From a bacterium (GTDB lineage: Bacteria > Zhuqueibacterota > Zhuqueibacteria > Oceanimicrobiales > Oceanimicrobiaceae), in assembly GCA_046757525.1 (NCBI GenBank), contig JBHHYI010000001.1, positions 106,723-170,722 on the forward strand: DNA of 64,000 nucleotides, in the 5' to 3' direction. How positions within the stretch are numbered: the first letter of the stretch is position 1; every line of letters begins with the position of its first letter. The notes beneath the pieces are model-generated. The model saw only the letters and a program-made list of their open reading frames with translations. It searched no databases and was not told where the DNA came from. The translations under genes were made by a program, and so were the position numbers. Below are positions 1-64,000 of the stretch, piece after piece.

Positions 1-126
1 AGGTGTTACCAATTGGCCGGGGACACGAGTGCTGCGAGTAAGAGTTTAGAATTGCTGCTTGAGAAATTTCCAAGTGCCGGCATAAAAAGTGATGCCGAAG
101 AATTATTAGCAGAGTTGAATCCTTAA
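1..126 (+). CDS. 3' end of an upstream gene; last 41 codons only (…LLEKFPSAGIKSDAEELLAELNP*). Function unknown.
   Basis: Frame-1 translation runs from position 1 to TAA at 124-126. Too short for the ORF track. Confidence 0.3.
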   Translation, partial: RCYQLAGDTSAASKSLELLLEKFPSAGIKSDAEELLAELNP

Positions 127-156
127 GCCGTAGATACCTGCATATACAAAAATTAC

Positions 157-185
157 TTGCAAAAACTAAATAATTTTGTTATATT
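157..185 (+). promoter_or_regulatory. Sigma-70-like promoter TTGCAA-N17-TATATT upstream of rimP
   Basis: TTGCAA at 157-162, 17-nt spacer, TATATT at 180-185, about 55 nt upstream of the rimP GTG start. Confidence 0.4.
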
Positions 186-197
186 CTACACTTGGAA

Positions 198-224
198 GTG
201 GGTCAAACGACCCACTTTTTTATT
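198..224 (+). terminator. Intrinsic-terminator-like hairpin (GTGGGTC-AAAC-GACCCAC + T6) in the rimP-nusA-infB leader; possible attenuator or terminator of the upstream gene
   Basis: Perfect 7-bp GC-rich stem 198-204/209-215, 4-nt loop, then TTTTTT at 216-221. Confidence 0.5.
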
Positions 225-238
225 GTAAGGATATTTAA

Positions 239-694
239 GTGAAAGACGTCGTTCGAAAACTACGGCGGCTATTTTCGGCCATTTTAGATGAGCAAAAGAT
301 CGAACTGGTTGAGTTGCTGGTCAAAGGGAGCAAGAGCCATCCGGTGATCAAGGTTTTCGTAGACGAGGCGCGTGGAGGTATCACGCTGTCTAAGTGTGAG
401 CAGCTAACTCGTCAATTCCTGGACGCGCTGGATGTGGAAAGCACCGTGCCAGGAAGTTACCGTTTAGAGGTCTCTTCTCCGGGTCTGGACCGCCCTTTGA
501 GAACTCTCAGCGACTTTACGCGCAACATTGGCCAAGAGGTTAGAATCGTTTACCGGGAAAATCTGGAAGAATCTAACATCCAAGGAAAAATCGAATGCAC
601 AATGCCAGGCATCGTTCGACTAAAATGCCAAGGCCGAGAGAAAGAAATTCCTATTTCACAAATTAAAGAGGGCAAAATAAGATTGCCCTGGTAA
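239..694 (+). CDS. rimP: Ribosome maturation factor RimP
   Basis: 151 aa, GTG start. Sits just upstream of nusA-infB. The translation has the RimP-like conserved core …RLEVSSPGLDRPL…. Confidence 0.85.
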   Translation: MKDVVRKLRRLFSAILDEQKIELVELLVKGSKSHPVIKVFVDEARGGITLSKCEQLTRQFLDALDVESTVPGSYRLEVSSPGLDRPLRTLSDFTRNIGQEVRIVYRENLEESNIQGKIECTMPGIVRLKCQGREKEIPISQIKEGKIRLPW

Positions 695-723
695 TTGCGG
701 GTTAATTGGAGGTTTGTTGCAGC

Positions 724-1971
724 ATGAAAAGCGAAATCGTTGAAGCTTTTTCTCAAATTGTGAAGGAGAAGAATATAGACAAAGAGCTTCTTGGCGAAAT
801 CCTTGAAGGTACCATTCTTTCGATAATCAAGAAAAAGTATGGCAATGCAGACAATTTCGATATCTTTGTGAGCTCAGATAAGGGTGAAATCGAAATTTAC
901 CAGAACAAAGTAATTGTGGAAAAGGTCGAAGATGAAGTCAGCGAGATTGACCTGGAATCTGCCCGGAAGGTTGCCCCGGACCTGGAGATCGGAGATGAGT
1001 ATGTGGAGATCGTGAATCCGGCCAGTTTTGGGCGCAGATTGATCGTGTCGGCCAAACAAAACCTCAATCAAAAATTAAAAGATGCTGAGAAGGAAATCAT
1101 CTTAGAGGACTTTCAAAAGCGCGTTGGTGAAATAATCATTGGCGACGTGCGGCAAATCAACAGAGACGAAATCTATTTAAACATTGAGAAGACAGAAGTG
1201 ACCCTGCCGCGCAGAGAACAGATTCAAAGTGAAAGATACCGGCGGGGAGATCATATCCGGGTGATTGTCAAGGGTGTTTCGAAAACCAATCGCGGGTTGG
1301 AAATCATCGTGTCGCGGGCGGACCCAATGTTTGCCATCCGGCTTTTTGAATTAGAGGTGCCTGAGATTTATGATGGAATCATCGAGATCAAAAGCGTAGC
1401 CCGTGAGCCTGGAGAACGGGCCAAGATCGCAGTAACCTCCAACGACAAACGGATTGATGCTTTGGGTGCGTGTGTGGGGATGAAAGGAATCCGGATTCAG
1501 GCGATCAGTCGCGAGTTGAATAATGAAAAAATCGACGTCATCAATTGGCACAGTGATCCGGGTATATTTATTTCAAGGTCGTTGAGCCCTGCCAAGGTGA
1601 GCAAAGTAATCGTGGACCAAAACAAAAAGAAAGCGATTGCTGTCCTTTCTGACAGCCAGGTGTCTCTGGCTATTGGCAGAGGTGGGCAAAACCGACGACT
1701 GGCCTCCAGGCTTACTGGCTATGACATTGAAATCATCAAAGAAAGCGATTATTTGAGAATCATGCAAACTGACCTTGAGGGGGATCACAACATTAGTTTG
1801 AAAGAAGTGGACGGTATCACACCAAGCGTCTTAAAGAAATTGACGGATGCCGACGTGGAGACTGTGGCAGACGTCATGAAATTGGGCAGAAAGGAATTAA
1901 TGAAAATCCCTGGAATTGGAGAGAAGACTGCTCGAAAGATTCTCAAAAAGGTTAATTTTGTAAGTAACTGA
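724..1971 (+). CDS. nusA: Transcription termination/antitermination factor NusA
   Basis: The 421-aa ORF is trimmed to ATG 724 (MKSEIVEAF…). S1/KH-like core and C-terminal acidic repeats are present. Conserved position before infB. Confidence 0.9.
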   Translation: MKSEIVEAFSQIVKEKNIDKELLGEILEGTILSIIKKKYGNADNFDIFVSSDKGEIEIYQNKVIVEKVEDEVSEIDLESARKVAPDLEIGDEYVEIVNPASFGRRLIVSAKQNLNQKLKDAEKEIILEDFQKRVGEIIIGDVRQINRDEIYLNIEKTEVTLPRREQIQSERYRRGDHIRVIVKGVSKTNRGLEIIVSRADPMFAIRLFELEVPEIYDGIIEIKSVAREPGERAKIAVTSNDKRIDALGACVGMKGIRIQAISRELNNEKIDVINWHSDPGIFISRSLSPAKVSKVIVDQNKKKAIAVLSDSQVSLAIGRGGQNRRLASRLTGYDIEIIKESDYLRIMQTDLEGDHNISLKEVDGITPSVLKKLTDADVETVADVMKLGRKELMKIPGIGEKTARKILKKVNFVSN

Positions 1972-2007
1972 TCGAGCTGAGCCTCAAAAAATAGTGGAGA
2001 AACTGAT

Positions 2008-4704
2008 TTGAGTGGTACACGCAGAGTATTTCAAGTCGCTCGAGAATTGCACATTTCGAACGAGGCGGCGATAAGTTTTCTGGGCAAATTGGATTCGAAG
2101 ATTCATAATCAGATGAGTTCGGTGCCGGATTCGCTGTACGAAAAAATATGCCAAAAATACAACAGCGACAATATAGCGACTGATGTTGAACAAGACTTTC
2201 GGCAACGCCTGAAAGACAAAAAGATATTAGATGAGCTGCGTCGAAGCAAAGCGCGCAAAGAATTAGAGGAGAGAATTAAAGTTGCCACCAGAATAGCTGA
2301 AGAGCGACCCAGGAGACGAAAGGAAGCGCAAGAAACTGCTGAGCAGAAGGCTGAAGAGCAACGTAAGCTTGCAGAACAAGAAAAGAAACTAAAAGAGGTC
2401 CAGGCCGAGAAAGTTGCAGAAAAACCAGAGGAGTTGTCCGTAGTTGAGCGAATATCGCGTGCGAAAAAGGAGATCGAGCGTCAGAACAAATTAGCAAAGG
2501 CTCAGAAGACAGGCGAGGAGAAAGAGGTTGGTGCACAAGAAGGGAAGAAGAAGGGAGTCGTTGCAAAAGAAAAGACAGCTTTAGAAGAGGGTGCCGGCCA
2601 GGAAAAAGTTGCGGCTGAAGTCAAAGTCAAGGCTGAAACGCCTGCCAAAACCAAAAAGGCGAGGAAAGGCAAGACAGAAGAGCAAGAAGTTGTCGCAACG
2701 GAAGCCAAGGACGAGAAAGAGAAAGAAAAAAAAGAAGAAAAAGAGTCGAAGAAAAAACTGGCTGGTACTGAGAAGCAAACTCAGGAAAAAGGCAAACGCA
2801 AGAAAAAGAGGAAAAAGCGCAAAATCAGCGAGGAGGAGATCGAGGAGTCCATTCGTCAAACTCTGGCGGCAATGGAAGAAGTCAAGCCCAAGCGACGCAA
2901 ACGCAAAGTTAAGGGTACCGAAGAGACAGAAGAAGTCGATGAAAATGTGATCAAGGTGAGTGAGTTTATCTCCACTGCGGAATTGGCTGACATGCTCAAT
3001 GTTGAACCCACGGAAGTCATACAGAAGTGTTTGCAATTGGGCATGATGGTTTCCATAAACCAACGTCTCGACATGGAAACCATTGTGTCCGTGGCCGATG
3101 AGTTTGGCTGCGAAGTGGAAATCGTTCAGGAGTATGGCGCGGACACCATTGATCACGAAGACCTTTTGGAGATCGATGAGGAGACTGCGGTTCCCCGCCA
3201 TCCTGTGGTCACCATCATGGGGCACGTCGATCATGGCAAGACCTCTCTGTTGGATTATATTCGAAAAAGCAATATCATAGCTGGTGAAGCTGGTAGCATT
3301 ACTCAGCACATAGGAGCTTACGAAGTTCAGGTCGATGGCAGCGCCATAACCTTTCTGGACACACCAGGCCATGAGGCGTTTACCGCCATGCGTGCACGTG
3401 GCGCTCAGGTTACGGATCTGGTGGTCCTGATCGTCGCGGCCGACGATGGCGTGCAGCCTCAGACCATCGAGGCCATCAATCACGCCAAAGCTGCGGGAGT
3501 TCCCATCGTCGTTGCGATCAACAAAATAGACAAACCTGCCGCGAACCCGGAGCAGTTGAAAAAGCAGCTTGCCGACAACGATGTGCTGGTAGAGAGTTGG
3601 GGAGGAAAATACCAATCGGTAGAGATTTCGGCAAAGAAGGGGATTGGCATCGACAAGCTTCTGGAGATGATTCTTTTGGAAGCGGACATTCTGGAACTGA
3701 AAGCCAATCCGGAGCACAAAGCCCGCGGCATCATCATTGAAGCAAGACTGGACAAGGGGAAAGGTCCGGTGGCAACCGTGTTGGTGCAAAATGGCACTTT
3801 GAGAGTCGGCGATTCGTTTGTTTCCGGGCAGTTTAGCGGAAAAGTCAGGGCCATGTACAACGAACGCAACAAGAAAGTCACCAAGGCACCCCCGGCCACG
3901 CCGGTACAGGTGGTTGGATTCGACGGCGTACCCCAGGCCGGTGACACCTTTGTGGTCATGGACACCGAGCGGGAAGTGCGGGAGATAAGCATGAAGCGGC
4001 AACAACTGCGGCGGGAGCAAGATTTTCGCCGTGCGCGGCATGTCACCCTTGATCAGATTTCTCAGCGAATTCGTGAGGGCGTTGTTAAGGAGCTTAACCT
4101 CATTGTGAAAGCGGATGTGGATGGTTCGGCAGAGGCTCTCAGTGATGCTTTGATGAAACTTTCAAATGATGAGGTCTCTGTAAACGTCATTCACAAAGGC
4201 GTCGGCGGAATTTCGGAATCCGACATTCTGTTGGCCGCGGCCTCTCACGCGGTGATTGTTGGCTTTCACATTCGGCCTACGCTGCAAGCCAGAGAATTGG
4301 CGGAGAAAGAAAATGTGGACATCCATCTGTATCGCGTCATTTACGACGCCGTCGAAGATGTCAAATTGGCCCTGGAAGGTATGCTTGAACCGGAAATCGT
4401 CGAGGAGATGACGGCTTCGGTGGAAGTCAGGGACATTTTCAAGGTACCGAAAACTGGCACGGTGGCCGGTTGTTACGTGCAGTCCGGCAAGATTAATCGC
4501 AACGATTTGGCCAAGATCTACCGGGATGATAAATTGCTGTACGAAACCAAGATCAAATCGTTGAAGCGTTTCAAGGATGATGTGCGCGAAGTTGCAGCCG
4601 GCTTTGAGTGTGGCGTCGGTTTGGAGGGCTTTGACGACGTCAAGATTGGCGACATCATCGAATCGTACCAGCAAATCGAAACCAAACGGAAGCTGCAAAT
4701 ATGA
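2008..4704 (+). CDS. infB: Translation initiation factor IF-2
   Basis: 898 aa, TTG start. K/E-rich N-terminal region. GTPase motifs GHVDHGKTS, DTPGH and NKID are present, followed by the C-terminal beta-barrel domains. Confidence 0.95.
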   Translation: MSGTRRVFQVARELHISNEAAISFLGKLDSKIHNQMSSVPDSLYEKICQKYNSDNIATDVEQDFRQRLKDKKILDELRRSKARKELEERIKVATRIAEERPRRRKEAQETAEQKAEEQRKLAEQEKKLKEVQAEKVAEKPEELSVVERISRAKKEIERQNKLAKAQKTGEEKEVGAQEGKKKGVVAKEKTALEEGAGQEKVAAEVKVKAETPAKTKKARKGKTEEQEVVATEAKDEKEKEKKEEKESKKKLAGTEKQTQEKGKRKKKRKKRKISEEEIEESIRQTLAAMEEVKPKRRKRKVKGTEETEEVDENVIKVSEFISTAELADMLNVEPTEVIQKCLQLGMMVSINQRLDMETIVSVADEFGCEVEIVQEYGADTIDHEDLLEIDEETAVPRHPVVTIMGHVDHGKTSLLDYIRKSNIIAGEAGSITQHIGAYEVQVDGSAITFLDTPGHEAFTAMRARGAQVTDLVVLIVAADDGVQPQTIEAINHAKAAGVPIVVAINKIDKPAANPEQLKKQLADNDVLVESWGGKYQSVEISAKKGIGIDKLLEMILLEADILELKANPEHKARGIIIEARLDKGKGPVATVLVQNGTLRVGDSFVSGQFSGKVRAMYNERNKKVTKAPPATPVQVVGFDGVPQAGDTFVVMDTEREVREISMKRQQLRREQDFRRARHVTLDQISQRIREGVVKELNLIVKADVDGSAEALSDALMKLSNDEVSVNVIHKGVGGISESDILLAAASHAVIVGFHIRPTLQARELAEKENVDIHLYRVIYDAVEDVKLALEGMLEPEIVEEMTASVEVRDIFKVPKTGTVAGCYVQSGKINRNDLAKIYRDDKLLYETKIKSLKRFKDDVREVAAGFECGVGLEGFDDVKIGDIIESYQQIETKRKLQI

Positions 4705-4733
4705 ACCCAACACCGGCTCAAAAGCGGTAGGCT

Positions 4734-5015
4734 ATGCTGATTGGCGTGTGTCGCATCGAATTGTTCGTACCTAATAGCAGTTCCTTGAAAGCCAAACGGT
4801 TCGTTCTGACCAGTATCAAGAAACGCATTCATAACAAGTTCAACGTTTCGGTTTCTGAAGTGGACAGCCATGACAAATGGCAAAGGGTAACTCTGGGCCT
4901 ATCGATGGTGTCGAATGAACGCAAACACATCGACGCCATCGTCAGTGAGATTCTCAAGTTCATCGAAATGGATGGCAGGATGGAGATAGTCAATCACTTA
5001 ACCGAGATTTATTAG
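4734..5015 (+). CDS. DUF503 (YlxP-like) protein of the nusA-infB operon
   Basis: 93 aa, conserved position between infB and rbfA; sequence resembles YlxP-family proteins. Confidence 0.7.
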   Translation: MLIGVCRIELFVPNSSSLKAKRFVLTSIKKRIHNKFNVSVSEVDSHDKWQRVTLGLSMVSNERKHIDAIVSEILKFIEMDGRMEIVNHLTEIY

Positions 5016-5017
5016 AG

Positions 5018-5377
5018 ATGTTAGAATATAAACGCTCACAGAGAGTGGCCGAACTTTTGCGCGAGGAGATTAGCAAGATTGTTACCAATGAGCTCAAAGA
5101 TCCCGACATTGGCCTGGCGACCATTACCCATGTTAGAGTGAGCGACAATCTTAGGTCAGCGCACATATTCGTTCAAGTTTATGGCGATGTTGAGAAGTCC
5201 CAAAAAAGTCTTTCGGGATTGCTGCGGGCCAGGAATTGGATCAGGAATGAGTTGGGGCACAGGTTGTCTCTGAAGTATGTGCCTGAACTTACGTTTTGTT
5301 ATGACGACACGCTGGAGTACGCTGAGAATATCGAATCTTTAATAAAGACCATACACGAGGGTGACGCGGACGGATAA
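5018..5377 (+). CDS. rbfA: Ribosome-binding factor A
   Basis: 119 aa, MLEYKRSQRVAELLREEIS… RbfA-like; conserved position. Confidence 0.9.
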   Translation: MLEYKRSQRVAELLREEISKIVTNELKDPDIGLATITHVRVSDNLRSAHIFVQVYGDVEKSQKSLSGLLRARNWIRNELGHRLSLKYVPELTFCYDDTLEYAENIESLIKTIHEGDADG

Positions 5378-6068
5378 AGCCACAGCAATTTCCCAAGGGG
5401 CGCATTTTGATTTTGAAAGGGGCGAAGTACTCAACATCAACAAGCCGGAGAATTGCACTTCGTTTGATGTCGTAAAGAGAATTCGCGCGCTGGTTGCAGT
5501 GAAAAAAGTGGGGCATGCTGGTACGCTGGACCCATTTGCACGGGGGGTTCTTTTGATTTGCACCGGGAAGGCCACCAAGCGCGTCTCGGACTTAGTGGAC
5601 TGTGACAAAGAGTATCTCGCCACCATTGAACTGGGCAAAGTCACCGACACGCTGGACCGAACCGGCACCATAATCAGGGAAACCGTCCCCCCGGTGTTTG
5701 ATCGGGCGACCATTCTGAGGGTTTGCAACCAGTTTACAGGCGAGATATGGCAGACCCCGCCAATGTATTCGGCCATCAAAATAAAGGGCCAGAGGCTGTA
5801 TGATTTGGCTCGCCGCGGCATGGTGGTCGACAGAAAGCCCAGAAAGGTGACCATTCACCATATTGAATTGCTCAACTTTGATTCCCCGCGGATGGAACTC
5901 AGAGTAACATGTTCCAAGGGGACCTATATTCGCGCTTTGGCTTACGACATCGGAGAAGAATTAGGTTGCGGGGCACATTTGAACGAACTGGTTCGTACGC
6001 GCATTGGACCGTACAAACTTGAGAATGCTTTTACTTTAAACAGATTTGAACGATTGTTGGCACATTAG
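5361..6068 (+). CDS. truB: tRNA pseudouridine(55) synthase TruB
   Basis: 235 aa. The translation has the TruB-like conserved motif HAGTLDPFARGVLLICTGKATK. Overlaps the rbfA end. Confidence 0.9.
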   Translation: MTRTDKATAISQGAHFDFERGEVLNINKPENCTSFDVVKRIRALVAVKKVGHAGTLDPFARGVLLICTGKATKRVSDLVDCDKEYLATIELGKVTDTLDRTGTIIRETVPPVFDRATILRVCNQFTGEIWQTPPMYSAIKIKGQRLYDLARRGMVVDRKPRKVTIHHIELLNFDSPRMELRVTCSKGTYIRALAYDIGEELGCGAHLNELVRTRIGPYKLENAFTLNRFERLLAH

Positions 6069-6079
6069 ATTTGAATTAC

Positions 6080-7018
6080 ATGGAAATCTATCCGGACCTC
6101 AACAGCGTCAAAAAGAATTCGAACTCGGTGATAACCGTTGGCACTTTCGATGGGGTTCACTTAGGACATCAGTTTATTCTGGAGGAATTAAAAAAGAGAG
6201 CTATCCGGCGGGGTGCAGCTTCCACCTTAGTGACTTTCAAGCCACATCCACAACTGGTGCTCAACAGCAAGAAACCAGATCTCAAAATTTTGACGACCCT
6301 TGAGGAAAAGATCGAAATTCTGTCCCAGATTCAATTGGATCGAGTGATCATCATTCCCTTTACCAGAGAGTTTGCCAAAACGCCGTCGCACGATTTCGTA
6401 CGCACGATTCTGTTCGACACCATCGGATTCAAGGAAATAGTCGTGGGCCATGACCATGCCTTTGGCAAAGATCGGGAAGGCGACATGAGTACTTTGCGGG
6501 CCATGGCTGATGAATTAGGGTTTTCAGTAGACAATTTGCCGGGGTACCAATTGGACGGGACGGTCATTAGCAGCACAAAAATAAGAAATCTGATTGCCGG
6601 CGACAATATCAAAGAAGCTAACAAACTCTTAGCCAGAAATTACTTTTTCAGTGGCAAAGTAGTCCCGGGAGATGGCCGCGGCGCCAGACAAAATTTTCCG
6701 ACCGCTAATCTTCAAATCGATTCGGAAGACAAATTGATTCCCCCCGATGGCGTCTATGCCGTACATGTGCGTCTAAGCGGAGAACAATATCACGGTATGA
6801 TGAACATCGGTGTCCGACCCACGTTTGGAGAGCGTCAGCACACCATTGAAGTCCATATTTTCAATTTTGACCAGGACATTTACGGAGAAACCTTGAGAAT
6901 TGAATGCGTTGAAAAGATCAGAAATGAGATTCATTTCTCCAATCCAGGTGAATTGGTAAAACAATTAGAGAAAGACAAAACCCATTGCGTAACCCTATTA
7001 AGAGAACAGGAGGCATGA
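6080..7018 (+). CDS. ribF: Bifunctional riboflavin kinase / FMN adenylyltransferase
   Basis: ORF 6071-7018 trimmed to ATG 6080 (MEIYPDL…). [13 protein letters not shown] nucleotidyltransferase motif plus a C-terminal riboflavin kinase domain. Confidence 0.9.
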
Positions 7019-7287
7019 TGGCCCTTAGCTCAGAAGAAAAACGTACGCTCATTAAAGAATATGGCGATAGCGAAAAGGACTCGGGAAAAACCGAAGTGCA
7101 AATAGCCATGCTGACCAAAAGAATCAACCAGCTAACGCCACATTTCAATGAGCACAAAAAAGACCACCATTCACGACGGGGGTTGCTCAAGATGGTCGGC
7201 AAGAGAAGGAGATTGTTAGACTATCTGGCGAAGAAAGATATCGAACGGTATCGCAAGGTCATTAAACAATTGGGCATTAGGCGGTGA
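7015..7287 (+). CDS. rpsO: 30S ribosomal protein S15
   Basis: ATG at 7015 with a GGAGG box 7-9 nt upstream, overlapping the ribF stop. Translation [17 protein letters not shown]… is S15-like. Confidence 0.9.
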
Positions 7288-7424
7288 CGCCGTCACAGAA
7301 TGCCGGTTTAGTGGGCTCGGGGCTTTTGAGCTGAGTTTGCGGTATCTTCAAGACCGAGGACCTCTGGCAGAAAAGAGCAGGCCCGATTAATAACGTGGTA
7401 CAACTTAAAGGAGTTGCTTTGGAC

Positions 7425-9524
7425 ATGATTGTAAACGAACAGATTGAAATTGACGGTAAGACTTATTCTATCGAAACAGGCAAGGTTGCTAAGCAAGCCA
7501 ATGGATCGGTTTGGGTAAGAGTCGAGGATACCATTGTAATGGCTGCCGTGGTTGGGGCCACCGAGCCTACTGAAGGGTTGGATTTTTTCCCGCTTACTGT
7601 GGAGTATCGGGAAAGAGCCTATGCGGCCGGTAAGATTCCCGGGGGATTCTTCAAAAGAGAGGGCAGACCGAGTGAGAATGAAATCTTGAATGCCCGCATC
7701 GTTGATCGATCGATTCGGCCCCTCTTTCCAAAAGGCTACAAGAACGAAGTACAAGTCATGGTCTACGTTTTGTCGGCGGACAAGGAAAACGATCCGGATG
7801 TTTTGGCCGTAACCGGTGCCTCGGCGGCGCTATATATTTCGGATTTACCTTTTTATGATCCAATCGCCGCGGTTAGAGTCGGACGCATTAAGGGAGAATA
7901 TGTTGTCAATCCAACTTTTGCGGAGTTGGAAGAAAGCGACATCGACCTGGTGGTCTCGGCAACCAGGGAGTCTAGTGTCATGGTTGAAGGCGAAGCCAAA
8001 GAAATCAGTGAGCAAGATATGCTCGGTGCTTTGCAATTTGGTCACGAGAAGGTCAAGCAGATCTTGACTCTGGAGCAAAAGCTGTTCGAAAAAGTTGGTA
8101 AGGCGAAAATGGAAGTCCACCCGGATGAGCCTCCCGAAGAAATCGTCAAGAAAACCACAGAAGTCGTCGAGCCGCAGATACATCGAATATTCTCGATCAC
8201 GGAGAAGCAACAGAGGCATGATTTCGTGCACGAATTGAAGGAAGCTGCCGTTGAAGGCTTGTCGGAGGCTTACCCGGATTGCGAAAAGGAAGTCTCTGAG
8301 ATCGTCCACGATATCGAAAAGCAGGTCATCCGAAACAAGATAGTCACCGAAGGCAAGCGCATTGATGGTCGCGGTTTGGATGATATTCGCCCCATTAGCT
8401 GCGAAGTCGGGGTATTGCCACGCGCCCACGGCTCTGCTCTTTTTACCAGAGGCCAGACCCAGGCCCTGGCAGCCACCACACTGGGTACCAAGATTGATGA
8501 GCAGAAAATGGAAGAACTTGAAGGGGCATTCTGGAAGACCTACATGTTGCACTACAATTTCCCGCCCTTTTGTGTCGGCGAGATCCGGCCCATTCGCGGA
8601 GTCAGCCGCCGGGAGGTGGGACATGGACATCTGGCTGAGAGAGCCATTAAACCTGCGATTCCGTCGGACACCGTTTTCCCCTACACCTTGCGCATTGTCT
8701 CTGACATTTTAGAATCCAATGGTTCCTCCTCAATGGCCACAGTCTGTGCTGGTTCTCTTTCGCTCATGGATGCCGGCGTGCCGCTGAAAACGCCGATTGC
8801 CGGCATCGCCATGGGGCTCATTAAAGAAGAGGACAATTACGTCATCCTGACCGATATTTTAGGCGATGAGGACCACCTGGGGGACATGGACTTCAAAGTG
8901 GCCGGCTCCAATGAAGGCATCACAGCCTTTCAAATGGACATCAAGGTAAAAGGCATTCCTGCCGAAGTATTAGAGCAAGCTTTGGAGAAAGCGAGGGTCG
9001 CCCGCTTGAAAGTCCTTGACATCATGAACCAGACCCTTGACAAACCGCGGGACGAAATATCACCCTACGCGCCCACGATCACGACCATAAAGATCGGGGT
9101 CGATAATATTGGTACCGTCATCGGTCCCGGTGGCAAAATGATTCGGGAGATTACAGAAAAATCGGGCGCTACCATAAACATTGAAGACGACGGCACGGTT
9201 ATGATTGCCTCAACCGACCCCAGCGGTAGCAAGATGGCCCTGAGCATGATAGAGCAACTGGTTCAGGAACCTGAGTCTGGACAGACCTATATAGGTAAGG
9301 TCAAGAAAATTACTAACTTCGGGGCTTTCGTGGAATTCTTGCCTGGCAAAGAAGGTCTCCTTCATATCTCCGAAATTGCCCACCACCGGATCAACCGGGT
9401 TGAAGAGTATCTCAAAGTGGGCGATGAGATCGAAGTTAAGTTGCTGAAGATCGATTCTGGCGGCAAATTTGATTTGAGCAGAAAAGCGCTGCTGGAGAAA
9501 GATTCTGCCACAACGAAAAACTAA
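7425..9524 (+). CDS. pnp: Polyribonucleotide nucleotidyltransferase (PNPase)
   Basis: Two RNase PH domains, a KH domain and an S1 domain. Start trimmed to ATG 7425. TTG 7419 and GTG 7395 are alternatives (AGGAG at 7409-7413). Confidence 0.9.
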   Translation: MIVNEQIEIDGKTYSIETGKVAKQANGSVWVRVEDTIVMAAVVGATEPTEGLDFFPLTVEYRERAYAAGKIPGGFFKREGRPSENEILNARIVDRSIRPLFPKGYKNEVQVMVYVLSADKENDPDVLAVTGASAALYISDLPFYDPIAAVRVGRIKGEYVVNPTFAELEESDIDLVVSATRESSVMVEGEAKEISEQDMLGALQFGHEKVKQILTLEQKLFEKVGKAKMEVHPDEPPEEIVKKTTEVVEPQIHRIFSITEKQQRHDFVHELKEAAVEGLSEAYPDCEKEVSEIVHDIEKQVIRNKIVTEGKRIDGRGLDDIRPISCEVGVLPRAHGSALFTRGQTQALAATTLGTKIDEQKMEELEGAFWKTYMLHYNFPPFCVGEIRPIRGVSRREVGHGHLAERAIKPAIPSDTVFPYTLRIVSDILESNGSSSMATVCAGSLSLMDAGVPLKTPIAGIAMGLIKEEDNYVILTDILGDEDHLGDMDFKVAGSNEGITAFQMDIKVKGIPAEVLEQALEKARVARLKVLDIMNQTLDKPRDEISPYAPTITTIKIGVDNIGTVIGPGGKMIREITEKSGATINIEDDGTVMIASTDPSGSKMALSMIEQLVQEPESGQTYIGKVKKITNFGAFVEFLPGKEGLLHISEIAHHRINRVEEYLKVGDEIEVKLLKIDSGGKFDLSRKALLEKDSATTKN

Positions 9525-9534
9525 AGGGCGGGCC

Positions 9535-10830
9535 TTGAAAATAACAAACTCCAATTACCAAAAGAGCATGCTGAGCAACGGCATCCGGGTTGTGTCGGAA
9601 AAGATCCCGCACGTGCGATCGGTTTCCCTGGGTGTCTGGCTCATCGTTGGATCGAGAGATGAGAACGTTGAGAACAACGGCATTTCGCACTACATAGAGC
9701 ACATGCTGTTTAAAGGCACCAATAAGAGAAAGGCTCAGGAAATTGCCGAAAGTTTGGAATCCGTGGGTGGTCATCTAAATGCGTTTACGGCCAAAGAGTT
9801 GACTTGTTACTATGCGCACATACTGGATGAACACCTCACCATTGCCATCGACGTCATTTCAGACATCCTGAAAAACTCTATTTTTGACCGTGACGAAATG
9901 GAAAAAGAAAAGCAAGTCATCGTCGAAGAGATCAACAACATTGAAGAAACTCCAGAAGACATGGTACATGACTTGTTTCAGAACAACTTGTTTCCAAACC
10001 ATTCCCTGGGTCTGTCGATCGTGGGAAGTCGAGAAAACGTGCTGAATTTTAAACGGGAGAACCTGTTAGACTATATCGACAAGAACTACACCTCCAATAG
10101 GATTGTGATTGCAGCCGCTGGCAATGTAGTGCATTCACAATTGGTCGGACTGGCGGAGAAAAAGTTTGCCGAGTTCAAAAGTTCCGCAGAGCCAAACTAC
10201 CCAAACCCGACTCAACCGCTAAAGTTGAGAAACATATTCGAGAACGGCGGGATTCAAGCGCATCTCTGCCTGGGCACACATTCCTATTCCTACAGGAATC
10301 CCAAGAAATTCGGGCTGCTGGTTTTGAACACTCTGCTGGGTTCCGGCATGAGCTCCAGATTATTTCAAAACATTCGGGAAAAGTATGGTCTGGCTTACTC
10401 TATTTATTCCTATATCGATTTTCTGTTCGATACCGGCCTCTTTGGAGTTTATGTCGGCACCGACAGAAACAAACTGGATTCTTCCATTGAGTTGATTAGC
10501 AAAGAGCTGGACAAACTGCGCAAGAATCGTGTCTCCGCCGCAGACCTGAATCGGACCAAGTCTCAGCTCAAGGGGAATTTGATGTTGGGTCTGGAGAGTA
10601 CTTCAAGCCGCATGAATCGACTGGCAAAGATGGAAATATATCTACAAAAGTATTACACGCTGGATGACACCTTGCTTGAGATCGAACGAGTCTCATCGGA
10701 CGATTTGTTAGAAATCGCCAATGAGCTTTTTGACCCGAACCGAATTTGTTACACCATTTTGCAACCCCACAAGGGTAAGGGCTTACAAGAGGGAGGTATT
10801 TATGATCATTGGAATTCCAAAAGAAATTAA
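9535..10830 (+). CDS. M16-family (pitrilysin-like) zinc peptidase
   Basis: 431 aa with the inverted zinc motif HYIEHMLFKGT (HxxEH). Confidence 0.85.
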   Translation: MKITNSNYQKSMLSNGIRVVSEKIPHVRSVSLGVWLIVGSRDENVENNGISHYIEHMLFKGTNKRKAQEIAESLESVGGHLNAFTAKELTCYYAHILDEHLTIAIDVISDILKNSIFDRDEMEKEKQVIVEEINNIEETPEDMVHDLFQNNLFPNHSLGLSIVGSRENVLNFKRENLLDYIDKNYTSNRIVIAAAGNVVHSQLVGLAEKKFAEFKSSAEPNYPNPTQPLKLRNIFENGGIQAHLCLGTHSYSYRNPKKFGLLVLNTLLGSGMSSRLFQNIREKYGLAYSIYSYIDFLFDTGLFGVYVGTDRNKLDSSIELISKELDKLRKNRVSAADLNRTKSQLKGNLMLGLESTSSRMNRLAKMEIYLQKYYTLDDTLLEIERVSSDDLLEIANELFDPNRICYTILQPHKGKGLQEGGIYDHWNSKRN

Positions 10831-11920
10831 GCCTAACGAAAATCGCGTGTCGTTAATACCCGTAGGCGTTGAGTTGTTGAGGACCAACGGCCACACTGTG
10901 TTGGTCGAAAAAGGGGCAGGGGTAGGCAGTGGATTTTTGGACGAAGAGTACTCACAGGCTGGAGCCGAGATAATTTTCGCGCCCGATGAGATTTACAGCA
11001 GAGCCGACATGATCATGAAGGTTAAAGAGCCCCTGCCACAAGAGTACCCTCTCATCAAAGAGGGCCAGATAGTGTTCACCTATTTTCACTTTGCCGCCTC
11101 CAGGCAATTGACCACTGCGATGATTGAAAGAAATTGTGTCGCCATCGCTTATGAAACCGTGCAAAACAGTCAAGGCCATCTGCCACTTCTGGTGCCCATG
11201 AGTGAAGTGGCCGGGCGCATGTCCATTCAAGAGGGGGCCAGATATCTGGAGAAATTGCACGGCGGCAAGGGCATCTTGCTTGGAGGTGTGCCCGGTGTGG
11301 AGCCTGCCAGCGTGGTTATCATCGGCGGCGGTATCGTTGGCACGAACGCAGCAAAGATTGCAGCGGGTCTGGGAGCGAAAGTGACCATCTTAGATGTCAA
11401 CCTGGACCGCCTTCGTTACCTGGATGACGTCATGCCCAAAAATGTCATTAGTTTGATGTCAAACCCTGCCAACATACGCCGAGCCATCTCTGAAGCAGAC
11501 CTGGTGGTCGGCTCCGTCCTCATCCCTGGTGCCAAAGCCCCCAAACTGATCACCCGGGACATGCTGAAGTTTATGAAAAGAGGTTCGGTGATCGTTGACG
11601 TTGCTGTTGATCAAGGCGGTTGCGTAGAAACGATTAAACCTACCACGCATGCTAATCCCACCTATGAAATCGACGGCGTCATTCATTATGGCGTTGCCAA
11701 TATGCCCGGCGGGGTGCCCATGACTTCCACGGTTGCCCTGACCAATGCGACCTTGCCGTACGCCATTGAAATTGCAAACCATGGGTTTCCGGCGATCATT
11801 TCAGTGAGCGATGAAATTGCAAAGGGCGTGAACATTGCCTATGGTCGTGTGACTTACAGGGGGGTTGCTGAGGCTTTCGGTTTAGACTACACCCCTGTGG
11901 CACAGGCGATCAAAAACTAA
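10802..11920 (+). CDS. ald: Alanine dehydrogenase
   Basis: ATG 10802 (MIIGIPKEIKPNENRV…). NAD-binding GGGIVGTNAA motif. Overlaps the peptidase end by 29 nt in another frame. Confidence 0.85.
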   Translation: MIIGIPKEIKPNENRVSLIPVGVELLRTNGHTVLVEKGAGVGSGFLDEEYSQAGAEIIFAPDEIYSRADMIMKVKEPLPQEYPLIKEGQIVFTYFHFAASRQLTTAMIERNCVAIAYETVQNSQGHLPLLVPMSEVAGRMSIQEGARYLEKLHGGKGILLGGVPGVEPASVVIIGGGIVGTNAAKIAAGLGAKVTILDVNLDRLRYLDDVMPKNVISLMSNPANIRRAISEADLVVGSVLIPGAKAPKLITRDMLKFMKRGSVIVDVAVDQGGCVETIKPTTHANPTYEIDGVIHYGVANMPGGVPMTSTVALTNATLPYAIEIANHGFPAIISVSDEIAKGVNIAYGRVTYRGVAEAFGLDYTPVAQAIKN

Positions 11921-11930
11921 CTCGGGCCAG

Positions 11931-12710
11931 ATGTTCGTCCCCATTCTGGCTTACCACATGGTTCAACCCAACATGGATTTGGGGATAACCAATATCACTC
12001 CACACCGGTTTGAGAAGCAGATTCGCTACCTTCACCAAAACGGGTACAGAACCGTGTCCTTGACCGATCTGGTTAGCGACACAGGCAACGATGACCTGAG
12101 AGGAAACAAATTGGTGGCCATTACTTTCGACGATGCCTATCAATCGGTTTTTGAATTTGCTTTTCCAATTCTGAAGAAGTTCAATTTTACCGCCACGATT
12201 TTTGTGATTTCTGATTACGTTGGCAAATGTAACGGTTGGGATTACAGTTTCCTGCGGCCGGGCGTGCTGCATTGCGACTGGGATGAACTCAAGATGCTAA
12301 GCTTGAGTGGCTGGGAAATAGGGTCGCACACGGCCAACCACAAGAGCCTGAGCTCCCTTCCCAACAACCATGTTTGGGATGAATTGACACGCTCTAAGGA
12401 GACGATTGAAAACGAAATGCAAGTACCCGTAACCGTGCTATCCTATCCGTTTGGCGCATTCGATGGACGCGTGATACATTTAGCGTACAAAGCCGGTTAT
12501 ACTTGCGCTTGTACGTTGGGCAATCCATTGGCTGAAAGACGTTTTTCCCCGTTTGCGCTGAGCAGAAGAGGGGTCTATTCAATCGATCCCTTTTTTCTTT
12601 TCAAAGTCAAGCTGCAAAACAATAGGCTCTCGCACCTTGATGCTCAAAAGCAGAGATTAATAACTTTCTGTTCAAAGGGCACGATTTTGTATCACCACAT
12701 TTTCAGGTAA
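11931..12710 (+). CDS. Polysaccharide deacetylase (NodB-homology, CE4) family protein
   Basis: 259 aa. ITFDDAY motif and a CE4-like histidine pattern. Confidence 0.7.
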   Translation: MFVPILAYHMVQPNMDLGITNITPHRFEKQIRYLHQNGYRTVSLTDLVSDTGNDDLRGNKLVAITFDDAYQSVFEFAFPILKKFNFTATIFVISDYVGKCNGWDYSFLRPGVLHCDWDELKMLSLSGWEIGSHTANHKSLSSLPNNHVWDELTRSKETIENEMQVPVTVLSYPFGAFDGRVIHLAYKAGYTCACTLGNPLAERRFSPFALSRRGVYSIDPFFLFKVKLQNNRLSHLDAQKQRLITFCSKGTILYHHIFR

Positions 12711-12796
12711 CTTAAAAAACACTTGATTTATTATCCAAATGTTCTATATTGTTTTAATAGCAAGCGGGTTCATCACGCTGTGTTGAGAACGATTAA

Positions 12797-13165
12797 ATGA
12801 AAAAATTAGCTATTAAAAAGCTATATTATTCCATTAGCGAAGTCAGCAAAATCACCTCATTAAAGCCGTATGTCCTCAGATATTGGGAAACAGAATTCTC
12901 GGAGTTGAAGCCGTCAAAAAATCGAGCTGGCAACCGAATCTATCGACTCAATGACATTAACCTGATCAATTTGATCAAAAAACTGCTTTATCAAGAAAAA
13001 TACACGATTGAAGGAGCTCGACAAAAGCTCAAATTGCTTAGAGACAATAAGGATGGCCAACTCTATTTGTCGTTTTATGACCACAATCTAAACTCGATGC
13101 TGTCTGAAATAAGGCAAGAGTTGGTAGAAATCCTAAAAATCATCGGCAGTAATAGCGGGGCGTAG
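12797..13165 (+). CDS. MerR-family HTH transcriptional regulator
   Basis: 122 aa. N-terminal helix-turn-helix YSISEVSKITSLKPYVLRYWE. The 3' end overlaps the tRNA by about 10 nt. Confidence 0.65.
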   Translation: MKKLAIKKLYYSISEVSKITSLKPYVLRYWETEFSELKPSKNRAGNRIYRLNDINLINLIKKLLYQEKYTIEGARQKLKLLRDNKDGQLYLSFYDHNLNSMLSEIRQELVEILKIIGSNSGA

Positions 13166-13230
13166 CGCAGTCCGGTTAGCGCACTTGACTGGGGGTCAAG
13201 GGGTCGTAGGTTCAAATCCTATCGCCCCGA
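13156..13230 (+). tRNA. tRNA-Pro (anticodon GGG)
   Basis: Cloverleaf read by hand. Acceptor stem CGGGGCG/CGCCCCG, D-arm GCGC…GCGC, anticodon stem CTTGA/TCAAG with loop CTGGGGG, T-arm GTAGGTTCAAATCCTAT, discriminator A. CCA is not encoded. Confidence 0.85.
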
Positions 13231-13239
13231 CTATTTTTC

Positions 13240-13276
13240 GGAGCCGCACTCCACAGGGTTGCGGCTCTTTTTTTGG
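13240..13276 (+). terminator. Rho-independent terminator after tRNA-Pro
   Basis: GAGCCGCA-(11-nt loop)-TGCGGCTC followed by a T7-T8 run. Confidence 0.8.
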
Positions 13277-13728
13277 GTTTGTCCCACACTAACATCCGTT
13301 AGATTTCGTAAGCTCCGTCTCTCAACAACAAGCCGACCTTTGAATGACCAAGGCGAGAGGAGGGCCTTACCCACGAAAGGGATTCAGAATCCCAGAAACG
13401 AGAAAGGTATGGCAGACGGGGAGGAAAAGGAACAAGGAGGTTTGGCTCTTTTGAGGGTTTCAGCGGTGAAAACGATCTAACGCAAGTGCACCCGGGCGAC
13501 CGTTATGAGATTCTTTTGTGTCGACACGGCAACATCATTGTGATGGACGCTGTGCCCAATATTTGCCCAACTCCTATCCTTCTTCAAGCTACTCACGCCT
13601 TAAGCAACCAAGTTTTGTGCGAAGCTCCTTTAACACCAAGTCAAGAGGAGGCAAGGGATTGACCAGCCGTCCGAGTTCTCTTTCCCAGTATGGTTCCCTC
13701 GACCGTTCCAGAAGCTCTCTTCGGTCTA

Positions 13729-14547
13729 TCAATACAACCACCCATCAGGTATTAGCTTGTAGTTAACCAAAAGACCCCATTTGTCGTTATAGCTTCCGTG
13801 TTTTGGTGATATGGGATCCAGGACGGAGTAGCCCTTCGAGAGTTTCATGCCTTCAAAAATACACCTGTACTTGGGCAGCAGACCGCCTACTTCGAGAATG
13901 TAACCAAGTCTCTTCAATATCGTCATATTGCCCATCTCCATGGCAAAAGTTATTACTGTTTTAAAGTCCATTTCCTCTCGCGAAAAAAAGATCGACCTTG
14001 CAATTTCGTCGATTCCTCCGCAGTGTTCAGGATGGTCAAGGCAGTCGGCTATTGTCTTGTTTTTGTCTGAGATTTTGACTCGTTCACCTTCGACTTCAAT
14101 ATCAACCACGCCAAAGAATTTTTTCTCGGCAAGCTGCACAAAGAGGTAGGTGTTGTGCATAATCTCGATTTTTTTCTTGGCCCTGGTTGTTGCAATGAAT
14201 GTCGTTGTTGGAATCTGATCGGAAAAGCCGTAATGGTTCAGGGCGGACCAGTAGCCAATGTAGTATGGTTCCACAAGCTTTGAGCCGATTACAAAGCTGT
14301 GCATGGCAAAACTTTCTGCACCCTTCACGCCGACGTCAAGGGGGACGATTGCATACAGACCTCTTTTTAACTTGAGAATCCATTTCTTCTTTACAAGGTG
14401 GTGTATAGTCTTGCTGGCAGAATTGCCAACCAGCGCTTTAACATCCTCAGTCGTGAAGGTTATTCTGTTGTCTCTCGCAAAGCTTGAGATGAGAAAGGAT
14501 TCCTTCTTGCTGAGACCCTGCCTATATTTTTCTGTCGTTGTGTCCAT
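13729..14547 (-). CDS. AbiEi-like (type IV toxin-antitoxin antitoxin family) winged-helix protein; orphan, with no adjacent nucleotidyltransferase toxin gene
   Basis: 272 aa. N-terminal region …FTTEDVKALVGNSASKTIHHLVKKKWILKLKRGLYAIVPLD matches the AbiEi_4 pattern (…RGxY motif). AT-richer than its neighbours. The 490 bp downstream on the minus strand holds no ORF. Confidence 0.5.
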   Translation of the reverse strand: MDTTTEKYRQGLSKKESFLISSFARDNRITFTTEDVKALVGNSASKTIHHLVKKKWILKLKRGLYAIVPLDVGVKGAESFAMHSFVIGSKLVEPYYIGYWSALNHYGFSDQIPTTTFIATTRAKKKIEIMHNTYLFVQLAEKKFFGVVDIEVEGERVKISDKNKTIADCLDHPEHCGGIDEIARSIFFSREEMDFKTVITFAMEMGNMTILKRLGYILEVGGLLPKYRCIFEGMKLSKGYSVLDPISPKHGSYNDKWGLLVNYKLIPDGWLY

Positions 14548-14798
14548 ATTTTGTCACTTTCTACAGAATGATATAGTTTTTATGGCCTAATTTAACAATG
14601 TTTCGCAGCATAGTCAATGTGTTTTTCAGAGATGGTAGGACAGACAATCAAGTCCATTCATTTTCGTGACGTACTTCCCAATAACTGTCCAAGTTGAATA
14701 AGCTTCCCGTCGTCGTGGGGCTGTGTTTGCTAATATTCTACTGCTGGCAAGCTGTTGGTCAAGCTGCCGAAAATAAAGAATAAGCAACGTAATTCAAA

Positions 14799-15239
14799 AT
14801 GCCACCTTGTCTCGAAACGTGCATTCAGGGAAACAAAGTGAGTGTTGTTAGCAACCGTCTCATCAAAGTACTCATCGTCGACGACGACCGCATTCTCAGG
14901 CGTCTCATGACCAAGCTGATTCAGGATTCGTGGCCCATCGAGATCATCGAGGCCGAGGATGGCCTGGAAGCGCTGACCATCCTCCTGAAACATCCCCCAC
15001 ATCTCAACGTCATTATCCTGGACCTGATGATGCCCCTTGTCAACGGAATTGAAGTCCTCAAACTCATACGCAGCAGACCCAAGTTCGACCGGGTTCCCAT
15101 CATGGTCTGCACGGTGGTCAACGATGTGCAGCAGATCAAGCAAATCATCAAGCATGGCGTGGATGACTACGTCGTCAAACCAATAGACCGGGTGGTGTTC
15201 CTCAGGAAATTCTTCAGGATTCTGAGAAAGATTCGCTGA
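14799..15239 (+). CDS. Stand-alone CheY-like response-regulator receiver domain protein
   Basis: …IKVLIVDDDRILRRLM…IILDLMMPLVNGIEVL…VKP. The true start is probably a few codons downstream of 14799. Confidence 0.75.
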   Translation: MPPCLETCIQGNKVSVVSNRLIKVLIVDDDRILRRLMTKLIQDSWPIEIIEAEDGLEALTILLKHPPHLNVIILDLMMPLVNGIEVLKLIRSRPKFDRVPIMVCTVVNDVQQIKQIIKHGVDDYVVKPIDRVVFLRKFFRILRKIR

Positions 15240-15497
15240 GCCGGCACCCAACAGTCCCGGTCGTTCGTCACTTTGGAAGAGGTGCCATAGAAAGCGTTTC
15301 CTATTTAGGGAGTGCGTTCCACAGTTCCAGGCGGTGAAACTCGAACCATCTTCCGGGCAGAGATGCGCCAGGGCGTACAAGTCCCATAAAATCAAATTGA
15401 CGGGGCCCTCCATTCTTCTGTTGAAATCTCCCCTCCTGCTACGGCACACCATTTGATTGCCCACCGTGCCAAATCAACACTTAGTTCGTAATGCAAA

Positions 15498-16298
15498 ATG
15501 GCAGCAATTATGGAAGAAAAATATACCATGGAGGGTTTAGAAACCTGTTTTGCAAGATTCAACGCCTCCATTGGTGATCTCCAAAAAGCTTACAACAAAA
15601 TCCAACAGCATCTGCATCACAGCGGGGATAGCCTGTCCCAGGAAACCCTGCTCTACATGTCACAGAACCTGGCGCACGGCATTCGCAATCCCCTTGGCGG
15701 CATTGGTAACCTATTGACTCTGCTTTCTCACGACTACGATCTGCAACAAACGGACAAAGTGCAGAGAATGCACGAGGGGATTGAGCGGATTGAGCGAATC
15801 ATCGCTAAACTCATTGAGTTTAGTTCGCCGGTGGGAACAAAAAAGAGACGCCACGAACTACAAGAGTTGGTTGACGCAGTTGTTCATTCTGTAAAACAGT
15901 CCTTGGATTCAAATCGGTCTGCGATTCAATTGTCTTTGAGAATGTGTAAGCGCGCCTTGCTGTTGGAAGCGGATGTCCCCAAGTTGACGCAGGCCCTGCA
16001 ACACATCGTACAAAACGCATTCGAAGCCATGCCGCACGGGGGCAAAATAAGCATCTGGCTGCGAGAAAGCAAAACGCCCAACTGCGCCGAATTGCTGATT
16101 TCAGATGAAGGCCCTGGAATCAAGGTGGATGAAATAGAGAGGTGCTTTGCACCATTTTACACCACGAAAGTCAATGGCATGGGGCTTGGTCTCCCTTTTG
16201 CCAGAAAGGTTTTTGAGAAGCACGGTGGAACCATGCTCTTAGAGAATAGAAAGCCAACCGGACTGAAAGTTAGAATCAAATTGCCAACTAAAAACTGA
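15498..16298 (+). CDS. Cytoplasmic sensor histidine kinase (HisKA + HATPase_c, no TM segments); FlgS/FleS/FlrB-like
   Basis: H-box HGIRNPLGGI. N and G boxes (…LISDEGPGI…, GMGLGLPFARKV). No hydrophobic helices. Sits directly upstream of a sigma-54 activator and flgB. Confidence 0.8.
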   Translation: MAAIMEEKYTMEGLETCFARFNASIGDLQKAYNKIQQHLHHSGDSLSQETLLYMSQNLAHGIRNPLGGIGNLLTLLSHDYDLQQTDKVQRMHEGIERIERIIAKLIEFSSPVGTKKRRHELQELVDAVVHSVKQSLDSNRSAIQLSLRMCKRALLLEADVPKLTQALQHIVQNAFEAMPHGGKISIWLRESKTPNCAELLISDEGPGIKVDEIERCFAPFYTTKVNGMGLGLPFARKVFEKHGGTMLLENRKPTGLKVRIKLPTKN

Positions 16299-16304
16299 AG
16301 GGCG

Positions 16305-17687
16305 GTGCAAATGAAAAAGATACTGGTTGTTGATGACGATCCTCTCATCGGCTTGTCCCTGAAAGAAGCCCTGAAAAGATGGGATTACGAGGTCACTCTG
16401 ATTAATGAAGGTAGCCGGGTAATAGATGCACTGCAAGGGCAAGGGTATGACATGGTTTTCACTGACATGCGCATGCCAAATGTGACAGGCATGGACGTGT
16501 TGGAAAAAGTGCAGCAGTTGTGCCCATCTACCGGCGTCATCATGATTACGGCCTATGGCAGCATCGCTCAGGCCGTGGAAGCCATGCAGAAAGGCGCCTT
16601 CGATTTCATAACCAAGCCCTATTCGCTCCAGAAAATCAAGGCGTGTTTGGACAAGTATTTCTGCATCGCAAAGAATCCGGACAGTGGCCAGGTTTCACGG
16701 GAGACCCGTCTCCCTGTCAAAACTCAGGAAAGATTTGTCGGGGAAAATGTAAGGGTGAAAGAATTGTTCAGGACCCTGGAGATGGCTTATCATAGCGATG
16801 CGCCGGTGTTTATTCAAGGCGAAAGCGGCACCGGCAAAGAGCTCATCGCTGAGGCCATTCACTGCCAAAGTGCACGCAAGGAAAAACCGTACTTGAGAAT
16901 CAACTGTGCCGCGCTTCCGGAAAATCTGGTAGAAAGCCAGCTTTTTGGCCACGAGAAAGGGGCCTTTACCGGGGCCATTAAGACTTTTAAAGGGTTGTTT
17001 GAAGAAGCTGACGGTGGCACCTTGCTTTTGGATGAGATCACCGAAATGCCTCTGAATCTGCAAGCGAAGTTTCTGCGGGTCCTGCAAGAGGGGGAGTTCT
17101 CCAGAGTGGGCAGTACGCGTACCAGAAGAACAGATGTGCGCATTGTTGCGACGACCAACAGCGATGTGCAAGAAGCGATCGCGCAGGGCAGATTTCGTCA
17201 GGATTTGTACTACCGCCTGGCGGTCCTCTTCTTGCGGGTTCCCCCTTTGCGCGAACGAAAGGATGACATCCCTTTGCTATGTGAATACTTTCTCAAAAAG
17301 TATGGTGAGAAATATTCTAACAAGGTCAAAGGCATAGACCAGGAGGCTATTAGATTCCTCTCTCAACATGCATGGCCTGGCAATGTGCGCGAATTGGAAA
17401 ACATCATCCAGAGAAGTGTGTTGAGTTGTCGGAATGGAGAAGAGATCGGTCTGCAGCACGTTCAAGAGTTGCTAACCGTTGACGCAGCGGCCGGAGGTGA
17501 ACGCTTGGGCTGCAACGAAGACCTGAGCCTGGAAGAAATGGAAAAGCGGCTAATCGCGGCGACGTTGCAAAGATACCGATTTCACAAAACCAGGACCGCG
17601 GAAATCCTGGGGGTTACACTGAAAACTTTGAGAAACAAAATTCTTCAATATGGTCTGGAAACCGTACCCGTAAAAACTACCACTTGA
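16305..17687 (+). CDS. Sigma-54-dependent response regulator (NtrC family; FlgR/FleR/FlrC-like flagellar activator)
   Basis: REC domain (VVDDDP…FTDMRMP), AAA+ domain with GESGTGKE and the GAFTGA motif, and a C-terminal Fis-type HTH. Confidence 0.9.
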   Translation: MQMKKILVVDDDPLIGLSLKEALKRWDYEVTLINEGSRVIDALQGQGYDMVFTDMRMPNVTGMDVLEKVQQLCPSTGVIMITAYGSIAQAVEAMQKGAFDFITKPYSLQKIKACLDKYFCIAKNPDSGQVSRETRLPVKTQERFVGENVRVKELFRTLEMAYHSDAPVFIQGESGTGKELIAEAIHCQSARKEKPYLRINCAALPENLVESQLFGHEKGAFTGAIKTFKGLFEEADGGTLLLDEITEMPLNLQAKFLRVLQEGEFSRVGSTRTRRTDVRIVATTNSDVQEAIAQGRFRQDLYYRLAVLFLRVPPLRERKDDIPLLCEYFLKKYGEKYSNKVKGIDQEAIRFLSQHAWPGNVRELENIIQRSVLSCRNGEEIGLQHVQELLTVDAAAGGERLGCNEDLSLEEMEKRLIAATLQRYRFHKTRTAEILGVTLKTLRNKILQYGLETVPVKTTT

Positions 17688-17825
17688 CTCGTAGCTTTTA
17701 CGGCCTCGACTCCAGGCAACACCGGTGGCAAATTTTCGAAGAAGGTAGAATGGACCGAGCATAAGTTATTATTTTTAAAGCAATATTACCCACAATTACC
17801 TGGCCAGACTCTTTGAGTTTCGTGC

Positions 17826-17842
17826 CTGGCATATTAGTTGCC
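17826..17842 (+). promoter_or_regulatory. Sigma-54 (-24/-12) promoter for flgB: CTGGCATATTAGTTGC
   Basis: GG at 17828-29 and GC at 17840-41, the canonical 10-nt spacing. Lies 32 nt upstream of the flgB ATG. Confidence 0.7.
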
Positions 17843-17873
17843 TGAACAGGAAAAAAATAGGAGCACCCTAAGG

Positions 17874-18269
17874 ATGAAGATCGATTCTTTGGAAAAAACG
17901 CTCGTTCCGCTGTTGAAAAAAAGCCTGGATGCCTACAGCGTGCGGCAACAGGCGATTACCGAGAATATTGCCAACATAGACACCCCGGGTTATAAACCGA
18001 TCAAGGTCAGCTTTGAAGAAAAACTGCGCCACCTGCTGAACAGGAATCTCGATGTCAAGACCGGAAATCTGCGCCACATGGATTCAGGCGCCAACCTATT
18101 GCAAAATGACCCATCGCTCTTTGAGGTCACGAAGGAAGCCACAGACGTTAATCTTGAGGATCAAATGGCAGAGTTAGCCAAGAACCAGATACGATTCGAA
18201 TTTGCGACCAGGATGTTGAACCGAACTTACGAAATGATTCGTGCCAGCATAACGGGCCACGTAAGATGA
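17874..18269 (+). CDS. flgB: Flagellar basal-body rod protein FlgB
   Basis: ORF 17838-18269 trimmed to ATG 17874 so that it lies downstream of the sigma-54 promoter. ANIDTPGYK rod-protein motif. Confidence 0.85.
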   Translation: MKIDSLEKTLVPLLKKSLDAYSVRQQAITENIANIDTPGYKPIKVSFEEKLRHLLNRNLDVKTGNLRHMDSGANLLQNDPSLFEVTKEATDVNLEDQMAELAKNQIRFEFATRMLNRTYEMIRASITGHVR

Positions 18270-18302
18270 TATTCAGAGAAAACCTGAAAGGGAGTCTCGC
18301 AC

Positions 18303-18797
18303 ATGAATGATTTATTCTCCGTGTTAAAAATTGGTTCGGATGCGCTCAATGCACAGAAGAAGCAGCTATCCATTACAGCCGAAAACATTGCCAATGCCAG
18401 CACCACGCGCACGAGTGCAGGTACGCCCTACAAGCGCAAGTTTCTGGTAAAGAAGGCCATTTCGAACCCGCCAATGTTTCCAAGCCTTTTGTACCGCGCA
18501 AGAACCAGGCTGAGGACGGCAAATCCGGAACACATTGCTTCCGCCCGTTACCAGCCAGGAGGAGGTGCAACCCTTGGCAGTGAAGAGCTTGAAACGCAGG
18601 TTCTGGAAAAGGCTCAGTTCAAGAAGATTTACGATCCCGGCCATCCGGACGCGGGTGCCGATGGGTTTGTCGAATATCCCGACATCAATGTGGTTATGGA
18701 AATGCTCGAGCTGATTAGTACGAGTCGTGCTTATGAAGCAAACATCACCGTGATGAACACAGCAAAGACGCTGGCCAAGAGAGCCCTGGAGATTTAG
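18303..18797 (+). CDS. flgC: Flagellar basal-body rod protein FlgC
   Basis: 164 aa. N-terminal AENIANASTT… and the C-terminal rod motif. Confidence 0.85.
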   Translation: MNDLFSVLKIGSDALNAQKKQLSITAENIANASTTRTSAGTPYKRKFLVKKAISNPPMFPSLLYRARTRLRTANPEHIASARYQPGGGATLGSEELETQVLEKAQFKKIYDPGHPDAGADGFVEYPDINVVMEMLELISTSRAYEANITVMNTAKTLAKRALEI

Positions 18798-18808
18798 GAG
18801 AACAAAAA

Positions 18809-19093
18809 GTGAGCACGATTAAACCCGCGGTATTCCCCAACATCAGCCGCCATGCCGTCAATCGGCCAAACGAGCACGCGGACATCCTAAGGTCTGGCAA
18901 CGCCAGGGAAGTCGAACCAGGAAAGTCGGCCGTTCGTCACGACGCGTCAGGTTCGATTGAAGACAGGCGTGGTGCCGAACCATTAAACCAAACCAGGACA
19001 GCAGAAGGGAAAACGATCAAGTTTTATCGACCCAACAAAGTCAAGATTCAAAAACCGGTGGTGCTGGGAACGTACATCGACATCAAAGTGTGA
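18809..19093 (+). CDS. Hypothetical 94-aa protein inserted between flgC and fliE
   Basis: GTG start with GGAGAA 7 nt upstream. Exactly fills the flgC-fliE gap. Not recognisably similar to anything. Confidence 0.35.
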   Translation: MSTIKPAVFPNISRHAVNRPNEHADILRSGNAREVEPGKSAVRHDASGSIEDRRGAEPLNQTRTAEGKTIKFYRPNKVKIQKPVVLGTYIDIKV

Positions 19094-19114
19094 CCAATTG
19101 GGAAGTGAGTAAAC

Positions 19115-19417
19115 ATGGCTAAAATAAATCCTCTGCAACAACAGCAAATCAACGAAGCCATTGGGCAAACGTCTGCGGGGTCCAATGAGACCGGCGCCGC
19201 AAAGTTTTCTACCACGCTGAAAGATATGATCAACAAGGTTGACGAACTGCAGAAGAGCTCCGACCAGGCTACCACAGACTTCATATCAGGTAAAGACGCC
19301 GACATCCACGAGGTGATGGCTGCGGTCGAGGAGGCGCAGTTGAGTTTTCAACTGATGATGGAAATCCGCAACAAACTGCTGGATTCTTACCAGGAAATCA
19401 TGCGGATGCAAGTTTAA
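19115..19417 (+). CDS. fliE: Flagellar hook-basal body complex protein FliE
   Basis: 100 aa, C-terminal FliE motif …AVEEAQLSFQLMMEIRNKLLDSYQEIMRMQV. Confidence 0.85.
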   Translation: MAKINPLQQQQINEAIGQTSAGSNETGAAKFSTTLKDMINKVDELQKSSDQATTDFISGKDADIHEVMAAVEEAQLSFQLMMEIRNKLLDSYQEIMRMQV

Positions 19418-19443
19418 TGAACGAACAAATCTGAGGAGCCTTT

Positions 19444-20988
19444 TTGAACAACAAACTACTACAACAGATGAAGGCGGCGCTGGAACGGTTTACTGTTGGG
19501 CAGAAAATTGCGCTCGCCGCCATAACCGCTTTGGCGCTTTTCGGCATATTGTTCTTGTTGGTTTGGGCTAACCGGCCTGAGTTTGGGCTTCTGTATTCGA
19601 ACCTCGATGCAGCAGATGCTTCGGCCATTGTGGATGACTTAAAGAGCAGCAACATCCCCTATAAACTAAAGGATGGGGGCAAAACCATTTTGGTTGCAAA
19701 GAAAGACATCTACGAATTACGCATCAAATACGCGGGTCAGAAATTAATCTCCAGTGGCACCGTGGGCTATGAGCTCTTCGACAAAAACAATCTGGGGATG
19801 ACGGATTTCATGCAGAAAGTAAATCTGAAAAGAGCTATTGAAGGGGAGTTGACCAAGACCATCAACCAAATTGAAGCCATTCAACAATCCCGAGTGCACC
19901 TGGTAATGCCTGAACCTGCATTGTTTGAAGAGCAAGAACAAAAGGCCACCGCCTCGGTGATCATCAAGCTAAACACCAATGCCGGACTCAACCGGAAGCA
20001 AATTCTGGGAATCACCCACATGGTCGCCGGCAGTGTTGAAGGACTGACTCCTGACAATGTCACCATCGTGGACACCAAAGGCAACATCCTGACCAGTTTA
20101 GAGGCAGGCGATGATGATGTGGCCTTGACTAACAGCAATTTCGAGTTGAAACAAAAAGTGGAAAAATATATAGGACAAAAGGCCCAGAGCATGTTGGATC
20201 AAGTGTTGGGCAAGGGCAATGCCATCGTCAAGGTCTCGGCAGAGCTTAACTTTCAGAAAGTACGACGAACCTCCGAAACCTATGATCCCGACAATACGGC
20301 TGTGTTAAGCGAAGAACGCAACGAGGAACGTTCAAGCCGGCAGGACACCACCCAATTTCAGCGCGAGAATGTGATCACCAATTACCAGGTCAACAAGACA
20401 TTGGAAGAAGTCAACGGGAGCGTTGGAGACATCGAAAGGCTTTCTGTGGCGATTTTTGTCAATGGCATCTACCAGGACGACCAATACGTCCCCCGTTCTG
20501 ACGAAGAAATGCAGAAGATCGCTGACATTGTAAAGCCTGCCGTGGGTTTTCGGGCAGACCGAAAGGATCAGATCGTTGTGCACCAGTTGAATTTTGATCG
20601 ATCGTTCATCAACCAGGAACAAGAGGCATTGGAAACGCTGTCGAACAAGGAGTTTCGCCTGCAACTGGTGCGCGGCGGATTGGTCGCTTTGGGTGGCCTG
20701 CTGGTGCTGTTGATGCTGCGTTCTCTGTTCAGGAAATTTGGTGGAGAAGTCATGGCAGGATTTCAGGCACCGCAACTGCTTGAAGGACCCCGGGAATCCT
20801 CGCAACGGCTGCTCGCAGGTGAACATGCCATTGATATTCAAGACGACATCTACTCAAAAAAATTGTCACCGGAGGCTGCGGCCAAACTCCAGGCGCGGGA
20901 TAAAGTGACCAAGGATGTGGTCTCTTTTGCGGAACAAGACCCTGAGCGATCGGCCCGCGTCTTGAGGTACTGGTTGCTGGAGAATTAA
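19444..20988 (+). CDS. fliF: Flagellar M-ring protein FliF
   Basis: 514 aa. N-terminal TM, YscJ/FliF domain, second TM near residue 430. Confidence 0.9.
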   Translation: MNNKLLQQMKAALERFTVGQKIALAAITALALFGILFLLVWANRPEFGLLYSNLDAADASAIVDDLKSSNIPYKLKDGGKTILVAKKDIYELRIKYAGQKLISSGTVGYELFDKNNLGMTDFMQKVNLKRAIEGELTKTINQIEAIQQSRVHLVMPEPALFEEQEQKATASVIIKLNTNAGLNRKQILGITHMVAGSVEGLTPDNVTIVDTKGNILTSLEAGDDDVALTNSNFELKQKVEKYIGQKAQSMLDQVLGKGNAIVKVSAELNFQKVRRTSETYDPDNTAVLSEERNEERSSRQDTTQFQRENVITNYQVNKTLEEVNGSVGDIERLSVAIFVNGIYQDDQYVPRSDEEMQKIADIVKPAVGFRADRKDQIVVHQLNFDRSFINQEQEALETLSNKEFRLQLVRGGLVALGGLLVLLMLRSLFRKFGGEVMAGFQAPQLLEGPRESSQRLLAGEHAIDIQDDIYSKKLSPEAAAKLQARDKVTKDVVSFAEQDPERSARVLRYWLLEN

Positions 20989-21006
20989 TTTACTGAAGGG
21001 TAACAG

Positions 21007-22017
21007 ATGTTCAAAGGTGAAGAAAAACTCAGCGGTGTCAGGAAAGTCGCCATCTTTTTAATTGCTCTGGGTGTTAACCATGCCACCCCGTTGTTAAAGA
21101 ATTTGACCGAAGATGAGCTGGAGACCGTCACCGTGGAAATTGCGAAGCTAAAAAATCTCTCCCCCGAAATCGTGGGTAGGATTCTCATGGAATATTATGA
21201 GCTGATGATGGCTGAGAGATACACAACCCAGGGCGGTTTGGGATTTGCTGAGGATATGCTTAAACAGGCCATTGGTTCAGACAAAGCCCGCGACCTCCTG
21301 ATGAAAGTCAAATCGGCTGTTGAAATGACTGGTTTCAACTTACTGCAAACCGTGAATCCCAACGACCTGTTGAATTTCTTGCAGAAAGAACACCCACAAA
21401 CCATCGCTTTACTATTGGCCAATATGAAGACCCGTCAGGCGGCTGAGATTTTGTCCGACTTGCCAACGGAGTTGCAGGCGGAAGTCGCCTACAGGCTCGC
21501 TACTATGGGTAAGACCTCCCCGGAACTGCTGAAGGAAATTGAAGAAGCATTGACCTTGCAGATGGAAGGCGTCTTTGGCGGACAATTGATGGGCAGCGGC
21601 GGCGTCAAGGCCGTTGCGGAGATTCTAAACGCGGCCAGTCGAGCAGCGGAAACCAACATTCTGGAAATCCTGGTGCAGAAGAATCCCGAACTTGCCTCAG
21701 AAATAAACAAGCTGATGTTTGTCTTTGATGACCTGGTGAGGTTGAGAGACAGAGACATACAAAGAATCTTAAAAGACGTTGACAACAAAACGCTGGCCAT
21801 GGCTTTAAAGATTTCGTCAGACAAGTTACAGGAAAAATTATTCAAGAACCTGTCGCAGCAGGCGGCAGAGGCCCTAAAGGAAGAAATTGAATATCTGGGT
21901 CCAGTGCGCGTCAAGGAAGTAGAGGAGGCGCAGTGGAACATTCTCGAGCATGTGCAGGAATTGGAAAATTCTGGCGAAATCCTGGGCCGGGTCAGTTCAG
22001 ATGATTTTATCGAGTAG
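21007..22017 (+). CDS. fliG: Flagellar motor switch protein FliG
   Basis: 336 aa, with FliG N-terminal, middle and C-terminal domain signatures. Confidence 0.9.
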   Translation: MFKGEEKLSGVRKVAIFLIALGVNHATPLLKNLTEDELETVTVEIAKLKNLSPEIVGRILMEYYELMMAERYTTQGGLGFAEDMLKQAIGSDKARDLLMKVKSAVEMTGFNLLQTVNPNDLLNFLQKEHPQTIALLLANMKTRQAAEILSDLPTELQAEVAYRLATMGKTSPELLKEIEEALTLQMEGVFGGQLMGSGGVKAVAEILNAASRAAETNILEILVQKNPELASEINKLMFVFDDLVRLRDRDIQRILKDVDNKTLAMALKISSDKLQEKLFKNLSQQAAEALKEEIEYLGPVRVKEVEEAQWNILEHVQELENSGEILGRVSSDDFIE

Positions 22018-22024
22018 GTGAGAG

Positions 22025-22723
22025 ATGTTAATCAAAGCCGAAAACCATAACCAGAGCAACAAGTTTAAGATCTACGATTTCAGAACTCTCATTGAAGAGA
22101 AGGACCGCCTGGTTGAAAACCATGCGGGCGAATACCAACCTTCCGACACTAATGGTGTGTCGTCCTCCAGGCTGTTTGAACAGAAATTGCAGGAAACCTA
22201 CGACAGCGCATTCAATGATGGATTGCAGCAAGGCGAAAAAACAGGCTTTGAAAAGGGCTTGCGGTCCGTGGAAGGTGAGATCAAGTCATTGACCGACTTA
22301 GTTGGCAGCATTGCCCGGCAACAGCAAGAAATCTTGTCGAAATCCGAACAGTTTGTAGTTGATTTCGCTCTGAAAGTTGTAGAAAAAATCCTGGGCGTGG
22401 AGGAAATTTCAAACCTCAGAATTGATGAGAACAAATTGCGAAGGATCATCGGTGAGGCTTTAAATCAGTTTGCGGAGTCAACCAAATACAATATCCGGGT
22501 ACATCGCGATTCTGCCGAGACCATCGAAAAGTACAAATCGCAAATATTCGACACTCTTCCCCGGCACGTGGAGCTTTCCGTTACGGCCGACCCGTCGCTG
22601 AAACCAAGCGAGTATCTGATCGAATCGGAACACGGCGTCATCGACGCAAGAATCGCAACCCAGCTCAATGAAATCAAGAATGTCGTGACAAAGTCTAAGG
22701 CAAATGGCAGCACAATTCAATAA
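22025..22723 (+). CDS. fliH: Flagellar assembly protein FliH
   Basis: 232 aa. Lies between fliG and fliI and overlaps the fliI start. Confidence 0.7.
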   Translation: MLIKAENHNQSNKFKIYDFRTLIEEKDRLVENHAGEYQPSDTNGVSSSRLFEQKLQETYDSAFNDGLQQGEKTGFEKGLRSVEGEIKSLTDLVGSIARQQQEILSKSEQFVVDFALKVVEKILGVEEISNLRIDENKLRRIIGEALNQFAESTKYNIRVHRDSAETIEKYKSQIFDTLPRHVELSVTADPSLKPSEYLIESEHGVIDARIATQLNEIKNVVTKSKANGSTIQ

Positions 22724-24023
22724 ATATTTCGAAAATCTGAAGGCCGTCCGGCCTTACAAGATTTTGGGGCAGGTCAACAAGATCATTGGGCAGGTCATCG
22801 AATCTAACGGCCCGGTGACTGCCATCGGTGAAATGTGCCAAATCATTTCAAAAAACGGTAGAAGCATCCAGGCAGAGGTGGTGGGCTTCAGGGACAACAG
22901 AGTCATGCTGGTGCCCCTGGAGGAAACCGTGGGCATCGAACCCGGCAGCTACGTTTCCATCAACGATGTACCATTTACCATCGGGGTTGGACGTGAACTC
23001 CTGGGAAGGATACTCGACGGTACAGCCAAACCCCTGGACGGGAAAGGTCCTGTCCAAACCAGATGCCACCAACCCGTGCACAGCGCACCGTTGAATCCAT
23101 TGAAGCGCAAGCGAATTGCAGACCCCCTGGCCACCGGGATCAGGACGATCGACGGCTTGTTGACCTGTGGCAAGGGCCAACGGGTAGGGATTTTCGCCGG
23201 CAGCGGCGTGGGTAAGAGCATTTTGTTGGGCATGATTGCCAGGAATACCAGCGCAGACGTCAATGTCATAGGACTCATTGGCGAAAGAGGCCGCGAAGTG
23301 AGGGACTTCATCGAAAGGGATTTGGGCGAAGAAGGACTCAGTCGTTCCGTGGTGGTCACGGTGACCTCAGAGAAGGCCGCTTTTTTGCGCGTGAAAGGCG
23401 CGTTAATCGTGACGGCAATTGCTGAGTACTTTGCCAGCCTGGGATTGCACGTTTTGCTGATGATGGACTCTTTAACGCGGGTGGCCATGGCGCAGCGCGA
23501 GGTAGGACTCGCGGTCGGGGAACCCCCAACTTCAAAAGGGTACACCCCTTCGGTGTTCGCCATGCTCCCTAAACTCTTAGAACGGGCGGGAAATCTCCAG
23601 AATGGCAGCATCACGGGAATCTACACCGTTTTGGTTGAGAACGACGACATGAACGATCCCATCGCCGACACCGTACGCTCCATTTTGGATGGCCACATTG
23701 TCCTCTCCAGGAAAATAGCCCAGAGTGGACATTATCCCGCCATCGATGTTTTGCAGAGCGTGAGCCGAGTCATGATCGACATCATTTCCAGCAGCCATTT
23801 GCAGAACGCCAACAAAATTAAAGAAATCCTGGCGACCTACCAGGAATCTGAGGATTTGCTGAATATCGGTGCTTATGTCAAAGGGAGCAATGCACGGATT
23901 GATTACGCAGTTTCGATGATTGACAAGATTCACGATTATCAAAAACAGACCGTCAACGAGAAAGCTGCATTTGAAGACAGTCTGAGGCAACTGCAGGCGT
24001 TGTTGTCGAATGAGAGACCATAA
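22704..24023 (+). CDS. fliI: Flagellum-specific ATP synthase FliI
   Basis: Walker A GSGVGKS, T3SS-ATPase family. Confidence 0.95.
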   Translation: MAAQFNKYFENLKAVRPYKILGQVNKIIGQVIESNGPVTAIGEMCQIISKNGRSIQAEVVGFRDNRVMLVPLEETVGIEPGSYVSINDVPFTIGVGRELLGRILDGTAKPLDGKGPVQTRCHQPVHSAPLNPLKRKRIADPLATGIRTIDGLLTCGKGQRVGIFAGSGVGKSILLGMIARNTSADVNVIGLIGERGREVRDFIERDLGEEGLSRSVVVTVTSEKAAFLRVKGALIVTAIAEYFASLGLHVLLMMDSLTRVAMAQREVGLAVGEPPTSKGYTPSVFAMLPKLLERAGNLQNGSITGIYTVLVENDDMNDPIADTVRSILDGHIVLSRKIAQSGHYPAIDVLQSVSRVMIDIISSSHLQNANKIKEILATYQESEDLLNIGAYVKGSNARIDYAVSMIDKIHDYQKQTVNEKAAFEDSLRQLQALLSNERP

Positions 24024-24046
24024 ATGAGACCTGGAGGCCCATTACA

Positions 24047-24487
24047 TTGAAAAGGAAAGACTTTCGCTTGCAAAAAGTCCTGGAAATTCAGGAGTTGTTG
24101 GAGAAGCAGCAACAAAGGGACCTGGCCGTGTTTAAACAAAAGCTTAAGGCTTTTGAAGCCGAACTGGTGAAGATTCAGGCCAGGAAGAACAGTCTGACTC
24201 TTAATTTGCTCGACATCGATCAGGTGCCGGTCGCACGAATGCTGAACTACTACGATTATTTGAGCGCCCTTTCAGAAAAAATCATGGCGCAGCATAGTAC
24301 GATAGGCGAATTGAGAATAGAGATGGAGCAGCAACGGCAGAAACTACTCCAGGCTACCAAAGACAAGAAAATGCTTGAAACCTTGAAAGAAAGATTTGTT
24401 GCCGGACTCCGATTCGAGCAACACAAGAACGAACAAATTCTGATGGAAGAAATTGCAGCGAGAAAGAACTTCTCATTTCTAACTTGA
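24047..24487 (+). CDS. fliJ: Flagellar export protein FliJ
   Basis: 146 aa coiled-coil protein after fliI. Confidence 0.7.
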   Translation: MKRKDFRLQKVLEIQELLEKQQQRDLAVFKQKLKAFEAELVKIQARKNSLTLNLLDIDQVPVARMLNYYDYLSALSEKIMAQHSTIGELRIEMEQQRQKLLQATKDKKMLETLKERFVAGLRFEQHKNEQILMEEIAARKNFSFLT

Positions 24488-24506
24488 TTCATGAAGTAAC
24501 TGAAGC

Positions 24507-25043
24507 TTGGCAATGGTAAAGACCCTACTGATTTGGACACTCTTTTTTACAACGACCTTAGCTGGGTTCACCGCGGCCTTTTATTTCGGCCGCGACAAGA
24601 TATTGCCCCGGTCAAAGAGATCGCAAACACTGCGGGGTCTGAACATTGCGGTGGATGACTCTGCGTCAGGGGCGGGGGTCGACTCTCTAACGATGGTTAC
24701 AAACGAGCTTCTGACCCAACTGAAGGACTACGTCACGCAAGCAAAGCAAAATGCCAAGGTGATCGCGTTGCAGAAGAAACAGATAGAATTGTTGCGCGCC
24801 ACCAACGACTCCCTGCGGCAGCAGTTGCAAAGCCGCCAGCTTGCAAACAACAGGATTCAGGACCTTACCAAAACTTTAGGGGCCATGAAAGTAGACGTCC
24901 TGGAACCTATTCTTGAAAATTTGCCGGACGAGACCATTCAAATTCTGTACGACAAAGCCAAAAGTAAAGACAAAGAAAAGATTTTTAACGCGGTTAATCC
25001 CAAAAGAGCCGGCAGACTGCTAAGACTCATGACGAAAATCTGA
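24507..25043 (+). CDS. MotE/YlxF-like flagellar protein (MgtE-N-like domain)
   Basis: N-terminal TM, coiled coil, and C-terminal …PILENLPDETIQILYDKAKSKDKEKIFNAVNPKRAGRLL…. Sits at the ylxF position between fliJ and fliK. Confidence 0.5.
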   Translation: MAMVKTLLIWTLFFTTTLAGFTAAFYFGRDKILPRSKRSQTLRGLNIAVDDSASGAGVDSLTMVTNELLTQLKDYVTQAKQNAKVIALQKKQIELLRATNDSLRQQLQSRQLANNRIQDLTKTLGAMKVDVLEPILENLPDETIQILYDKAKSKDKEKIFNAVNPKRAGRLLRLMTKI

Positions 25044-25058
25044 GGTAAGGACTGAAGA

Positions 25059-27467
25059 ATGCTGCACCATGCACCCCATATTGAGAATCTGTTTGCCAGT
25101 GCCTCAGGTCTTCCCGCCCTCAAAAGCGAATTGCCTGATTCTATTGCTCCGGATTCATTCCACCTGATTTTGCAGCGATTTAAGGCCCTGGCTTTGCTCA
25201 CACGACCGGTGGGTAAAGTGGGCGTGACCGTGATCGACGGGCTTCCGGAAACCCATGCTCTGGCCAAAATACGTTCTGACAAGGGAAACAGAGCCTTGCG
25301 GCAAGACGGGCATTTAGTCTTAAACCTGATTCGGGAAGCTTTGGCACCCATGCTCAAATCCAGGGACCTTGGGATTCTCCAAGGAGAGACGGAAGCCTTT
25401 GATTTAACCCCTCAGAAGGATGCCGAACCTTCTTTCGAGGGTGAGGTTCACCACACGTTGCATTTGGAAACTTTAGGAGAGGCAACGGTAAGCCTGAAAA
25501 AAGCAGGGAATAAGGTACGGATCGAGATTGCGGTTGAGACGCTTCAGGCAAAAGACTGGTTAGAGGAGCAGTTAAAACACAGCGCCTTCAATAAAGAAGG
25601 CATCACCACCGAGGTTAGAGCCCTGCACTTGGAAAAGAGAGAGCTGGCGGCGCCGGCGTTGAAACCTGGAACCAAGAGTTTTGCAACGGGTCTCGAGGCT
25701 TTAAGCGCTGACAGAGCACCGAAAGCAGTCCTTTTGCACGGTCGACCAGCGACGCGTCTCAGCGACAACAGGAATGCAACGAGGACACACAGCAAAGGCC
25801 TTTTTGCAAATGCGAACACGGAAGACACAGATTCTGTTGCGGTGCCTGAGTCGCAAGACCGTCCGGAGGCACGAGGCCCCAAACGAGTACGCGTAACCAA
25901 AGTAAGGCACGCAAAAGGGCATGCCGTTGCCCTGAACCAGGCGCTACGCAAAGCAAAGGCACGCCGGAGGCCCGAGAAGTTAGTCAGCCGGGTTGAAACG
26001 GGGCCAACAGTCGCCGGATCAAACCGGAAGCCAAAGGGTTCTGCAGGCAAAGCGGCGCCGGTGCAGACGCACGACCGCGGCATTTTGCTTTCCGCGGAAA
26101 AAGCGTTGGAACAGGCGACCAAAGGTGCTGAGGTCTTTGCTGCTAAGCCGGAGGCAGGGAGGATCAAAAGTTCAATGGCTTCTGTGCCTTTGTCCGGCCG
26201 CGCGCCTCATGGCGCTGCAGGAAACGCGGGTCCCGCAAGCATCTTACCAGAGAAGCCCGTGTTGACCCCTGCCACGGGCGGTGACCAGAGTGCAATCACC
26301 AAAGGTGCGAACGTTCAGGCTTTGAATAAGATGGAGGAATTCATCCTTAACGAGGCGCAAATTACTTCCCGTTTTCCCATTTCCGGGAAAACTCATCTGA
26401 AGATGCAGGTCGCAGAATTGGGAGAGGTTTCCGTTGAAATAACCAATGCCGCGCAAAAAGTCGGCGTTGAAATAGGTGTTGAGAGCAACAGGGCGAAGAG
26501 CTTGATAGCCGGGCATTTGAAGCATTTGACGTCACAGCTTGACCGCCTGGAAATAAAAGTTGCGTACCGTCCCTTGGAAAAATCTCACGACCCCGGGCCA
26601 CACAACAAAAGGGAAAGATTCTCGCTGCGGGCCGGCACAGCCACTGACAAGAAAACGCCAGAGACCCCCAGGAATCCAACCGAAATATTCAGGGCGGGTC
26701 TAAATGAGGGAAGCAAAACGAAAAAGGGCGTCACCAAAAAAATGCAGGCCTCGACTTCAGACAGCGGCAAAGCGACGACCAGGCTCCAGGACCCTCAGGC
26801 GGGCTTTGGGAAACGCGCTGACCCTGTGGAAGAGTCGTCGGAGGATGGCGGAAAAGAATCTCGCGGCTTTCACGAACAAAAGTCTTCCCTGCAAAGCAAC
26901 GAGTTTGGCGTGGGCGCTAAACACAAACGTGGTGAGAAGGTCTCTGGCGTTGAAACGGCGCCGTTAACCAGACACGGAAACTTTCCGACTGAAAACAAAC
27001 TGGTTGCACCCGTAAAAGTAAGACAATCCCAGGTGCCAGAGATGATTCATCGCATCGCCAAAATGGTAGAAAACAGATTACAGGCTTCCAATTCCAGAAT
27101 CGAAGTTCAGTTGGACGTGGAAACCCTGGGTCTGATGAAGGTCGATGCTACCAGGCATCATGACTCCATTCATTTGCAGATTCAAGTTGAAAATGAAGAG
27201 GCCAAACGCTGGGTAGAGAGCCACTTGCGTCCCTTGAACAACCACATGACCAGGGAAGGCTTCCGAGTGGACAATCTGCAAGTGTCTGTCCAGGGTGAGA
27301 GGTCTGAAGGTCAGAGCAAACAAGGCAGATTCTACCATCCCTCGAAATTTGCCGGGGAGAAGCGCTACGCTACCCCGTCCGGAGTTGCCGGGGCGGCCGC
27401 AGAGAGTGCTCCGGTATACTCGGAGCAACGGAGCTTTGGTTACAACACTCTCGAGGTCTGGGGTTGA
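25059..27467 (+). CDS. fliK: Flagellar hook-length control protein FliK, enlarged (802 aa) with three Flg_hook-like repeats
   Basis: Flg_hook-like segments at about 25440-25635, 26361-26573 and 27090-27293. They are separated by K/R/A-rich linkers. Confidence 0.75.
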   Translation: MLHHAPHIENLFASASGLPALKSELPDSIAPDSFHLILQRFKALALLTRPVGKVGVTVIDGLPETHALAKIRSDKGNRALRQDGHLVLNLIREALAPMLKSRDLGILQGETEAFDLTPQKDAEPSFEGEVHHTLHLETLGEATVSLKKAGNKVRIEIAVETLQAKDWLEEQLKHSAFNKEGITTEVRALHLEKRELAAPALKPGTKSFATGLEALSADRAPKAVLLHGRPATRLSDNRNATRTHSKGLFANANTEDTDSVAVPESQDRPEARGPKRVRVTKVRHAKGHAVALNQALRKAKARRRPEKLVSRVETGPTVAGSNRKPKGSAGKAAPVQTHDRGILLSAEKALEQATKGAEVFAAKPEAGRIKSSMASVPLSGRAPHGAAGNAGPASILPEKPVLTPATGGDQSAITKGANVQALNKMEEFILNEAQITSRFPISGKTHLKMQVAELGEVSVEITNAAQKVGVEIGVESNRAKSLIAGHLKHLTSQLDRLEIKVAYRPLEKSHDPGPHNKRERFSLRAGTATDKKTPETPRNPTEIFRAGLNEGSKTKKGVTKKMQASTSDSGKATTRLQDPQAGFGKRADPVEESSEDGGKESRGFHEQKSSLQSNEFGVGAKHKRGEKVSGVETAPLTRHGNFPTENKLVAPVKVRQSQVPEMIHRIAKMVENRLQASNSRIEVQLDVETLGLMKVDATRHHDSIHLQIQVENEEAKRWVESHLRPLNNHMTREGFRVDNLQVSVQGERSEGQSKQGRFYHPSKFAGEKRYATPSGVAGAAAESAPVYSEQRSFGYNTLEVWG

Positions 27468-27555
27468 ACCAGCTAAACTGAAGGAGAATCGCAGTTACAA
27501 AGCGGTTAGATTATTAATTTTGCAGATGCATTTCAACAAAATGGAGGATTGAACC

Positions 27556-28236
27556 ATGTTAAGCACGGGACCGGTAGGACCAAATGCTACCCAGAACGTC
27601 CTGGGAGGTTCGCAAGACATACTGGGCAAGGATGATTTTTTGAGGATATTGGTTTCACAATTGCGCAATCAGGACCCAATAAATCCGATCAAGAGCGAAG
27701 AGTTTGCCGCACAACTGGCCCAGTTCAGCTCGGTAGAACAGCTTCAGAATATCAATGCAAATCTGGAGAACAGCATCCAAACGAATCTTTTGCTCAACCA
27801 GGCAATCAACAACACCATGGCCACCACGCTCATAGGGAAGAACGTCAAAGCGTTTGGTAACGCGGTCTCCCTGGCTGACGGAGAATCGGTTGGCCTGCAT
27901 TACAGCTTGTCTTCTCCAGCAGAAAACGTAACCATTCAAATCATGGACAGCAATGGTACGGTTGTTCGAACTGTTGAACTGAAGGGTCAAGCCCAGGGCG
28001 AGCAAACATTTGAGTGGGACGGAAAAGACGCCGAAGGCAATGTTTTAGCGGACGGCAAGTACACGTTTGCCATCAACGCCACAGATGGGAACGGCGATGG
28101 TGTGGCCGCGACCACCTTCATCAGCGGTGTCATCGATGGGATTAAATACGAAAACGGCAGTGCGTTGCTGCTACTTGGAGACCTGGAAGTGAATCTGTCG
28201 GATGTCGTGGAAATCAGTACCCCTGAGATTCCCTAA
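27556..28236 (+). CDS. flgD: Flagellar hook capping/assembly protein FlgD
   Basis: N-terminal …GKDDFLRILVSQLRNQDPINP… FlgD motif, with a C-terminal FlgD Ig-like/tudor region. Confidence 0.85.
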   Translation: MLSTGPVGPNATQNVLGGSQDILGKDDFLRILVSQLRNQDPINPIKSEEFAAQLAQFSSVEQLQNINANLENSIQTNLLLNQAINNTMATTLIGKNVKAFGNAVSLADGESVGLHYSLSSPAENVTIQIMDSNGTVVRTVELKGQAQGEQTFEWDGKDAEGNVLADGKYTFAINATDGNGDGVAATTFISGVIDGIKYENGSALLLLGDLEVNLSDVVEISTPEIP

Positions 28237-28277
28237 CCGGACAGGAACCAAACCGGGACCAATACTGGAGACCTGAG

Positions 28278-28658
28278 ATGAAAATTCACCAATTGCCGGG
28301 GCAAGTTCAGCCTGATTCCCTCCAGCCAAATAGGAGGACCGAAGGCTTTCAGCAAGGTTCTTTTGCCAGCGTGCTGCAAAGCAAGCTCTCGCAAAGTGCC
28401 GGCTCCTTGAAGTTCTCGGCTCATGCGATTGATCGGCTGGTATCGCGGAAGGTTCGGCTGAGCTCGCAGGACATTTCAAGACTGCAGCACGCGGTTCACC
28501 AGTTGGAGCAAAAGGGCGGAAACGAATCCCTGGTGCTTATGGGTGACCTGGCGCTGGTGGTCAGTGTTAAAAACAACACGGTCATCACGGCTGTAAACAG
28601 GAGCCCTAACGATGAAGCAAAGATATTCACCAACATCGATAGTGCTTTAATTTTGTGA
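28278..28658 (+). CDS. Small flagellar operon protein of the FlgD-FlgE intergenic family (TIGR02530-like)
   Basis: 126 aa. Conserved position between flgD and flgE, as in Clostridia and spirochaetes. Confidence 0.4.
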   Translation: MKIHQLPGQVQPDSLQPNRRTEGFQQGSFASVLQSKLSQSAGSLKFSAHAIDRLVSRKVRLSSQDISRLQHAVHQLEQKGGNESLVLMGDLALVVSVKNNTVITAVNRSPNDEAKIFTNIDSALIL

Positions 28659-28770
28659 TCGATTGGGTCGGACCCCAAATTGGTTTTTGGGGAGGCCCTC
28701 CACTGTGGAACGACAGAAGCAGTGGCTGTAATTCACTGGTTTTACTTACCTAAATCTGGAGGGCTGCATC

Positions 28771-30414
28771 ATGATGCGCTCATTATTTTCAGGTGTGTCT
28801 GGTTTACGTAACCAGCAAATTAAGATGGACGTCATTGGTAATAACATTGCAAATGTGAACACCATAGGCTTCAAGGGATCGAAGGTGAATTTCCTCGAGG
28901 AAGTGGGACAAGTATTAGCCAGAGGGGGCACCTCGGTGGCAGGCGGTTCTTTCAATGCAGTGCAAGTTGGCCTGGGGGTAAAAACCGGCAGCGTGGATCG
29001 GCAGTATTCCCAGGGGATTCTTCAAACCACCGGAAATGTGACTGACCTGGGGCTTCAGGGCAATGGCTTCTTCGTGGTTGGTGACTCTGACCGACAGTTC
29101 TTTACCCGGGCCGGGAACTTTCATTACGACAGTCAGGGCCGGTTGATGACTACCACCGGACTCTTTGTCAAGGGCTGGATGGCAGATCCAACAGGGGAAT
29201 TATCCAAGAGCTCGACCCTTACTGAGATTGTTGTAGACCCGTCCTTGGTGTCTCCCGCCAAGGCCACAACGAAAATCTCCCTTGCCGGCAACTTAGATGC
29301 CAGCGCGGTTCCGGTACAAGAGGTCTGGACGGCGGGTAAGGTGTTGACGGTGGCTGCAAGCGGAAACCCGGCGGTGGGAACCACCGACCTGAATGCGTTG
29401 ACTCAAACCACAACGCCTCTGGTTGCCGGAGACACGATTACCATTACTGGTACAAATCCGGACGGTTCGGCGGTAAGCGGTACTTTCACCTACGGCGCCA
29501 GCAACGACGGAACTACCGTCGATGATTTCCTGGCTGTCATAAATTCCGCTTACAGCGGAGCGACTGCGACATTAGACAGCGGCAAAATCGTCCTGACCGA
29601 TGACAACTTTGGCGCCAGCGATTTGACCATAGTCCTGGCTAACGGGGCTTCGAACACCGGGGTCATTTCCTTACCGAGCTTTGTGAATTCAGCCGAAGGC
29701 TTCACGCCGAAAACGACCGCCTCGACGGTCATTTATGACAGTTTGGGCACGCCACACACCGCCAACATTGAATTCACGAAAACAGAAAACGAGCGCGAAT
29801 GGCGCTTCACGGTGACTCTGTCTGGTAGCGAAACCGTCTTAGAAGGGGGTTCGGGAACTTTAACGTTCAAACCTGATGGTTCAATAGAAACAATTGCTTA
29901 CGACGGTGCTGAATCTGCCTTCAAATTCGATCCCAACAACGGAGCCAATCCCGTAGCCATAAACTTGGATTTTGGCAACGCGTCTGGCGTCAATGGTCTG
30001 ACCCAGTTCGATGGCAGTTCAAACGTCATCATCCCGACTCAAGACGGACAACCACACGGAGCCTTGTCATCGCTGTCGATTGACGAAAGTGGTCGAATTA
30101 TTGGTTCGTTCACCAACGGCAATAATCGTTTGATTGCTCAGATAGCGCTGGCGAAGTTCAACAACCCGGGCGGTCTGGTTCACCTGGGCAACAACATATT
30201 TGAAAAGACCGAGGGATCGGGTAGCCCGCTGATTGGCAAAGCTGGCGAGGATATCAGCACGGCCGTCATCTCGGGTAGTCTGGAATCTTCGAATGTGGAT
30301 TTAGCCGAGGAGTTCTCTGAAATGATCATTGCGCAGCGAGCCTTTCAGGCGAACGCGCGAACGATCACAGTTAGCGATCAATTCCTCAACGAAGTCGTTC
30401 AGTTGAAGAGATAA
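28771..30414 (+). CDS. flgE: Flagellar hook protein FlgE
   Basis: 547 aa. N-terminal FSGVSGLRNQQ…IANVNT, C-terminal …AQRAFQANARTITVSDQ…. Confidence 0.9.
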   Translation: MMRSLFSGVSGLRNQQIKMDVIGNNIANVNTIGFKGSKVNFLEEVGQVLARGGTSVAGGSFNAVQVGLGVKTGSVDRQYSQGILQTTGNVTDLGLQGNGFFVVGDSDRQFFTRAGNFHYDSQGRLMTTTGLFVKGWMADPTGELSKSSTLTEIVVDPSLVSPAKATTKISLAGNLDASAVPVQEVWTAGKVLTVAASGNPAVGTTDLNALTQTTTPLVAGDTITITGTNPDGSAVSGTFTYGASNDGTTVDDFLAVINSAYSGATATLDSGKIVLTDDNFGASDLTIVLANGASNTGVISLPSFVNSAEGFTPKTTASTVIYDSLGTPHTANIEFTKTENEREWRFTVTLSGSETVLEGGSGTLTFKPDGSIETIAYDGAESAFKFDPNNGANPVAINLDFGNASGVNGLTQFDGSSNVIIPTQDGQPHGALSSLSIDESGRIIGSFTNGNNRLIAQIALAKFNNPGGLVHLGNNIFEKTEGSGSPLIGKAGEDISTAVISGSLESSNVDLAEEFSEMIIAQRAFQANARTITVSDQFLNEVVQLKR

Positions 30415-30434
30415 TTTATTGAATGTTAAAACAT

Positions 30435-30494
30435 CTGGGTGTGGGAAGAGTCGCGCTTGCGTTGGTAAATCCCACACCCAGGTCCTTTTGATTA
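30435..30494 (+). terminator. Strong hairpin (12-bp perfect stem CTGGGTGTGGGA / TCCCACACCCAG, 23-nt loop) followed by a T-rich tract, between flgE and motA; candidate partial terminator or attenuator
   Basis: Stem arms at 30435-30446 and 30470-30481, then GTCCTTTTGATTAATT. Confidence 0.5.
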
Positions 30495-30516
30495 ATTCAA
30501 ATGGGTTGCTTTTGAA

Positions 30517-31308
30517 ATGGATAAGTCAACTGTTATTGGAATCGTTGCTGGCATGCTCCTTTTGGGCATCTCCCTTTTCATGGGCACAGGGTGGCAGATG
30601 TTTTTCAGCTTGCCTTCTTTTCTCATCGTGGTTGGAGGCACCATAGCTGCCACATTGGTCAATTTTCCTTTGAACGATGTAATTAGTGTCATGAAAATAA
30701 CCCAAAAGGTGCTGCTGCACAAGTCAATTGCTCCGGAAACCTACATCGAGAGGATTGTGCAGTTGGCAAAAAAGGCAAGATCCAACGGCCTGTTAGCCAT
30801 CGAGCAGGATTTAGATGAGATCGACATGGATTTCTTGAAGTCAGGGTTGCAACATGTCATCAATGGCGCGGAGCCCGAAGACCTTCGCAATATCTTGGAG
30901 ATGGATCTTTATGTGATGACCAAAAGGCATGATATCGGACAAAAAATGTTTCTCGCCATGGGGACCTACGCGCCCGCCTTTGGTATGATTGGGACATTAA
31001 TAGGTCTGATCAAGATGTTGCAAAGTTTGGAGGACCCTACTGGAATCGGTCCCGGCATGGCCCTGGCCATGGTAACGACTTTTTATGGCGCACTGCTTGC
31101 CAATCTCTTTTTCCTGCCAATGGCCGGGAAATTAAAACATCGCTCCGGAGAAGAGACCATTTTCAAAGAGATGTTGTTGCAGGGCATACTGTCCATGCAA
31201 GCCGAAGAATCGCCAAGAGTAATCAAGAACAAGCTGTTAACTTACCTGGCGCCTAATACGAGAAATAACGGGAAGCACGCAGAAAAAGAGGTAAAGACCA
31301 GTGAGTGA
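30517..31308 (+). CDS. motA: Flagellar stator protein MotA (MotA/TolQ/ExbB family)
   Basis: 263 aa. Four TM helices and the conserved C-terminal channel region. Confidence 0.85.
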   Translation: MDKSTVIGIVAGMLLLGISLFMGTGWQMFFSLPSFLIVVGGTIAATLVNFPLNDVISVMKITQKVLLHKSIAPETYIERIVQLAKKARSNGLLAIEQDLDEIDMDFLKSGLQHVINGAEPEDLRNILEMDLYVMTKRHDIGQKMFLAMGTYAPAFGMIGTLIGLIKMLQSLEDPTGIGPGMALAMVTTFYGALLANLFFLPMAGKLKHRSGEETIFKEMLLQGILSMQAEESPRVIKNKLLTYLAPNTRNNGKHAEKEVKTSE

Positions 31309-32005
31309 TCGGAAAAACAACTGCAATTGTGAAGAAGACGATACCCCGTCGTCGCCAGCGTGGATGACCACCTACGGTGACATGATGACTCTGCTGATGA
31401 CGTTTTTCATCTTGATCATGTCATTTTCGTCGATTCAAATCGACAAGTTCAAGGCGGCCATGGGCTCGTTGCAGGGGGCTTTTGGTGTATTAGGCCACTC
31501 CAAAGAGGTCAACGTGGACCGCAGTTGGTTTTCTCCCTTCATGGTCGATATGAAAAGAGAGAAGATATTGAACCAGGTAGACAACTTGCGGGAACTGCTT
31601 GAAAAAAACAATTTGGAAGATTCTATTGAATTATCTGGATCGGATACGGAGGTGACCATCCGCTTCAAAGACCACATTCTCTTTCCCTCCGGGGGGGCAG
31701 AGTTAAAGCCGTCATTTTTGCCCATATTCAAGAAAATCACTCGCATCATCATAAAGGGTGCAGGAGAAGTCAAAGTAGAAGGACATACCGATAATCTCCC
31801 AATTCACACCAGCCAATATCCGTCTAATTGGGAATTATCAATTGCCCGGGCGCTGAGCGTGCTCAGATATCTGGTACAGGAAGAAGGCCTCAATCCGACA
31901 AAGCTTTCTGCAGCGGGATTCAGCCAATTTCGTCCTTTAGTTCCTAACAATTCTCCCGATAATCGTGCCAAAAACAGAAGGGTAGAAATTCATCTGAGAT
32001 GGTGA
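31301..32005 (+). CDS. motB: Flagellar stator protein MotB (OmpA-like C-terminal domain)
   Basis: N-terminal TM with a conserved Asp (…TYGDMMTLLM…). C-terminal OmpA/MotB peptidoglycan-binding domain. Confidence 0.85.
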   Translation: MSDRKNNCNCEEDDTPSSPAWMTTYGDMMTLLMTFFILIMSFSSIQIDKFKAAMGSLQGAFGVLGHSKEVNVDRSWFSPFMVDMKREKILNQVDNLRELLEKNNLEDSIELSGSDTEVTIRFKDHILFPSGGAELKPSFLPIFKKITRIIIKGAGEVKVEGHTDNLPIHTSQYPSNWELSIARALSVLRYLVQEEGLNPTKLSAAGFSQFRPLVPNNSPDNRAKNRRVEIHLRW

Positions 32006-32037
32006 GGGTTTTGCTCAAAAAGAGAGGCGAATGAAGC

Positions 32038-32544
32038 ATGGCAGACGACACCAATAAAAATAAAGAATTAGAAAAAACATCCGATGTAAAGAAGGGAAGG
32101 AATGGGAAAATTCTAAAAATACTGTTGATCCCGATCATTTTGGTTGTGCAGGCTGGCGTAGCCTATTTTGTGGTGGTTAACTATTTAATCGGTAAACCTG
32201 AGAATCCTCAAAGCAAACCCTCAAAGCAGCACAACCAGGAGGTAGGGCAGTTCTTAGAAATTAAGGACATCGTCGTCAATCCGGCGGGCACCCTGGGAAG
32301 AAGGTTTCTGGTCGCTGAAATGGGATTGGAAACACATAATCCTGATTTAATCGAAGAGGCTGAAACCAAGAGAATCTGGATAAGAGACGCAGTCTTATCC
32401 TTTTTGCGAGAACAGACTTCCGAAGAACTGCTCGATCTTTCCAAGAGGGAGGCCCTGAAAGCAAAACTTTTGCAGGTCGTCAACAAAAAACTGACGAAAG
32501 CTAAATTTGAGAAGTTGTACTTCACCAAATACATCATGCAATGA
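32038..32544 (+). CDS. fliL: Flagellar basal body-associated protein FliL
   Basis: 168 aa, single TM, FliL family. Confidence 0.8.
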   Translation: MADDTNKNKELEKTSDVKKGRNGKILKILLIPIILVVQAGVAYFVVVNYLIGKPENPQSKPSKQHNQEVGQFLEIKDIVVNPAGTLGRRFLVAEMGLETHNPDLIEEAETKRIWIRDAVLSFLREQTSEELLDLSKREALKAKLLQVVNKKLTKAKFEKLYFTKYIMQ

Positions 32545-33011
32545 CCCAAGAGGCGCTTATGGCAGAAGAGATGGAACAAGTGGCCGACACTCCGGCACCA
32601 GGAGATGCTTTGGCAGAACAAGGTGCTGCTGACCCACCCGCTGAACAGGCTGATACCAGTTCGGCCGCTGAGAAACCGGAATCTATTGCAAAGCCGGAGA
32701 GGCCTGACAGTGAAAGCGATGACAACGGCCAGGAACTCCTGGGGTTCGATCAGAATAATCTGGGGCTGCTCATGGACGTTTCGCTGCAAGTTACCGTGGA
32801 GCTTGGTCGCAAAGAAATGCAGTTCGGGGAAATATTGCAGTTGGGCAAGGGTTCAGTAATCGAGTTGAATAAGATGGCCGAAGATCCCATCGCCATTTAC
32901 GTAAACCAGAGCAAAATAGCACAAGGCGAGGTCGTGGTGGTTGACGAGCATTTTGGAGTCCGCATTACGAAGTTGATGAACCGTTCCAACGTGATACGCA
33001 ACCTGGGTTGA
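32541..33011 (+). CDS. fliN: Flagellar motor switch protein FliN (SpoA domain) with an acidic N-terminal extension
   Basis: C-terminal SpoA domain …LQVTVELGRKEMQFGEILQLGKGSVIELN…. Confidence 0.85.
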   Translation: MTQEALMAEEMEQVADTPAPGDALAEQGAADPPAEQADTSSAAEKPESIAKPERPDSESDDNGQELLGFDQNNLGLLMDVSLQVTVELGRKEMQFGEILQLGKGSVIELNKMAEDPIAIYVNQSKIAQGEVVVVDEHFGVRITKLMNRSNVIRNLG

Positions 33012-33014
33012 CAA

Positions 33015-33533
33015 ATGAACAAGAAAAGAGGCCTTACCCTTGTCGGGGTGATTTTTTTTTTGTTGGCTTTGCTCATCGGGATGTACAAATTGGAGGCGCA
33101 GCTCGCTGACAAAAATCGAGAAGAAGGTGCCAAACCTCAAGTAGTACAACCTTCGCAGGCTCCTCAAAATGATTCTTGCTCCGATCCAGGTTATCTGTTG
33201 CTTAAAGCAGCCGCACTCATTGTCATATTCTCGGTGGTCCTTTATTTCCTGTTGAGAAGCAGCAAGAACTTTATTTTCACCAAAACGTTTGCTGGGAGTT
33301 CGTCGGGAATCCAGATTAAGGGAAGCAAGATAATAGGTCCGCACAAATGGCTTTATATCGTTGACGTACTTGGCCATATCCTGCTTTTGGGAGTTACCGA
33401 AAAGCAGGTTACCGTGCTTTTGGATATGCCTTTTGAGAACCTGAGCGAAGAAGAAAAAAGATTGTGGAACGACGAAGTAAAAACTTCAGAACCAAACTTC
33501 AAGAAGCTTTTGCATCATTGGCTTAGGAAGTAG
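33015..33533 (+). CDS. fliO: Flagellar biosynthesis protein FliO (FliZ-like)
   Basis: 172 aa, single N-terminal TM, position before fliP. Confidence 0.6.
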   Translation: MNKKRGLTLVGVIFFLLALLIGMYKLEAQLADKNREEGAKPQVVQPSQAPQNDSCSDPGYLLLKAAALIVIFSVVLYFLLRSSKNFIFTKTFAGSSSGIQIKGSKIIGPHKWLYIVDVLGHILLLGVTEKQVTVLLDMPFENLSEEEKRLWNDEVKTSEPNFKKLLHHWLRK

Positions 33534-33537
33534 CCCT

Positions 33538-34302
33538 ATGGACCAGAGATCGCGGATATGGAAGTCCTGCCTGTTGCTTGGACTCGTGGCCTTGCTGCTA
33601 CTCACTTCGTTTCATTCCCTTTCTGCGCAACCTTTGCCAAAGATTACCCTGGAATTTCCCAAGCAAACAGGCAAGCAAGATACGTCGTTGGCGATTCAAA
33701 TTCTTTTCTTGATTACGGTTCTGTCGATTGCGCCGGCGATTTTGGTCATGATGACTTCGTTTACGCGCCTGGTGATCGTGTTTCATTTTCTGCGGATGGC
33801 TCTGGGGACTCAGCAATCGCCTGGCAATCAAATCATCATTGGACTGTCTCTGTTTTTGACTTACTTCATCATGCAGCCGGTTTGGAATGAAATTAATCAA
33901 AGCAGTATTCAGCCTTATTTGCAGGACAAAGTCACGCAGCAACAGGCTTTGAACAACGCTCTAAAACCGGTTCGCAAGTTCATGTTTAAAGAGACCCGCG
34001 AAAAGGACCTCATGCTTTTCGTGAAATTAGCAAAAATTCAAAGACCGAAAACCCGGGAGAATTTGCCGACTTATGTGCTAATTCCGTCGTTCATAATCAG
34101 TGAGTTGCGCATTGCCTTTCAGATCGGCTTTATGGTTTACCTGCCCCTGGTGTTGATCGACCTCATCGTGGGCGTAATCTTGATGTCCATGGGCATGATG
34201 ATGTTGCCGCCGATTATGATTTCGTTACCGTTCAAGATTCTGCTCTTCATCCTGGTCGATGGGTGGCATCTGGTGGTGCAGTCGGTGGTTTCCGGATTTT
34301 GA
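33538..34302 (+). CDS. fliP: Flagellar biosynthesis protein FliP
   Basis: 254 aa. Signal peptide plus the conserved FliP membrane core. Confidence 0.9.
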   Translation: MDQRSRIWKSCLLLGLVALLLLTSFHSLSAQPLPKITLEFPKQTGKQDTSLAIQILFLITVLSIAPAILVMMTSFTRLVIVFHFLRMALGTQQSPGNQIIIGLSLFLTYFIMQPVWNEINQSSIQPYLQDKVTQQQALNNALKPVRKFMFKETREKDLMLFVKLAKIQRPKTRENLPTYVLIPSFIISELRIAFQIGFMVYLPLVLIDLIVGVILMSMGMMMLPPIMISLPFKILLFILVDGWHLVVQSVVSGF

Positions 34303-34324
34303 TGGAATTGGAGGTGCGTACGCA

Positions 34325-34594
34325 ATGACGACGGATTTCGTACTTTATTGGGGGCAACAAACTGTTAAGACTGCGCTGCTAATCACGGCACCGATTTTGA
34401 TTGGCGGCATGCTGGTTGGCCTGATCATCGGAATCTTTCAGGCAGTCACACAGATACACGAAATGACTCTGTCGTTTATTCCCAAGATGGCGGTCGTCAT
34501 TCTCATCATTCTCTTTTTGATGCCGTGGATGTTGGGTGTCTTGACCGATTTTGCCAGCCATGCATTTTCGCAAATATCTGTGATTTCTCATTGA
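34325..34594 (+). CDS. fliQ: Flagellar biosynthesis protein FliQ
   Basis: ORF 34259-34594 trimmed to ATG 34325, giving 89 aa (MTTDFVLYWGQQTV…). Confidence 0.85.
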   Translation: MTTDFVLYWGQQTVKTALLITAPILIGGMLVGLIIGIFQAVTQIHEMTLSFIPKMAVVILIILFLMPWMLGVLTDFASHAFSQISVISH

Positions 34595-34595
34595 G

Positions 34596-35381
34596 ATGCT
34601 CAACGAAATATTAGCACTGTCGAATCAACAATTCGTCGCTTTTTTTTTGGCCTTTTTGCGTATATTGGCGCTGATTTTTGTTGCACCAATTTTAGGCTCC
34701 AGGTCGATTCCAATTCAAAGCAAGATTTTTTTTGCGATGTTTTTGTCGATTTGTGTTTGGCCGCTGATCAAGAACCAGCCAGTGACGCCGAATTTAGAGT
34801 TGACCGCGCTGACCTTTCTGTCGGCGCGGGAAGTATTGTTGGGGTTGTTCTTTGGGTACAATGCCAAGCTGATCTTCGAGGGTTTTCAGTTTGCAGGTCG
34901 ATTGATTGGAAATCAAATGGGGTTAGGAGTTGCCGAGTTAATAGACCCGGAGAGCGGTGTACAGGTCTCTTCAATAGGCAACTTCTATAACCTCATCGGT
35001 GTTGTTCTTTTCTTAACGCTGAACGGGCATCACTACCTTCTCACGGCGCTGTACAAAAGCTTCGAGATAGCCCCGGTGGGTTCAGGCCGATTGGTGAGTG
35101 TTCTCGCAAAAGAGCGACTGCTGTCGAATTTTGACGACATTTTCACCGTTGCCATTAAGCTTGCGGCGCCATCGATGGCCGTTTTGTTTCTTATTGAAGT
35201 CGGCATGGGAATTTTAGCAAGGATTGTTCCGCAAATGAATATATTTTTTATCGGGTTACCCGTTAGACTCGGGTTAGGGATGTTCATTCTCGTGGCTTCA
35301 CTCCCGATGTTTTATATTCTTTTCCAGACTATTCTTAAAGCATGGCAAGGAAAAGTCACTGGTTTAATGCTGCTATTTTAG
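34596..35381 (+). CDS. fliR: Flagellar biosynthesis protein FliR
   Basis: 261 aa, polytopic membrane protein after fliQ. Confidence 0.85.
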   Translation: MLNEILALSNQQFVAFFLAFLRILALIFVAPILGSRSIPIQSKIFFAMFLSICVWPLIKNQPVTPNLELTALTFLSAREVLLGLFFGYNAKLIFEGFQFAGRLIGNQMGLGVAELIDPESGVQVSSIGNFYNLIGVVLFLTLNGHHYLLTALYKSFEIAPVGSGRLVSVLAKERLLSNFDDIFTVAIKLAAPSMAVLFLIEVGMGILARIVPQMNIFFIGLPVRLGLGMFILVASLPMFYILFQTILKAWQGKVTGLMLLF

Positions 35382-35392
35382 GAGTAATCATC

Positions 35393-36283
35393 ATGGAATT
35401 AATTATTGAAGAATTAGATTCTAAGCTCATTGGGAAGAAATTAGGGCAAAACCTCTACAATTCAAAGGGGAGCCTGCTGTTGCGCAAGGGGGCAGAAATC
35501 GAGATGTTGCATTTTGCCCATCTCAAGAGTCTGGGTTACCAGAGTGTCTATGTGCTCAATGGTAATTCCGCAGATTTGGACCAGGATGGGGAAATTATTT
35601 CCGGGCACCTGCGTGCGAAGGGGCCGCACGAGCTCAAAGGCATCTTTAGAAAGTTGCTGACGGATGACAGAAGACAGATTGCAACCGCGAAAAAAGAGGT
35701 TTTCGTGTTAGCGGAAAATATACTCAAATCAGTTAATTTGAAAAAGCACGAGGGATCGAAGATCCTGGACTTAAAAAGACAGGGGGATTATCTCTGTCAA
35801 CATTCAATCAATGTGGCTGCTTACTCAATCCTCATCGGCACCTGTCTGTCCTACCATCAGTTGAAATTGTCTGATTTGGCCGTGGCAGCTTTATTGCACG
35901 ATTTTGGCATGCTATTCATAGACGAATCGCTGTTAAATAAGTCGACGGCACTAACTGAAAGCGAATCAGAATTAATCAAAGAGCACACGGTAAAGGGCTT
36001 TCAACACCTGGGCCGCAATTGTTCCTTTAAAGGCCTGGTTACGGTCGTGGCCTTGCAACATCATGAACGCTACGATGGCCTTGGTTATCCCAAAGGTTTA
36101 GTCGGCGAGGAACCGCACGAATTTTCGCGTATCGTTGCCCTGGCCAATTTTTTTGACGCGTACACCTCAGACCGACCCTATCGCCGCATGCATACCATTG
36201 ACGCTGCGTTGCAGGTCATTCAAGATGAAGTGGGCACGGCATTTGATCCTAACCTGGTGCAGCATTTCTTGAAGTATTTCTAA
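35393..36283 (+). CDS. HD-GYP domain protein (putative c-di-GMP phosphodiesterase) embedded between fliR and flhB
   Basis: HD motif …LLHDFGM… and HHERYDGLGYP (the GYP signature). Start trimmed to ATG 35393 (MELIIEEL…), which has an AGGAG box. Confidence 0.75.
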   Translation: MELIIEELDSKLIGKKLGQNLYNSKGSLLLRKGAEIEMLHFAHLKSLGYQSVYVLNGNSADLDQDGEIISGHLRAKGPHELKGIFRKLLTDDRRQIATAKKEVFVLAENILKSVNLKKHEGSKILDLKRQGDYLCQHSINVAAYSILIGTCLSYHQLKLSDLAVAALLHDFGMLFIDESLLNKSTALTESESELIKEHTVKGFQHLGRNCSFKGLVTVVALQHHERYDGLGYPKGLVGEEPHEFSRIVALANFFDAYTSDRPYRRMHTIDAALQVIQDEVGTAFDPNLVQHFLKYF

Positions 36284-36292
36284 TCGAAAATC

Positions 36293-37360
36293 ATGGCGGA
36301 AGATTCTTTTCAGGAAAAAACCGAACAGGCAACTCCAAAACAGTTAGAGAAAGCCCGTGAAGAAGGAAATGTTGCCAAAAGCGCAGAACTGAACTCCGTT
36401 TTTGTCCTTTTTATTGGGCTCATGATCCTCTATTTCTTGAGTGGAAAGATTTTAAGTCAATCCGTCGACCTCTTCAAGTTTTTTTACAGTCAGGCAGGTC
36501 ACGTCGCGATCAATCAAAGCAGCATCCTGTACTACTTTACCCTGTGTTTAAAATTTTTGGTTAGTCTGGTGACGCCTCTCGTGATTGGTCTCATAGTTGT
36601 GGGCTTAGGGGTAAATTGGGCACAGTTTGGATTTTTGTTTAGCACCAAGCCGCTTACACCAAACTTCCAAAAAATCAATCCCATTTCAGGACTCAAGAAT
36701 TTTGTTTCCCTCAAGTCGTTGGTCGAGTTGTTGAAAGGAATCATCAAGATCACCGTTGTAGGGCTTATCGCCTACCGTACGATTTCGAACCAGCAGGAAC
36801 GCTACCTTCTTCTGATGAATGAAAGCGTTGGCAATATTTTGAAATTCATCGGCTCCACAGTGTTCAAGGTGGCTATGAATACGACCGCGGCTTTGTTGTT
36901 TTTAGCTGTTTTAGATTTCTTATATCAGAGGTGGCAGTACAAAAAGGACCTGATGATGTCCAAACAGGATGTGAAAGAAGAGCAGAAGGAATCTGAAGGG
37001 AACCCGCTGATTAAGAGCGCCATCCGCAGCCTGCAACGGGCACGTGCCAGACAGCGCATGATGGATGCTGTGCCCCAGGCAGATGTGGTCGTGACCAACC
37101 CGACCCGCTTAGCCATCGCACTGAAGTATGATCCGGAGGCTATGGACGCGCCAGTGGTCCTGGCAAAAGGCTCCAGACTCATCGCTGCCAGAATTAAAGA
37201 AATCGCGCAAAAACACGGTATCCCAATCTATGAGAACAAACCTCTGGCACAATCGCTGTTCAAAATCAGCAAGGTTGGTCAACAGATTCCTTTTGAACTT
37301 TTTCACGTTGTGGCAGAAGTGTTCGCTTACGTTTATCAGCTAAAACAGAACAAGAACTAA
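36293..37360 (+). CDS. flhB: Flagellar biosynthesis protein FlhB
   Basis: 355 aa. NPTRLA autocleavage motif (…VVTNPTRLAIAL…). Confidence 0.9.
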   Translation: MAEDSFQEKTEQATPKQLEKAREEGNVAKSAELNSVFVLFIGLMILYFLSGKILSQSVDLFKFFYSQAGHVAINQSSILYYFTLCLKFLVSLVTPLVIGLIVVGLGVNWAQFGFLFSTKPLTPNFQKINPISGLKNFVSLKSLVELLKGIIKITVVGLIAYRTISNQQERYLLLMNESVGNILKFIGSTVFKVAMNTTAALLFLAVLDFLYQRWQYKKDLMMSKQDVKEEQKESEGNPLIKSAIRSLQRARARQRMMDAVPQADVVVTNPTRLAIALKYDPEAMDAPVVLAKGSRLIAARIKEIAQKHGIPIYENKPLAQSLFKISKVGQQIPFELFHVVAEVFAYVYQLKQNKN

Positions 37361-37434
37361 TACAACCCTTAACAGGAAGAACGCACCTTTTGTACGGTTA
37401 TCCACTTTGAGCTAACTTCTATTTTTAGAATAGC

Positions 37435-39525
37435 ATGAATAGTCGCCAGCTAAACTCGGGCAGATCCGCTTTACAGGTTGTCATCCAGCGCACGGATATT
37501 TTTCTTGCTGTGGCTGTGGTCTCCATTTTGATATTCATGATCATCCCGCTGCCCAGCTTCTTTTTAGATATTCTGCTCGCTCTGAACATCCTGTTTTCTT
37601 TGATGATTCTACTGGTGCCCATGTACGCCATTAAGCCACTGGAGTTTTCCGTCTTCCCCGGCATTTTATTGCTCATCACCCTCTTTCGCCTTTCTCTTAA
37701 CGTGGCGTCCACGCGGTTAATCTTAGGGGAGGCCTTCGCCGGCGAAATCATCCAGGCTTTTGGAAGCTTTGTGGTGAAGGGCAATTATGTGGTAGGATTG
37801 GTCATCTTCATCATACTGATAACGATTAATTTTGTGGTAATCACCAAAGGCGCGGGAAGAATCGCGGAAGTAACGGCGAGGTTTACCTTGGATGCCATGC
37901 CCGGCAAACAAATGGCTATCGATGCCGACTTGAACGCAGGTTTGATCGACGAAAAAGAAGCCAGAGCCCGCCGGGACGAGATCCGAAAAGAGGCCGATTT
38001 TTATGGGGCCATGGATGGGGCCAGCAAATTTGTGCGCGGCGATGCGGTTGCCGGTCTTTTGATCACAGCCGTCAATATCCTGGGCGGCCTTGTCATCGGG
38101 GTTGTGCAGCTAAAAATGAGCTTGCAAGAAGCCTTGACCACCTATACCATCCTGACGGTAGGAGATGGCCTTGTGTCGCAGATTCCGGCGCTCATCATTT
38201 CCACGGCGGCCGGTATTATTGTCTCCAAAGCTTCTTCTGAATACAGCCTGGCCCAGAGCCTGGTAAACCAGTTTCTGGCAAAGTCCAAACCCATCTATAT
38301 CGCCGCCGGCGTTCTGTTTGTGCTGGGATTCGTCCCTGGACTCCCCACACTACCTTTTTTCACCTTGGGAGTTATTACGGGTGGGATTGGCTACTTCACC
38401 ACGGGAATGGTCTCTGAAATGATGCGCGAAACCGAAGAGGAAGGTGAGGAGGAAGTAGCGCCCTCGCAAAAAGATAGGGTTGAGAACTACTTACATGTCG
38501 ACCCCCTCGAAATTGAAATTGGCTACAGCTTGATCCCGCTCATTGACGTCAATCAAGGTGGAGACCTCCTGGACAGCCTGACCATGATTCGAAAGCAGAT
38601 TGCTCAGGAACTTGGCATCATCGTGCCACCCATCCGCATCCGCGACAATGTGCAATTGAAGTCCAACCAATATGTGATCAGAATCAAGGGTAACCAAGTT
38701 GCTCAGGGTGAGGTCATGAACGGATATTATCTGGCACTCACACCGGATGGCGCATCCGATGAACTGGAAGGCATAAAGACCATAGACCCCACCTTCAACA
38801 TGCCCGCTTACTGGCTCAATGAAGAGCAAAAAGACAAAGCCGAGATGAAGGGGTATACCGTTGTTGAAGCGTCGGCAGTCATCGGCACCCATTTAATGGA
38901 AGTGCTTAAAACCAACGCTTACAGAATAATAGATCGGCAGGCGGTGCAGAATCTTCTGGACAGTTTTAAGGTAGAGCACCCCGCTGTTGTGGAGGAGTTG
39001 GTCCCTAATCTGCTGTCGGTGGGGGTCATTCAGAATGTCTTGAGGAATCTCCTGAAGGAGCACATTCCAATTAGAGATTTGACTACCATCCTCGAGTTGT
39101 TAGCGGATTACGCGCCTTTGACCAAAGATCCGGAACTGTTGACTGAGAACGTGCGGGTAGCCCTGTTTGAAACCATCACCAATCTGTACAAAGATGATGA
39201 TGGCACGCTGACAGCGATCACCCTGGATCCCAGATTAGAGAACTATGTTACGCAGCAGTTGGAAGGTGGCAAACGCCCCCGGCAAAACTTCGACTTGCCG
39301 CCGACCGCGGTGAACGAGATATTCTCCGGAGCCGCAAACAAAATGCAGCAGTTGATTGCCACCATCGGCAAGGCCGTGCTGGTGACAAGTCCAGCAATTC
39401 GCCGTTACGTTAAGCGTTTCTTTGAGCCAGTCCTGCCCAAACTGATCGTTTTGTCCTATGCAGAATTGTCCCCGGAGTTGCAAATTAATTCAATAGGCAG
39501 TATTGGAATCTCCAACTATGATTAA
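37435..39525 (+). CDS. flhA: Flagellar biosynthesis protein FlhA
   Basis: 696 aa, FHIPEP family. Confidence 0.9.
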   Translation: MNSRQLNSGRSALQVVIQRTDIFLAVAVVSILIFMIIPLPSFFLDILLALNILFSLMILLVPMYAIKPLEFSVFPGILLLITLFRLSLNVASTRLILGEAFAGEIIQAFGSFVVKGNYVVGLVIFIILITINFVVITKGAGRIAEVTARFTLDAMPGKQMAIDADLNAGLIDEKEARARRDEIRKEADFYGAMDGASKFVRGDAVAGLLITAVNILGGLVIGVVQLKMSLQEALTTYTILTVGDGLVSQIPALIISTAAGIIVSKASSEYSLAQSLVNQFLAKSKPIYIAAGVLFVLGFVPGLPTLPFFTLGVITGGIGYFTTGMVSEMMRETEEEGEEEVAPSQKDRVENYLHVDPLEIEIGYSLIPLIDVNQGGDLLDSLTMIRKQIAQELGIIVPPIRIRDNVQLKSNQYVIRIKGNQVAQGEVMNGYYLALTPDGASDELEGIKTIDPTFNMPAYWLNEEQKDKAEMKGYTVVEASAVIGTHLMEVLKTNAYRIIDRQAVQNLLDSFKVEHPAVVEELVPNLLSVGVIQNVLRNLLKEHIPIRDLTTILELLADYAPLTKDPELLTENVRVALFETITNLYKDDDGTLTAITLDPRLENYVTQQLEGGKRPRQNFDLPPTAVNEIFSGAANKMQQLIATIGKAVLVTSPAIRRYVKRFFEPVLPKLIVLSYAELSPELQINSIGSIGISNYD

Positions 39526-40642
39526 GAAATTCAAAGCCCCGAACATGAAAGACGCCATGAAAATGGTCAAGGAGAGTTTGGGCGAGAATGCCGTGATCCT
39601 GCAGACCCGTAAGATCAACCGTGGCGGCTTGTTTGACATTATGAACCCGCAAATGGTCGAGATCACTGCCATCGCCGAGAACCAGCACGTCACACCACCG
39701 GCCGCCAACAAACTGCCCAAAGGGGTCTATTCGCCCCCATCGGTAGTCAAGCGGCTGAGGGGCACCAATACCAACCACCTGGCGACAGCAATCAAAGCGG
39801 AGTTGAAAGACCTGAAGGACGCCGTCATTCAAGTGTCCGATTATTTGCATTTTTCAAAAATGCTTTTGCTGCCAGAGTCGTTTCGTTATTTGGTGAACCG
39901 AAAAGGCGTGGATGAGGATTTGGCTGTTGAGTTGGTGCAAAAAGTCATCTTTAAACTCAGCGGCGACGAATTGCAGGACAAAAGCACGATAAAGGAGGCT
40001 TTGTCACAACAAATCAAGGACTGTCTGAAAGTAGCTGGCAAGATCAAATCAGTTCCGGGCAGGCCCAAGATCGTTTTGCTTGTAGGACCTACGGGCATGG
40101 GGAAAACGACCACCATAATCAAGCTGGCCACCCACCCGCAGTTTTATGGCAGCCAAAGGGTTGCCCTGATCACCATTGACACTTACCGCGTTGCAGCGGC
40201 CGCCCAGCTCAAAACCTTCGCCACTCTGGCAAAATTGCCGTTGGAAGTCGTTTACGAGCCGGAAGATTTCGCCAGGGCGCTGGAGGCTTTCAAATCGTAC
40301 GCTGTCATACTGGTCGATACGGCGGGGCGCAGCCCCCTGAACGAAAAGCACTTACAGGATCTAAAATCTTTCTTGACGGTAGGCGTGCCGGACGAGGTGC
40401 ATCTGGTTCTGTCGGTATCCATGCGCGCCGACAATCTCCTGGATGCCGCGCGGAATTTTTCGTCTTTGCCGGTCAGCCAACTGATATTCTCAAAATTGGA
40501 TGAAACGCCTCGAATCGGTAATATTCTGAATGTGGCACAGAAACTCGACTTGCCCATTTCATTCTTGACAAACGGGCAAAACGTCCCGGAGGATATTCTC
40601 CTGGCCAAAAAAAATTACCTGGCCGATTGTATTCTTGGTTAG
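39518..40642 (+). CDS. flhF: Flagellar biosynthesis regulator FlhF (SRP-type GTPase)
   Basis: Start trimmed to ATG 39518 (MIKKFKAPNMKDAM…). G-motifs GPTGMGKTTT and DTAGR. Confidence 0.85.
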   Translation: MIKKFKAPNMKDAMKMVKESLGENAVILQTRKINRGGLFDIMNPQMVEITAIAENQHVTPPAANKLPKGVYSPPSVVKRLRGTNTNHLATAIKAELKDLKDAVIQVSDYLHFSKMLLLPESFRYLVNRKGVDEDLAVELVQKVIFKLSGDELQDKSTIKEALSQQIKDCLKVAGKIKSVPGRPKIVLLVGPTGMGKTTTIIKLATHPQFYGSQRVALITIDTYRVAAAAQLKTFATLAKLPLEVVYEPEDFARALEAFKSYAVILVDTAGRSPLNEKHLQDLKSFLTVGVPDEVHLVLSVSMRADNLLDAARNFSSLPVSQLIFSKLDETPRIGNILNVAQKLDLPISFLTNGQNVPEDILLAKKNYLADCILG

Positions 40643-40694
40643 AATTTGCCGATATGAATGATGTGGCAGAATTTACGAAATTGGTGCCGTAGCG

Positions 40695-40889
40695 GTGAAC
40701 AAGTTTATCCTCAAATTCAGTTTGTTTGTGGCAATCCTTACCCTGGTATGTTGCATGATATCCAGTATCTCGTTGCAGGAAAGCCTCTTCAGAGCCCTGT
40801 TGGTCTTTGCCGGTGCGTATGCCGTTCTCGTTGCCTTTTTCATAGGGCTTAAGCTCATTCTAAATGCCAAACAAACTAAAAGGAGCTGA
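40695..40889 (+). CDS. Small (64 aa) two-helix membrane protein occupying the position normally held by flhG; translationally coupled to fliA
   Basis: GTG start. Two hydrophobic helices. Its stop overlaps the fliA ribosome-binding site. Confidence 0.4.
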   Translation: MNKFILKFSLFVAILTLVCCMISSISLQESLFRALLVFAGAYAVLVAFFIGLKLILNAKQTKRS

Positions 40890-40891
40890 AA

Positions 40892-41659
40892 TTGGAAAGT
40901 GAAGAGTTGGTTAAGGCCTACAAGAGAAACCCTGAGCCTGAACTGCGGGAACAAGTGGTGGTTCAGTTTCTGCCAATTGTGAAATATGTCATCGGCCGAA
41001 TGCATTTGACGGTCAAGAACAAAGCTGAGATAGAAGACATCCATAGCGCTGGAATTTTGGGGCTGCTCCATGCCCTCGAAGATTTTGACGTGGCCAGAAA
41101 CACGAAATTCAAGACTTACGCGACCTGGAGAGTGCGCGGCTTTATTCTGGATTATTTGCGGCAAATTGATTTCCTGAGTAGAACCGATCGGGCCAAGATT
41201 CGGGCCATTGAAAGAGTGATCGCCGAGCTGACCCAGAAATACGGTCGCGAGCCTTCCAACCAGGAAATAGCCCAGGAAATAGACGTGGACCTGACAGAAT
41301 TCAATCGCTTGCTGGAATTGACCCAGTTGAATTTCATCGTCCCGTTTGACCAAAAACAGGCGCTGAACGACGAGCAAATAACCTTGAGCGAAGTCATTGC
41401 CGATGAATCCAATGAAGGCCCGTTCGAACAATCCAGTAAAAGTGATCTTTTGAATCTGGTAAAAGAGGCCATCGGCAACTTGCCAGAACGGCTCAGGCTC
41501 ATCGTTCTCATGTATTACAACGACGAAATGACTTTGGCAGAGATCGGAAAGGTCTTGTGTCTTTCTGAGTCTCGGGTGAGCAGACTGCTCGGGAAAGCCT
41601 TGCTTTCCATTCGTCAGGAAATCCTCGAAATCAATGTTCCAAGCAAAGTTCCCATTTAG
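40892..41659 (+). CDS. fliA: Flagellar sigma factor FliA (sigma-28)
   Basis: TTG start with AAAAGGAG 6 nt upstream. Sigma-70 region 2 (…YATWRVRGFILDYLR…), region 3 and region 4 HTH (…MTLAEIGKVLCLSESRVSRL…). Confidence 0.9.
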   Translation: MESEELVKAYKRNPEPELREQVVVQFLPIVKYVIGRMHLTVKNKAEIEDIHSAGILGLLHALEDFDVARNTKFKTYATWRVRGFILDYLRQIDFLSRTDRAKIRAIERVIAELTQKYGREPSNQEIAQEIDVDLTEFNRLLELTQLNFIVPFDQKQALNDEQITLSEVIADESNEGPFEQSSKSDLLNLVKEAIGNLPERLRLIVLMYYNDEMTLAEIGKVLCLSESRVSRLLGKALLSIRQEILEINVPSKVPI

Positions 41660-41676
41660 AAGGAAGGTGATGCGAC

Positions 41677-41946
41677 ATGTCCGATTTGGTGATTCCCAGG
41701 AATTTACCAAACGCCAATCCCATCGACAAGGTTGAACAAACCCAAAAGTCGCAACAAAACGACGAGCAGAAAAAAACAGACCAGGACAAGCGCAACAAGA
41801 AGCGTCATAAACAACAGAAAGCTCCGGAACAAGACCAGGACCGCGTCTTCATCTCATCACCCACTGCGGTTACAAAAGCCCGTAAGCAGGGAAAAAAAGG
41901 GCCCAAAAAGCTGGGCAAAGGGGACATAATAGATATTCAAGTATGA
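41677..41946 (+). CDS. Hypothetical small basic (K/Q-rich) protein downstream of fliA
   Basis: 89 aa, ATG with GGAAGG upstream. Its stop overlaps the next start (ATGA). Confidence 0.4.
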   Translation: MSDLVIPRNLPNANPIDKVEQTQKSQQNDEQKKTDQDKRNKKRHKQQKAPEQDQDRVFISSPTAVTKARKQGKKGPKKLGKGDIIDIQV

Positions 41947-43004
41947 ATTGTGCGTTTCACAGAATGATGGCCTATTTGGCACTTCCCGTTTGGACCTTGT
42001 GTTCTTGCGCAGTTGGCGCCAGAGGTGCAGAGCTTTTGGACATCCGCACCGGGTTTCACCAGTCTTACTCGCGGTTGGTCCTGCAGTTTGATTCAAAGGT
42101 AAACTACGAGGTGTCAAAGGAGCTCGAGGAGGGCAAGATCGCGGTTAACCTTCAGCCGGTGACAATCACCTCGGATTTTGGACCAACCCCGGTGGAAGCC
42201 GATGACCTGTTTTTGCGACAAGTCCATTACAGACATTCTTCACACCGGCTAACGGTGACGTTATTGTTGAGAACCTCGAACATCCGGTTGGTTGAATACA
42301 CTTTGGAAAGACCGTACCGGCTGGTCATCGACCTGCACCAGGGCAATTTCTCTGAAGAACTGAAGCAGGACAGCTCGTTCGTTCCTCCTGCACCTGCGGC
42401 TCCGGAAATGCCAGTGGCAACCGACTCGTCTTCTTTAACACTGATAGACACGCTCAAGGATAGCGAAGCCACTCTGCACACAAGCGAGATTCTTTTGAAC
42501 CATCCTCCAATGAAAAGCTCGGTTCAAATCGGGCCCCGTGGCAGCAGAATCCGTATGTTTCTGGGGGTCACAATCATTCTTGTCTTAATAGATATTTTGA
42601 TCTTTCTTTTTTACAAGATAAGGAAGAGCCGAATCCACAACTCTTCGGAAGATTCAAAAAAAACACAAACAACGGTCGCGCGCCCCGGGGCTGAAGCCAA
42701 CCCCCACTTCAAAGCCGTGTTGGGTATGATGGTGAAAGATGAGCACACCCACAAGACCAGTGTCGCCGATTTCCGAAAGGCAAATGGTCAGCAGGCTGCG
42801 GACCTGTCGGCCCGACTTGAATCTTTGTCCAGAGTGCTCTTTTCAGGACGTTCCGCTACCCGTCTCGGTCTCGATCCTGAGGACCTCAGTGAGGGCATGG
42901 GAGAGTTGGAAGCTGCTTCAGGCATCCCCAAGGAATTCTGGATCGGTCGAGATGGCATCGAGTTTGTCAACAACATCAAGAAACTCAACATGAACATGAA
43001 TTGA
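41943..43004 (+). CDS. Membrane protein with an N-terminal periplasmic AMIN domain, a Pro-rich linker, one TM helix and a ~140-aa cytoplasmic tail
   Basis: Signal-like N-terminus. AMIN-like region …YSRLVLQFDSKVNYEV…HRLTVTLLLRTSNIRLVEYTLERPYRLVIDLHQ. TM helix MFLGVTIILVLIDILIFLFYKI. Confidence 0.5.
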   Translation: MNCAFHRMMAYLALPVWTLCSCAVGARGAELLDIRTGFHQSYSRLVLQFDSKVNYEVSKELEEGKIAVNLQPVTITSDFGPTPVEADDLFLRQVHYRHSSHRLTVTLLLRTSNIRLVEYTLERPYRLVIDLHQGNFSEELKQDSSFVPPAPAAPEMPVATDSSSLTLIDTLKDSEATLHTSEILLNHPPMKSSVQIGPRGSRIRMFLGVTIILVLIDILIFLFYKIRKSRIHNSSEDSKKTQTTVARPGAEANPHFKAVLGMMVKDEHTHKTSVADFRKANGQQAADLSARLESLSRVLFSGRSATRLGLDPEDLSEGMGELEAASGIPKEFWIGRDGIEFVNNIKKLNMNMN

Positions 43005-43142
43005 AGTAGTAAAAACTACCAAACCGTTCGGGTTTTCTGGTAAAAACTCCCACCGACCTTCAACAATTTGTCCTTTTCTGACCTCTTCTTAATTCAATAA
43101 TAATAAATTACTTACTCGCCTCCACGGCTGGTTGATTTGTGC

Positions 43143-43159
43143 CTGGCACATTAGTTGCG
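43143..43159 (+). promoter_or_regulatory. Sigma-54 (-24/-12) promoter for flgF: CTGGCACATTAGTTGC
   Basis: Same core as the flgB promoter (CCTGGCA[C/T]ATTAGTTGC). GG/GC spacing is 10 nt. Lies 30 nt upstream of the flgF ATG. Confidence 0.7.
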
Positions 43160-43189
43160 CAAATGTGCAAAAAAAACAGGAAATCAACG

Positions 43190-43936
43190 ATGTTAAAAGG
43201 ACTTGAATTGACGGGCCGTTCAATGGCGACGAGAATGGCTCAAATGGACGCGATCACCAACAATCTGGCAAATATTAGCACCAGGGGTTTTAAGAGAGAC
43301 ATGGTGTTTATTCACAGCGTTGCTGAAAACCTGCGCCAGATTGACCGAAAGGACGGCTCCGTTCAGCACCGAACTGTTGCGTCCACTACTCTGGACTTGA
43401 CCCAGGGTAGTTTGGTGGGTACGGAACGGCCTCTGGATCTGGCCATCTCGGGTGACGGCTTTTTCGTGGTTGAGACTTCCGAGGGCGCGGCCTACACTCG
43501 AAACGGGCAATTCACGCTGAATGCAGAGGGGGTCTTGACCACTTTAGACGGGAAGGTTGTTTTGGGCGAAGGGGGCGCCATTGAAATAAACATCGATCAA
43601 AAAACACCAAATCAGATTCTAATCAATGAGCAGGGAGAAATTCTGCTCGATGGCAACCTGATAGACAAATTGCAGATTGTAGCCCCGGAAAATCCGAACA
43701 AGCTGCTTAAGGCGGGTGCTAATCTTTTCAAGTTGGCAGATGAGACCACTTCCATGCAGCCGGTCGAGTTGGTTTCGGTGAAACAGGGCTTTCTCGAAGA
43801 ATCCAATGTCAACCCAATGTTGGAAATGATTGCCATGATGGAAAACTTGCAGCACTTTCAAATGGATCAGAAGATCATCAAGACAGAAGATGAAATGCTG
43901 GGCCGTGCTGCAAACAACATCGGAAGGGTGACCTAA
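43190..43936 (+). CDS. flgF: Flagellar basal-body rod protein FlgF
   Basis: Trimmed to ATG 43190 (MLKGLELTGRSM…). N-terminal and C-terminal rod domains. Confidence 0.8.
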   Translation: MLKGLELTGRSMATRMAQMDAITNNLANISTRGFKRDMVFIHSVAENLRQIDRKDGSVQHRTVASTTLDLTQGSLVGTERPLDLAISGDGFFVVETSEGAAYTRNGQFTLNAEGVLTTLDGKVVLGEGGAIEINIDQKTPNQILINEQGEILLDGNLIDKLQIVAPENPNKLLKAGANLFKLADETTSMQPVELVSVKQGFLEESNVNPMLEMIAMMENLQHFQMDQKIIKTEDEMLGRAANNIGRVT

Positions 43937-43975
43937 GCTAACCACAGTCATTGAACTAACTCAGAAGAGGACGAA

Positions 43976-44764
43976 ATGATCAGATCGCTTCGAACGGCTG
44001 CTTTAGGCATGTCAGCCCAGAGTCTGCGAGTTGACAATATTGCCAACAATCTGGCCAACGTCAACACCACGGCTTTTAAGAAAAGCACCATTGAGTTTCA
44101 GGATTTGTTCTACCAGAGCTTTCGCCCGGCCGGGGTCAAAGATCAGTCGAATGCTGAAATTCCCACCGAGCTGCAAATTGGGCACGGCAATCGGCCAGTG
44201 GCCACGATCAAAAACTTTTCGCAGGGAGATGTGGTAAACACCGGCAACGCTCTGGACCTTTCTTTAAACGGGGAAGGATTTTTTCAAATTCAACGGCCGG
44301 ACGGTTCCATCGTTTACACCCGGGACGGCAGCTTCAACCTCTCTTCTAAAGGGCAGATCGTCAATTCCTCCGGACTGCTCCTGGATCCGGAAACCTCGAT
44401 TCCGGAAGAGGCGGTCAGCATCAATGTTGGTTCAGACGGCAATATCTCCGTCCTGCTGCCCGGCGAATCTACTCCGCAGGAAGTTGGTCAGATCGAGTTA
44501 GCCAAATTCATCAATCCGGCCGGTCTCAAAAGCATCGGAGGCAATCTTTACGAAGCCACGGCAGCTTCCGGCGAACCCACGCTGGGCACACCGGGAAGCG
44601 ACGGCATCGGCAGCGTGCTACAAGGCTTTCTGGAAAAATCCAATGTGGAAGTGGTGCAGGAGATGGTTGAGCTGATCGTAGCGCAACGCGCGTACGAAAT
44701 CAACGCCAAAGCGATCCGGACGGCCGAGCAAATGATGGAAATCGCCAACAATATTAAACGATAG
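43976..44764 (+). CDS. flgG: Flagellar basal-body rod protein FlgG
   Basis: 262 aa distal rod protein. N-terminal IANNLANVNTTAFK, C-terminal …VAQRAYEINAKAIRTAEQM…. Confidence 0.9.
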   Translation: MIRSLRTAALGMSAQSLRVDNIANNLANVNTTAFKKSTIEFQDLFYQSFRPAGVKDQSNAEIPTELQIGHGNRPVATIKNFSQGDVVNTGNALDLSLNGEGFFQIQRPDGSIVYTRDGSFNLSSKGQIVNSSGLLLDPETSIPEEAVSINVGSDGNISVLLPGESTPQEVGQIELAKFINPAGLKSIGGNLYEATAASGEPTLGTPGSDGIGSVLQGFLEKSNVEVVQEMVELIVAQRAYEINAKAIRTAEQMMEIANNIKR

Positions 44765-44772
44765 TATGAGAA

Positions 44773-45519
44773 GTGATGGAGCAACCGAGAGAAAACTGGC
44801 TGGACAGGCGATCAATACTGTTTGCAATGGTCCTTTTGTATTTTGGGTCGGGGGTTTGTGATGTTCGCAGCGCCAGTGTGCGAAAGATACCGGCGAGGAT
44901 GAAGGAGAGCATCGAACGCTATGTTTACCAAAACTCCGACGTCCCCAAAGAGGACGTGGTGATCGAATTTGGTTCCTTCAGCGGAGAGATTGCCAACATA
45001 AGCGCAGCCGCTGAATTCAGAGTATTGCCGTCCAGAGGTAAGATCAAAAAAGGCAGCCAGATGATTCGGTGCGGCTTGTTTCTGGACAATGAGTTGCTCA
45101 GGCGCTTTGCGGTCCGGATCAACGTGCGGGTTTTTCAGACCGTGGTTGTGAGCAACAGACCCCTTTCCCGCCTGACCCTTCTGGCAGACGACTTCTTGAG
45201 CCTGAGCAGACGAGAGACCACCCATATTTCAAGAACCATTTACACGTCAAAGGATGGACTGGTGGGGCTGAGGACCAGACGCTTCGTGCAATCCGGTGAA
45301 ATCGTGACCGAGGATTTGGTGGAAGTGCCACCGCTGATTGCCCGCGGCAAAGAGGTGAGAATCATTTTCAAGAAGGACGCTCTGGAGATTTCCGTGACGG
45401 GCGTTAGCCGAGAGGACGGGCGTTTGGGAGAAACGATCAAGGTAAAATGTCTGGAAACCAACAAGACCTTCAAGGCAAACGTGGTGGACGCTACCACGGT
45501 AATCGTACCATTATTATAG
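44773..45519 (+). CDS. flgA: Flagellar P-ring assembly chaperone FlgA (SAF domain)
   Basis: 248 aa. C-terminal SAF-like region. Sits before flgH-flgI. Confidence 0.6.
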   Translation: MMEQPRENWLDRRSILFAMVLLYFGSGVCDVRSASVRKIPARMKESIERYVYQNSDVPKEDVVIEFGSFSGEIANISAAAEFRVLPSRGKIKKGSQMIRCGLFLDNELLRRFAVRINVRVFQTVVVSNRPLSRLTLLADDFLSLSRRETTHISRTIYTSKDGLVGLRTRRFVQSGEIVTEDLVEVPPLIARGKEVRIIFKKDALEISVTGVSREDGRLGETIKVKCLETNKTFKANVVDATTVIVPLL

Positions 45520-45528
45520 GATGCTGAC

Positions 45529-46173
45529 ATGAAAAATCTGAGTACAAAGACCCGAATAGCCGCTCTAACCGTCGTTCTGTTTGTTGCACAAACTGGCTTT
45601 GCACAACAGTACAAATATTTCCGGCATCCGTCTCTTTACACCGACGTGAAAGCCCGAGGGATCGGAGACGTGATTACCATCCTGATTGTAGAGGCCACCA
45701 ACGGCTCTCGACAATCGGATGTGACCTCTTCGGACAAATCTGCGCTGAGCGCTTCCGGAAGCGTCACCGGCAATCTCACTAAATTCCTGCCGTTGTTTGG
45801 GGCCTCGTCTGACTTTTCCAAGAGTTACGACGGCAGCGAGGCAACGGCGCAAAAGGACCTGCTCACTGGCAAAATCACCGCCGTGGTCACGCAATTTACG
45901 CCAAGCGGGAATTTGGTTTTGCAGGGCAAGAGGCGTTTGGAAGTAAACGGGGAAACGCACATTTTAGAACTAAAAGGCATTGTCAGACCCAAGGACATCG
46001 ACTCGAACAACATCGTTTTTTCCTATAATCTCGCCAATGTGGAAATCGCTTACAAGAAAGCGGGCCTGATGAACAGGCTTGGGAAGCCCGGTTGGGTCGC
46101 GCGCTGGAGCACCTGGCTGCTGGCCCTGGGTTTAGGTGGGGCGGCTTATTTAGGCGTTTCAGCAGCTAATTGA
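45529..46173 (+). CDS. flgH: Flagellar L-ring protein FlgH
   Basis: 214 aa, signal peptide, FlgH family. Confidence 0.85.
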   Translation: MKNLSTKTRIAALTVVLFVAQTGFAQQYKYFRHPSLYTDVKARGIGDVITILIVEATNGSRQSDVTSSDKSALSASGSVTGNLTKFLPLFGASSDFSKSYDGSEATAQKDLLTGKITAVVTQFTPSGNLVLQGKRRLEVNGETHILELKGIVRPKDIDSNNIVFSYNLANVEIAYKKAGLMNRLGKPGWVARWSTWLLALGLGGAAYLGVSAAN

Positions 46174-46189
46174 AGGACGTCGCTCAAAA

Positions 46190-47317
46190 ATGAAACCTAA
46201 GCTCCTACAATTCTGGCTGTTGCTTGTTTGTTGTGCGTACCCACATCTGGCCACCAGTCAGGCACGCATCAAGGACATCGCCACCTTTCAGGGGATGCAG
46301 CCTTACCACCTTCTCGGTTACGGCCTGGTGATTGGTCTCGACGGCAGTGGGGACCGGAGCAGCGGCGCAAGCGGCGCAATTTTTACCGTCCAATCGGTGA
46401 CCAACATGCTGGAAAAATTCGGGATTACCGTACCTGCGGAGAAATTGCGCGTTCGCAACGTGGCCGCTGTCATGGTTACGGCCAAAATGGAACCCTTTCT
46501 CAATGTGGGCACCAAGCTCGACGTCACCGTCTCTTCACTGGGCGATGCCAAAAGTTTGGAAGGTGGAATCCTCCTGGAGACGCCTCTGTTCGGAAGCAAC
46601 GGTGAACTTTTTGCCCTGGCGCAAGGGCCTGTTTCAATCGGGGGATTCAATATTGAAACCAATGAAGGGGAGAAGGTACGTCAAAATTACGCGTTAGTCG
46701 GCAGAGTCCCCAATGGCGGGTTCATCCAAAAGGCTCTGCCGTTTGCATTTGACCGGGGGAGGCCTTTGGGAATCTTGCTGAGAAAGCCTGATTTCACCAC
46801 GTCTGCGCGGGTTGCTGACCTCATCAACAGGGATTTCGGCGCGTCGCTGGCGTCCCCAATCAATGCAGCTACCATTTGGGTACAATGGCCCAAGGACCTT
46901 CACACGCAGGGCGACATGGTTCGCTTTATTGCCAAAGTTGAAACACTAAACGTGGTGCAAGACCGGACGGCCAAAGTGGTGATCAACGAACGAACCGGCA
47001 CCATTGTGGCCGGCGGCGACGTGAGGATTTCTGAAATCATGGTTTCGCACGGCAACCTCATCATTCGAACGCGCAGGGTGCCGGTCATTTCACAGCCCGC
47101 ACCATTTAGCCGTCGGGGCAGGACCGTGGTGGAAGGGGTGAGCGAAACCACAGTTCAGGCGGATGACGCCCACACGGTGGTCATTCGCAACACGGTGAAC
47201 GTGAGCGACATTTCTTCAGCGCTGAACCAACTGGGGGTGAAACCCCGGGACATCATTGCCATCTTTCAGGCCATCAAAGAAGCCGGAGCGTTACAAGCAG
47301 AATTGATCATCATGTAA
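46190..47317 (+). CDS. flgI: Flagellar P-ring protein FlgI
   Basis: 375 aa, signal peptide, FlgI family. Confidence 0.9.
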   Translation: MKPKLLQFWLLLVCCAYPHLATSQARIKDIATFQGMQPYHLLGYGLVIGLDGSGDRSSGASGAIFTVQSVTNMLEKFGITVPAEKLRVRNVAAVMVTAKMEPFLNVGTKLDVTVSSLGDAKSLEGGILLETPLFGSNGELFALAQGPVSIGGFNIETNEGEKVRQNYALVGRVPNGGFIQKALPFAFDRGRPLGILLRKPDFTTSARVADLINRDFGASLASPINAATIWVQWPKDLHTQGDMVRFIAKVETLNVVQDRTAKVVINERTGTIVAGGDVRISEIMVSHGNLIIRTRRVPVISQPAPFSRRGRTVVEGVSETTVQADDAHTVVIRNTVNVSDISSALNQLGVKPRDIIAIFQAIKEAGALQAELIIM

Positions 47318-47328
47318 AAGGGTCACCG

Positions 47329-48111
47329 ATGAACGTTGAATTCAACAGCCTGCAAAAGCAGGACCTGCACGATTTCCAAATAGAAAAAAACGATTTAGGT
47401 AAGACTGGCGTTCAGAAGCACAGCCACGGTTCGCTGCGAAAGGCGGCGCAAAACTTCGAGGCATTTTTTCTGACCCAGCTACTGCAAACCATGCGAAAAA
47501 GTATTCCGAACTCCAACCTTTTTGGCAAGGGTCAATCCGGGGACATTTACAAGAGTTTGTTTGATGAAAAGATTGCTGAGGCTGTCGCCAGCAAGGGGGG
47601 CATTGGATTGGCCGATATAATAATTGAAGATTTGCAAAGGAACGATGAGCGACAGACACCCGCTTCCGGACAATCCTTATTAGATTACAGACAACTTTCC
47701 CGATGGAACAGGCCTGCGCCGGGCGCACACGAAAATTGGGATCGCAGCGTGATTGCTGAGGCGGCCAACCGATTCGACGTGGCCCCTAAGCTCATCGAGG
47801 CGATCATTCGGGTGGAGTCGAACTACCGGGTCACGGCTGTCTCCCCAAAAGGCGCTGCCGGTTTAATGCAGCTCATGGAGTCAACAGCGCACGAAATGGG
47901 GGTCTCTGACAGAATGAATCCCACAGAAAACATTTACGGTGGGGTTAAATATTTCAAATCGCTGTTGGATCGATTTCATGGAAAGTTGGAGCTGGCCTTG
48001 AGCGCCTACAACGCAGGGCCTGCGGCGGTTGAAAAGTACAACGGCGTCCCGCCTTACCCTGAAACGCAACGCTACGTGAAGAAAGTTTTGGAAATCTATC
48101 AAGAGCTCTGA
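47329..48111 (+). CDS. flgJ: FlgJ-like rod-binding domain fused to an SLT-type lytic transglycosylase domain
   Basis: N-terminal rod-binding motif (…FEAFFLTQLLQTMRKS…). C-terminal SLT motif (…VESNYRVTAVSPKGAAGLMQLMESTAHEMG…YNAGP…). Confidence 0.75.
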   Translation: MNVEFNSLQKQDLHDFQIEKNDLGKTGVQKHSHGSLRKAAQNFEAFFLTQLLQTMRKSIPNSNLFGKGQSGDIYKSLFDEKIAEAVASKGGIGLADIIIEDLQRNDERQTPASGQSLLDYRQLSRWNRPAPGAHENWDRSVIAEAANRFDVAPKLIEAIIRVESNYRVTAVSPKGAAGLMQLMESTAHEMGVSDRMNPTENIYGGVKYFKSLLDRFHGKLELALSAYNAGPAAVEKYNGVPPYPETQRYVKKVLEIYQEL

Positions 48112-48614
48112 TGATGGAAGAGATTATTGAAGAATTAGTCGTGGTCATTTCCAAAGAAGTCAAAGCGTTTAATCAGCTCCTAAAAACCTTGCGCGAAAAG
48201 CAGCGGGCGATCGTGGAGGGAGAAATCGAACGGCTAAAAAAGCAGGTGACTGCTGAAACCAGGATCGTCCACGAAACCAAAACCCTGGAAGCCCAAAGAA
48301 TTGCGCAAACCCGGGTGTTGGCTGAGGTCCTGGCACTGGACAACATGAATCCTCGCTTGAGCGAAATCATAGAAAAAATCGAAGCAAAATACGCCCAGCG
48401 TTTGACAGAGCAGCGGAGCTTGCTGAAATCGTTGATGGAGAAGATTCGAAGCATCAATGAAAGCAACCAGTTCCTTCTGAATTATTCTTTGCAGTTCATC
48501 GAAAGCAGCCTGAGTTTGTTGCTCAGTGGAAATGACGACATGCCTGTTTACCAACAGGATGGTACCTGTCAAAGAGATTTGCGGCAAGCAAAGATTCTGG
48601 ACCAAAGGATTTGA
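48111..48614 (+). CDS. flgN: FlgN-like flagellar export chaperone
   Basis: 167 aa helical protein immediately upstream of flgK-flgL. Confidence 0.5.
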   Translation: MMEEIIEELVVVISKEVKAFNQLLKTLREKQRAIVEGEIERLKKQVTAETRIVHETKTLEAQRIAQTRVLAEVLALDNMNPRLSEIIEKIEAKYAQRLTEQRSLLKSLMEKIRSINESNQFLLNYSLQFIESSLSLLLSGNDDMPVYQQDGTCQRDLRQAKILDQRI

Positions 48615-48621
48615 GTGAGTC

Positions 48622-50001
48622 ATGTCGGATTTACTGAGAATTTTTAACATTGGCAGGAAGGCCCTGAGTGCGCACCAAAGCGCCATGAATACCGCCGGAC
48701 ACAACATTGCCAATGTTAATACCAAGGGCTATTCCAGGCAGCGCGTAAACTTGACGGCCAGCAGACCCCAATTCACGCCCCGGGGCATTTTCGGCAGTGG
48801 AGTTGATATCGAAAGTGTTGAGCGCGTGCGAAATAAATTCATCGACCAACAGTTGAGCCAGGAACGCCCGTCTGTCGGTCAATATGAGTTCCTAACCGAC
48901 TCGCTGCAATCCGTTGAAGATGTGTTTAACGAACCATCCGAGTTTGGTTTGAATCGCGCGATGGAAGACTTCTTCAATGCTTTTCAGGATTTAGCCAACG
49001 ACCCAGAGAGTGCTTCAGCGCGAGTGGTGCTCAAGAACAAAGCCTTGACTCTGGCCAGCGGTTTCAATCGCGTCCAGCGCCAGTTGTCGGACCTCAACAA
49101 GCAGTTGAACCAGGAATTGCAAGTGAAGGTGGATGAGATGAATCGACTCGGCAGCGAAATTGCCGAACTGAATAAAAAGATAGCCAGCTTTGAACTTGGC
49201 GGTTCCGAGGCCTCTGATTTTCGGGACCAGAGGGACCTGCTGATCGACCAACTGGCGAAGCTAATAAATATCAAAACCAACGAGAACGAAGCCGGCGTCC
49301 TCAGCGTGACTGCCGGAAGCCGCTTTCTGGTGGTTGACACGCGCGTTCAGAAATTCGCTTTGCAAACCAGTTCTGAAGATTCAACCGGTCCGCAAGTTGT
49401 GTCCGAGTCGGGTGGGCAGGTGGTGGATATTGCCAGTGGCAGCTTGAAAGGACTTTTGCAGGCCCGCGACGAATACATTCCTGATTATCTGAGCAGGTTA
49501 GACCTCTTAGCCCAAATCGTCGCTTCTGAGGTGAACACGCGCCACCGTTCGGGTTACAACCTCGCCGGGGAAACCAATGTCAACTTTTTCAATGACGGCA
49601 TCACGGGTGCAGCAGATTTTGCTGTGACCGAAGAGATCAGCAATCGGCCGGAACTGATCGCCACGGCCTCTGAACCCAACAAACCTGGAGATAACAGCAC
49701 GGCACTCGCCATCGCCGGGCTGCAAAACGATTCGCTGATGCAGGACGGCACGGCTTCGTTAAGCGATTTTTACAACGGGCTTCTTACCGACGTGGGTTCA
49801 CAAAAGCAAGAAGCGAGCAAATTCAAGGAAAATTTTAGTCTTTTCGTTGAGAAATTGGAAGCGAACCGGGAGTCGATTTCCGGGGTTTCGCTGGACGAAG
49901 AGATGACAAACTTGATCACCTCCCAACATGCCTTCACGGCGGCAGCCAGGTTTATTGCGACCGTTGATGAGATGACCCAAACCATCTTGGATATGCTTTA
50001 G
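48622..50001 (+). CDS. flgK: Flagellar hook-associated protein 1 FlgK
   Basis: 459 aa, with N-terminal and C-terminal conserved HAP1 regions. Confidence 0.9.
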   Translation: MSDLLRIFNIGRKALSAHQSAMNTAGHNIANVNTKGYSRQRVNLTASRPQFTPRGIFGSGVDIESVERVRNKFIDQQLSQERPSVGQYEFLTDSLQSVEDVFNEPSEFGLNRAMEDFFNAFQDLANDPESASARVVLKNKALTLASGFNRVQRQLSDLNKQLNQELQVKVDEMNRLGSEIAELNKKIASFELGGSEASDFRDQRDLLIDQLAKLINIKTNENEAGVLSVTAGSRFLVVDTRVQKFALQTSSEDSTGPQVVSESGGQVVDIASGSLKGLLQARDEYIPDYLSRLDLLAQIVASEVNTRHRSGYNLAGETNVNFFNDGITGAADFAVTEEISNRPELIATASEPNKPGDNSTALAIAGLQNDSLMQDGTASLSDFYNGLLTDVGSQKQEASKFKENFSLFVEKLEANRESISGVSLDEEMTNLITSQHAFTAAARFIATVDEMTQTILDML

Positions 50002-50015
50002 TAAGAGCAACGACT

Positions 50016-50909
50016 ATGAGAATCACCGACAACTTGATCAACAAAAACTTCTATGAAAACATCAGCCGTACACGGAAAAAGATGGTGCAATTGCAGTCGG
50101 ACATCGCCACTACCAAGAAGGTACGAACGCCTTCCGACGATCCCATCGGGTTTTCCAGGGCTACCCGGTTTAAGCTTTTGAAAAGTCGCAACGAGCAATA
50201 CTCGAAGAACATTCAGCAAGTTTCCGACCATGTCTCCGGAGCGCTCGCCGCCATTGATTCGGCCGTGGACATCGTTTCCCATGCCAAAGAACTGGCCGTT
50301 CAAGCTGCCAATGGCACGCTGGAGGAGACGACCAGGGGGAGTATAGCCAAGGAAGTCGACCAAATGATTGAGTCGCTGGTGACCAAAGGGAACGCCAAAC
50401 ATGACAATCGGTTCATCTTTGCAGGAACGCAAACGCTGGGAGACCCGCCATTTGTCAGAAACGGGGACGTGATTCAGTACAACGGGGACGATGGCGTGAT
50501 AAAAAATACCGTTGGCGACGGGGTGGAGGTGGCTACGAACAAGCCTGGAACCGAGGTTTTTAAGCCCGGCGGTGGTGTGGACATCTTTGACAGCATGATT
50601 GCCTTTAAGCAGGCGCTCGAGCAAAATGACGTCGCTGCCATCGAGAATTCTATCGATGATTTGGGCCAATCTCTGGACCATTTGCTCACGGTTTCCGCAG
50701 ATTTTGCCGGGCTGCAAAACAGGTTGGACGCCACAGAAGAATTGATTCAATCGCATAACCTCAAACTCACAGATGCCGCCTCCAGGATCGAAGATACGGA
50801 TGTAGTCAAAACCATCATTGACTTTCAGAATGCACAGAATGCCTACACCTTTGCTTTGCGTTCTTTCCAACAATTGATTGACACCAGCTTAATCAATTTC
50901 CTCAGTTAA
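50016..50909 (+). CDS. flgL: Flagellar hook-associated protein 3 FlgL
   Basis: 297 aa, flagellin-like N-terminal and C-terminal helices. Confidence 0.85.
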   Translation: MRITDNLINKNFYENISRTRKKMVQLQSDIATTKKVRTPSDDPIGFSRATRFKLLKSRNEQYSKNIQQVSDHVSGALAAIDSAVDIVSHAKELAVQAANGTLEETTRGSIAKEVDQMIESLVTKGNAKHDNRFIFAGTQTLGDPPFVRNGDVIQYNGDDGVIKNTVGDGVEVATNKPGTEVFKPGGGVDIFDSMIAFKQALEQNDVAAIENSIDDLGQSLDHLLTVSADFAGLQNRLDATEELIQSHNLKLTDAASRIEDTDVVKTIIDFQNAQNAYTFALRSFQQLIDTSLINFLS

Positions 50910-50946
50910 CAGCCGTTTAGAACCAACTCATGTTTAGGAGATTACA

Positions 50947-51555
50947 ATGGATAAAAATAAGACACTGAATCATGGTCAGGAGAAGATGTTAGAAGGCACC
51001 GCTCTGTTGCACCAGGGTGAATTGGAGCGAGCCCGAGAAAGCTATGCGAAAACTCTGGGGGGTGAACCTGAGAATCTCGAGGCCCTGTACGGAATTGGGA
51101 TGATTCACCAGCAGAGGAACGAATTTACGTCTGCCAGAGAATATTTTGAGAAGGCCTTGCAATGCGACGCAAACAATTCCCACCTGTTGAACAGCTTCGG
51201 GGTGGTGTCGGCCCATTTGGGCGACCGCGAGGCAGCCATTCATTCCTTTGAGAAAGCCATAGAATTGGACCCGGCTTTTGTCCAGGCAGAAAGAAACCTG
51301 GCCGAAATCTATATTGATTCAGGAGAATTTGAAAGGGGCGTAAAGCATTACATGGAAGCCTTGAAAAGGGATCCAGGAGATGTGGACACCTTGCTGGCCA
51401 TCGCGGAGCTTTATTTTGAAATCGGTGACTTTGAGTCAACAGAATTCATTCTCAAGCGAGTCCTGGAAATAGACCCTGAGAACGAATTCGCCAGAGAAGC
51501 CATCAAAATAAATTCAGCTAAGCTCGCCGCGCTTAGCCAGGTTGGACCGGAATAA
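50947..51555 (+). CDS. TPR-repeat protein
   Basis: 202 aa made of tandem TPR units. Confidence 0.7.
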   Translation: MDKNKTLNHGQEKMLEGTALLHQGELERARESYAKTLGGEPENLEALYGIGMIHQQRNEFTSAREYFEKALQCDANNSHLLNSFGVVSAHLGDREAAIHSFEKAIELDPAFVQAERNLAEIYIDSGEFERGVKHYMEALKRDPGDVDTLLAIAELYFEIGDFESTEFILKRVLEIDPENEFAREAIKINSAKLAALSQVGPE

Positions 51556-53272
51556 ACACCGGGTCGAGTTGCAGGTTACGGCTAAAATGAGAGGCAGCAA
51601 AAAAGAGATCGTAAGGCTCTTCAGGACGAACCAGGTGGAGCAGGCTTACCTGAGAGCAAAAGCTCTTTTGACGGAATTCCCCGCTGACTATGAGCTGCAT
51701 TACATCCTGGGCATGATCCATGGTTCGCAGTACCGCTATGTCGACGCCTTGCAATCCTTTAGTCGGGCCCTGACTTTCAACCCAGGGCACAGGCCGTCGC
51801 TGACCGAACGGGGCATTATTTTTATGACGCTCAGACGGGATCGCCAGGCCCTGGCCGAGTTTCGTGAAGCGCTCAGAGTCGATCCTCTTGCGCACGACGT
51901 CTGTCATTATGTCCGTGAAATCGAAAGACGAATGAAGCCAGTGGAGCCGACCCTTGCCGCCTGTCTCATCGTAAAAAATGAAGCAAAACACCTGCCTAAC
52001 TGCTTGAAGAGTATTCAGGCTGTGGTGGACGAGATGGTGGTGGTAGACACCGGCTCTGAAGATGCCACTCCAGAAATCGCACGGCAATTCGGCGCCCGGG
52101 TCGTGCAGTTTGAGTGGCGGAAGGATTTCGCTGCTGCCAGAAATTTTGCCATAAGACAGGCTGAGAGCGATTGGATTTTGCAAATAGATGCGGACGAAGA
52201 GCTGTTTCCCGAAGACCAATACAAGATTCGTGAGATCATCCACCAGAGGGATTGTAACGGGGCCTTTGTAGCAATGAGAAATAGAAACTCGAGCCTGTTT
52301 GGCGAGAACCCGTGCACGGTTCACTACCTGGTGCGCCTCTACCGCAACCACAGATCGATCTATTATGTCAATCCCATTCATGAAACGTTGAAGATATCCG
52401 GTGAGGTTGTTGCCACCGACATCAATTTCCTGCATCACGGCTATAATTTGGACGCCGAGTACATGAAGCAGAAACGACGGCGAAACGCCGAGATCCTGTA
52501 TCAAAGGTTGCAATCTGACCCGAGCAACATTACCACCCTGTTTTATCTTTCCATGATGCATTTGGGCAATGAAGAATATGACCAGGCTGGAATCTACGCA
52601 AAGCAGGTCCTGGAGAAGCTGAGTCCCCAGGACGCGAAGAAGCAGCATTTTTATTTGATGATGCTCAACAATCTGGCCTGGATTCATGTAGAAAAGCAAA
52701 ACTATGCGTTGGTGCAGAAATACTGCGAGCAGGCCATTGCTATAAACAGCAATTACTTAGATCCCCAATTCTTTTTAGGCCTGAGCTATTTTAAGGAGGA
52801 ACAGTATGAGAAAGCCAGGGAGACCTTTGAAAGATTCCTGAAGAAATATGGAGAGATCACACAAAACCCTGTGTTTAATTTGTTTGCCCATTCGTCTCAT
52901 GCCTATTTGTACCAGGTTTATCACCTCCTGGGCAAGATATCTCGAAGAGAAAAGAACTATCCCGTGGCGCAAAGGATGATGTTGAAGGCGATCGAGAGCA
53001 ACCCCAATTTCTGGATCGGGTATGCGGACCTGGGTTACCTAAGCATGGACCTGAGCGAGTGGCAAAAAGCTGCTCACTATTTGTCGACGGCCGTCAGCAT
53101 TGCGAAAAAGAGCCCGCACGTCAACAGGAACAATAGAGTCGTTTGGTTTGATTTTTTTAACCTGTTGAAGAATTATGTTGCGGTGCTAAAAAAATGTGCC
53201 GGCGCGGCAAAAGCGGCTCCTGTTAGCGTATCTTCAACCGTGCGCCAAGAATCAAATGCTGAACAGAGTTAG
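51542..53272 (+). CDS. Glycosyltransferase family 2 domain fused to TPR repeats (paralog 1)
   Basis: GT2 motifs …CLIVKNEAKHLPNCLKSIQAVVDEMVVVDTGSEDAT…ILQIDADEELF…. The start is uncertain (TTG 51542 or ATG 51587). Confidence 0.75.
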   Translation: MDRNKHRVELQVTAKMRGSKKEIVRLFRTNQVEQAYLRAKALLTEFPADYELHYILGMIHGSQYRYVDALQSFSRALTFNPGHRPSLTERGIIFMTLRRDRQALAEFREALRVDPLAHDVCHYVREIERRMKPVEPTLAACLIVKNEAKHLPNCLKSIQAVVDEMVVVDTGSEDATPEIARQFGARVVQFEWRKDFAAARNFAIRQAESDWILQIDADEELFPEDQYKIREIIHQRDCNGAFVAMRNRNSSLFGENPCTVHYLVRLYRNHRSIYYVNPIHETLKISGEVVATDINFLHHGYNLDAEYMKQKRRRNAEILYQRLQSDPSNITTLFYLSMMHLGNEEYDQAGIYAKQVLEKLSPQDAKKQHFYLMMLNNLAWIHVEKQNYALVQKYCEQAIAINSNYLDPQFFLGLSYFKEEQYEKARETFERFLKKYGEITQNPVFNLFAHSSHAYLYQVYHLLGKISRREKNYPVAQRMMLKAIESNPNFWIGYADLGYLSMDLSEWQKAAHYLSTAVSIAKKSPHVNRNNRVVWFDFFNLLKNYVAVLKKCAGAAKAAPVSVSSTVRQESNAEQS

Positions 53273-53287
53273 AAAATTGGAGTGCCA

Positions 53288-54709
53288 ATGGAATATGGCT
53301 TCAAGCATGGGAAGCCCACCCTTTCGCTTTGCATGATCGTCAAGAACGAGGCAAGGTACCTGGAGGCGTGTCTCAAAAGTGTGGCAGATTTGGTGGATGA
53401 AATCATCGTGGTCGACACCGGGTCCACCGACGCTACTTTGGACATTGCTCGAAGATTCAAGGCAAGAATCTACCATTACCCGTGGACCCAAGACTTCGCA
53501 GCCGCGCGCAATGAAAGCCTCAAACACGCCACAAGCGACTGGATCCTCTATTTGGATGCCGACGAGCGATTGGAAGCCAGGAGCAAGCGTGAGTTGCTTG
53601 GGCTTTTGAGAAACAAATCCATTCTGTGTGTCAATGTACTGATCGATAGCCCGCTTAGGGACTCCAGGAAAGGACACATCAGTCGGTCGCACCGCTTGTT
53701 CCGCAACTTACCCGGGATCAGATTCTCTGGCCGAGTCCATGAACAGATTTCGCCTTCGATCGCCGGGTTAAAAGGGAAAGAATGTTTTTCTACCATCAGG
53801 CTGAAGCATCTGGGCTACGCAAAGGACGCGCCTGAGATGTCGAAGAAAAGCCGCCGCAATTATGAGCTGCTGCAACTGCAAATCAGGGACGAGCCAGTCA
53901 ATGCCTACTGGCATTTCAGTTTGGCACAGAATCAGATTCTGAGCCAAAAATACCGGGAGGCCAGGGAATCGCTCGGCATCGCCTTAAGAATTGGCGGCCT
54001 GCCGGAAGACATTTTATGCTCCATTTACAACAATCTGTCGGAAGTTCATCTCAAATTGGCAAAACTCGACGAGGCCATAAGCTACGCTGAAAGAGCTCTG
54101 TCGATAACGCCGAATCAATGTACAGCGCACCTGCTGCTATTTCAGATTTACCAAACTCAGGGCAACAAGAAAAAACAACTCGAGTCACTGGAGGCAGCCG
54201 TCGGAGTTGTAGAGGGGCAGAAGACCGGGCAGCAAAAAGTCTCGGTGGAAGCGTATGTGGATCGGGCGGCACTCTACGTCAGTTTGGCAGGGCTTTATTT
54301 GCAAGAGAACCGCGTTGCGGAGGCCCGCGGTTATTTCCAAAGAGCCTTGCGGATCGATCCGGACAATGTCAGCGCATTGAACGGCCTGGCGGATTGTTTA
54401 TTAGAGGAAAGGAGATTCATTGAAGCCAGCAAAATCCTGGAGCATCTCGATTTGGTCAGTCCGGAAGATTTAGCAAGGAAGGAAAAGCTGGCCTGGCTTG
54501 CGATCAAGTTGGGCAATTACCCGAGAGCCATCGAGATTTACAAACATCTCCTTGAAATAGAACCGCACAATGTTGTCTTGAACAGACAGATGGCCGCCTT
54601 ATGCCACAAGATTGGCTTGACCGCCCAGGCCAGGAGGTATCTTGCCAAAGCAAAACGTCATTCCCATAGCTCTGTTGCATCCGAGACGACTGCGCAGGTC
54701 CTGCCTTAA
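53288..54709 (+). CDS. Glycosyltransferase family 2 domain fused to TPR repeats (paralog 2)
   Basis: ATG 53288 with GGAG 6 nt upstream. …LCMIVKNEARYLEACLKSVADLVDEIIVVDTGSTDAT…LYLDADERLE… closely parallels the preceding gene. Confidence 0.75.
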   Translation: MEYGFKHGKPTLSLCMIVKNEARYLEACLKSVADLVDEIIVVDTGSTDATLDIARRFKARIYHYPWTQDFAAARNESLKHATSDWILYLDADERLEARSKRELLGLLRNKSILCVNVLIDSPLRDSRKGHISRSHRLFRNLPGIRFSGRVHEQISPSIAGLKGKECFSTIRLKHLGYAKDAPEMSKKSRRNYELLQLQIRDEPVNAYWHFSLAQNQILSQKYREARESLGIALRIGGLPEDILCSIYNNLSEVHLKLAKLDEAISYAERALSITPNQCTAHLLLFQIYQTQGNKKKQLESLEAAVGVVEGQKTGQQKVSVEAYVDRAALYVSLAGLYLQENRVAEARGYFQRALRIDPDNVSALNGLADCLLEERRFIEASKILEHLDLVSPEDLARKEKLAWLAIKLGNYPRAIEIYKHLLEIEPHNVVLNRQMAALCHKIGLTAQARRYLAKAKRHSHSSVASETTAQVLP

Positions 54710-55050
54710 AATCGATTCCATGCTTCCTACCCTTTCGTCTTCCCAATTGTGAGGCATCCTTGCCCCACCGCGGGAAAATGTGCCACACTTCTTGCTTTCT
54801 CTTTTAAAATCATATTGTTACACGCCCGGAATTCCTGGGGAGTGAGACATGAATGTCCCAAAGCAAAAATTGGCAGGTAATTGACTAAAAAGCCAGGTCA
54901 GGTTTAATTAATGTAAAAACAAGGTATTACATCAACAGATATTTTACCCTGAAACTACCGTTTTTTGGTACGATGCTTGTAAGAAGCGGGTTACTTTGTT
55001 GACAAGGTCGTTAAAGGAGGTTTTCTACTAAAAATCTGCAGGAGGATACT

Positions 55051-57981
55051 ATGGCTAAAACACGCTACTTTTTAATTGCGGTGATTGTTGCGTTTTCGCT
55101 GTTTTTCTTGCACCAGGAAACACGTGCGCAGTCCACTTATGTTGGCACGGAGACGTGCAACAATTGCCACGGCAAAGAAGCCAATTTTGCGGGCAATCAA
55201 TGGGCTACCTGGGTCAAGACCCGGCATAACATGAAATGGCGGGATCCTGACGAAGGGTTAGGCGTGGTTGCCCATGATTACTTCGTCAACAACCTGGATC
55301 TGTCTACGGATCCGGACTTCGCTGCTTTCGGGGCGAACGCGCCCAAGCTCAGCTTCGACCCCTCTGATCCGGCGGATTCCACCGACGGTAAGAGCGGCTA
55401 CCGCGTCACGGTTGGTGCCACAACCTACGAGGTGAACTGGACGCTGGGTGGTACCGGTGTCTGGAAACAGCGTTACATGACGGAGATTGGCAACAGCATC
55501 TACATTCTGCCCATTCAGTACAATGAAACAACCGACGACTGGGTGCCTTATCATCCCCCCACCTGGTATGACAGCAACAACCAGCCGTTGGCAGAGGTTC
55601 CCAAGGCGGACTCTTACCAACGCCGCTGTATCGGCTGCCACTCGGTCAATCCTGTGGTGAGCTTCAACGATAGCACTGGAGAGTGGACCGCCACGGTGAC
55701 CGAGCGCAATATTGGCTGCGAAGACTGCCACGGTCCCGGAAGTGAACACGCTCAAACCACGGACAAGACCAAGATCATAAATCCCGAAACCGATCTCACC
55801 AACAAAGACAGACGCCTGGAAGTCTGCGGCGCCTGCCACGGCCGCGGTTCCAGCACCGCCACTCTGGGCGGCAAAAACTTTGGCTTCCCTTACAACGATG
55901 CCAATGGCCACTATCGACCTGGCGAGGTATTGGCCGATTATTACAACCAAACGACGTCGTCTTCTAACTTTTGGCCCAATGAACAGCCTTACGGCCGGAA
56001 TTCCAAATCGCACCACCAACAATATCTCGACTTCTTGACCAGCGCCCATTACAGCAATCCGTTCGAGGAGATCAACTGCTGGACCTGTCACGATCCACAT
56101 GGGGGCACGGGCCAGGAGTTTCTAATCCGGGACAAGCTGGTGGAAGACGGCGTGGAGATCGCTACGACCAACGATGACAACACCCTTTGCCTGGCTTGTC
56201 ACGCGGAATTCGAGCCCTTCGATCTGATTAGCAAAGAAATGGTAGCAGACCCCACGGGAGCCAATTTGGAAACCATCAAAGCCGTGGTAGAAACTCACAC
56301 GAAGCATCCTTATGATCCTACGGGCACTGGGGCCAGTAGGTGCACCAAGTGCCACGATCCAAAGGTCGCCAAGTCGGCGATCGAATACGACATCCATTCC
56401 CACTCCTTTTGGGTGATGTCCCCGGAACAAACGCTTACCTATCAGCCTGAAGGCGGGGTGCCAAATTCCTGTGCGGTGAGCTGCCACAGAAAGGCCGAGT
56501 TCCCGAATTTTGGCATGGACCTGTCTGGCGACGTTCTCAAGACCTGGACAGAATCTACCGATATCGCCCTGGCCGATACTCTGCAACGCTTTTTGGGTGC
56601 TGGAGGCTATTGGTGGGATACGGATCCGTCTGGCAACATGGGTGATCCCCTGTTGGTCAAGCGGGTCGATACCATGCCAACCATCGATGGTGACGATTCC
56701 GATGCGGCCTGGGCCGGCGCACAAGAAACGACCCTGGCCAACGGTGCTACCATCAAGGCTGTGAACAATTCGGACATGGTGGCCTTTTTGGTCAAGTGGA
56801 GCGATCCTACCATGAGCATGACGCGCGGCGGCTCCTGGCAGTGGGTGAGCGGCGCCTGGGTTAAAACCAATGCCACGGAAGAAGGCGGTGCTAATGAAGA
56901 TCGCTTCAACATCTTGTGGAACATCAACATAAGTGAATTTGGCCAGAGAGGCTGTGCCACCAAATGTCATGGTCAGGAAGGCAATGCCACAGGGGCTTAC
57001 CTGGATAAAGTGGGCGAATATGCCGACATGTGGCACATGAAGGCCTCACGGGCTCTGCCCGCGATCAGCTCTTCACAATCCGACAATTTGACTTTCAGCA
57101 CTTCTGACGCGACCGACCAGCATCAGGTGACCAGCGGAACCATCATTCTCAACGGTTACGCCGACGACAAACTCACGGCAGCCCGACTGGATCCGGCTTA
57201 CCCATTCGATCCGGAGGACGGCGGACGTCATGGTGACAGCGGCACGGCCATGTTTCGCCACAACCGCAACTCCGACAAAACCGCTCCCATGTACATTGAA
57301 ACCGCACCAACCAACTACATCGACGGCATGGTGCTCTACCAGTCGGAAATTGACAACGGTGAAGCGGTGGAAGTTGCCAGTTTATCTACCCAGCAGATCG
57401 ACCAGGCCTGGGCGGCGTACGCTGCGGTCAACGCAGTGGTGCCTGAGCGGATCATGCAACAGCCGGCTGGCAGCCGCGGCGATGTGCGGGAAGCGGCAAA
57501 ATGGGAAAACGGCCAGTGGACCGCAGAATATGAACGCGCCCTGGTGACTAACAACGTCGACGACGTCCAATTCGACGACTTGACCAAGGGCTACCTCTTT
57601 GGAACGTCTATCATGGACAACTCGGGTGGCGATAAGCACAACATCTCTGCGCGCTTAAATGAATTGCGCTTCGACGAGTTTGTTGGCATCGAAACGCCCG
57701 GCGCCGACAATCTGCCATCCCAGTATGCGTTGTTGCAAAACTATCCCAATCCATTCAATCCCACGACCAAAATACGCTTTACCCTCAGGAAAAGTGGATT
57801 GGTGAAGCTTAGAGTTTTCAACATGTTAGGTCAGCAGGTCAAAACGCTGGTCTATCAGCAACTTCCGGCCGGTCAGTATGAGGTTCCATTTGATGCGTCG
57901 CAATTCTCTTCCGGTTTGTATTTGTACAGACTTGAAGTGAACGGTTTCACGCAGGTGAAAAAAATGGTGTTGGCCAAGTAA
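55051..57981 (+). CDS. Secreted multiheme cytochrome c (7 CXXCH + 2 CX3CH) with a type IX secretion system C-terminal sorting domain
   Basis: Signal peptide MAKTRYFLIAVIVAFSLFFLHQETRAQS. Heme motifs CNNCH, CIGCH, CEDCH, CGACH, CWTCH, CLACH, CTKCH, CAVSCH and CATKCH. C-terminal …NYPNPFNPTTKIRFTL…YLYRLEVNGFTQVKKMVLAK, the Por_Secre_tail signature. Confidence 0.85.
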   Translation: MAKTRYFLIAVIVAFSLFFLHQETRAQSTYVGTETCNNCHGKEANFAGNQWATWVKTRHNMKWRDPDEGLGVVAHDYFVNNLDLSTDPDFAAFGANAPKLSFDPSDPADSTDGKSGYRVTVGATTYEVNWTLGGTGVWKQRYMTEIGNSIYILPIQYNETTDDWVPYHPPTWYDSNNQPLAEVPKADSYQRRCIGCHSVNPVVSFNDSTGEWTATVTERNIGCEDCHGPGSEHAQTTDKTKIINPETDLTNKDRRLEVCGACHGRGSSTATLGGKNFGFPYNDANGHYRPGEVLADYYNQTTSSSNFWPNEQPYGRNSKSHHQQYLDFLTSAHYSNPFEEINCWTCHDPHGGTGQEFLIRDKLVEDGVEIATTNDDNTLCLACHAEFEPFDLISKEMVADPTGANLETIKAVVETHTKHPYDPTGTGASRCTKCHDPKVAKSAIEYDIHSHSFWVMSPEQTLTYQPEGGVPNSCAVSCHRKAEFPNFGMDLSGDVLKTWTESTDIALADTLQRFLGAGGYWWDTDPSGNMGDPLLVKRVDTMPTIDGDDSDAAWAGAQETTLANGATIKAVNNSDMVAFLVKWSDPTMSMTRGGSWQWVSGAWVKTNATEEGGANEDRFNILWNINISEFGQRGCATKCHGQEGNATGAYLDKVGEYADMWHMKASRALPAISSSQSDNLTFSTSDATDQHQVTSGTIILNGYADDKLTAARLDPAYPFDPEDGGRHGDSGTAMFRHNRNSDKTAPMYIETAPTNYIDGMVLYQSEIDNGEAVEVASLSTQQIDQAWAAYAAVNAVVPERIMQQPAGSRGDVREAAKWENGQWTAEYERALVTNNVDDVQFDDLTKGYLFGTSIMDNSGGDKHNISARLNELRFDEFVGIETPGADNLPSQYALLQNYPNPFNPTTKIRFTLRKSGLVKLRVFNMLGQQVKTLVYQQLPAGQYEVPFDASQFSSGLYLYRLEVNGFTQVKKMVLAK

Positions 57982-58028
57982 ATTCATGCTCTCTCTCCTA
58001 TAATCACAATCATTCTCTGTTTGGAGAC

Positions 58029-58063
58029 AAGGGTCGGCCGCTCAGGTCGACCCTTATTTTAAT
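58029..58063 (+). terminator. Rho-independent terminator after the cytochrome gene
   Basis: AAGGGTCG-(loop)-CGACCCTT followed by ATTTTAATT. Confidence 0.7.
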
Positions 58064-58246
58064 TCCTTAAACCGAAATAAAGACCATGGCGGCGGAACTG
58101 CGGGAGAAGCATGAAAAAGGAAGCCAATGAACCCGGAAGTAGCTCTTTGAAAACGCAGGGATTTCTCACGCAATCAGGGGCAAGGAGGCCCCAAAAATCT
58201 ACTAATGTGAAGTTAAAAACGAAACAGATTCTCTGGAGTAGCATCT

Positions 58247-58606
58247 GTGGAAGCAAGGGTCTTACTCGTTTGTAATGATGAAAATTGCCGAAAAGGGTTG
58301 ATGCATTTGTTCAAGGGGAGCGGGTTGTCCATTCACGGTGTCTTAGGGGATGCCGATCTGCTTCTCGAAATCTTGGACCGCGAATATGATTTGGTGATCT
58401 ACGACTTGGAATCATCCAACAAGGATGGGCTCAAATTAATCAAAATAATGCGAAGAATTAGGCCCAAGGTTCCGCTGCTGGTCATTTCCAGCGATCCTTC
58501 AAAGAAGCTGGGCGGTAAGGTTTTGCAAGAGGGTGTGACTTATTATTCCGTAAAGCCGATTGAACCTGCTGGTTTTAAGGAGGCCGTGTTGACTATCCTC
58601 AAGTGA
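58247..58606 (+). CDS. Atypical CheY-like receiver domain protein (acidic pocket NDE instead of DD), first gene of the respiratory operon
   Basis: …VLLVCNDEN…DLVIYDLESSNKDGL…LLVISSD…VKP. Overlaps the next gene by 4 nt. Confidence 0.55.
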   Translation: MEARVLLVCNDENCRKGLMHLFKGSGLSIHGVLGDADLLLEILDREYDLVIYDLESSNKDGLKLIKIMRRIRPKVPLLVISSDPSKKLGGKVLQEGVTYYSVKPIEPAGFKEAVLTILK

Positions 58607-58653
58607 CCAACCTGACAAGGACTCGTTGCCTGTGGATTACAATTTGGACTAAA

Positions 58654-59154
58654 ATGAACAATTCAATTTCGAATATTCTTTGTTCCCTAATTGCAGTATT
58701 AATCGCAGGCTTGCTAAGCAGTTCTGAGAAGGAGCCGGTGCAGCCGATCGCCTACAACCACAACAAGCACGTCGAGGAGGCTGGTATGGAGTGCCTGGAC
58801 TGCCACAAATATGCTGAAGAGAACGCGCGTGCGTCGATTCCAAACATCGAAGTGTGCCAGGATTGTCACGATGAGGCGTTATCTGACAGCGAAGCGGAAA
58901 AAACTTTAGTCGCCTACATCAAGAATAAGAAAAGGATACCCTGGCAACAAAACTACTTCGTCCCCGATTATGCTTACTTTTCTCACCGACGACATGTGAA
59001 GCTGGGGAAACTGGATTGCGCCGTTTGCCATGGCGATGTTGCAAAACTTACCAGGCCGATAAGCCAACCATTTGTCAAAATGAAAATGGACTGGTGCAGG
59101 GACTGTCACGAACAAAGAAAGGTATCCAATGATTGTTACGCTTGCCACAGATAG
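58654..59154 (+). CDS. Membrane-anchored pentaheme cytochrome c (ActA/QrcA-like)
   Basis: Trimmed to ATG 58654, whose N-terminus is a signal-anchor. Five CXXCH motifs (CLDCH, CQDCH, CAVCH, CRDCH, CYACH). Confidence 0.75.
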   Translation: MNNSISNILCSLIAVLIAGLLSSSEKEPVQPIAYNHNKHVEEAGMECLDCHKYAEENARASIPNIEVCQDCHDEALSDSEAEKTLVAYIKNKKRIPWQQNYFVPDYAYFSHRRHVKLGKLDCAVCHGDVAKLTRPISQPFVKMKMDWCRDCHEQRKVSNDCYACHR

Positions 59155-59173
59155 GACTTACTAAAGATTGGTT

Positions 59174-61657
59174 ATGCTGATTTCTCGCAGAGCGTTTTTG
59201 AAGTATTTGGGCATTGCGTCTGCCGGAATCCCGCTCAGCGGTTTGGGGTGTGATTCAAGGTGGTCTGTGCCTGACGAACTTCTCGGAAAAGTGGCTGGAG
59301 CTCCTCGTCTTGAAAGCTGGAAAACGAGCGTTTGCAGCCTGTGTCCCGCAGGCTGTGGCATCAAAGTGCGGTTAATCGACAGCATTCCCGTGCGGATTCA
59401 TGGCAATCCTATTCATCCGGTTAATCGAGGTGGCATCTGTCCCGTCGCTGAAGCAGGAGTCGAGGCCTTGTTTAATCCGGATAGAATCAAACAACCTTTA
59501 AAGCGAGTTGGCGAGCGTGGAGAAGATAAATGGCAAAGCATCTCCTGGAAAGAGGCGATACAAACAGTCGTCTCCCGTCTGCAAGCCTTAAGAGAGAAGA
59601 AAGAAGCGCAGAAATTGACTTTTTGGTCCGGGCATGAAAACAATCTGCTCGCTGGCTTGATCGAAAGATTTGTGCAAAACTTTGGTTCGCCCAATCTGTT
59701 TGTTTTTGGAGAAACCAATCTCTCATCTTGGGCGACTTACTTAACCCAGGGGCATAGGAATCCATTGGGATACGATTTTGAGAATATTAAGCTCCTGATC
59801 AACTTTGGGGCGGATTTGTTGGACGTTGGCCCAACTCCTGTTCGGTTTAATCAACTTTACTCAGAATTAAGAAATCGCGGCAATGGATCCAGAGCGAAGA
59901 TCATTCATATCGACTCTCGTCTTTCCCGTACCGCCGGCAATTCTGACGAATGGATACCGATTCAACCGGGGACAATGGCAGGTTTGGCGCTGGGAATGGC
60001 CAACGTCTTGATTAAAGATGGCCAGTACGACAAGGATTTTGTGAAAGCATACAGTTTTGGGTTTGAGGACTGGAAGGATAGCGAGGGTGCTTCCCATCAG
60101 GGGTTCAAATCTTTGGTTGAACAGGAATACTATCCAGAAAAAGTGGCCGATATCACCGGCGTTTCGGCCTCAAAAATAGTCACGTTAGCACGAGAGTTCG
60201 GTGCTGAGGAGTCGGCTTTAGTTGTGGCGGGCGGACAGGCCGCAAATAGCACCAATGCTCTTTACACGCTTTGGGCGATTGAATGTTTGAATGCCCTGAA
60301 GGGCAATTTCAAGGAAGAGGGGCCGGTATCCTTTGTAAAGTTACCTCCCTTTGCTGCACTTCCGGACGAGGAAAAAGATGAAATCGCTTCAAAAGGGTTG
60401 AGCCATCCAAAGCTGACCCAATCGATTGAAGATTTCTGTTTTCCGGAAGATGCCGTTTCCCGTCTGCCCAGTATGATCCTGGCTAAGCAGCCAATTCCTA
60501 TCGAGGTGCTCTTTCTCGCAAATGTGAATCCAGTGTTTGATTCGATCAATCAGGACGATTTCATTGCCGTTCTAAAAGAAATTCCTTTCATTGTGAGTTT
60601 TTCTCCATTTGTCGATGAAACGACCGCCTATGCTGATCTGATTTTGCCCGACCATAGCTTCTTAGAAAAGTATGAAGTTTATTACAACACTCCAACAGTG
60701 GAATTTTCACATTTTGGCATGCAGCAGCCCATCATTGAGCCGCTGTTCAACACCCACAACGTCGGAGATGTGATTTTGGAAATTGCTCACAATCTTGGCG
60801 GCGTGCAGGCTTCTTCCTTTCCCTGGGCGAATTATCACGAATATATCCAATCTCGGTTAGAAGGTATTTACAAGACTGGGGCTGGAACCATATTTACGGA
60901 GCGCATGGATGAAGCCTGGTTGAAATTCTTGAAAGAGCGGGGCTGGCAGATATTCGAATACACGAGTTTCAGTGAGTTCTGGGACGTTCTGTTAGATAAA
61001 GGGGGGTGGTTGGATCCATTTCCAACGAACACCCACTTTAGTAGAAGTTTCAAAACCCCATCCGGAAAATATGAATTTTATTCACAAGTATTGGAACATG
61101 AAATCAAGGCACAAATACAGGCTAATAAGGCACAGAATGACGCCTTGAATCACAGGTTGGAAAACTGGGGAGTAGATGCCCGGGGCGATGTCGTGTTTCT
61201 TCCGCATTTTGAAACGCCAAAGTTGGAGGATGGCGGTGATAAATTCTCCTTGCATCTGCTTACCTACAATTTGATTACGAACTCAAATGGCATGGCAAGC
61301 AATCTGCCACTAATGCAGGAGTTGTTTGGGCTGCTCACTCGAGAATACTGGCAGTCGTGGCTGGAGGTCAATCCCGAAACCGCCCATAAGTATGGCATAA
61401 GCGATGGGGATACGGTTAAGGTGACGTCCTCCCGAGGGAGTTTACACGTCAAGGTAAAGATACTGCCGGGGATCATGCCCGACGTTGTGCACCTTCCTTT
61501 TGGACTTGGACATAAAGCCTATGGGCGATATGCCAGGGGAATTGGCGTCAATCCGTTTGAGATTCTCGTGGAGGAATATGATGGCTTGAGCGGCAGCCCT
61601 TCTTTGATTTCGACCAAGGTCACGATAGCTAAAGTGAAGGGAAAGGGGAGAGCGTAA
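59174..61657 (+). CDS. Tat-exported molybdopterin-oxidoreductase-family (CISM) large subunit (ActB1/QrcB/PsrA-like)
   Basis: Twin-arginine motif SRRAFLKYLG. FS0 [4Fe-4S] motif CSLCPAGCG…C. About 828 aa, MopB-like. Confidence 0.75.
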   Translation: MLISRRAFLKYLGIASAGIPLSGLGCDSRWSVPDELLGKVAGAPRLESWKTSVCSLCPAGCGIKVRLIDSIPVRIHGNPIHPVNRGGICPVAEAGVEALFNPDRIKQPLKRVGERGEDKWQSISWKEAIQTVVSRLQALREKKEAQKLTFWSGHENNLLAGLIERFVQNFGSPNLFVFGETNLSSWATYLTQGHRNPLGYDFENIKLLINFGADLLDVGPTPVRFNQLYSELRNRGNGSRAKIIHIDSRLSRTAGNSDEWIPIQPGTMAGLALGMANVLIKDGQYDKDFVKAYSFGFEDWKDSEGASHQGFKSLVEQEYYPEKVADITGVSASKIVTLAREFGAEESALVVAGGQAANSTNALYTLWAIECLNALKGNFKEEGPVSFVKLPPFAALPDEEKDEIASKGLSHPKLTQSIEDFCFPEDAVSRLPSMILAKQPIPIEVLFLANVNPVFDSINQDDFIAVLKEIPFIVSFSPFVDETTAYADLILPDHSFLEKYEVYYNTPTVEFSHFGMQQPIIEPLFNTHNVGDVILEIAHNLGGVQASSFPWANYHEYIQSRLEGIYKTGAGTIFTERMDEAWLKFLKERGWQIFEYTSFSEFWDVLLDKGGWLDPFPTNTHFSRSFKTPSGKYEFYSQVLEHEIKAQIQANKAQNDALNHRLENWGVDARGDVVFLPHFETPKLEDGGDKFSLHLLTYNLITNSNGMASNLPLMQELFGLLTREYWQSWLEVNPETAHKYGISDGDTVKVTSSRGSLHVKVKILPGIMPDVVHLPFGLGHKAYGRYARGIGVNPFEILVEEYDGLSGSPSLISTKVTIAKVKGKGRA

Positions 61658-61658
61658 T

Positions 61659-62342
61659 ATGCCGAGATGGGGCATGGTCATCGATTTGAATAAGTGCACA
61701 GGTTGTGGTGAATGTGTTGCTGCATGCAAAGTAGAAAACAATGTGGCCATCGTAGGACCAGGGGAGTCCGCAAAAGAGCGAACCATGCTCTGGATGGACA
61801 TCCTTACCCTGTATGAAGGGGAATTTCCACACGTAAAAGTGCGTCATATCCCGCGACCCTGTTTTCATTGCGATAATCCGCCTTGCACCAAAGTGTGCCC
61901 TGTGCGAGCAACTTATCTCAACGAAGAGGGCATTGTGACTCAGATATTTCCCCAGTGTATTGGATGTCGATATTGTATGGCAGCCTGTCCTTATACTGTC
62001 AAGTCATTTAACTGGTACAAACCGGAATGGCCCGCAGAAATGGCTGCGGCCTGTAATCCTGATGTTTCTGTTCGCCCTGTGGGAGTCGTGGAAAAGTGTA
62101 CCTTTTGCATCCATCGGCTCCAGAAGGCCAAAGAACAGGCGGCGGCTGAGGAGCGAGAACTGGAGGAGAGAGATTACGTTCCGGCTTGCGTCGAAAGCTG
62201 CCCAACTAAAGCCATGTACTTTGGGGATTTAGATAGTCATAAAAGTGAGGTAACCAGGTTGATAAGAAGCCCTCGCGCTTTTCGGATGTTGGAAGATTTG
62301 GGCACAGAGCCTAAGGTCTATTATTTGTCTGAGGTGGAATAA
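61659..62342 (+). CDS. 4Fe-4S ferredoxin-type subunit (ActB2/QrcC/PsrB-like)
   Basis: Four Cys clusters (CTGCGECVAAC…, CFHCDNPPCTKVCP, CIGCRYCMAACP, CTFCIHR…C…CP). Confidence 0.85.
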   Translation: MPRWGMVIDLNKCTGCGECVAACKVENNVAIVGPGESAKERTMLWMDILTLYEGEFPHVKVRHIPRPCFHCDNPPCTKVCPVRATYLNEEGIVTQIFPQCIGCRYCMAACPYTVKSFNWYKPEWPAEMAAACNPDVSVRPVGVVEKCTFCIHRLQKAKEQAAAEERELEERDYVPACVESCPTKAMYFGDLDSHKSEVTRLIRSPRAFRMLEDLGTEPKVYYLSEVE

Positions 62343-63704
62343 ATGGCCGAACATCAACAAAGCACATTCGAAGATGAAGACCTGGTGCGTCCCATCGCAC
62401 AGACTGGGGCGGGTTTTTATGCCATGGTTGTCATATTAGTAGGAGTGATTGCTTTTGCTGGCTATGCTTACATCAGGCAAGTGTTTTTTGGCTTGGGTGT
62501 CACAGGTTTGGCGCAACCGGTATCGTGGGGATTCTATATCATCAACTTCGTTTTTTTTATTGGCATAAGTCATGCGGGGACCCTTATCTCGGCAATTCTC
62601 AGACTCTCGAAGGCAGAGTGGCGGCGTCCTATCACCCGCATGGCGGAAGTGATCACTGCGATTGTGTTGGCCATCGGTGGACTTCATCCAATTCTTGATT
62701 TAGGCCGCCCGGATCGTATGTTGCATCTTGTCAGCAGCGGACGTTTGCAGTCTCCATTACTTTGGGATGTTACCAGTATTACCGCCTATTTTGCTGCCAG
62801 TACCGTGTATCTGTACATTCCCATGATTCCGGATATCGCAATTTTGCGTGACCGTGGCATGAAACCACGCTGGCTTTACGAGTTCTTGGCCTGGGGCTGG
62901 CAGGGCACCGAACATCAGAAGAGGGTACTCGAAAGGGCAATCAACATCCTCATGATCATGGTCATTCCAATTGCTGTTTCTGTTCACACCGTCATTTCGT
63001 TCATATTTTCCATGACCCTTCAGCCCGGATGGCATAGCACGATTTTTGGCCCTTATTTTGTGGTAGGCGCTATTTTTTCTGGCATTGCCGCGCTGCTGAT
63101 TGTCATGATTGTTTTTCGAAAAGCATTTCATCTGGAAAAATATCTCAAAGAAATCCACTTTAATTATCTATCTATATTACTTCTAATCATGTCGGTGTTG
63201 TGGTTCTATTTCACCTTTTCTGAATATCTCACCGGGTATTATGGACACGAACCGAATGAAATGAGAGTTTTCTTTTACAAATTCATTGGCGACTTCTCCC
63301 CATTCTTTTGGTTAATGATTATGTGTAATTTTATCATTCCGATGGCCATACTGGTAAACCCAAAAACCAGAAAGGTTTCGGGCATCCTTATCGCTTCCAT
63401 TTCTGTGGTTATCGGAATGTGGTTGGAAAGACTCATAATTGTCGTCCCATCTTTGGCGAATCCAAGGTTGCCTTACCCCACGGGTATTTATGTTCCGACG
63501 TTGACGGAGTGGAGTCTTTTTGCCGGTGGTGTGGCTGCATTTATCTTAGGATATTTGATTTTTGCAAAATTATTTCCTTTGATTTCAATCTGGGAAATTC
63601 AAGAAGGGAGACGACACAGTGTTGAGGAGGTAGCCAGGCGGCTGAAATCCTATCTGCCTGAGCAGTCCCATGGCGAAATACTAAGTCCAGGCGCCGGAGC
63701 ATAA
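62343..63704 (+). CDS. NrfD/PsrC-family polytopic quinone-interacting membrane subunit (ActC/QrcD-like)
   Basis: 453 aa, about 10 predicted TM helices. Start is adjacent to the FeS gene stop. Confidence 0.8.
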   Translation: MAEHQQSTFEDEDLVRPIAQTGAGFYAMVVILVGVIAFAGYAYIRQVFFGLGVTGLAQPVSWGFYIINFVFFIGISHAGTLISAILRLSKAEWRRPITRMAEVITAIVLAIGGLHPILDLGRPDRMLHLVSSGRLQSPLLWDVTSITAYFAASTVYLYIPMIPDIAILRDRGMKPRWLYEFLAWGWQGTEHQKRVLERAINILMIMVIPIAVSVHTVISFIFSMTLQPGWHSTIFGPYFVVGAIFSGIAALLIVMIVFRKAFHLEKYLKEIHFNYLSILLLIMSVLWFYFTFSEYLTGYYGHEPNEMRVFFYKFIGDFSPFFWLMIMCNFIIPMAILVNPKTRKVSGILIASISVVIGMWLERLIIVVPSLANPRLPYPTGIYVPTLTEWSLFAGGVAAFILGYLIFAKLFPLISIWEIQEGRRHSVEEVARRLKSYLPEQSHGEILSPGAGA

Positions 63705-63706
63705 GA

Positions 63707-63949
63707 ATGAAAAACAAAAAGCGAATTTTTTGGTTGCAGATTGCCTCAGTTTCCTTGATCTGGATTTTTGTCCTGAGCGTGGCAATTTGGATTTTGAAGT
63801 TGATTAAAGTTTCCCATGAACTAAACGATGCACTTAACGCGTCGGTTGCGATCAGCATCGTGGCGATTCCAGTGTTTTTCACTTTGGCTTCGGTGCTAAC
63901 CTATGTTTTTGTCGGTCTGCAAAAAGGCCGGGGTGGTGAAAGCAATTGA
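63707..63949 (+). CDS. Small (80 aa) two-TM membrane protein, possible accessory subunit
   Basis: Starts 2 nt after the NrfD-like gene. Two hydrophobic helices. Confidence 0.35.
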   Translation: MKNKKRIFWLQIASVSLIWIFVLSVAIWILKLIKVSHELNDALNASVAISIVAIPVFFTLASVLTYVFVGLQKGRGGESN

Positions 63950-64000
63950 GCCTGGGAAAGGGCGTCAGGTCATCTTCTTACTTAGGAGTCGACAAAATGG

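What the first reader, a model, noticed from the sequence alone, without database searches (positions are those of the whole stretch)
55051..57981. 976-aa nonaheme cytochrome c carrying a type IX secretion C-terminal domain
The protein has a signal peptide, 7 CXXCH and 2 CX3CH motifs spread over about 900 residues, and a textbook Por/T9SS sorting domain (…NYPNPFNPTTKIRF…YLYRL…KKMVLAK). This predicts export through the T9SS and attachment to the cell surface. Such a protein is a strong candidate for an outer-surface conduit for extracellular electron transfer (metal or electrode reduction, or uptake). It also places the organism in the FCB superphylum, despite a full flagellar system and Shine-Dalgarno-dependent genes.
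Basis: partly seen in the sequence, partly recalled or inferred. Interest (0 to 1): 0.75.

Follow-up and report, generated by a model that had tools for sequence, protein, structure and literature searches.

The report
Type IX-secreted surface multiheme cytochrome
This gene from a flagellated Calditrichota-like bacterium encodes a nine-heme protein related to the iron- and electrode-reducing surface cytochrome OcwA, and it carries the export tag of the type IX secretion system, so that system probably places an electron-transfer protein on the cell surface, a cargo type I did not find described in the searchable literature.

Summary
ORF 55051-57981 (+) encodes 976 aa with a Sec signal peptide, 7 CXXCH and 2 CX3CH motifs (all 18 cysteines), and a type-A T9SS C-terminal domain that scores above both curated cut-offs.

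- an EB_dh/DOMON-like domain holding the ninth heme through an invariant CX3CH;
- the T9SS tail.

The family has over 1,000 members, mostly MAG proteins labelled Calditrichota, KSB1, Ignavibacteria, Glassbacteria or Bacteroidota. Of the 120 best hits, 105 carry the tail.

Six of eight genomic contexts are respiratory islands with quinone-interacting complexes, periplasmic multihemes and further T9SS-tailed cytochromes. In the window a Qrc-like complex lies just downstream.

The best reading is a T9SS-exported surface cytochrome for extracellular electron transfer. NCBI's label "NrfA nitrite reductase" fails its defining features.

T9SS core genes, the path across the outer membrane, the direction of electron flow and the substrate remain untested. 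No paper in the searchable library links T9SS to multiheme or c-type cytochrome cargo. I rate it a new variant of a known kind.

The parts
54966..54980 (+). Sigma-54-type -24/-12 element TGGTACgatgcTTGT, 85 nt upstream of the ATG (candidate promoter)
   Evidence: Pattern scan. The 77%-identical homolog in L002 has TGGTACggttgTTGT 73 nt upstream of its ATG, directly after a sigma-54 enhancer-binding response regulator gene. L003 and L087 also have such a regulator nearby. The sigma-70 scan found no promoter-like site in the 341-nt upstream intergenic region. This is a consensus match only.
55040..55045 (+). Shine-Dalgarno AGGAGG, 5-nt spacer to the ATG
   Evidence: Sequence.
55051..57981 (+). 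Coding sequence, 976 aa: signal peptide, octaheme OcwA-like core, EB_dh heme-c domain, T9SS type-A C-terminal domain
   Evidence: The identical protein is in GenBank as MFQ5705976.1 on a 187.5-kb MAG contig.
55051..55128 (+). Sec signal peptide (aa 1-26), predicted cleavage after T-R-A; no lipobox
   Evidence: Read from the sequence. The helix at aa 2-18 is followed by a low-confidence stretch at aa 20-25 in the model. No signal-peptide predictor was available.
55129..56598 (+). OcwA-like octaheme core (aa 27-516): CXXCH at aa 36, 193, 223, 259, 343, 380, 431 and CX3CH at aa 474; beta-sheet subdomain at aa ~99-166; conserved HH at aa 321-322
56638..57678 (+). EB_dh / DOMON-like domain (aa ~530-876) with covalent heme motif CATKCH (aa 635-640) and invariant D659-x-W661-H662-x-K664 and H863
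57679..57714 (+). Flexible linker (aa 877-888); expected region of cleavage by the T9SS sortase
   Evidence: pLDDT below 50 for aa 877-886. The cleavage itself is inferred from how type-A cargo is processed (PMC10202324).
57715..57978 (+). T9SS type-A C-terminal sorting domain (aa 889-976), seven-strand beta-sandwich
   Evidence: TIGR04183 41.6 bits (cut-off 23) and PF18962 37.8 bits (cut-off 27). Nearly invariant family positions include L894, Q896, N897, P899-P904, T906, I908, G927, G941, G955, Y957 and K971. Fold matches to solved CTDs.
58029..58065 (+). Intrinsic terminator: 11-bp stem (7 G-C pairs), 5-nt loop, T-rich tail
   Evidence: Together with the 341-nt upstream intergenic region it makes the cytochrome gene look monocistronic.
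58247..58606 (+). Stand-alone response-regulator receiver (119 aa), a conserved neighbour of the cytochrome gene
   Evidence: PF00072 47.4 bits. 45% identical to the receiver next to the homolog in L002. The same small receiver is adjacent in L086 and L087.
58603..59154 (+). Membrane-anchored pentaheme cytochrome, QrcA-like (5 CXXCH). The real start is probably the ATG at 58654 (MNNSIS...).
   Evidence: NF041781 QrcA 109 bits, below the cut-off of 180. Cytochrome_C7 52.9 bits. Motifs and transmembrane segment.
59168..61657 (+). Tat-exported molybdopterin-oxidoreductase-like subunit (829 aa), QrcB-like
   Evidence: Pfam Molybdopterin, Molydop_binding and Fe4S4 domains. NF041783 QrcB 332 bits, below the cut-off of 440. 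SRRAFL twin-arginine motif and Cys 56/59/63/91.
61659..62342 (+). 4Fe-4S ferredoxin subunit (227 aa), QrcC-like
   Evidence: NF041782 QrcC 305 bits, below the cut-off of 400. 82% identical to the equivalent gene beside a family member in L004.
62343..63704 (+). NrfD-family integral membrane quinone-interacting subunit (453 aa)
   Evidence: PF03916 126.9 bits. DsrP 118.9 bits and QrcD 36.8 bits, both below cut-off. 81% identical to the L004 gene.

Best explanation
The gene encodes a type IX secretion cargo that is a c-type multiheme cytochrome for extracellular electron transfer.

Proposed path:
1. The precursor crosses the inner membrane by Sec.
2. Nine hemes are attached covalently in the periplasm by the cytochrome c maturation system, and the protein folds.
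3. The T9SS recognises the C-terminal beta-sandwich and moves the folded holo-protein across the outer membrane.
4. The tail is cut off at the flexible linker, and the mature ~95-kDa protein is fixed to the cell surface or released close to it.

Outside the cell, the OcwA-like octaheme core and the EB_dh heme-c domain exchange electrons with acceptors that cannot enter the cell, such as Fe(III)/Mn(IV) minerals, humics, flavins, electrodes or partner cells. I consider the outward direction (terminal reductase) most likely.

Electrons would come from the quinone pool through quinone-interacting membrane complexes (here the adjacent Qrc-like complex with its pentaheme subunit) and periplasmic multihemes. 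An outer-membrane passage is still needed and is not in the window.

Shown: nine conserved heme c sites, homology and fold of all three modules, conservation of the tail across the family, and respiratory gene neighbourhoods. Inferred: actual secretion, anchoring, partners, direction of flow and substrate.
For: - Heme sites: nine motifs hold all 18 Cys and are conserved down to 39% identity.
- Open-heme signature: OcwA's distal H281/H282 at its open heme 2 aligns with conserved H321/H322.
- Tail: passes both curated cut-offs and has the CTD fold. 105 of the 120 best homologs carry PF18962.
- T9SS presence: the distribution of CTD proteins tracks T9SS core genes with few exceptions (PMC10202324).
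- Context: six of eight contexts hold quinone-interacting modules, periplasmic multihemes, cytochrome maturation genes (CcmE, CcmH, DsbD) and more T9SS-tailed multihemes.
- Shared neighbour: the Qrc-like FeS and NrfD genes are 81-82% identical to those beside a 47%-identical family member in L004.
- Possible passage: a conserved, Cys-free, signal-peptide-bearing ~420-450-aa protein that looks like an outer-membrane beta-barrel sits in two islands.
- Open slot in the literature: in Melioribacter roseus the outer-membrane Fe(III) reductase is still 'hypothetical' (PMC3534657).
Against: - No T9SS core gene, no outer-membrane conduit and no cytochrome maturation gene lies in the 64-kb window.
- Two of eight contexts (L003, L005) have no redox neighbours.
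- The core lacks OcwA heme 7, which by OcwA's superposition on NrfA (hemes 5-9 = NrfA 1-5) corresponds to NrfA heme 3 and which I recall as central in that heme arrangement. Continuity of the heme chain is therefore unproven, and the model carries no hemes.
- The Qrc complexes I know of work as quinone reductases, which would fit inward rather than outward electron flow.
- No c-type cytochrome is listed among T9SS effector classes in a 2023 review, and I found no experiment on any family member.
- OcwA also turns over nitrite and hydroxylamine, so an enzymatic role is not excluded.
Confidence: 0.6

Rival explanations
1. Same export route, opposite direction. The surface cytochrome takes up electrons from extracellular donors (Fe(II), reduced humics, cathodes, partner cells) and passes them through periplasmic cytochromes to the adjacent Qrc-like complex, which reduces menaquinone.
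For: The adjacent four-gene complex scores best against QrcA, QrcB and QrcC, subunits of a menaquinone reductase. It has a Tat-exported periplasmic subunit and a membrane-anchored pentaheme subunit suited to accept electrons from the periplasm. The complex recurs next to a family member in L004. Multiheme cytochromes are generally reversible (my own knowledge).
Against: All Qrc scores are below the equivalog cut-offs, and the membrane subunit is closer to DsrP. From my own knowledge, the related alternative complex III works as a quinol oxidase. Most other contexts hold Rieske/cytochrome b or NapC/NirT-type modules, which I know as typical quinol oxidisers. The characterised homologs OcwA and OmhA act in reduction.
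Confidence: 0.2
2. It is an extracellular or surface enzyme of the NrfA/MccA/octaheme superfamily that reduces or detoxifies a soluble nitrogen or sulfur oxyanion (nitrite, hydroxylamine, sulfite, tetrathionate) at an open-coordination heme. It is not a mineral or electrode reductase.
Against: OcwA's nitrite turnover is only 1 per minute. The second OcwA open-site histidine is replaced by Thr417. There is no CXXCK motif and no MccA-type CX15CH motif. Small soluble anions can enter the periplasm, so export would bring little benefit (inference). The neighbourhoods show no nitrogen- or sulfur-cycle genes.
Confidence: 0.12
3. It is the periplasmic ammonia-forming nitrite reductase NrfA, as the GenBank record names it, and the C-terminal domain is incidental.
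For: NCBI product name for MFQ5705976.1. PF02335 27 bits over aa 217-388.
Against: The Pfam hit covers only profile positions 122-286 of 438. No NrfA equivalog appears in the NCBIfam scan at E up to 1. There is no CXXCK motif. The protein has nine hemes and 976 aa, where I recall NrfA as a pentaheme of roughly 500 aa. The best structural match is OcwA, with NrfA only a marginal sequence hit (6V0A, E 0.13). The sorting domain is conserved family-wide.
Confidence: 0.02
4. The EB_dh/CBM9-like domain binds polysaccharide, and the protein delivers electrons to secreted oxidative carbohydrate-degrading enzymes, as the DOMON-type cytochrome domain of fungal cellobiose dehydrogenase does.
Against: Short family members lack the domain altogether yet keep the core and the tail. 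Most contexts are respiratory, not carbohydrate-related. No partner oxidase was identified.
Confidence: 0.04

Closest known systems
OcwA (PDB 6I5B), nonaheme outer-cell-wall cytochrome of Thermincola potens
   Different: OcwA comes from a monoderm and has no T9SS tail and no EB_dh domain. Our family lacks OcwA heme 7 in all 75 members checked. OcwA's CXXCH for heme 9 is a CX3CH here. OcwA's second active-site His is Thr here.
OmhA (PDB 6QVM), undecaheme S-layer cytochrome of Carboxydothermus ferrireducens
   Different: Eleven hemes with an N-terminal extension, monoderm S-layer association, no T9SS tail and no EB_dh domain.
MtrC/OmcA decaheme outer-membrane cytochromes of Shewanella
   Same: Analogous proposed job: a surface multiheme terminal reductase of a diderm fed through the outer membrane.
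   Different: A different fold family, since OcwA-type cores are unrelated to the MtrC 'staggered cross'. TIGR03507 scores 17.6 bits against a cut-off of 209. From my own knowledge, MtrC/OmcA are lipoproteins exported by type II secretion; this protein has no lipobox and uses a T9SS tail.
Heme-b gamma subunits of type II DMSO-reductase-family enzymes (EbdC 2IVF_C, NxrC 7B04_C); EB_dh Pfam family
   Different: Here the heme is predicted to be covalent through an invariant CX3CH, and the domain is fused to a multiheme core rather than being a subunit of a molybdoenzyme. This heme-c version is itself widespread: 682 representatives, 111 of 145 inspected with the signature.
Characterised T9SS type-A cargo (gingipain RgpB, Hbp35, mirolase, NucA)
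   Same: Sec signal plus C-terminal Ig-like beta-sandwich matching TIGR04183/PF18962, with a flexible linker before the tail.
   Different: The known cargo classes listed are proteases, nucleases, carbohydrate-active enzymes, adhesins, S-layer proteins and a heme-scavenging protein. No cytochrome or respiratory protein is listed. The host is outside Bacteroidota proper.
NrfA / MccA / octaheme cytochrome enzymes
   Different: No CXXCK or CX15CH motif, a different heme count, an export tag, and no partner genes of those pathways.

Membership tests
T9SS type-A cargo | N-terminal Sec signal peptide | tested here: met
   Positive n-region, 15-residue hydrophobic core and T-R-A cleavage motif, read from the sequence. 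No dedicated predictor was available.
T9SS type-A cargo | C-terminal domain matching TIGR04183 / PF18962 above the curated cut-offs | tested here: met
   41.6 bits against 23, and 37.8 bits against 27, aa 898-973.
T9SS type-A cargo | Ig-like seven-strand beta-sandwich fold of the tail | tested here: met
T9SS type-A cargo | T9SS core machinery (PorK/L/M/N, SprA/Sov, PorU, PorV) in the same genome | not testable with these tools
   No such gene appeared among the 50 window ORFs scanned with Pfam, and the cytochrome gene's own tail is the only T9SS tail found in the window. The rest of the MAG could not be reached. Indirect support: CTD proteins track T9SS core genes with few exceptions.
T9SS type-A cargo | Demonstrated secretion and removal of the tail | not testable with these tools
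   Needs proteomics or fractionation.
OcwA/OmhA cell-surface multiheme cytochromes | Homologous sequence and fold of the heme domain | tested here: met
OcwA/OmhA cell-surface multiheme cytochromes | Full set of nine OcwA heme sites in the core | tested here: not met
   Eight sites. The OcwA heme-7 motif aligns to ADPTGA, and none of 75 family members has a motif there.
OcwA/OmhA cell-surface multiheme cytochromes | Conserved non-bonding distal histidines at both open hemes (OcwA H281/H282 and H380/H381) | tested here: inconclusive
   The first pair is kept (H321 invariant, H322 at least 90%). The second is H416/T417. Heme coordination itself cannot be read from sequence.
OcwA/OmhA cell-surface multiheme cytochromes | Reduction of Fe(III) oxides or electrodes at the cell surface | not testable with these tools
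   Biochemistry is required.
NrfA (the GenBank product name) | CXXCK active-site heme motif and pentaheme architecture | tested here: not met
   No CXXCK. Nine motifs in 976 aa.
NrfA (the GenBank product name) | Full-length match to the NrfA models | tested here: not met
   PF02335 scores 27 bits over profile positions 122-286 of 438 only. No NrfA equivalog appears in NCBIfam at E up to 1.
MtrC/OmcA decaheme family | Match to TIGR03507 and a lipoprotein signal | tested here: not met
   17.6 bits against a cut-off of 209.3. No Cys follows the signal peptide. PF22113 is only a partial hit (35 bits, aa 331-441).
EB_dh / DOMON-like heme domain | Pfam PF09459 above cut-off and the gamma-subunit fold | tested here: met
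EB_dh / DOMON-like heme domain | Non-covalent heme b, as in EbdC and NxrC | tested here: not met
   An invariant CX3CH (C635, C639, H640) predicts covalent heme c. This belongs to the heme-c subgroup of the family.
Qrc menaquinone reductase (neighbouring genes) | NCBIfam equivalog cut-offs for QrcA-D | tested here: not met
   QrcA 109 of 180, QrcB 332 of 440, QrcC 305 of 400, QrcD 36.8 of 570 bits. The gene order and subunit types are the same, so I call it Qrc-like only.

The most novel reading that the evidence does not exclude
In FCB lineages outside the classical Bacteroidota (Calditrichota, KSB1, Ignavibacteria and relatives), the type IX secretion system is the dedicated route that puts folded, heme-loaded OcwA-type cytochromes on the cell surface. 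Together with an outer-membrane passage and quinone-linked complexes, this would form a distinct, so far undescribed architecture for extracellular electron transfer. It would also supply the missing 'hypothetical outer-membrane Fe(III) reductase' of these bacteria. The EB_dh heme-c domain would be the outermost contact site.
Probability: 0.45. Interest if true: 0.8.

Novelty: new variant of a known kind. Interest (0 to 1): 0.62.

Why it matters
From my own knowledge, extracellular electron transfer in diderm bacteria is understood mainly from Shewanella and Geobacter, where surface cytochromes are lipoproteins delivered by type II secretion.

If T9SS delivers holo-multiheme cytochromes, three things follow:
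- T9SS gains a new functional class of cargo, respiratory redox proteins. A 2023 review of effectors lists none.
- A large, environmentally abundant group of bacteria (Ignavibacteria, Calditrichota, KSB1 and others) seen in iron-reducing and anode communities gets a concrete, testable candidate for its terminal reductase.
- A simple sequence signature, an OcwA-like core plus TIGR04183, becomes available to predict this capacity in metagenomes.

It also corrects a misleading database label (NrfA nitrite reductase) that would inflate predictions of nitrite ammonification.

Tried and rejected
- **Genome-collection scan for the family.** The tool picked the generic tail peptide PNPFNPxTxI as its pattern, so all 80 loci are T9SS cargo in general.
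- **AlphaFold-database fold search.** The library was not available.
- **Finding the cytochrome on its 187-kb NCBI contig.** Only a 9.8-kb Logan copy was returned, so T9SS core genes could not be sought in the same genome.
- **Single-sequence search of the EB_dh domain against PDB.** Only a marginal NxrC hit (E 0.12) over the C-terminal half, so the distal heme ligand could not be mapped. H662, K664 and H863 remain candidates.
- **tblastn of the other island components against the window.** The putative beta-barrel, the 414-aa multiheme, the NapC/NirT-type cytochrome and DUF2339 were all absent.
- **NCBIfam on the putative beta-barrel.** No hit.
- **Rfam and tRNA scans.** Nothing in the 341-nt upstream region.
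- **Ten literature searches combining T9SS terms with multiheme, cytochrome or electron-transfer terms.** No relevant paper. The M. roseus genome and multi-omics papers, the C. abyssi genome paper and the T9SS effector review do not make the link either.
- **Rejected labels.** NrfA and MtrC/OmcA membership, both failing defining features, and the idea that flagella or Shine-Dalgarno use argue against an FCB origin.
- **Correction of my own notes.** Respiratory contexts number 6 of 8 distinct loci, not 7 of 9.
Full report
**Observation.** The ORF 55051-57981 (+) exists as described: ATG start, 976 codons, AGGAGG 5 nt upstream. It has seven CXXCH motifs (aa 36, 193, 223, 259, 343, 380, 431) and two CX3CH motifs (aa 474 CAVSCH, aa 635 CATKCH). 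These nine motifs use all 18 cysteines. From the protein's own composition 0.0095 CXXCH would be expected by chance. The N-terminus has the layout of a Sec/signal-peptidase-I signal and no lipobox. The C-terminus matches the type-A T9SS sorting domain above both curated thresholds: TIGR04183 41.6 bits against 23, PF18962 37.8 bits against 27.

**Anatomy.** The protein has three modules, not one long cytochrome. An AlphaFold2 model built on 77 homologs has mean pLDDT 84.6, with low-confidence linkers at aa 517-528 and 877-886.

**Relation to OcwA.** A profile of the family hits OcwA at E 6e-34. Motifs 1-6 correspond to OcwA hemes 1-6, motif 7 to heme 8, and the CX3CH motif 8 to heme 9 with a one-residue insertion. 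OcwA's heme-7 motif aligns to ADPTGA. Three MAFFT strategies give the same mapping, and none of 75 family members has a motif there. The core is therefore an octaheme derivative. These are all sequence alignments, and no heme-loaded model was available, so continuity of the heme chain is open.

The literature describes OcwA as a surface-exposed nonaheme terminal reductase. Its hemes 2 and 5 are five-coordinate, heme 9 is His/Met, it has weak nitrite and hydroxylamine activity, and it binds FMN tightly (PMC6703420). Its distal histidines H281/H282 and H380/H381 are conserved in OcwA/OmhA sequences (PMC9250108). After correcting for a 29-residue numbering offset, the first pair aligns with H321/H322 here (invariant and at least 90% conserved). 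The second pair aligns with H416/T417.

**The family.** The word-indexed search found 1,310 relatives at E up to 1e-3. The identical protein is GenBank MFQ5705976.1, named 'ammonia-forming cytochrome c nitrite reductase subunit c552', on a 187.5-kb MAG contig. Among the 120 best hits, 105 carry PF18962 and 39 carry EB_dh.
- Short forms (~620-750 aa) have the core plus the tail and eight hemes (37 of 38).
- Long forms (~950-1000 aa) have the core, EB_dh and the tail. Thirty of 39 show the 7+2 motif pattern of the query, that is nine hemes.
- Short forms 68-72% identical to our core exist, while more distant long forms are 40-47% identical, so the EB_dh insert comes and goes within the family.

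Named sources are Calditrichota, KSB1, Ignavibacteria/'Chlorobi', Glassbacteria and Bacteroidota MAGs. All nine heme motifs and the tail motifs are invariant or nearly so.

**The EB_dh heme-c domain.** An exhaustive search with aa 530-880 found 682 cluster representatives (63 at E up to 1e-30). Of 145 inspected, 111 carry the same C-x3-C-H followed by the D-x-W-x-x-K signature. Only 6 have four or more CXXCH motifs, and only 7 have a T9SS tail motif. Architectures include stand-alone ~340-500-aa proteins, tandem repeats, and N-terminal domains of membrane histidine kinases. The domain is a common extracytoplasmic monoheme module. Its fusion to an OcwA-like core with a T9SS tail is a minority combination.

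**Surroundings in the window.** The gene looks monocistronic. It has a 341-nt upstream intergenic region with a sigma-54-type element (TGGTAC-N5-TTGT) 85 nt before the ATG, and a strong terminator at 58029-58065.

Downstream lie a receiver-only response regulator and a four-gene Qrc-like complex:
- a membrane-anchored pentaheme cytochrome;
- a Tat-exported molybdopterin-like subunit;
- a 4Fe-4S subunit;
- an NrfD-type membrane subunit.

Qrc models are the best NCBIfam matches for three of the four subunits, but all fall below the equivalog cut-offs.

Upstream are two TPR-glycosyltransferases and a large flagellar cluster that includes the P-ring protein FlgI. The 5' end of the window has NusA, IF-2, RibF and PNPase. 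The window contains no T9SS core gene, no other T9SS-tailed protein and no other heme-rich ORF beyond the QrcA-like one. Rfam and tRNA scans found only tRNA-Pro at 13156-13231.

**Contexts elsewhere.** Seven homolog loci were read. With the window, six of eight contexts are respiratory islands:
- L004 (47% identical homolog) has the same Mo-like/FeS/NrfD trio, whose FeS and NrfD are 81-82% identical to the window's. It also has a 935-aa T9SS-tailed multiheme, CcmH and DsbD.
- L002, L086, L087 and L088 share a recurring set: the small receiver, a ~414-aa multiheme, Rieske/cytochrome b or a ~505-aa NapC/NirT-type cytochrome, DUF2339, a ~290-aa cytochrome, and further T9SS-tailed multihemes (541 and 906 aa, TIGR04183 39.7 and 41.4 bits).
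- L002 and L087 hold a conserved ~420-450-aa protein: 55% identical between the two, with a signal peptide, no Cys, an alternating G/S/T/N/Y-rich pattern and an aromatic C-terminal region. It looks like an outer-membrane barrel. This is an inference from sequence only, and the gene is absent from the window.
- L003 and L005 have no redox neighbours.
- Sigma-54 enhancer-binding regulators lie next to the gene in L002, L003 and L087.

**Organism.** PNPase is 71-72% identical to proteins labelled Calditrichaeota, 69% to Caldithrix sp. and 64-69% to KSB1. The nearest named cytochrome homolog is from a Calditrichota MAG. Caldithrix abyssi has a full flagellar gene set (PMC5317091). Melioribacter roseus is flagellated and has enzymes with Por sorting domains (PMC3534657). 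Flagella and a T9SS tail in one FCB genome are therefore not surprising.

**Mechanism.** I commit to the following order of events: Sec export, periplasmic heme attachment, T9SS translocation of the folded holo-protein, removal of the tail, and surface display or local release. Extracellular electron exchange would follow, most likely reduction of insoluble or large acceptors, fed from the quinone pool through Qrc-like, bc-type or NapC-type modules and periplasmic multihemes.
- Shown: the heme sites, the homologies, the conservation of the tail, and the neighbourhoods.
- Inferred: secretion, anchoring (type-A cargo may be anchored or released), the outer-membrane step, the direction of flow and the substrate.

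My confidence is 0.6. The main rivals are inward electron uptake coupled to quinone reduction by the Qrc-like complex (0.2) and an extracellular oxyanion reductase (0.12). The GenBank label NrfA fails on motif, size, model coverage and best structural match (0.02).

[quoted passage not shown] I found no paper in the searchable library that links T9SS with multiheme or c-type cytochromes or with extracellular electron transfer. A 2023 review of T9SS effectors does not mention cytochromes. The library lacks most subscription journals, so this is absence of evidence only. I classify the finding as a new variant of a known kind: an OcwA-type surface cytochrome adapted to a diderm through a T9SS tail, often extended by an EB_dh heme-c domain.

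Noticed in passing
window 58603-63704 (+): A four-gene Qrc-like complex lies directly downstream: a TM-anchored pentaheme cytochrome, a Tat-exported molybdopterin-like subunit with an Fe4S4 motif, a 4Fe-4S subunit and an NrfD-type membrane subunit. All score below the Qrc equivalog cut-offs. The FeS and NrfD subunits are 81-82% identical to genes next to a 47%-identical family member in L004.
   Followed up: partly
window 54966-54980; also 9962, 17827, 37245, 42953, 43144 (+) and 29302, 20224, 17124 (-): Nine matches to a strict sigma-54 -24/-12 pattern occur in the window, where base-count arithmetic predicts about two. One lies 85 nt upstream of the cytochrome gene. Several lie in the flagellar cluster, and a sigma-54 enhancer-binding response regulator is encoded at 16305-17687.
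   Followed up: partly
GenBank MFQ5705976.1 (= window 55051-57981): The public record names this protein 'ammonia-forming cytochrome c nitrite reductase subunit c552'. KSB1 homologs P0033 and P0101 carry the same name. This looks like an over-extension, perhaps resting on a partial Cytochrom_C552 match like the one seen here, and would inflate nitrite-ammonification predictions in MAG surveys.
   Followed up: yes
L002:19269-20615 and L087:18897-20168: A conserved ~420-450-aa protein with no Pfam or NCBIfam hit. It has a signal peptide, no cysteine, a beta-barrel-like composition and a C-terminal ...ANYWFF... stretch. It sits inside two cytochrome islands next to ~400-aa multihemes and is a candidate outer-membrane porin of a porin-cytochrome conduit. 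It is absent from the window.
   Followed up: partly
proteins P0297, P0302, P0305, P0345, P0374: The same EB_dh domain with the CX3CH heme motif forms the N-terminal extracytoplasmic part of membrane-bound PAS/histidine-kinase proteins. This suggests a heme-c-based redox or ligand sensor domain.
   Followed up: no
protein P0250: A permuted architecture: an EB_dh heme-c domain 61% identical to ours comes before the start of an OcwA-like module. The sequence stops inside that module and is probably cut off. This fits modular shuffling of these parts.
   Followed up: no
window 50016-54709 (+): A flagellin-like gene is followed by a TPR protein and two TPR-plus-family-2 glycosyltransferase genes (51542-53272, 53282-54709). 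They may glycosylate flagellin. They lie between the flagellar cluster and the cytochrome gene.
   Followed up: no
window 13156-15464: tRNA-Pro (GGG) is followed on the minus strand by an AbiEi-antitoxin-like gene (13729-14547) and an ORF with no Pfam hit at E up to 1e-8 (14730-15464). GC is lower here (0.45-0.47) and the GC skew reverses. This may be a small integrated toxin-antitoxin island.
   Followed up: no
window 35342-36283 (+): An HD_5 (HD-GYP-like) domain protein is encoded inside the flagellar export operon, between the FliR and FlhB genes. It may link cyclic-di-GMP signalling to motility.
   Followed up: no
window 58247-58606; L002, L086, L087: A receiver-only response regulator (118-122 aa) is the most constant immediate neighbour of the long-form cytochrome gene, in 4 of 8 contexts. 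Its partner kinase and its role are unknown.
   Followed up: partly

Follow-up and report, generated by a model that had tools for sequence, protein, structure and literature searches.

A probable alternative complex III-like operon beside the gene of a T9SS cytochrome in a member of the Oceanimicrobiaceae

The presence of genes for a multihaem cytochrome, a molybdopterin-family protein (MopB), an Fe-S protein and an NrfD-family membrane protein close to the gene of a secreted cytochrome raises the question of which respiratory complex this bacterium (Zhuqueibacterota; Oceanimicrobiaceae) encodes here, and whether electrons from the quinone pool are carried by it to the cell surface. The window analysed is a stretch of 64,000 nucleotides of contig JBHHYI010000001.1 (positions 106,723 to 170,722). 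The six open reading frames reported in the initial annotation, with the features described for them, were all located where it had placed them, on the + strand as are all the other features given below, and the intergenic gaps are of 0–13 nt from the pentahaem cytochrome gene onward. The first gene codes for a stand-alone CheY-like receiver of 119 aa (58247..58606; PF00072, E 2e-12), in which D52, S81 and K103 align with D57, T87 and K109 of CheY. Its acidic pair is displaced in this alignment (C9-N10-D11-E12, a two-position shift with respect to CheY), so the earlier remark about an 'NDE' pocket was correct. The gene takes a different position or is missing among close relatives: in locus L004 a homologue precedes the T9SS cytochrome, and in L005 no receiver homologue is found between the T9SS cytochrome and ActA.

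Four of the next products are best understood by comparison with alternative complex III (ACIII), for which the solved structures of Rhodothermus marinus (6F0K), Flavobacterium johnsoniae (6BTM) and Roseiflexus (6LOD) are available. The pentahaem cytochrome c (58603..59154) carries five CxxCH motifs and an N-terminal membrane anchor (a single TM helix at residues 21-39), and its start is more likely the ATG at 58654, giving a product of 166 aa. Its best four PDB matches are all ActA (6f0k_A, E 2.5e-22; 8k9e_A; 6btm_A; 6lod_A); the anchored pentahaem ActA by which ACIII is recognised is therefore present. It is followed by the ActB1/QrcB-like MopB subunit of 829 aa (59168..61657), identified by its Pfam matches, a Tat motif (SRRAFLK, with a lipobox-like LSGLGC28 after it) and the retained FS0 cysteines (C56-x2-C59-x3-C63-x27-C91), and by the four-cluster Fe-S subunit (61659..62342), similar to ActB2 and QrcC and lacking a signal peptide of its own. 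The separate genes for these two proteins, mentioned in the initial annotation, are thus real, and differ from the arrangement in ACIII. All 16 cysteines of the Fe-S subunit are present, in four cluster motifs, whereas ActB of R. marinus has Thr at one position. Its best PDB match, over its full length and including the C-terminal extension, is the C-terminal domain of ActB (6f0k_B residues 797-1025, E 1.8e-57); ArrB and PsrB match just its N-terminal half.

The membrane subunit (62343..63704; Pfam NrfD, E 2e-36) shows nine hydropathy segments in a simple scan and aligns with the 10-TMH ActC from one end to the other, the match to 6f0k_C having an E-value of 1.7e-71, while PsrC does not appear in its PDB match list at E <= 0.01. 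When the channel residues listed for R. marinus ActC (PMC5928083) were mapped by alignment, all 14 of the cytoplasmic proton-channel residues and five of the six periplasmic ones were found to be kept. On the other hand, two of the three charged residues of the ActC quinol site differ (H139 is D119 and D253 is I221; Asp169 is kept), Y323 is replaced by T, and the H139/D253 replacement is invariant across the module family. In a neighbour-joining tree, the only type of tree built, the subunit is sister to canonical ActC, not inside it, with QrcD distant. The proposal of an ACIII- or Qrc-type architecture, as opposed to a Psr/Ttr reductase, is sustained, ActA, ActB2 and ActC being the best solved-structure matches of three subunits.

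The statements that no actD, actE or actF follows, and that only an 80-aa open reading frame does, proved to be wrong, an artefact of the window edge. A contig of the same strain (L001; 3 mismatches in 5398 nt) was used to read beyond it, and its position 5450 corresponds, from the alignment offset, to window position 63997. At that point, directly after the gene for the 80-aa protein (63707..63949), starts a gene for a tetrahaem class-I cytochrome c of 415 aa (four CxxCH; PF00034, E 8e-30), whose first four bases (63997..64000) are the last of the window. By position the two proteins are analogues of ActD and ActE. The small one, with two TM helices, is conserved across phyla (mean column identity 51%, ten invariant residues; 55 cluster representatives among 1.84 billion proteins). 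In P0243 and P0283 it is naturally fused to the tetrahaem cytochrome, an arrangement that recalls the ActD-ActE fusion of Ignavibacteria (PMC3362086). However, a profile search of the PDB gave no ActD match for the small subunit, which also lacks the cytoplasmic domains with beta-alpha-beta motifs expected of ActD, and the cytochrome, which has four haems and not the single one of ActE, has no ActE match in the PDB either. Only ActF is truly missing: the 58 kb upstream and the 11.5 kb downstream turned up no second NrfD-like open reading frame. ActF-less variants of ACIII are on record, Caldithrix abyssi being one case (PMC5317091). Past the tetrahaem cytochrome gene, the same-strain contig continues for more than 10 kb with electron-transfer genes, all of which encode redox proteins; among these are a c554-like cytochrome, further multihaem cytochromes and a Rieske/cytochrome b complex. 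The operon is therefore the front part of a larger respiratory membrane-complex cluster extending beyond the window.

Taken together, it is rather likely that the operon specifies the core of an ACIII-like respiratory complex, lying within a larger cytochrome-rich island that continues past the window end. Such a complex would connect the menaquinone pool with a chain of c-type cytochromes, electrons flowing in a direction that is not readable from the sequence. MopB, the sole bearer of a Tat signal, would be exported already folded and take the signal-less Fe-S subunit, folded too, along with it; the exported pair would dock onto the ActC-like membrane subunit with its quinol/quinone site. 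Electrons could then pass from the Fe-S clusters to the anchored pentahaem cytochrome, from this to the tetrahaem cytochrome held by, or associated with, the 2-TM subunit, and finally to soluble and membrane cytochromes from the downstream genes. The conserved ActC-type channels would take up or translocate protons and in this way conserve energy, and the complex would presumably pump protons, while molybdenum chemistry would have been given up by the MopB subunit. The terminal acceptor may be extracellular, reached via the neighbouring T9SS cytochrome. Points to be weighed against an ACIII-like complex are the absence of ActF, the two changed charged residues of the quinol site, and a small subunit and a tetrahaem cytochrome in which no homology to ActD or ActE is detectable by sequence.

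The T9SS cytochrome gene (55051..57981) is outside the operon, ending 266 nt before the receiver gene, and codes for a secreted multihaem protein of 976 aa, with seven CxxCH motifs plus CAVSCH and CATKCH, an EB_dh domain (E 4e-19) and a type-A C-terminal sorting domain (Por_Secre_tail, E 2e-9; TIGR04183, 41.6 bits with a cut-off of 23). The EB_dh domain is haem-b/DOMON-like. More than 1000 homologues exist, the named sources being Calditrichota, KSB1, Chlorobi/Ignavibacteria, Bacteroidota and Glassbacteria MAGs. It was initially proposed that this cytochrome and the operon form one extracellular electron-transfer module, through which electrons from menaquinol would reach the cell surface, a reading that we regard as possible but doubtful. 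In its favour, the T9SS cytochrome adjoins the module in the window, in L004 and L005, and also, in rearranged order, in L085; EB_dh proteins or related octahaem cytochromes adjoin the module in Fidelibacterota and Chloroflexi; and the neighbouring genes that were scanned include neither a terminal oxidase nor an N-oxide reductase. By contrast, just 3' of the T9SS cytochrome gene lies a terminator-like hairpin (58029..58055; an 11-bp stem with 7 G-C pairs and a T-rich tail), which suggests that the two units are transcribed separately. Among the neighbourhoods compared, no T9SS cytochrome stands beside the module in L003, L084 or L086, and the homologues P0125 (63% identity) and P0143 lie close to no module. 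L003 is the closest relative by GTDB. Instead of surface proteins, it is periplasmic cytochromes and a Rieske/cytochrome b complex that accompany the module most constantly; no conduit across the outer membrane was identified, and a literature search returned no precedent for the arrangement. Furthermore, the tetrahaem subunit would suit high-potential partners better than Fe(III) oxides, because class-I cytochrome c domains are commonly His/Met-ligated and of high potential. The link between the operon and the T9SS cytochrome is hence only suggestive, and a quinone-to-surface electron route is at best plausible, given the hairpin that ends the cytochrome gene and an adjacency seen in some relatives only.

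A second alternative, which appears unlikely, is that the same complex works in reverse as a cytochrome c:menaquinone reductase, carrying electrons from surface or periplasmic cytochromes to the quinone pool, in the manner of Qrc or as has been proposed for the ACIII-like complex of iron oxidisers, with Fe(II) or a mineral as a possible ultimate donor. Among the NCBIfam models, those for Qrc are indeed the best ones for the three periplasmic subunits, and the position of ActC His139 is occupied by Asp in the window and in QrcD alike. The likeness to QrcABCD of sulfate reducers extends to the gene order (cytochrome, MopB-like, Fe-S, NrfD), the separate B and C subunits, the 16-Cys Fe-S subunit and a degenerate MopB that retains the FS0 cysteines, the B subunits of the two being about 36% identical. 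The Qrc alternative of the initial annotation nevertheless failed. A true QrcABCD was rejected on the NCBIfam scores of 109, 332, 305 and 37 bits for QrcA, QrcB, QrcC and QrcD, with cut-offs of 180, 440, 400 and 570, while the Qrc control locus L070 gave 219, 524, 427 and 658. The membrane subunit belongs to another clade than QrcD and retains both half-channels of ActC, all but one periplasmic residue; the periplasmic half-channel could not be observed in QrcD (PMC6303296). The window also differs from Qrc in its additional small-TM and tetrahaem subunits and in hosts that are not sulfate reducers.

In neutrophilic iron oxidisers, actAB1B2CDEF clusters have been described with split ActB1 and ActB2, the ActB1 being placed in an 'ACIII-Qrc clade' and having, as in the window, the motif CX2CX3CX27C, although that version has ActF and a monohaem ActE (PMC4643136). 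Another example is MBNT15, with 'ActABCD plus a four-haem ActE-like protein' (PMC9386147), that is, a tetrahaem protein as found here. Both sets of clusters, like the one in the window, have multihaem cytochromes next to them and no oxidase genes close by, and a role in iron redox metabolism has been proposed for them; as far as those papers' descriptions go, the module presumably belongs to the same clade. In agreement with the reverse direction, the closest named relative, the KSB1 MAG OFTM177 (L005), comes from subsea-tunnel biofilms tied to iron/manganese oxidation (PMC10732223), and the related island L085 carries a fusion of a cytochrome c with an FTR1 iron permease. On the other hand, no Cyc2-type or porin-cytochrome gene was found in the stretches examined.

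Very improbable is the remaining alternative, an ordinary Psr/Arr-type molybdoenzyme of the periplasm with an extra cytochrome and with catalysis still in the large subunit: ArrA is the best match of MopB in sequence (E 2e-71; 244 bits versus only 45-76 bits for ActB) and in fold (TM 0.81), all four MopB domains and FS0 are kept, and sister clades with an 'HSSIC' motif resemble real enzymes (best NCBIfam match ArrA, 436 bits), but the HSSVC of ArrA and the SLC of PsrA align to a gap, leaving no Mo-ligand Cys, the shortened ligand loop holds no Cys, Ser, Asp or Sec conserved within the clade, the FS0-to-pterin Lys of the CPKG motif is replaced, no TorD/DmsD-type chaperone gene occurs among the cluster genes examined, and the Fe-S and NrfD subunits are of ActB2 and ActC type. 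The full set of Mo-site residues, whose retention had been named as evidence for such a reductase, is therefore not kept. With the Arr/Psr enzymes the window shares Tat export, a four-cluster Fe-S protein and an NrfD-family anchor besides the large-subunit sequence and fold; unlike them, it has a pentahaem gene directly upstream and a tetrahaem gene downstream. Over the 252 columns conserved in Cys-bearing relatives, the group of the window protein retains 64%, as against 66% in bona fide QrcB, so that by this alignment measure its degeneration equals that of genuine QrcB. In a comparison of 80 related loci, the HSSIC-type motif was kept by MopB in 15, none of which has an upstream ActA gene (0/15), and in loci with ActA the motif is almost always missing from MopB.

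Within an ACIII-like complex, MopB would therefore probably be non-catalytic, serving as scaffold and Tat carrier, and its cofactor is presumably absent. In arsenite oxidase, however, Mo is bound although the protein provides no ligand to it, and a missing Cys is thus no proof of cofactor loss. The AF2 model (pLDDT 86.6) predicts a complete ArrA-like four-domain fold, and ActB is absent from its top 50 fold matches. This predicted fold, together with the FS0 cysteines, would weigh against the ACIII-like reading, canonical ActB1 binding no cofactor whatsoever (PMC5928083).

The six-gene order of ActA, MopB, Fe-S, NrfD, small TM and tetrahaem subunits recurs in KSB1/Calditrichota, Ignavibacteria/Bacteroidota, Rhodothermales, Fidelibacterota and some Desulfobacterota. 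The module is a widespread, biochemically unstudied variant related to ACIII, not a novel type of machine; MAG papers have noted comparable clusters before, and nothing in it will surprise specialists. It is a tentative idea, with the odds against it, that in KSB1/Calditrichota-like FCB bacteria the multihaem EB_dh cytochrome, exported by the T9SS and anchored at the cell surface, is the terminal or the entry end of an extracellular electron-transfer chain, wired to menaquinone by an ActF-less, FS0-retaining ACIII-like complex. If true, this would be an extracellular electron-transfer design without a porin-cytochrome conduit of the Mtr or Omc type. The family itself sits between Arr/Psr-like molybdoenzymes and the cofactor-free ACIII/Qrc, and could show how a periplasmic reductase becomes a quinol:cytochrome c coupling site, since fold and FS0 are kept, the Mo ligand is lost exactly where the pentahaem cytochrome is gained, and the membrane subunit is a sister of ActC whose proton-channel set is intact. 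It would also reveal which parts of ACIII are dispensable, namely ActF, the cytoplasmic domain of ActD and the 3Fe-4S cluster. Finally, the module is widespread in uncultured lineages of the FCB group, Desulfobacterota and others, always with multihaem cytochromes nearby, and may be a common, unrecognised entry or exit point of metal- or mineral-linked respiration.

The six open reading frames that the initial annotation placed in the module are all present on the + strand with the coordinates it gave them. The first encodes a receiver (58247–58606; Pfam receiver domain, E 2e-12), and is followed by a cytochrome of the c7/c3 type with five CxxCH motifs and one N-terminal transmembrane helix (58603–59154), a MopB large subunit with three molybdopterin-oxidoreductase domains, the Tat motif SRRAFLK and the FS0 motif C56-x2-C59-x3-C63-x27-C91 (59168–61657), a ferredoxin-like Fe-S protein with four cluster motifs and 16 Cys (61659–62342), an NrfD protein (62343–63704; Pfam NrfD, E 2e-36) and an 80-aa protein with two hydrophobic segments (63707–63949). 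Intergenic gaps are of 0–13 nt from the cytochrome gene onward, which fits a single transcription unit. Ahead of the redox island, which starts at 55051, the window contains translation genes and, over a long stretch (about 17800–51555), a flagellar cluster with FlgK, flagellin-N and other Flg/Fli/Flh-like ORFs. After the flagellar cluster come two paralogous GT2 glycosyltransferase-TPR proteins (51542–53272 and 53282–54709). In MopB residues 1–30 (59168–59260), a lipobox-compatible LSGLGC28 comes after the Tat motif, and its Cys is kept in the alignment of the closest relatives; the large subunit may be a Tat-exported lipoprotein.

The earlier statement that only an 80-aa ORF follows the NrfD gene has proved to be an artefact of the window edge, given the gene content of the overlapping Logan contig L001. 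This contig differs from the window by 3 mismatches in 5398 bases and hence represents the same strain; the NrfD protein is identical residue for residue on two Logan contigs, of which L001 is one. L001 places the start of the next gene, for a 415-aa tetrahaem class-I cytochrome c, at window position 63997, with its first four bases inside the window. Encoded beyond it are a c554-like tetrahaem cytochrome of 196 aa, a cNMP-binding protein, another tetrahaem class-I cytochrome, a Rieske protein with cytochrome b, a nine-haem cytochrome anchored at its C-terminus, a DUF2339 membrane protein and one more multihaem cytochrome. A second NrfD-like gene (ActF) was found neither in the window nor in the 11.5 kb downstream, and variants of alternative complex III (ACIII) devoid of ActF are on record (PMC5317091).

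The initial annotation had assigned to the module the architecture of either ACIII or Qrc, the menaquinone reductase of sulfate reducers; the first assignment stands for three subunits, and the second does not hold for the complex. In PDB searches, the best matches of the pentahaem protein are four ActA chains (E 2.5e-22 to 4e-19), and the Fe-S protein aligns along its full length with the C-terminal domain of ActB (6f0k_B 797–1025, E 1.8e-57), with ArrB and PsrB aligning to its N-terminal half only. The NrfD protein matches ActC with E values of 1.7e-71 to 1e-65 and ActF with 5e-11, PsrC being absent from its PDB match list at E <= 0.01. On the other hand, the large subunit matches ArrA over its full length (E 2e-71) and PsrA (1.5e-45), ActB being far weaker (45–76 bits). 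Its AlphaFold model (pLDDT 86.6) superimposes on ArrA with a TM of 0.81, and no ActB appears among its top 50 fold matches. The top NCBIfam models for the three periplasmic subunits are QrcA, QrcB and QrcC, all below their cut-offs, and the membrane subunit reaches 37 bits against QrcD, for a cut-off of 570. That the test is able to detect Qrc is shown by a control, the Desulfobacteraceae locus L070, whose subunits score above all four Qrc cut-offs; membership was therefore rejected. By sequence, the complex is made up of three ACIII-like subunits and a fourth that is Arr/Qrc-like. A reading of the 16 Cys as four [4Fe-4S] clusters, unlike the 3Fe-4S cluster of ACIII, was dropped because genuine QrcC also has 16/16 Cys and yet is listed with a 3Fe-4S cluster (PMC8076601).

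The membrane subunit was compared with canonical ActC by mapping the residue list of Rhodothermus marinus ActC (PMC5928083) onto the alignment. Of the residues of the cytoplasmic half-channel, 14/14 are identical, as are 5/6 of those of the periplasmic one, and the quinol pocket retains Asp169 together with its hydrophobic residues. Three positions differ (H139 to D119, D253 to I221, and Y323 to T291), and this D/I(V)/T signature is invariant through all family members, canonical ActC having H/D/Y. In a neighbour-joining tree, a crude method, the family is sister to canonical ActC, QrcD falls far outside, and the NrfD subunits of Cys-bearing enzymes form deeper branches.

The earlier view that this is not a standard Psr-type reductase is upheld by the molybdenum site of the large subunit. 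In HMMER alignments, the Mo-ligand Cys of ArrA (HSSVC) and of PsrA (SLC) falls in a gap of the query, whose loop reads FVFGE-TNLSSW, and in the query's own clade this loop holds no conserved Cys, Ser or Asp. The comparison was extended to 80 related loci from GTDB species representatives, with neighbourhoods annotated by script. All 15 loci whose MopB has an 'HSS-IC'-type motif are devoid of a pentahaem gene and have a more distant NrfD subunit, and the loci with a pentahaem gene almost always miss the motif. Over 252 alignment columns with at least 90% conservation among the Cys-bearing loci, retention is 64% in the query's group and 66% in genuine QrcB, and both have lost the CPKG Lys after the fourth FS0 Cys; the FS0 cysteines vary in none of the three groups. 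The missing ligand residues, the 64% retention and the lost Lys suggest that the large subunit most probably no longer does molybdenum chemistry, and a conventional molybdoenzyme is unlikely. We infer this loss, and state it as probable, because arsenite oxidase holds its molybdenum without a protein ligand. Most probably, the roles left to MopB would be to provide the Tat signal that exports the signal-less Fe-S subunit, to act as a scaffold and possibly to carry FS0. A three-subunit sister group that keeps HSSIC and has no cytochrome gene (L022, L029, L032, L038, L047, L056, L057, L064, L065, L067, L068, L071 and L074) is hosted by Methylomirabilota, Chloroflexota, Aigarchaeota-like archaea and others; its best NCBIfam score is 436 bits for ArrA, far under the cut-off of 1600, and it represents an Arr/Psr-like molybdoenzyme clade that is as yet uncharacterised.

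Conservation of the 80-aa protein extends across phyla: mean column identity is 51%, and of the ten invariant residues several fall in the loop joining its two helices. A scan of 1.84 billion representatives recovered 55 relatives. In two homologues, P0243 (477 aa) and P0283 (445 aa), this small subunit with two transmembrane segments is naturally fused to a tetrahaem class-I cytochrome c like the one that the next gene encodes, with four repeats that each carry GCxxCH and WNH-x-P-x-M motifs. Fusions of ActD and ActE are known in Ignavibacterium and Melioribacter (PMC3362086; PMC5492636). On the basis of both kinds of fusion, the small subunit and the tetrahaem cytochrome can be regarded, by analogy, as positional and probably also functional counterparts of ActD and ActE. 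Homology to ActD is not claimed, a PDB profile search with 19 sequences having given chance matches only, and the PDB search with the tetrahaem cytochrome returned only generic class-I cytochromes and no link to ActE.

By MopB identity, the closest GTDB genome is an uncultured Calditrichaceae MAG (72%), followed by an unclassified MAG (71%) and, at 67%, one of KSB1 that stems from a study of subsea-tunnel biofilms, with Ignavibacteria and Bacteroidota at 42–45%. The six-gene module formed by ActA, MopB, Fe-S protein, NrfD, small transmembrane protein and tetrahaem cytochrome recurs in Calditrichaceae, KSB1, Ignavibacteria and Bacteroidota relatives, and also in Rhodothermales, Fidelibacterota, some Desulfobacterota and Proteobacteria. 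Very often it adjoins a Rieske/cytochrome b pair that is accompanied by a cytochrome of 9 to 11 haems, c554-like cytochromes being very frequent neighbours too. Pfam scans of 20 other neighbouring genes gave no terminal oxidase, nitrite reductase or nitrous-oxide/N-oxide reductase from which the terminal acceptor could be named. Upstream on the islands of L009, L013, L014 and L020 lies a second module, with a NapC/NirT-like six-haem protein, an eight-haem cytochrome, an Fe-S protein and a shorter NrfD protein, which recalls the 'cytochrome plus Fe-S/NrfD' complexes of Melioribacter (PMC9386147). In the Anaerolineae loci L026, L030, L034 and L037, the MopB-FeS-NrfD modules are devoid of ActA, and an eight-haem cytochrome comes next, related to the haem domain of the T9SS cytochrome in the window. 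In the Fidelibacterota locus L024, a stand-alone EB_dh-domain protein (16096–17061) lies just downstream of the module and is followed by a 13-haem cytochrome; thus, EB_dh is a recurrent neighbour even when unfused to a cytochrome.

The T9SS cytochrome (55051–57981), the upstream neighbour of the module, combines seven CxxCH motifs and two longer ones with an EB_dh domain and a type-A sorting domain; its family numbers more than 1000 proteins, and those that carry a source name come from FCB-group MAGs. It adjoins the module in the window, L004 and L005, and is absent from this position in L003, L084 and L086. In the related island L085 (1–19824; ENA ERZ21828280 contig-100_391) the order is rearranged: the ACIII-like module lies upstream of two T9SS-sorted cytochromes, after which come CcmH, DsbD and a cytochrome c fused to an FTR1 iron permease. 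These neighbourhoods hint at a functional link for part of the lineage, well short of proof. Directly 3' of the T9SS cytochrome gene, a strong terminator-like hairpin (58029–58055) has an 11-bp stem with 7 G-C pairs and a T-rich tail, and its position is telling despite the unenriched count of such hairpins (3 in 4.8 kb, for 6.2 expected from shuffles). The receiver, rightly described before as atypical, retains Ser/Thr and Lys along with the phospho-acceptor Asp, and has its acidic pair displaced. In L004 a homologue is encoded upstream of the T9SS cytochrome, and in L005 none occurs between the T9SS cytochrome and ActA; the receiver is probably a lineage-specific regulator and no subunit of the complex.

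The best-supported reading is that of an ACIII-like quinol:cytochrome c oxidoreductase with a non-catalytic MopB, which would feed a periplasmic cytochrome network. A surface-directed route is one possible continuation of this model. No outer-membrane conduit was found in the examined genes, and the literature search found no precedent joining T9SS, multihaem cytochromes and extracellular electron transfer. In MBNT15, a cluster of 'ActABCD plus four-haem ActE-like' beside multihaem cytochromes has been suggested for iron reduction (PMC9386147). A link between ACIII and Fe(III) reduction in M. roseus was not borne out by PMC5492636. Operation in the opposite direction, as in Qrc or as put forward for iron oxidisers (PMC4643136), draws some support from the Qrc-like periplasmic subunits and from the Asp at the His139 position, common to QrcD, and is considered less likely. 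The Act of these iron oxidisers has split ActB1 and ActB2, shares the FS0 motif of the window's MopB in ActB1 and was placed in an 'ACIII-Qrc clade' (PMC4643136). Leaving aside subscription-only papers, the tight anticorrelation of pentahaem gene and Mo-ligand motif, the D/I/T quinol-site signature common to the whole family, the conserved small subunit with its fusions, and the partial association of this ACIII-like family with T9SS-sorted cytochromes may be set out here for the first time.
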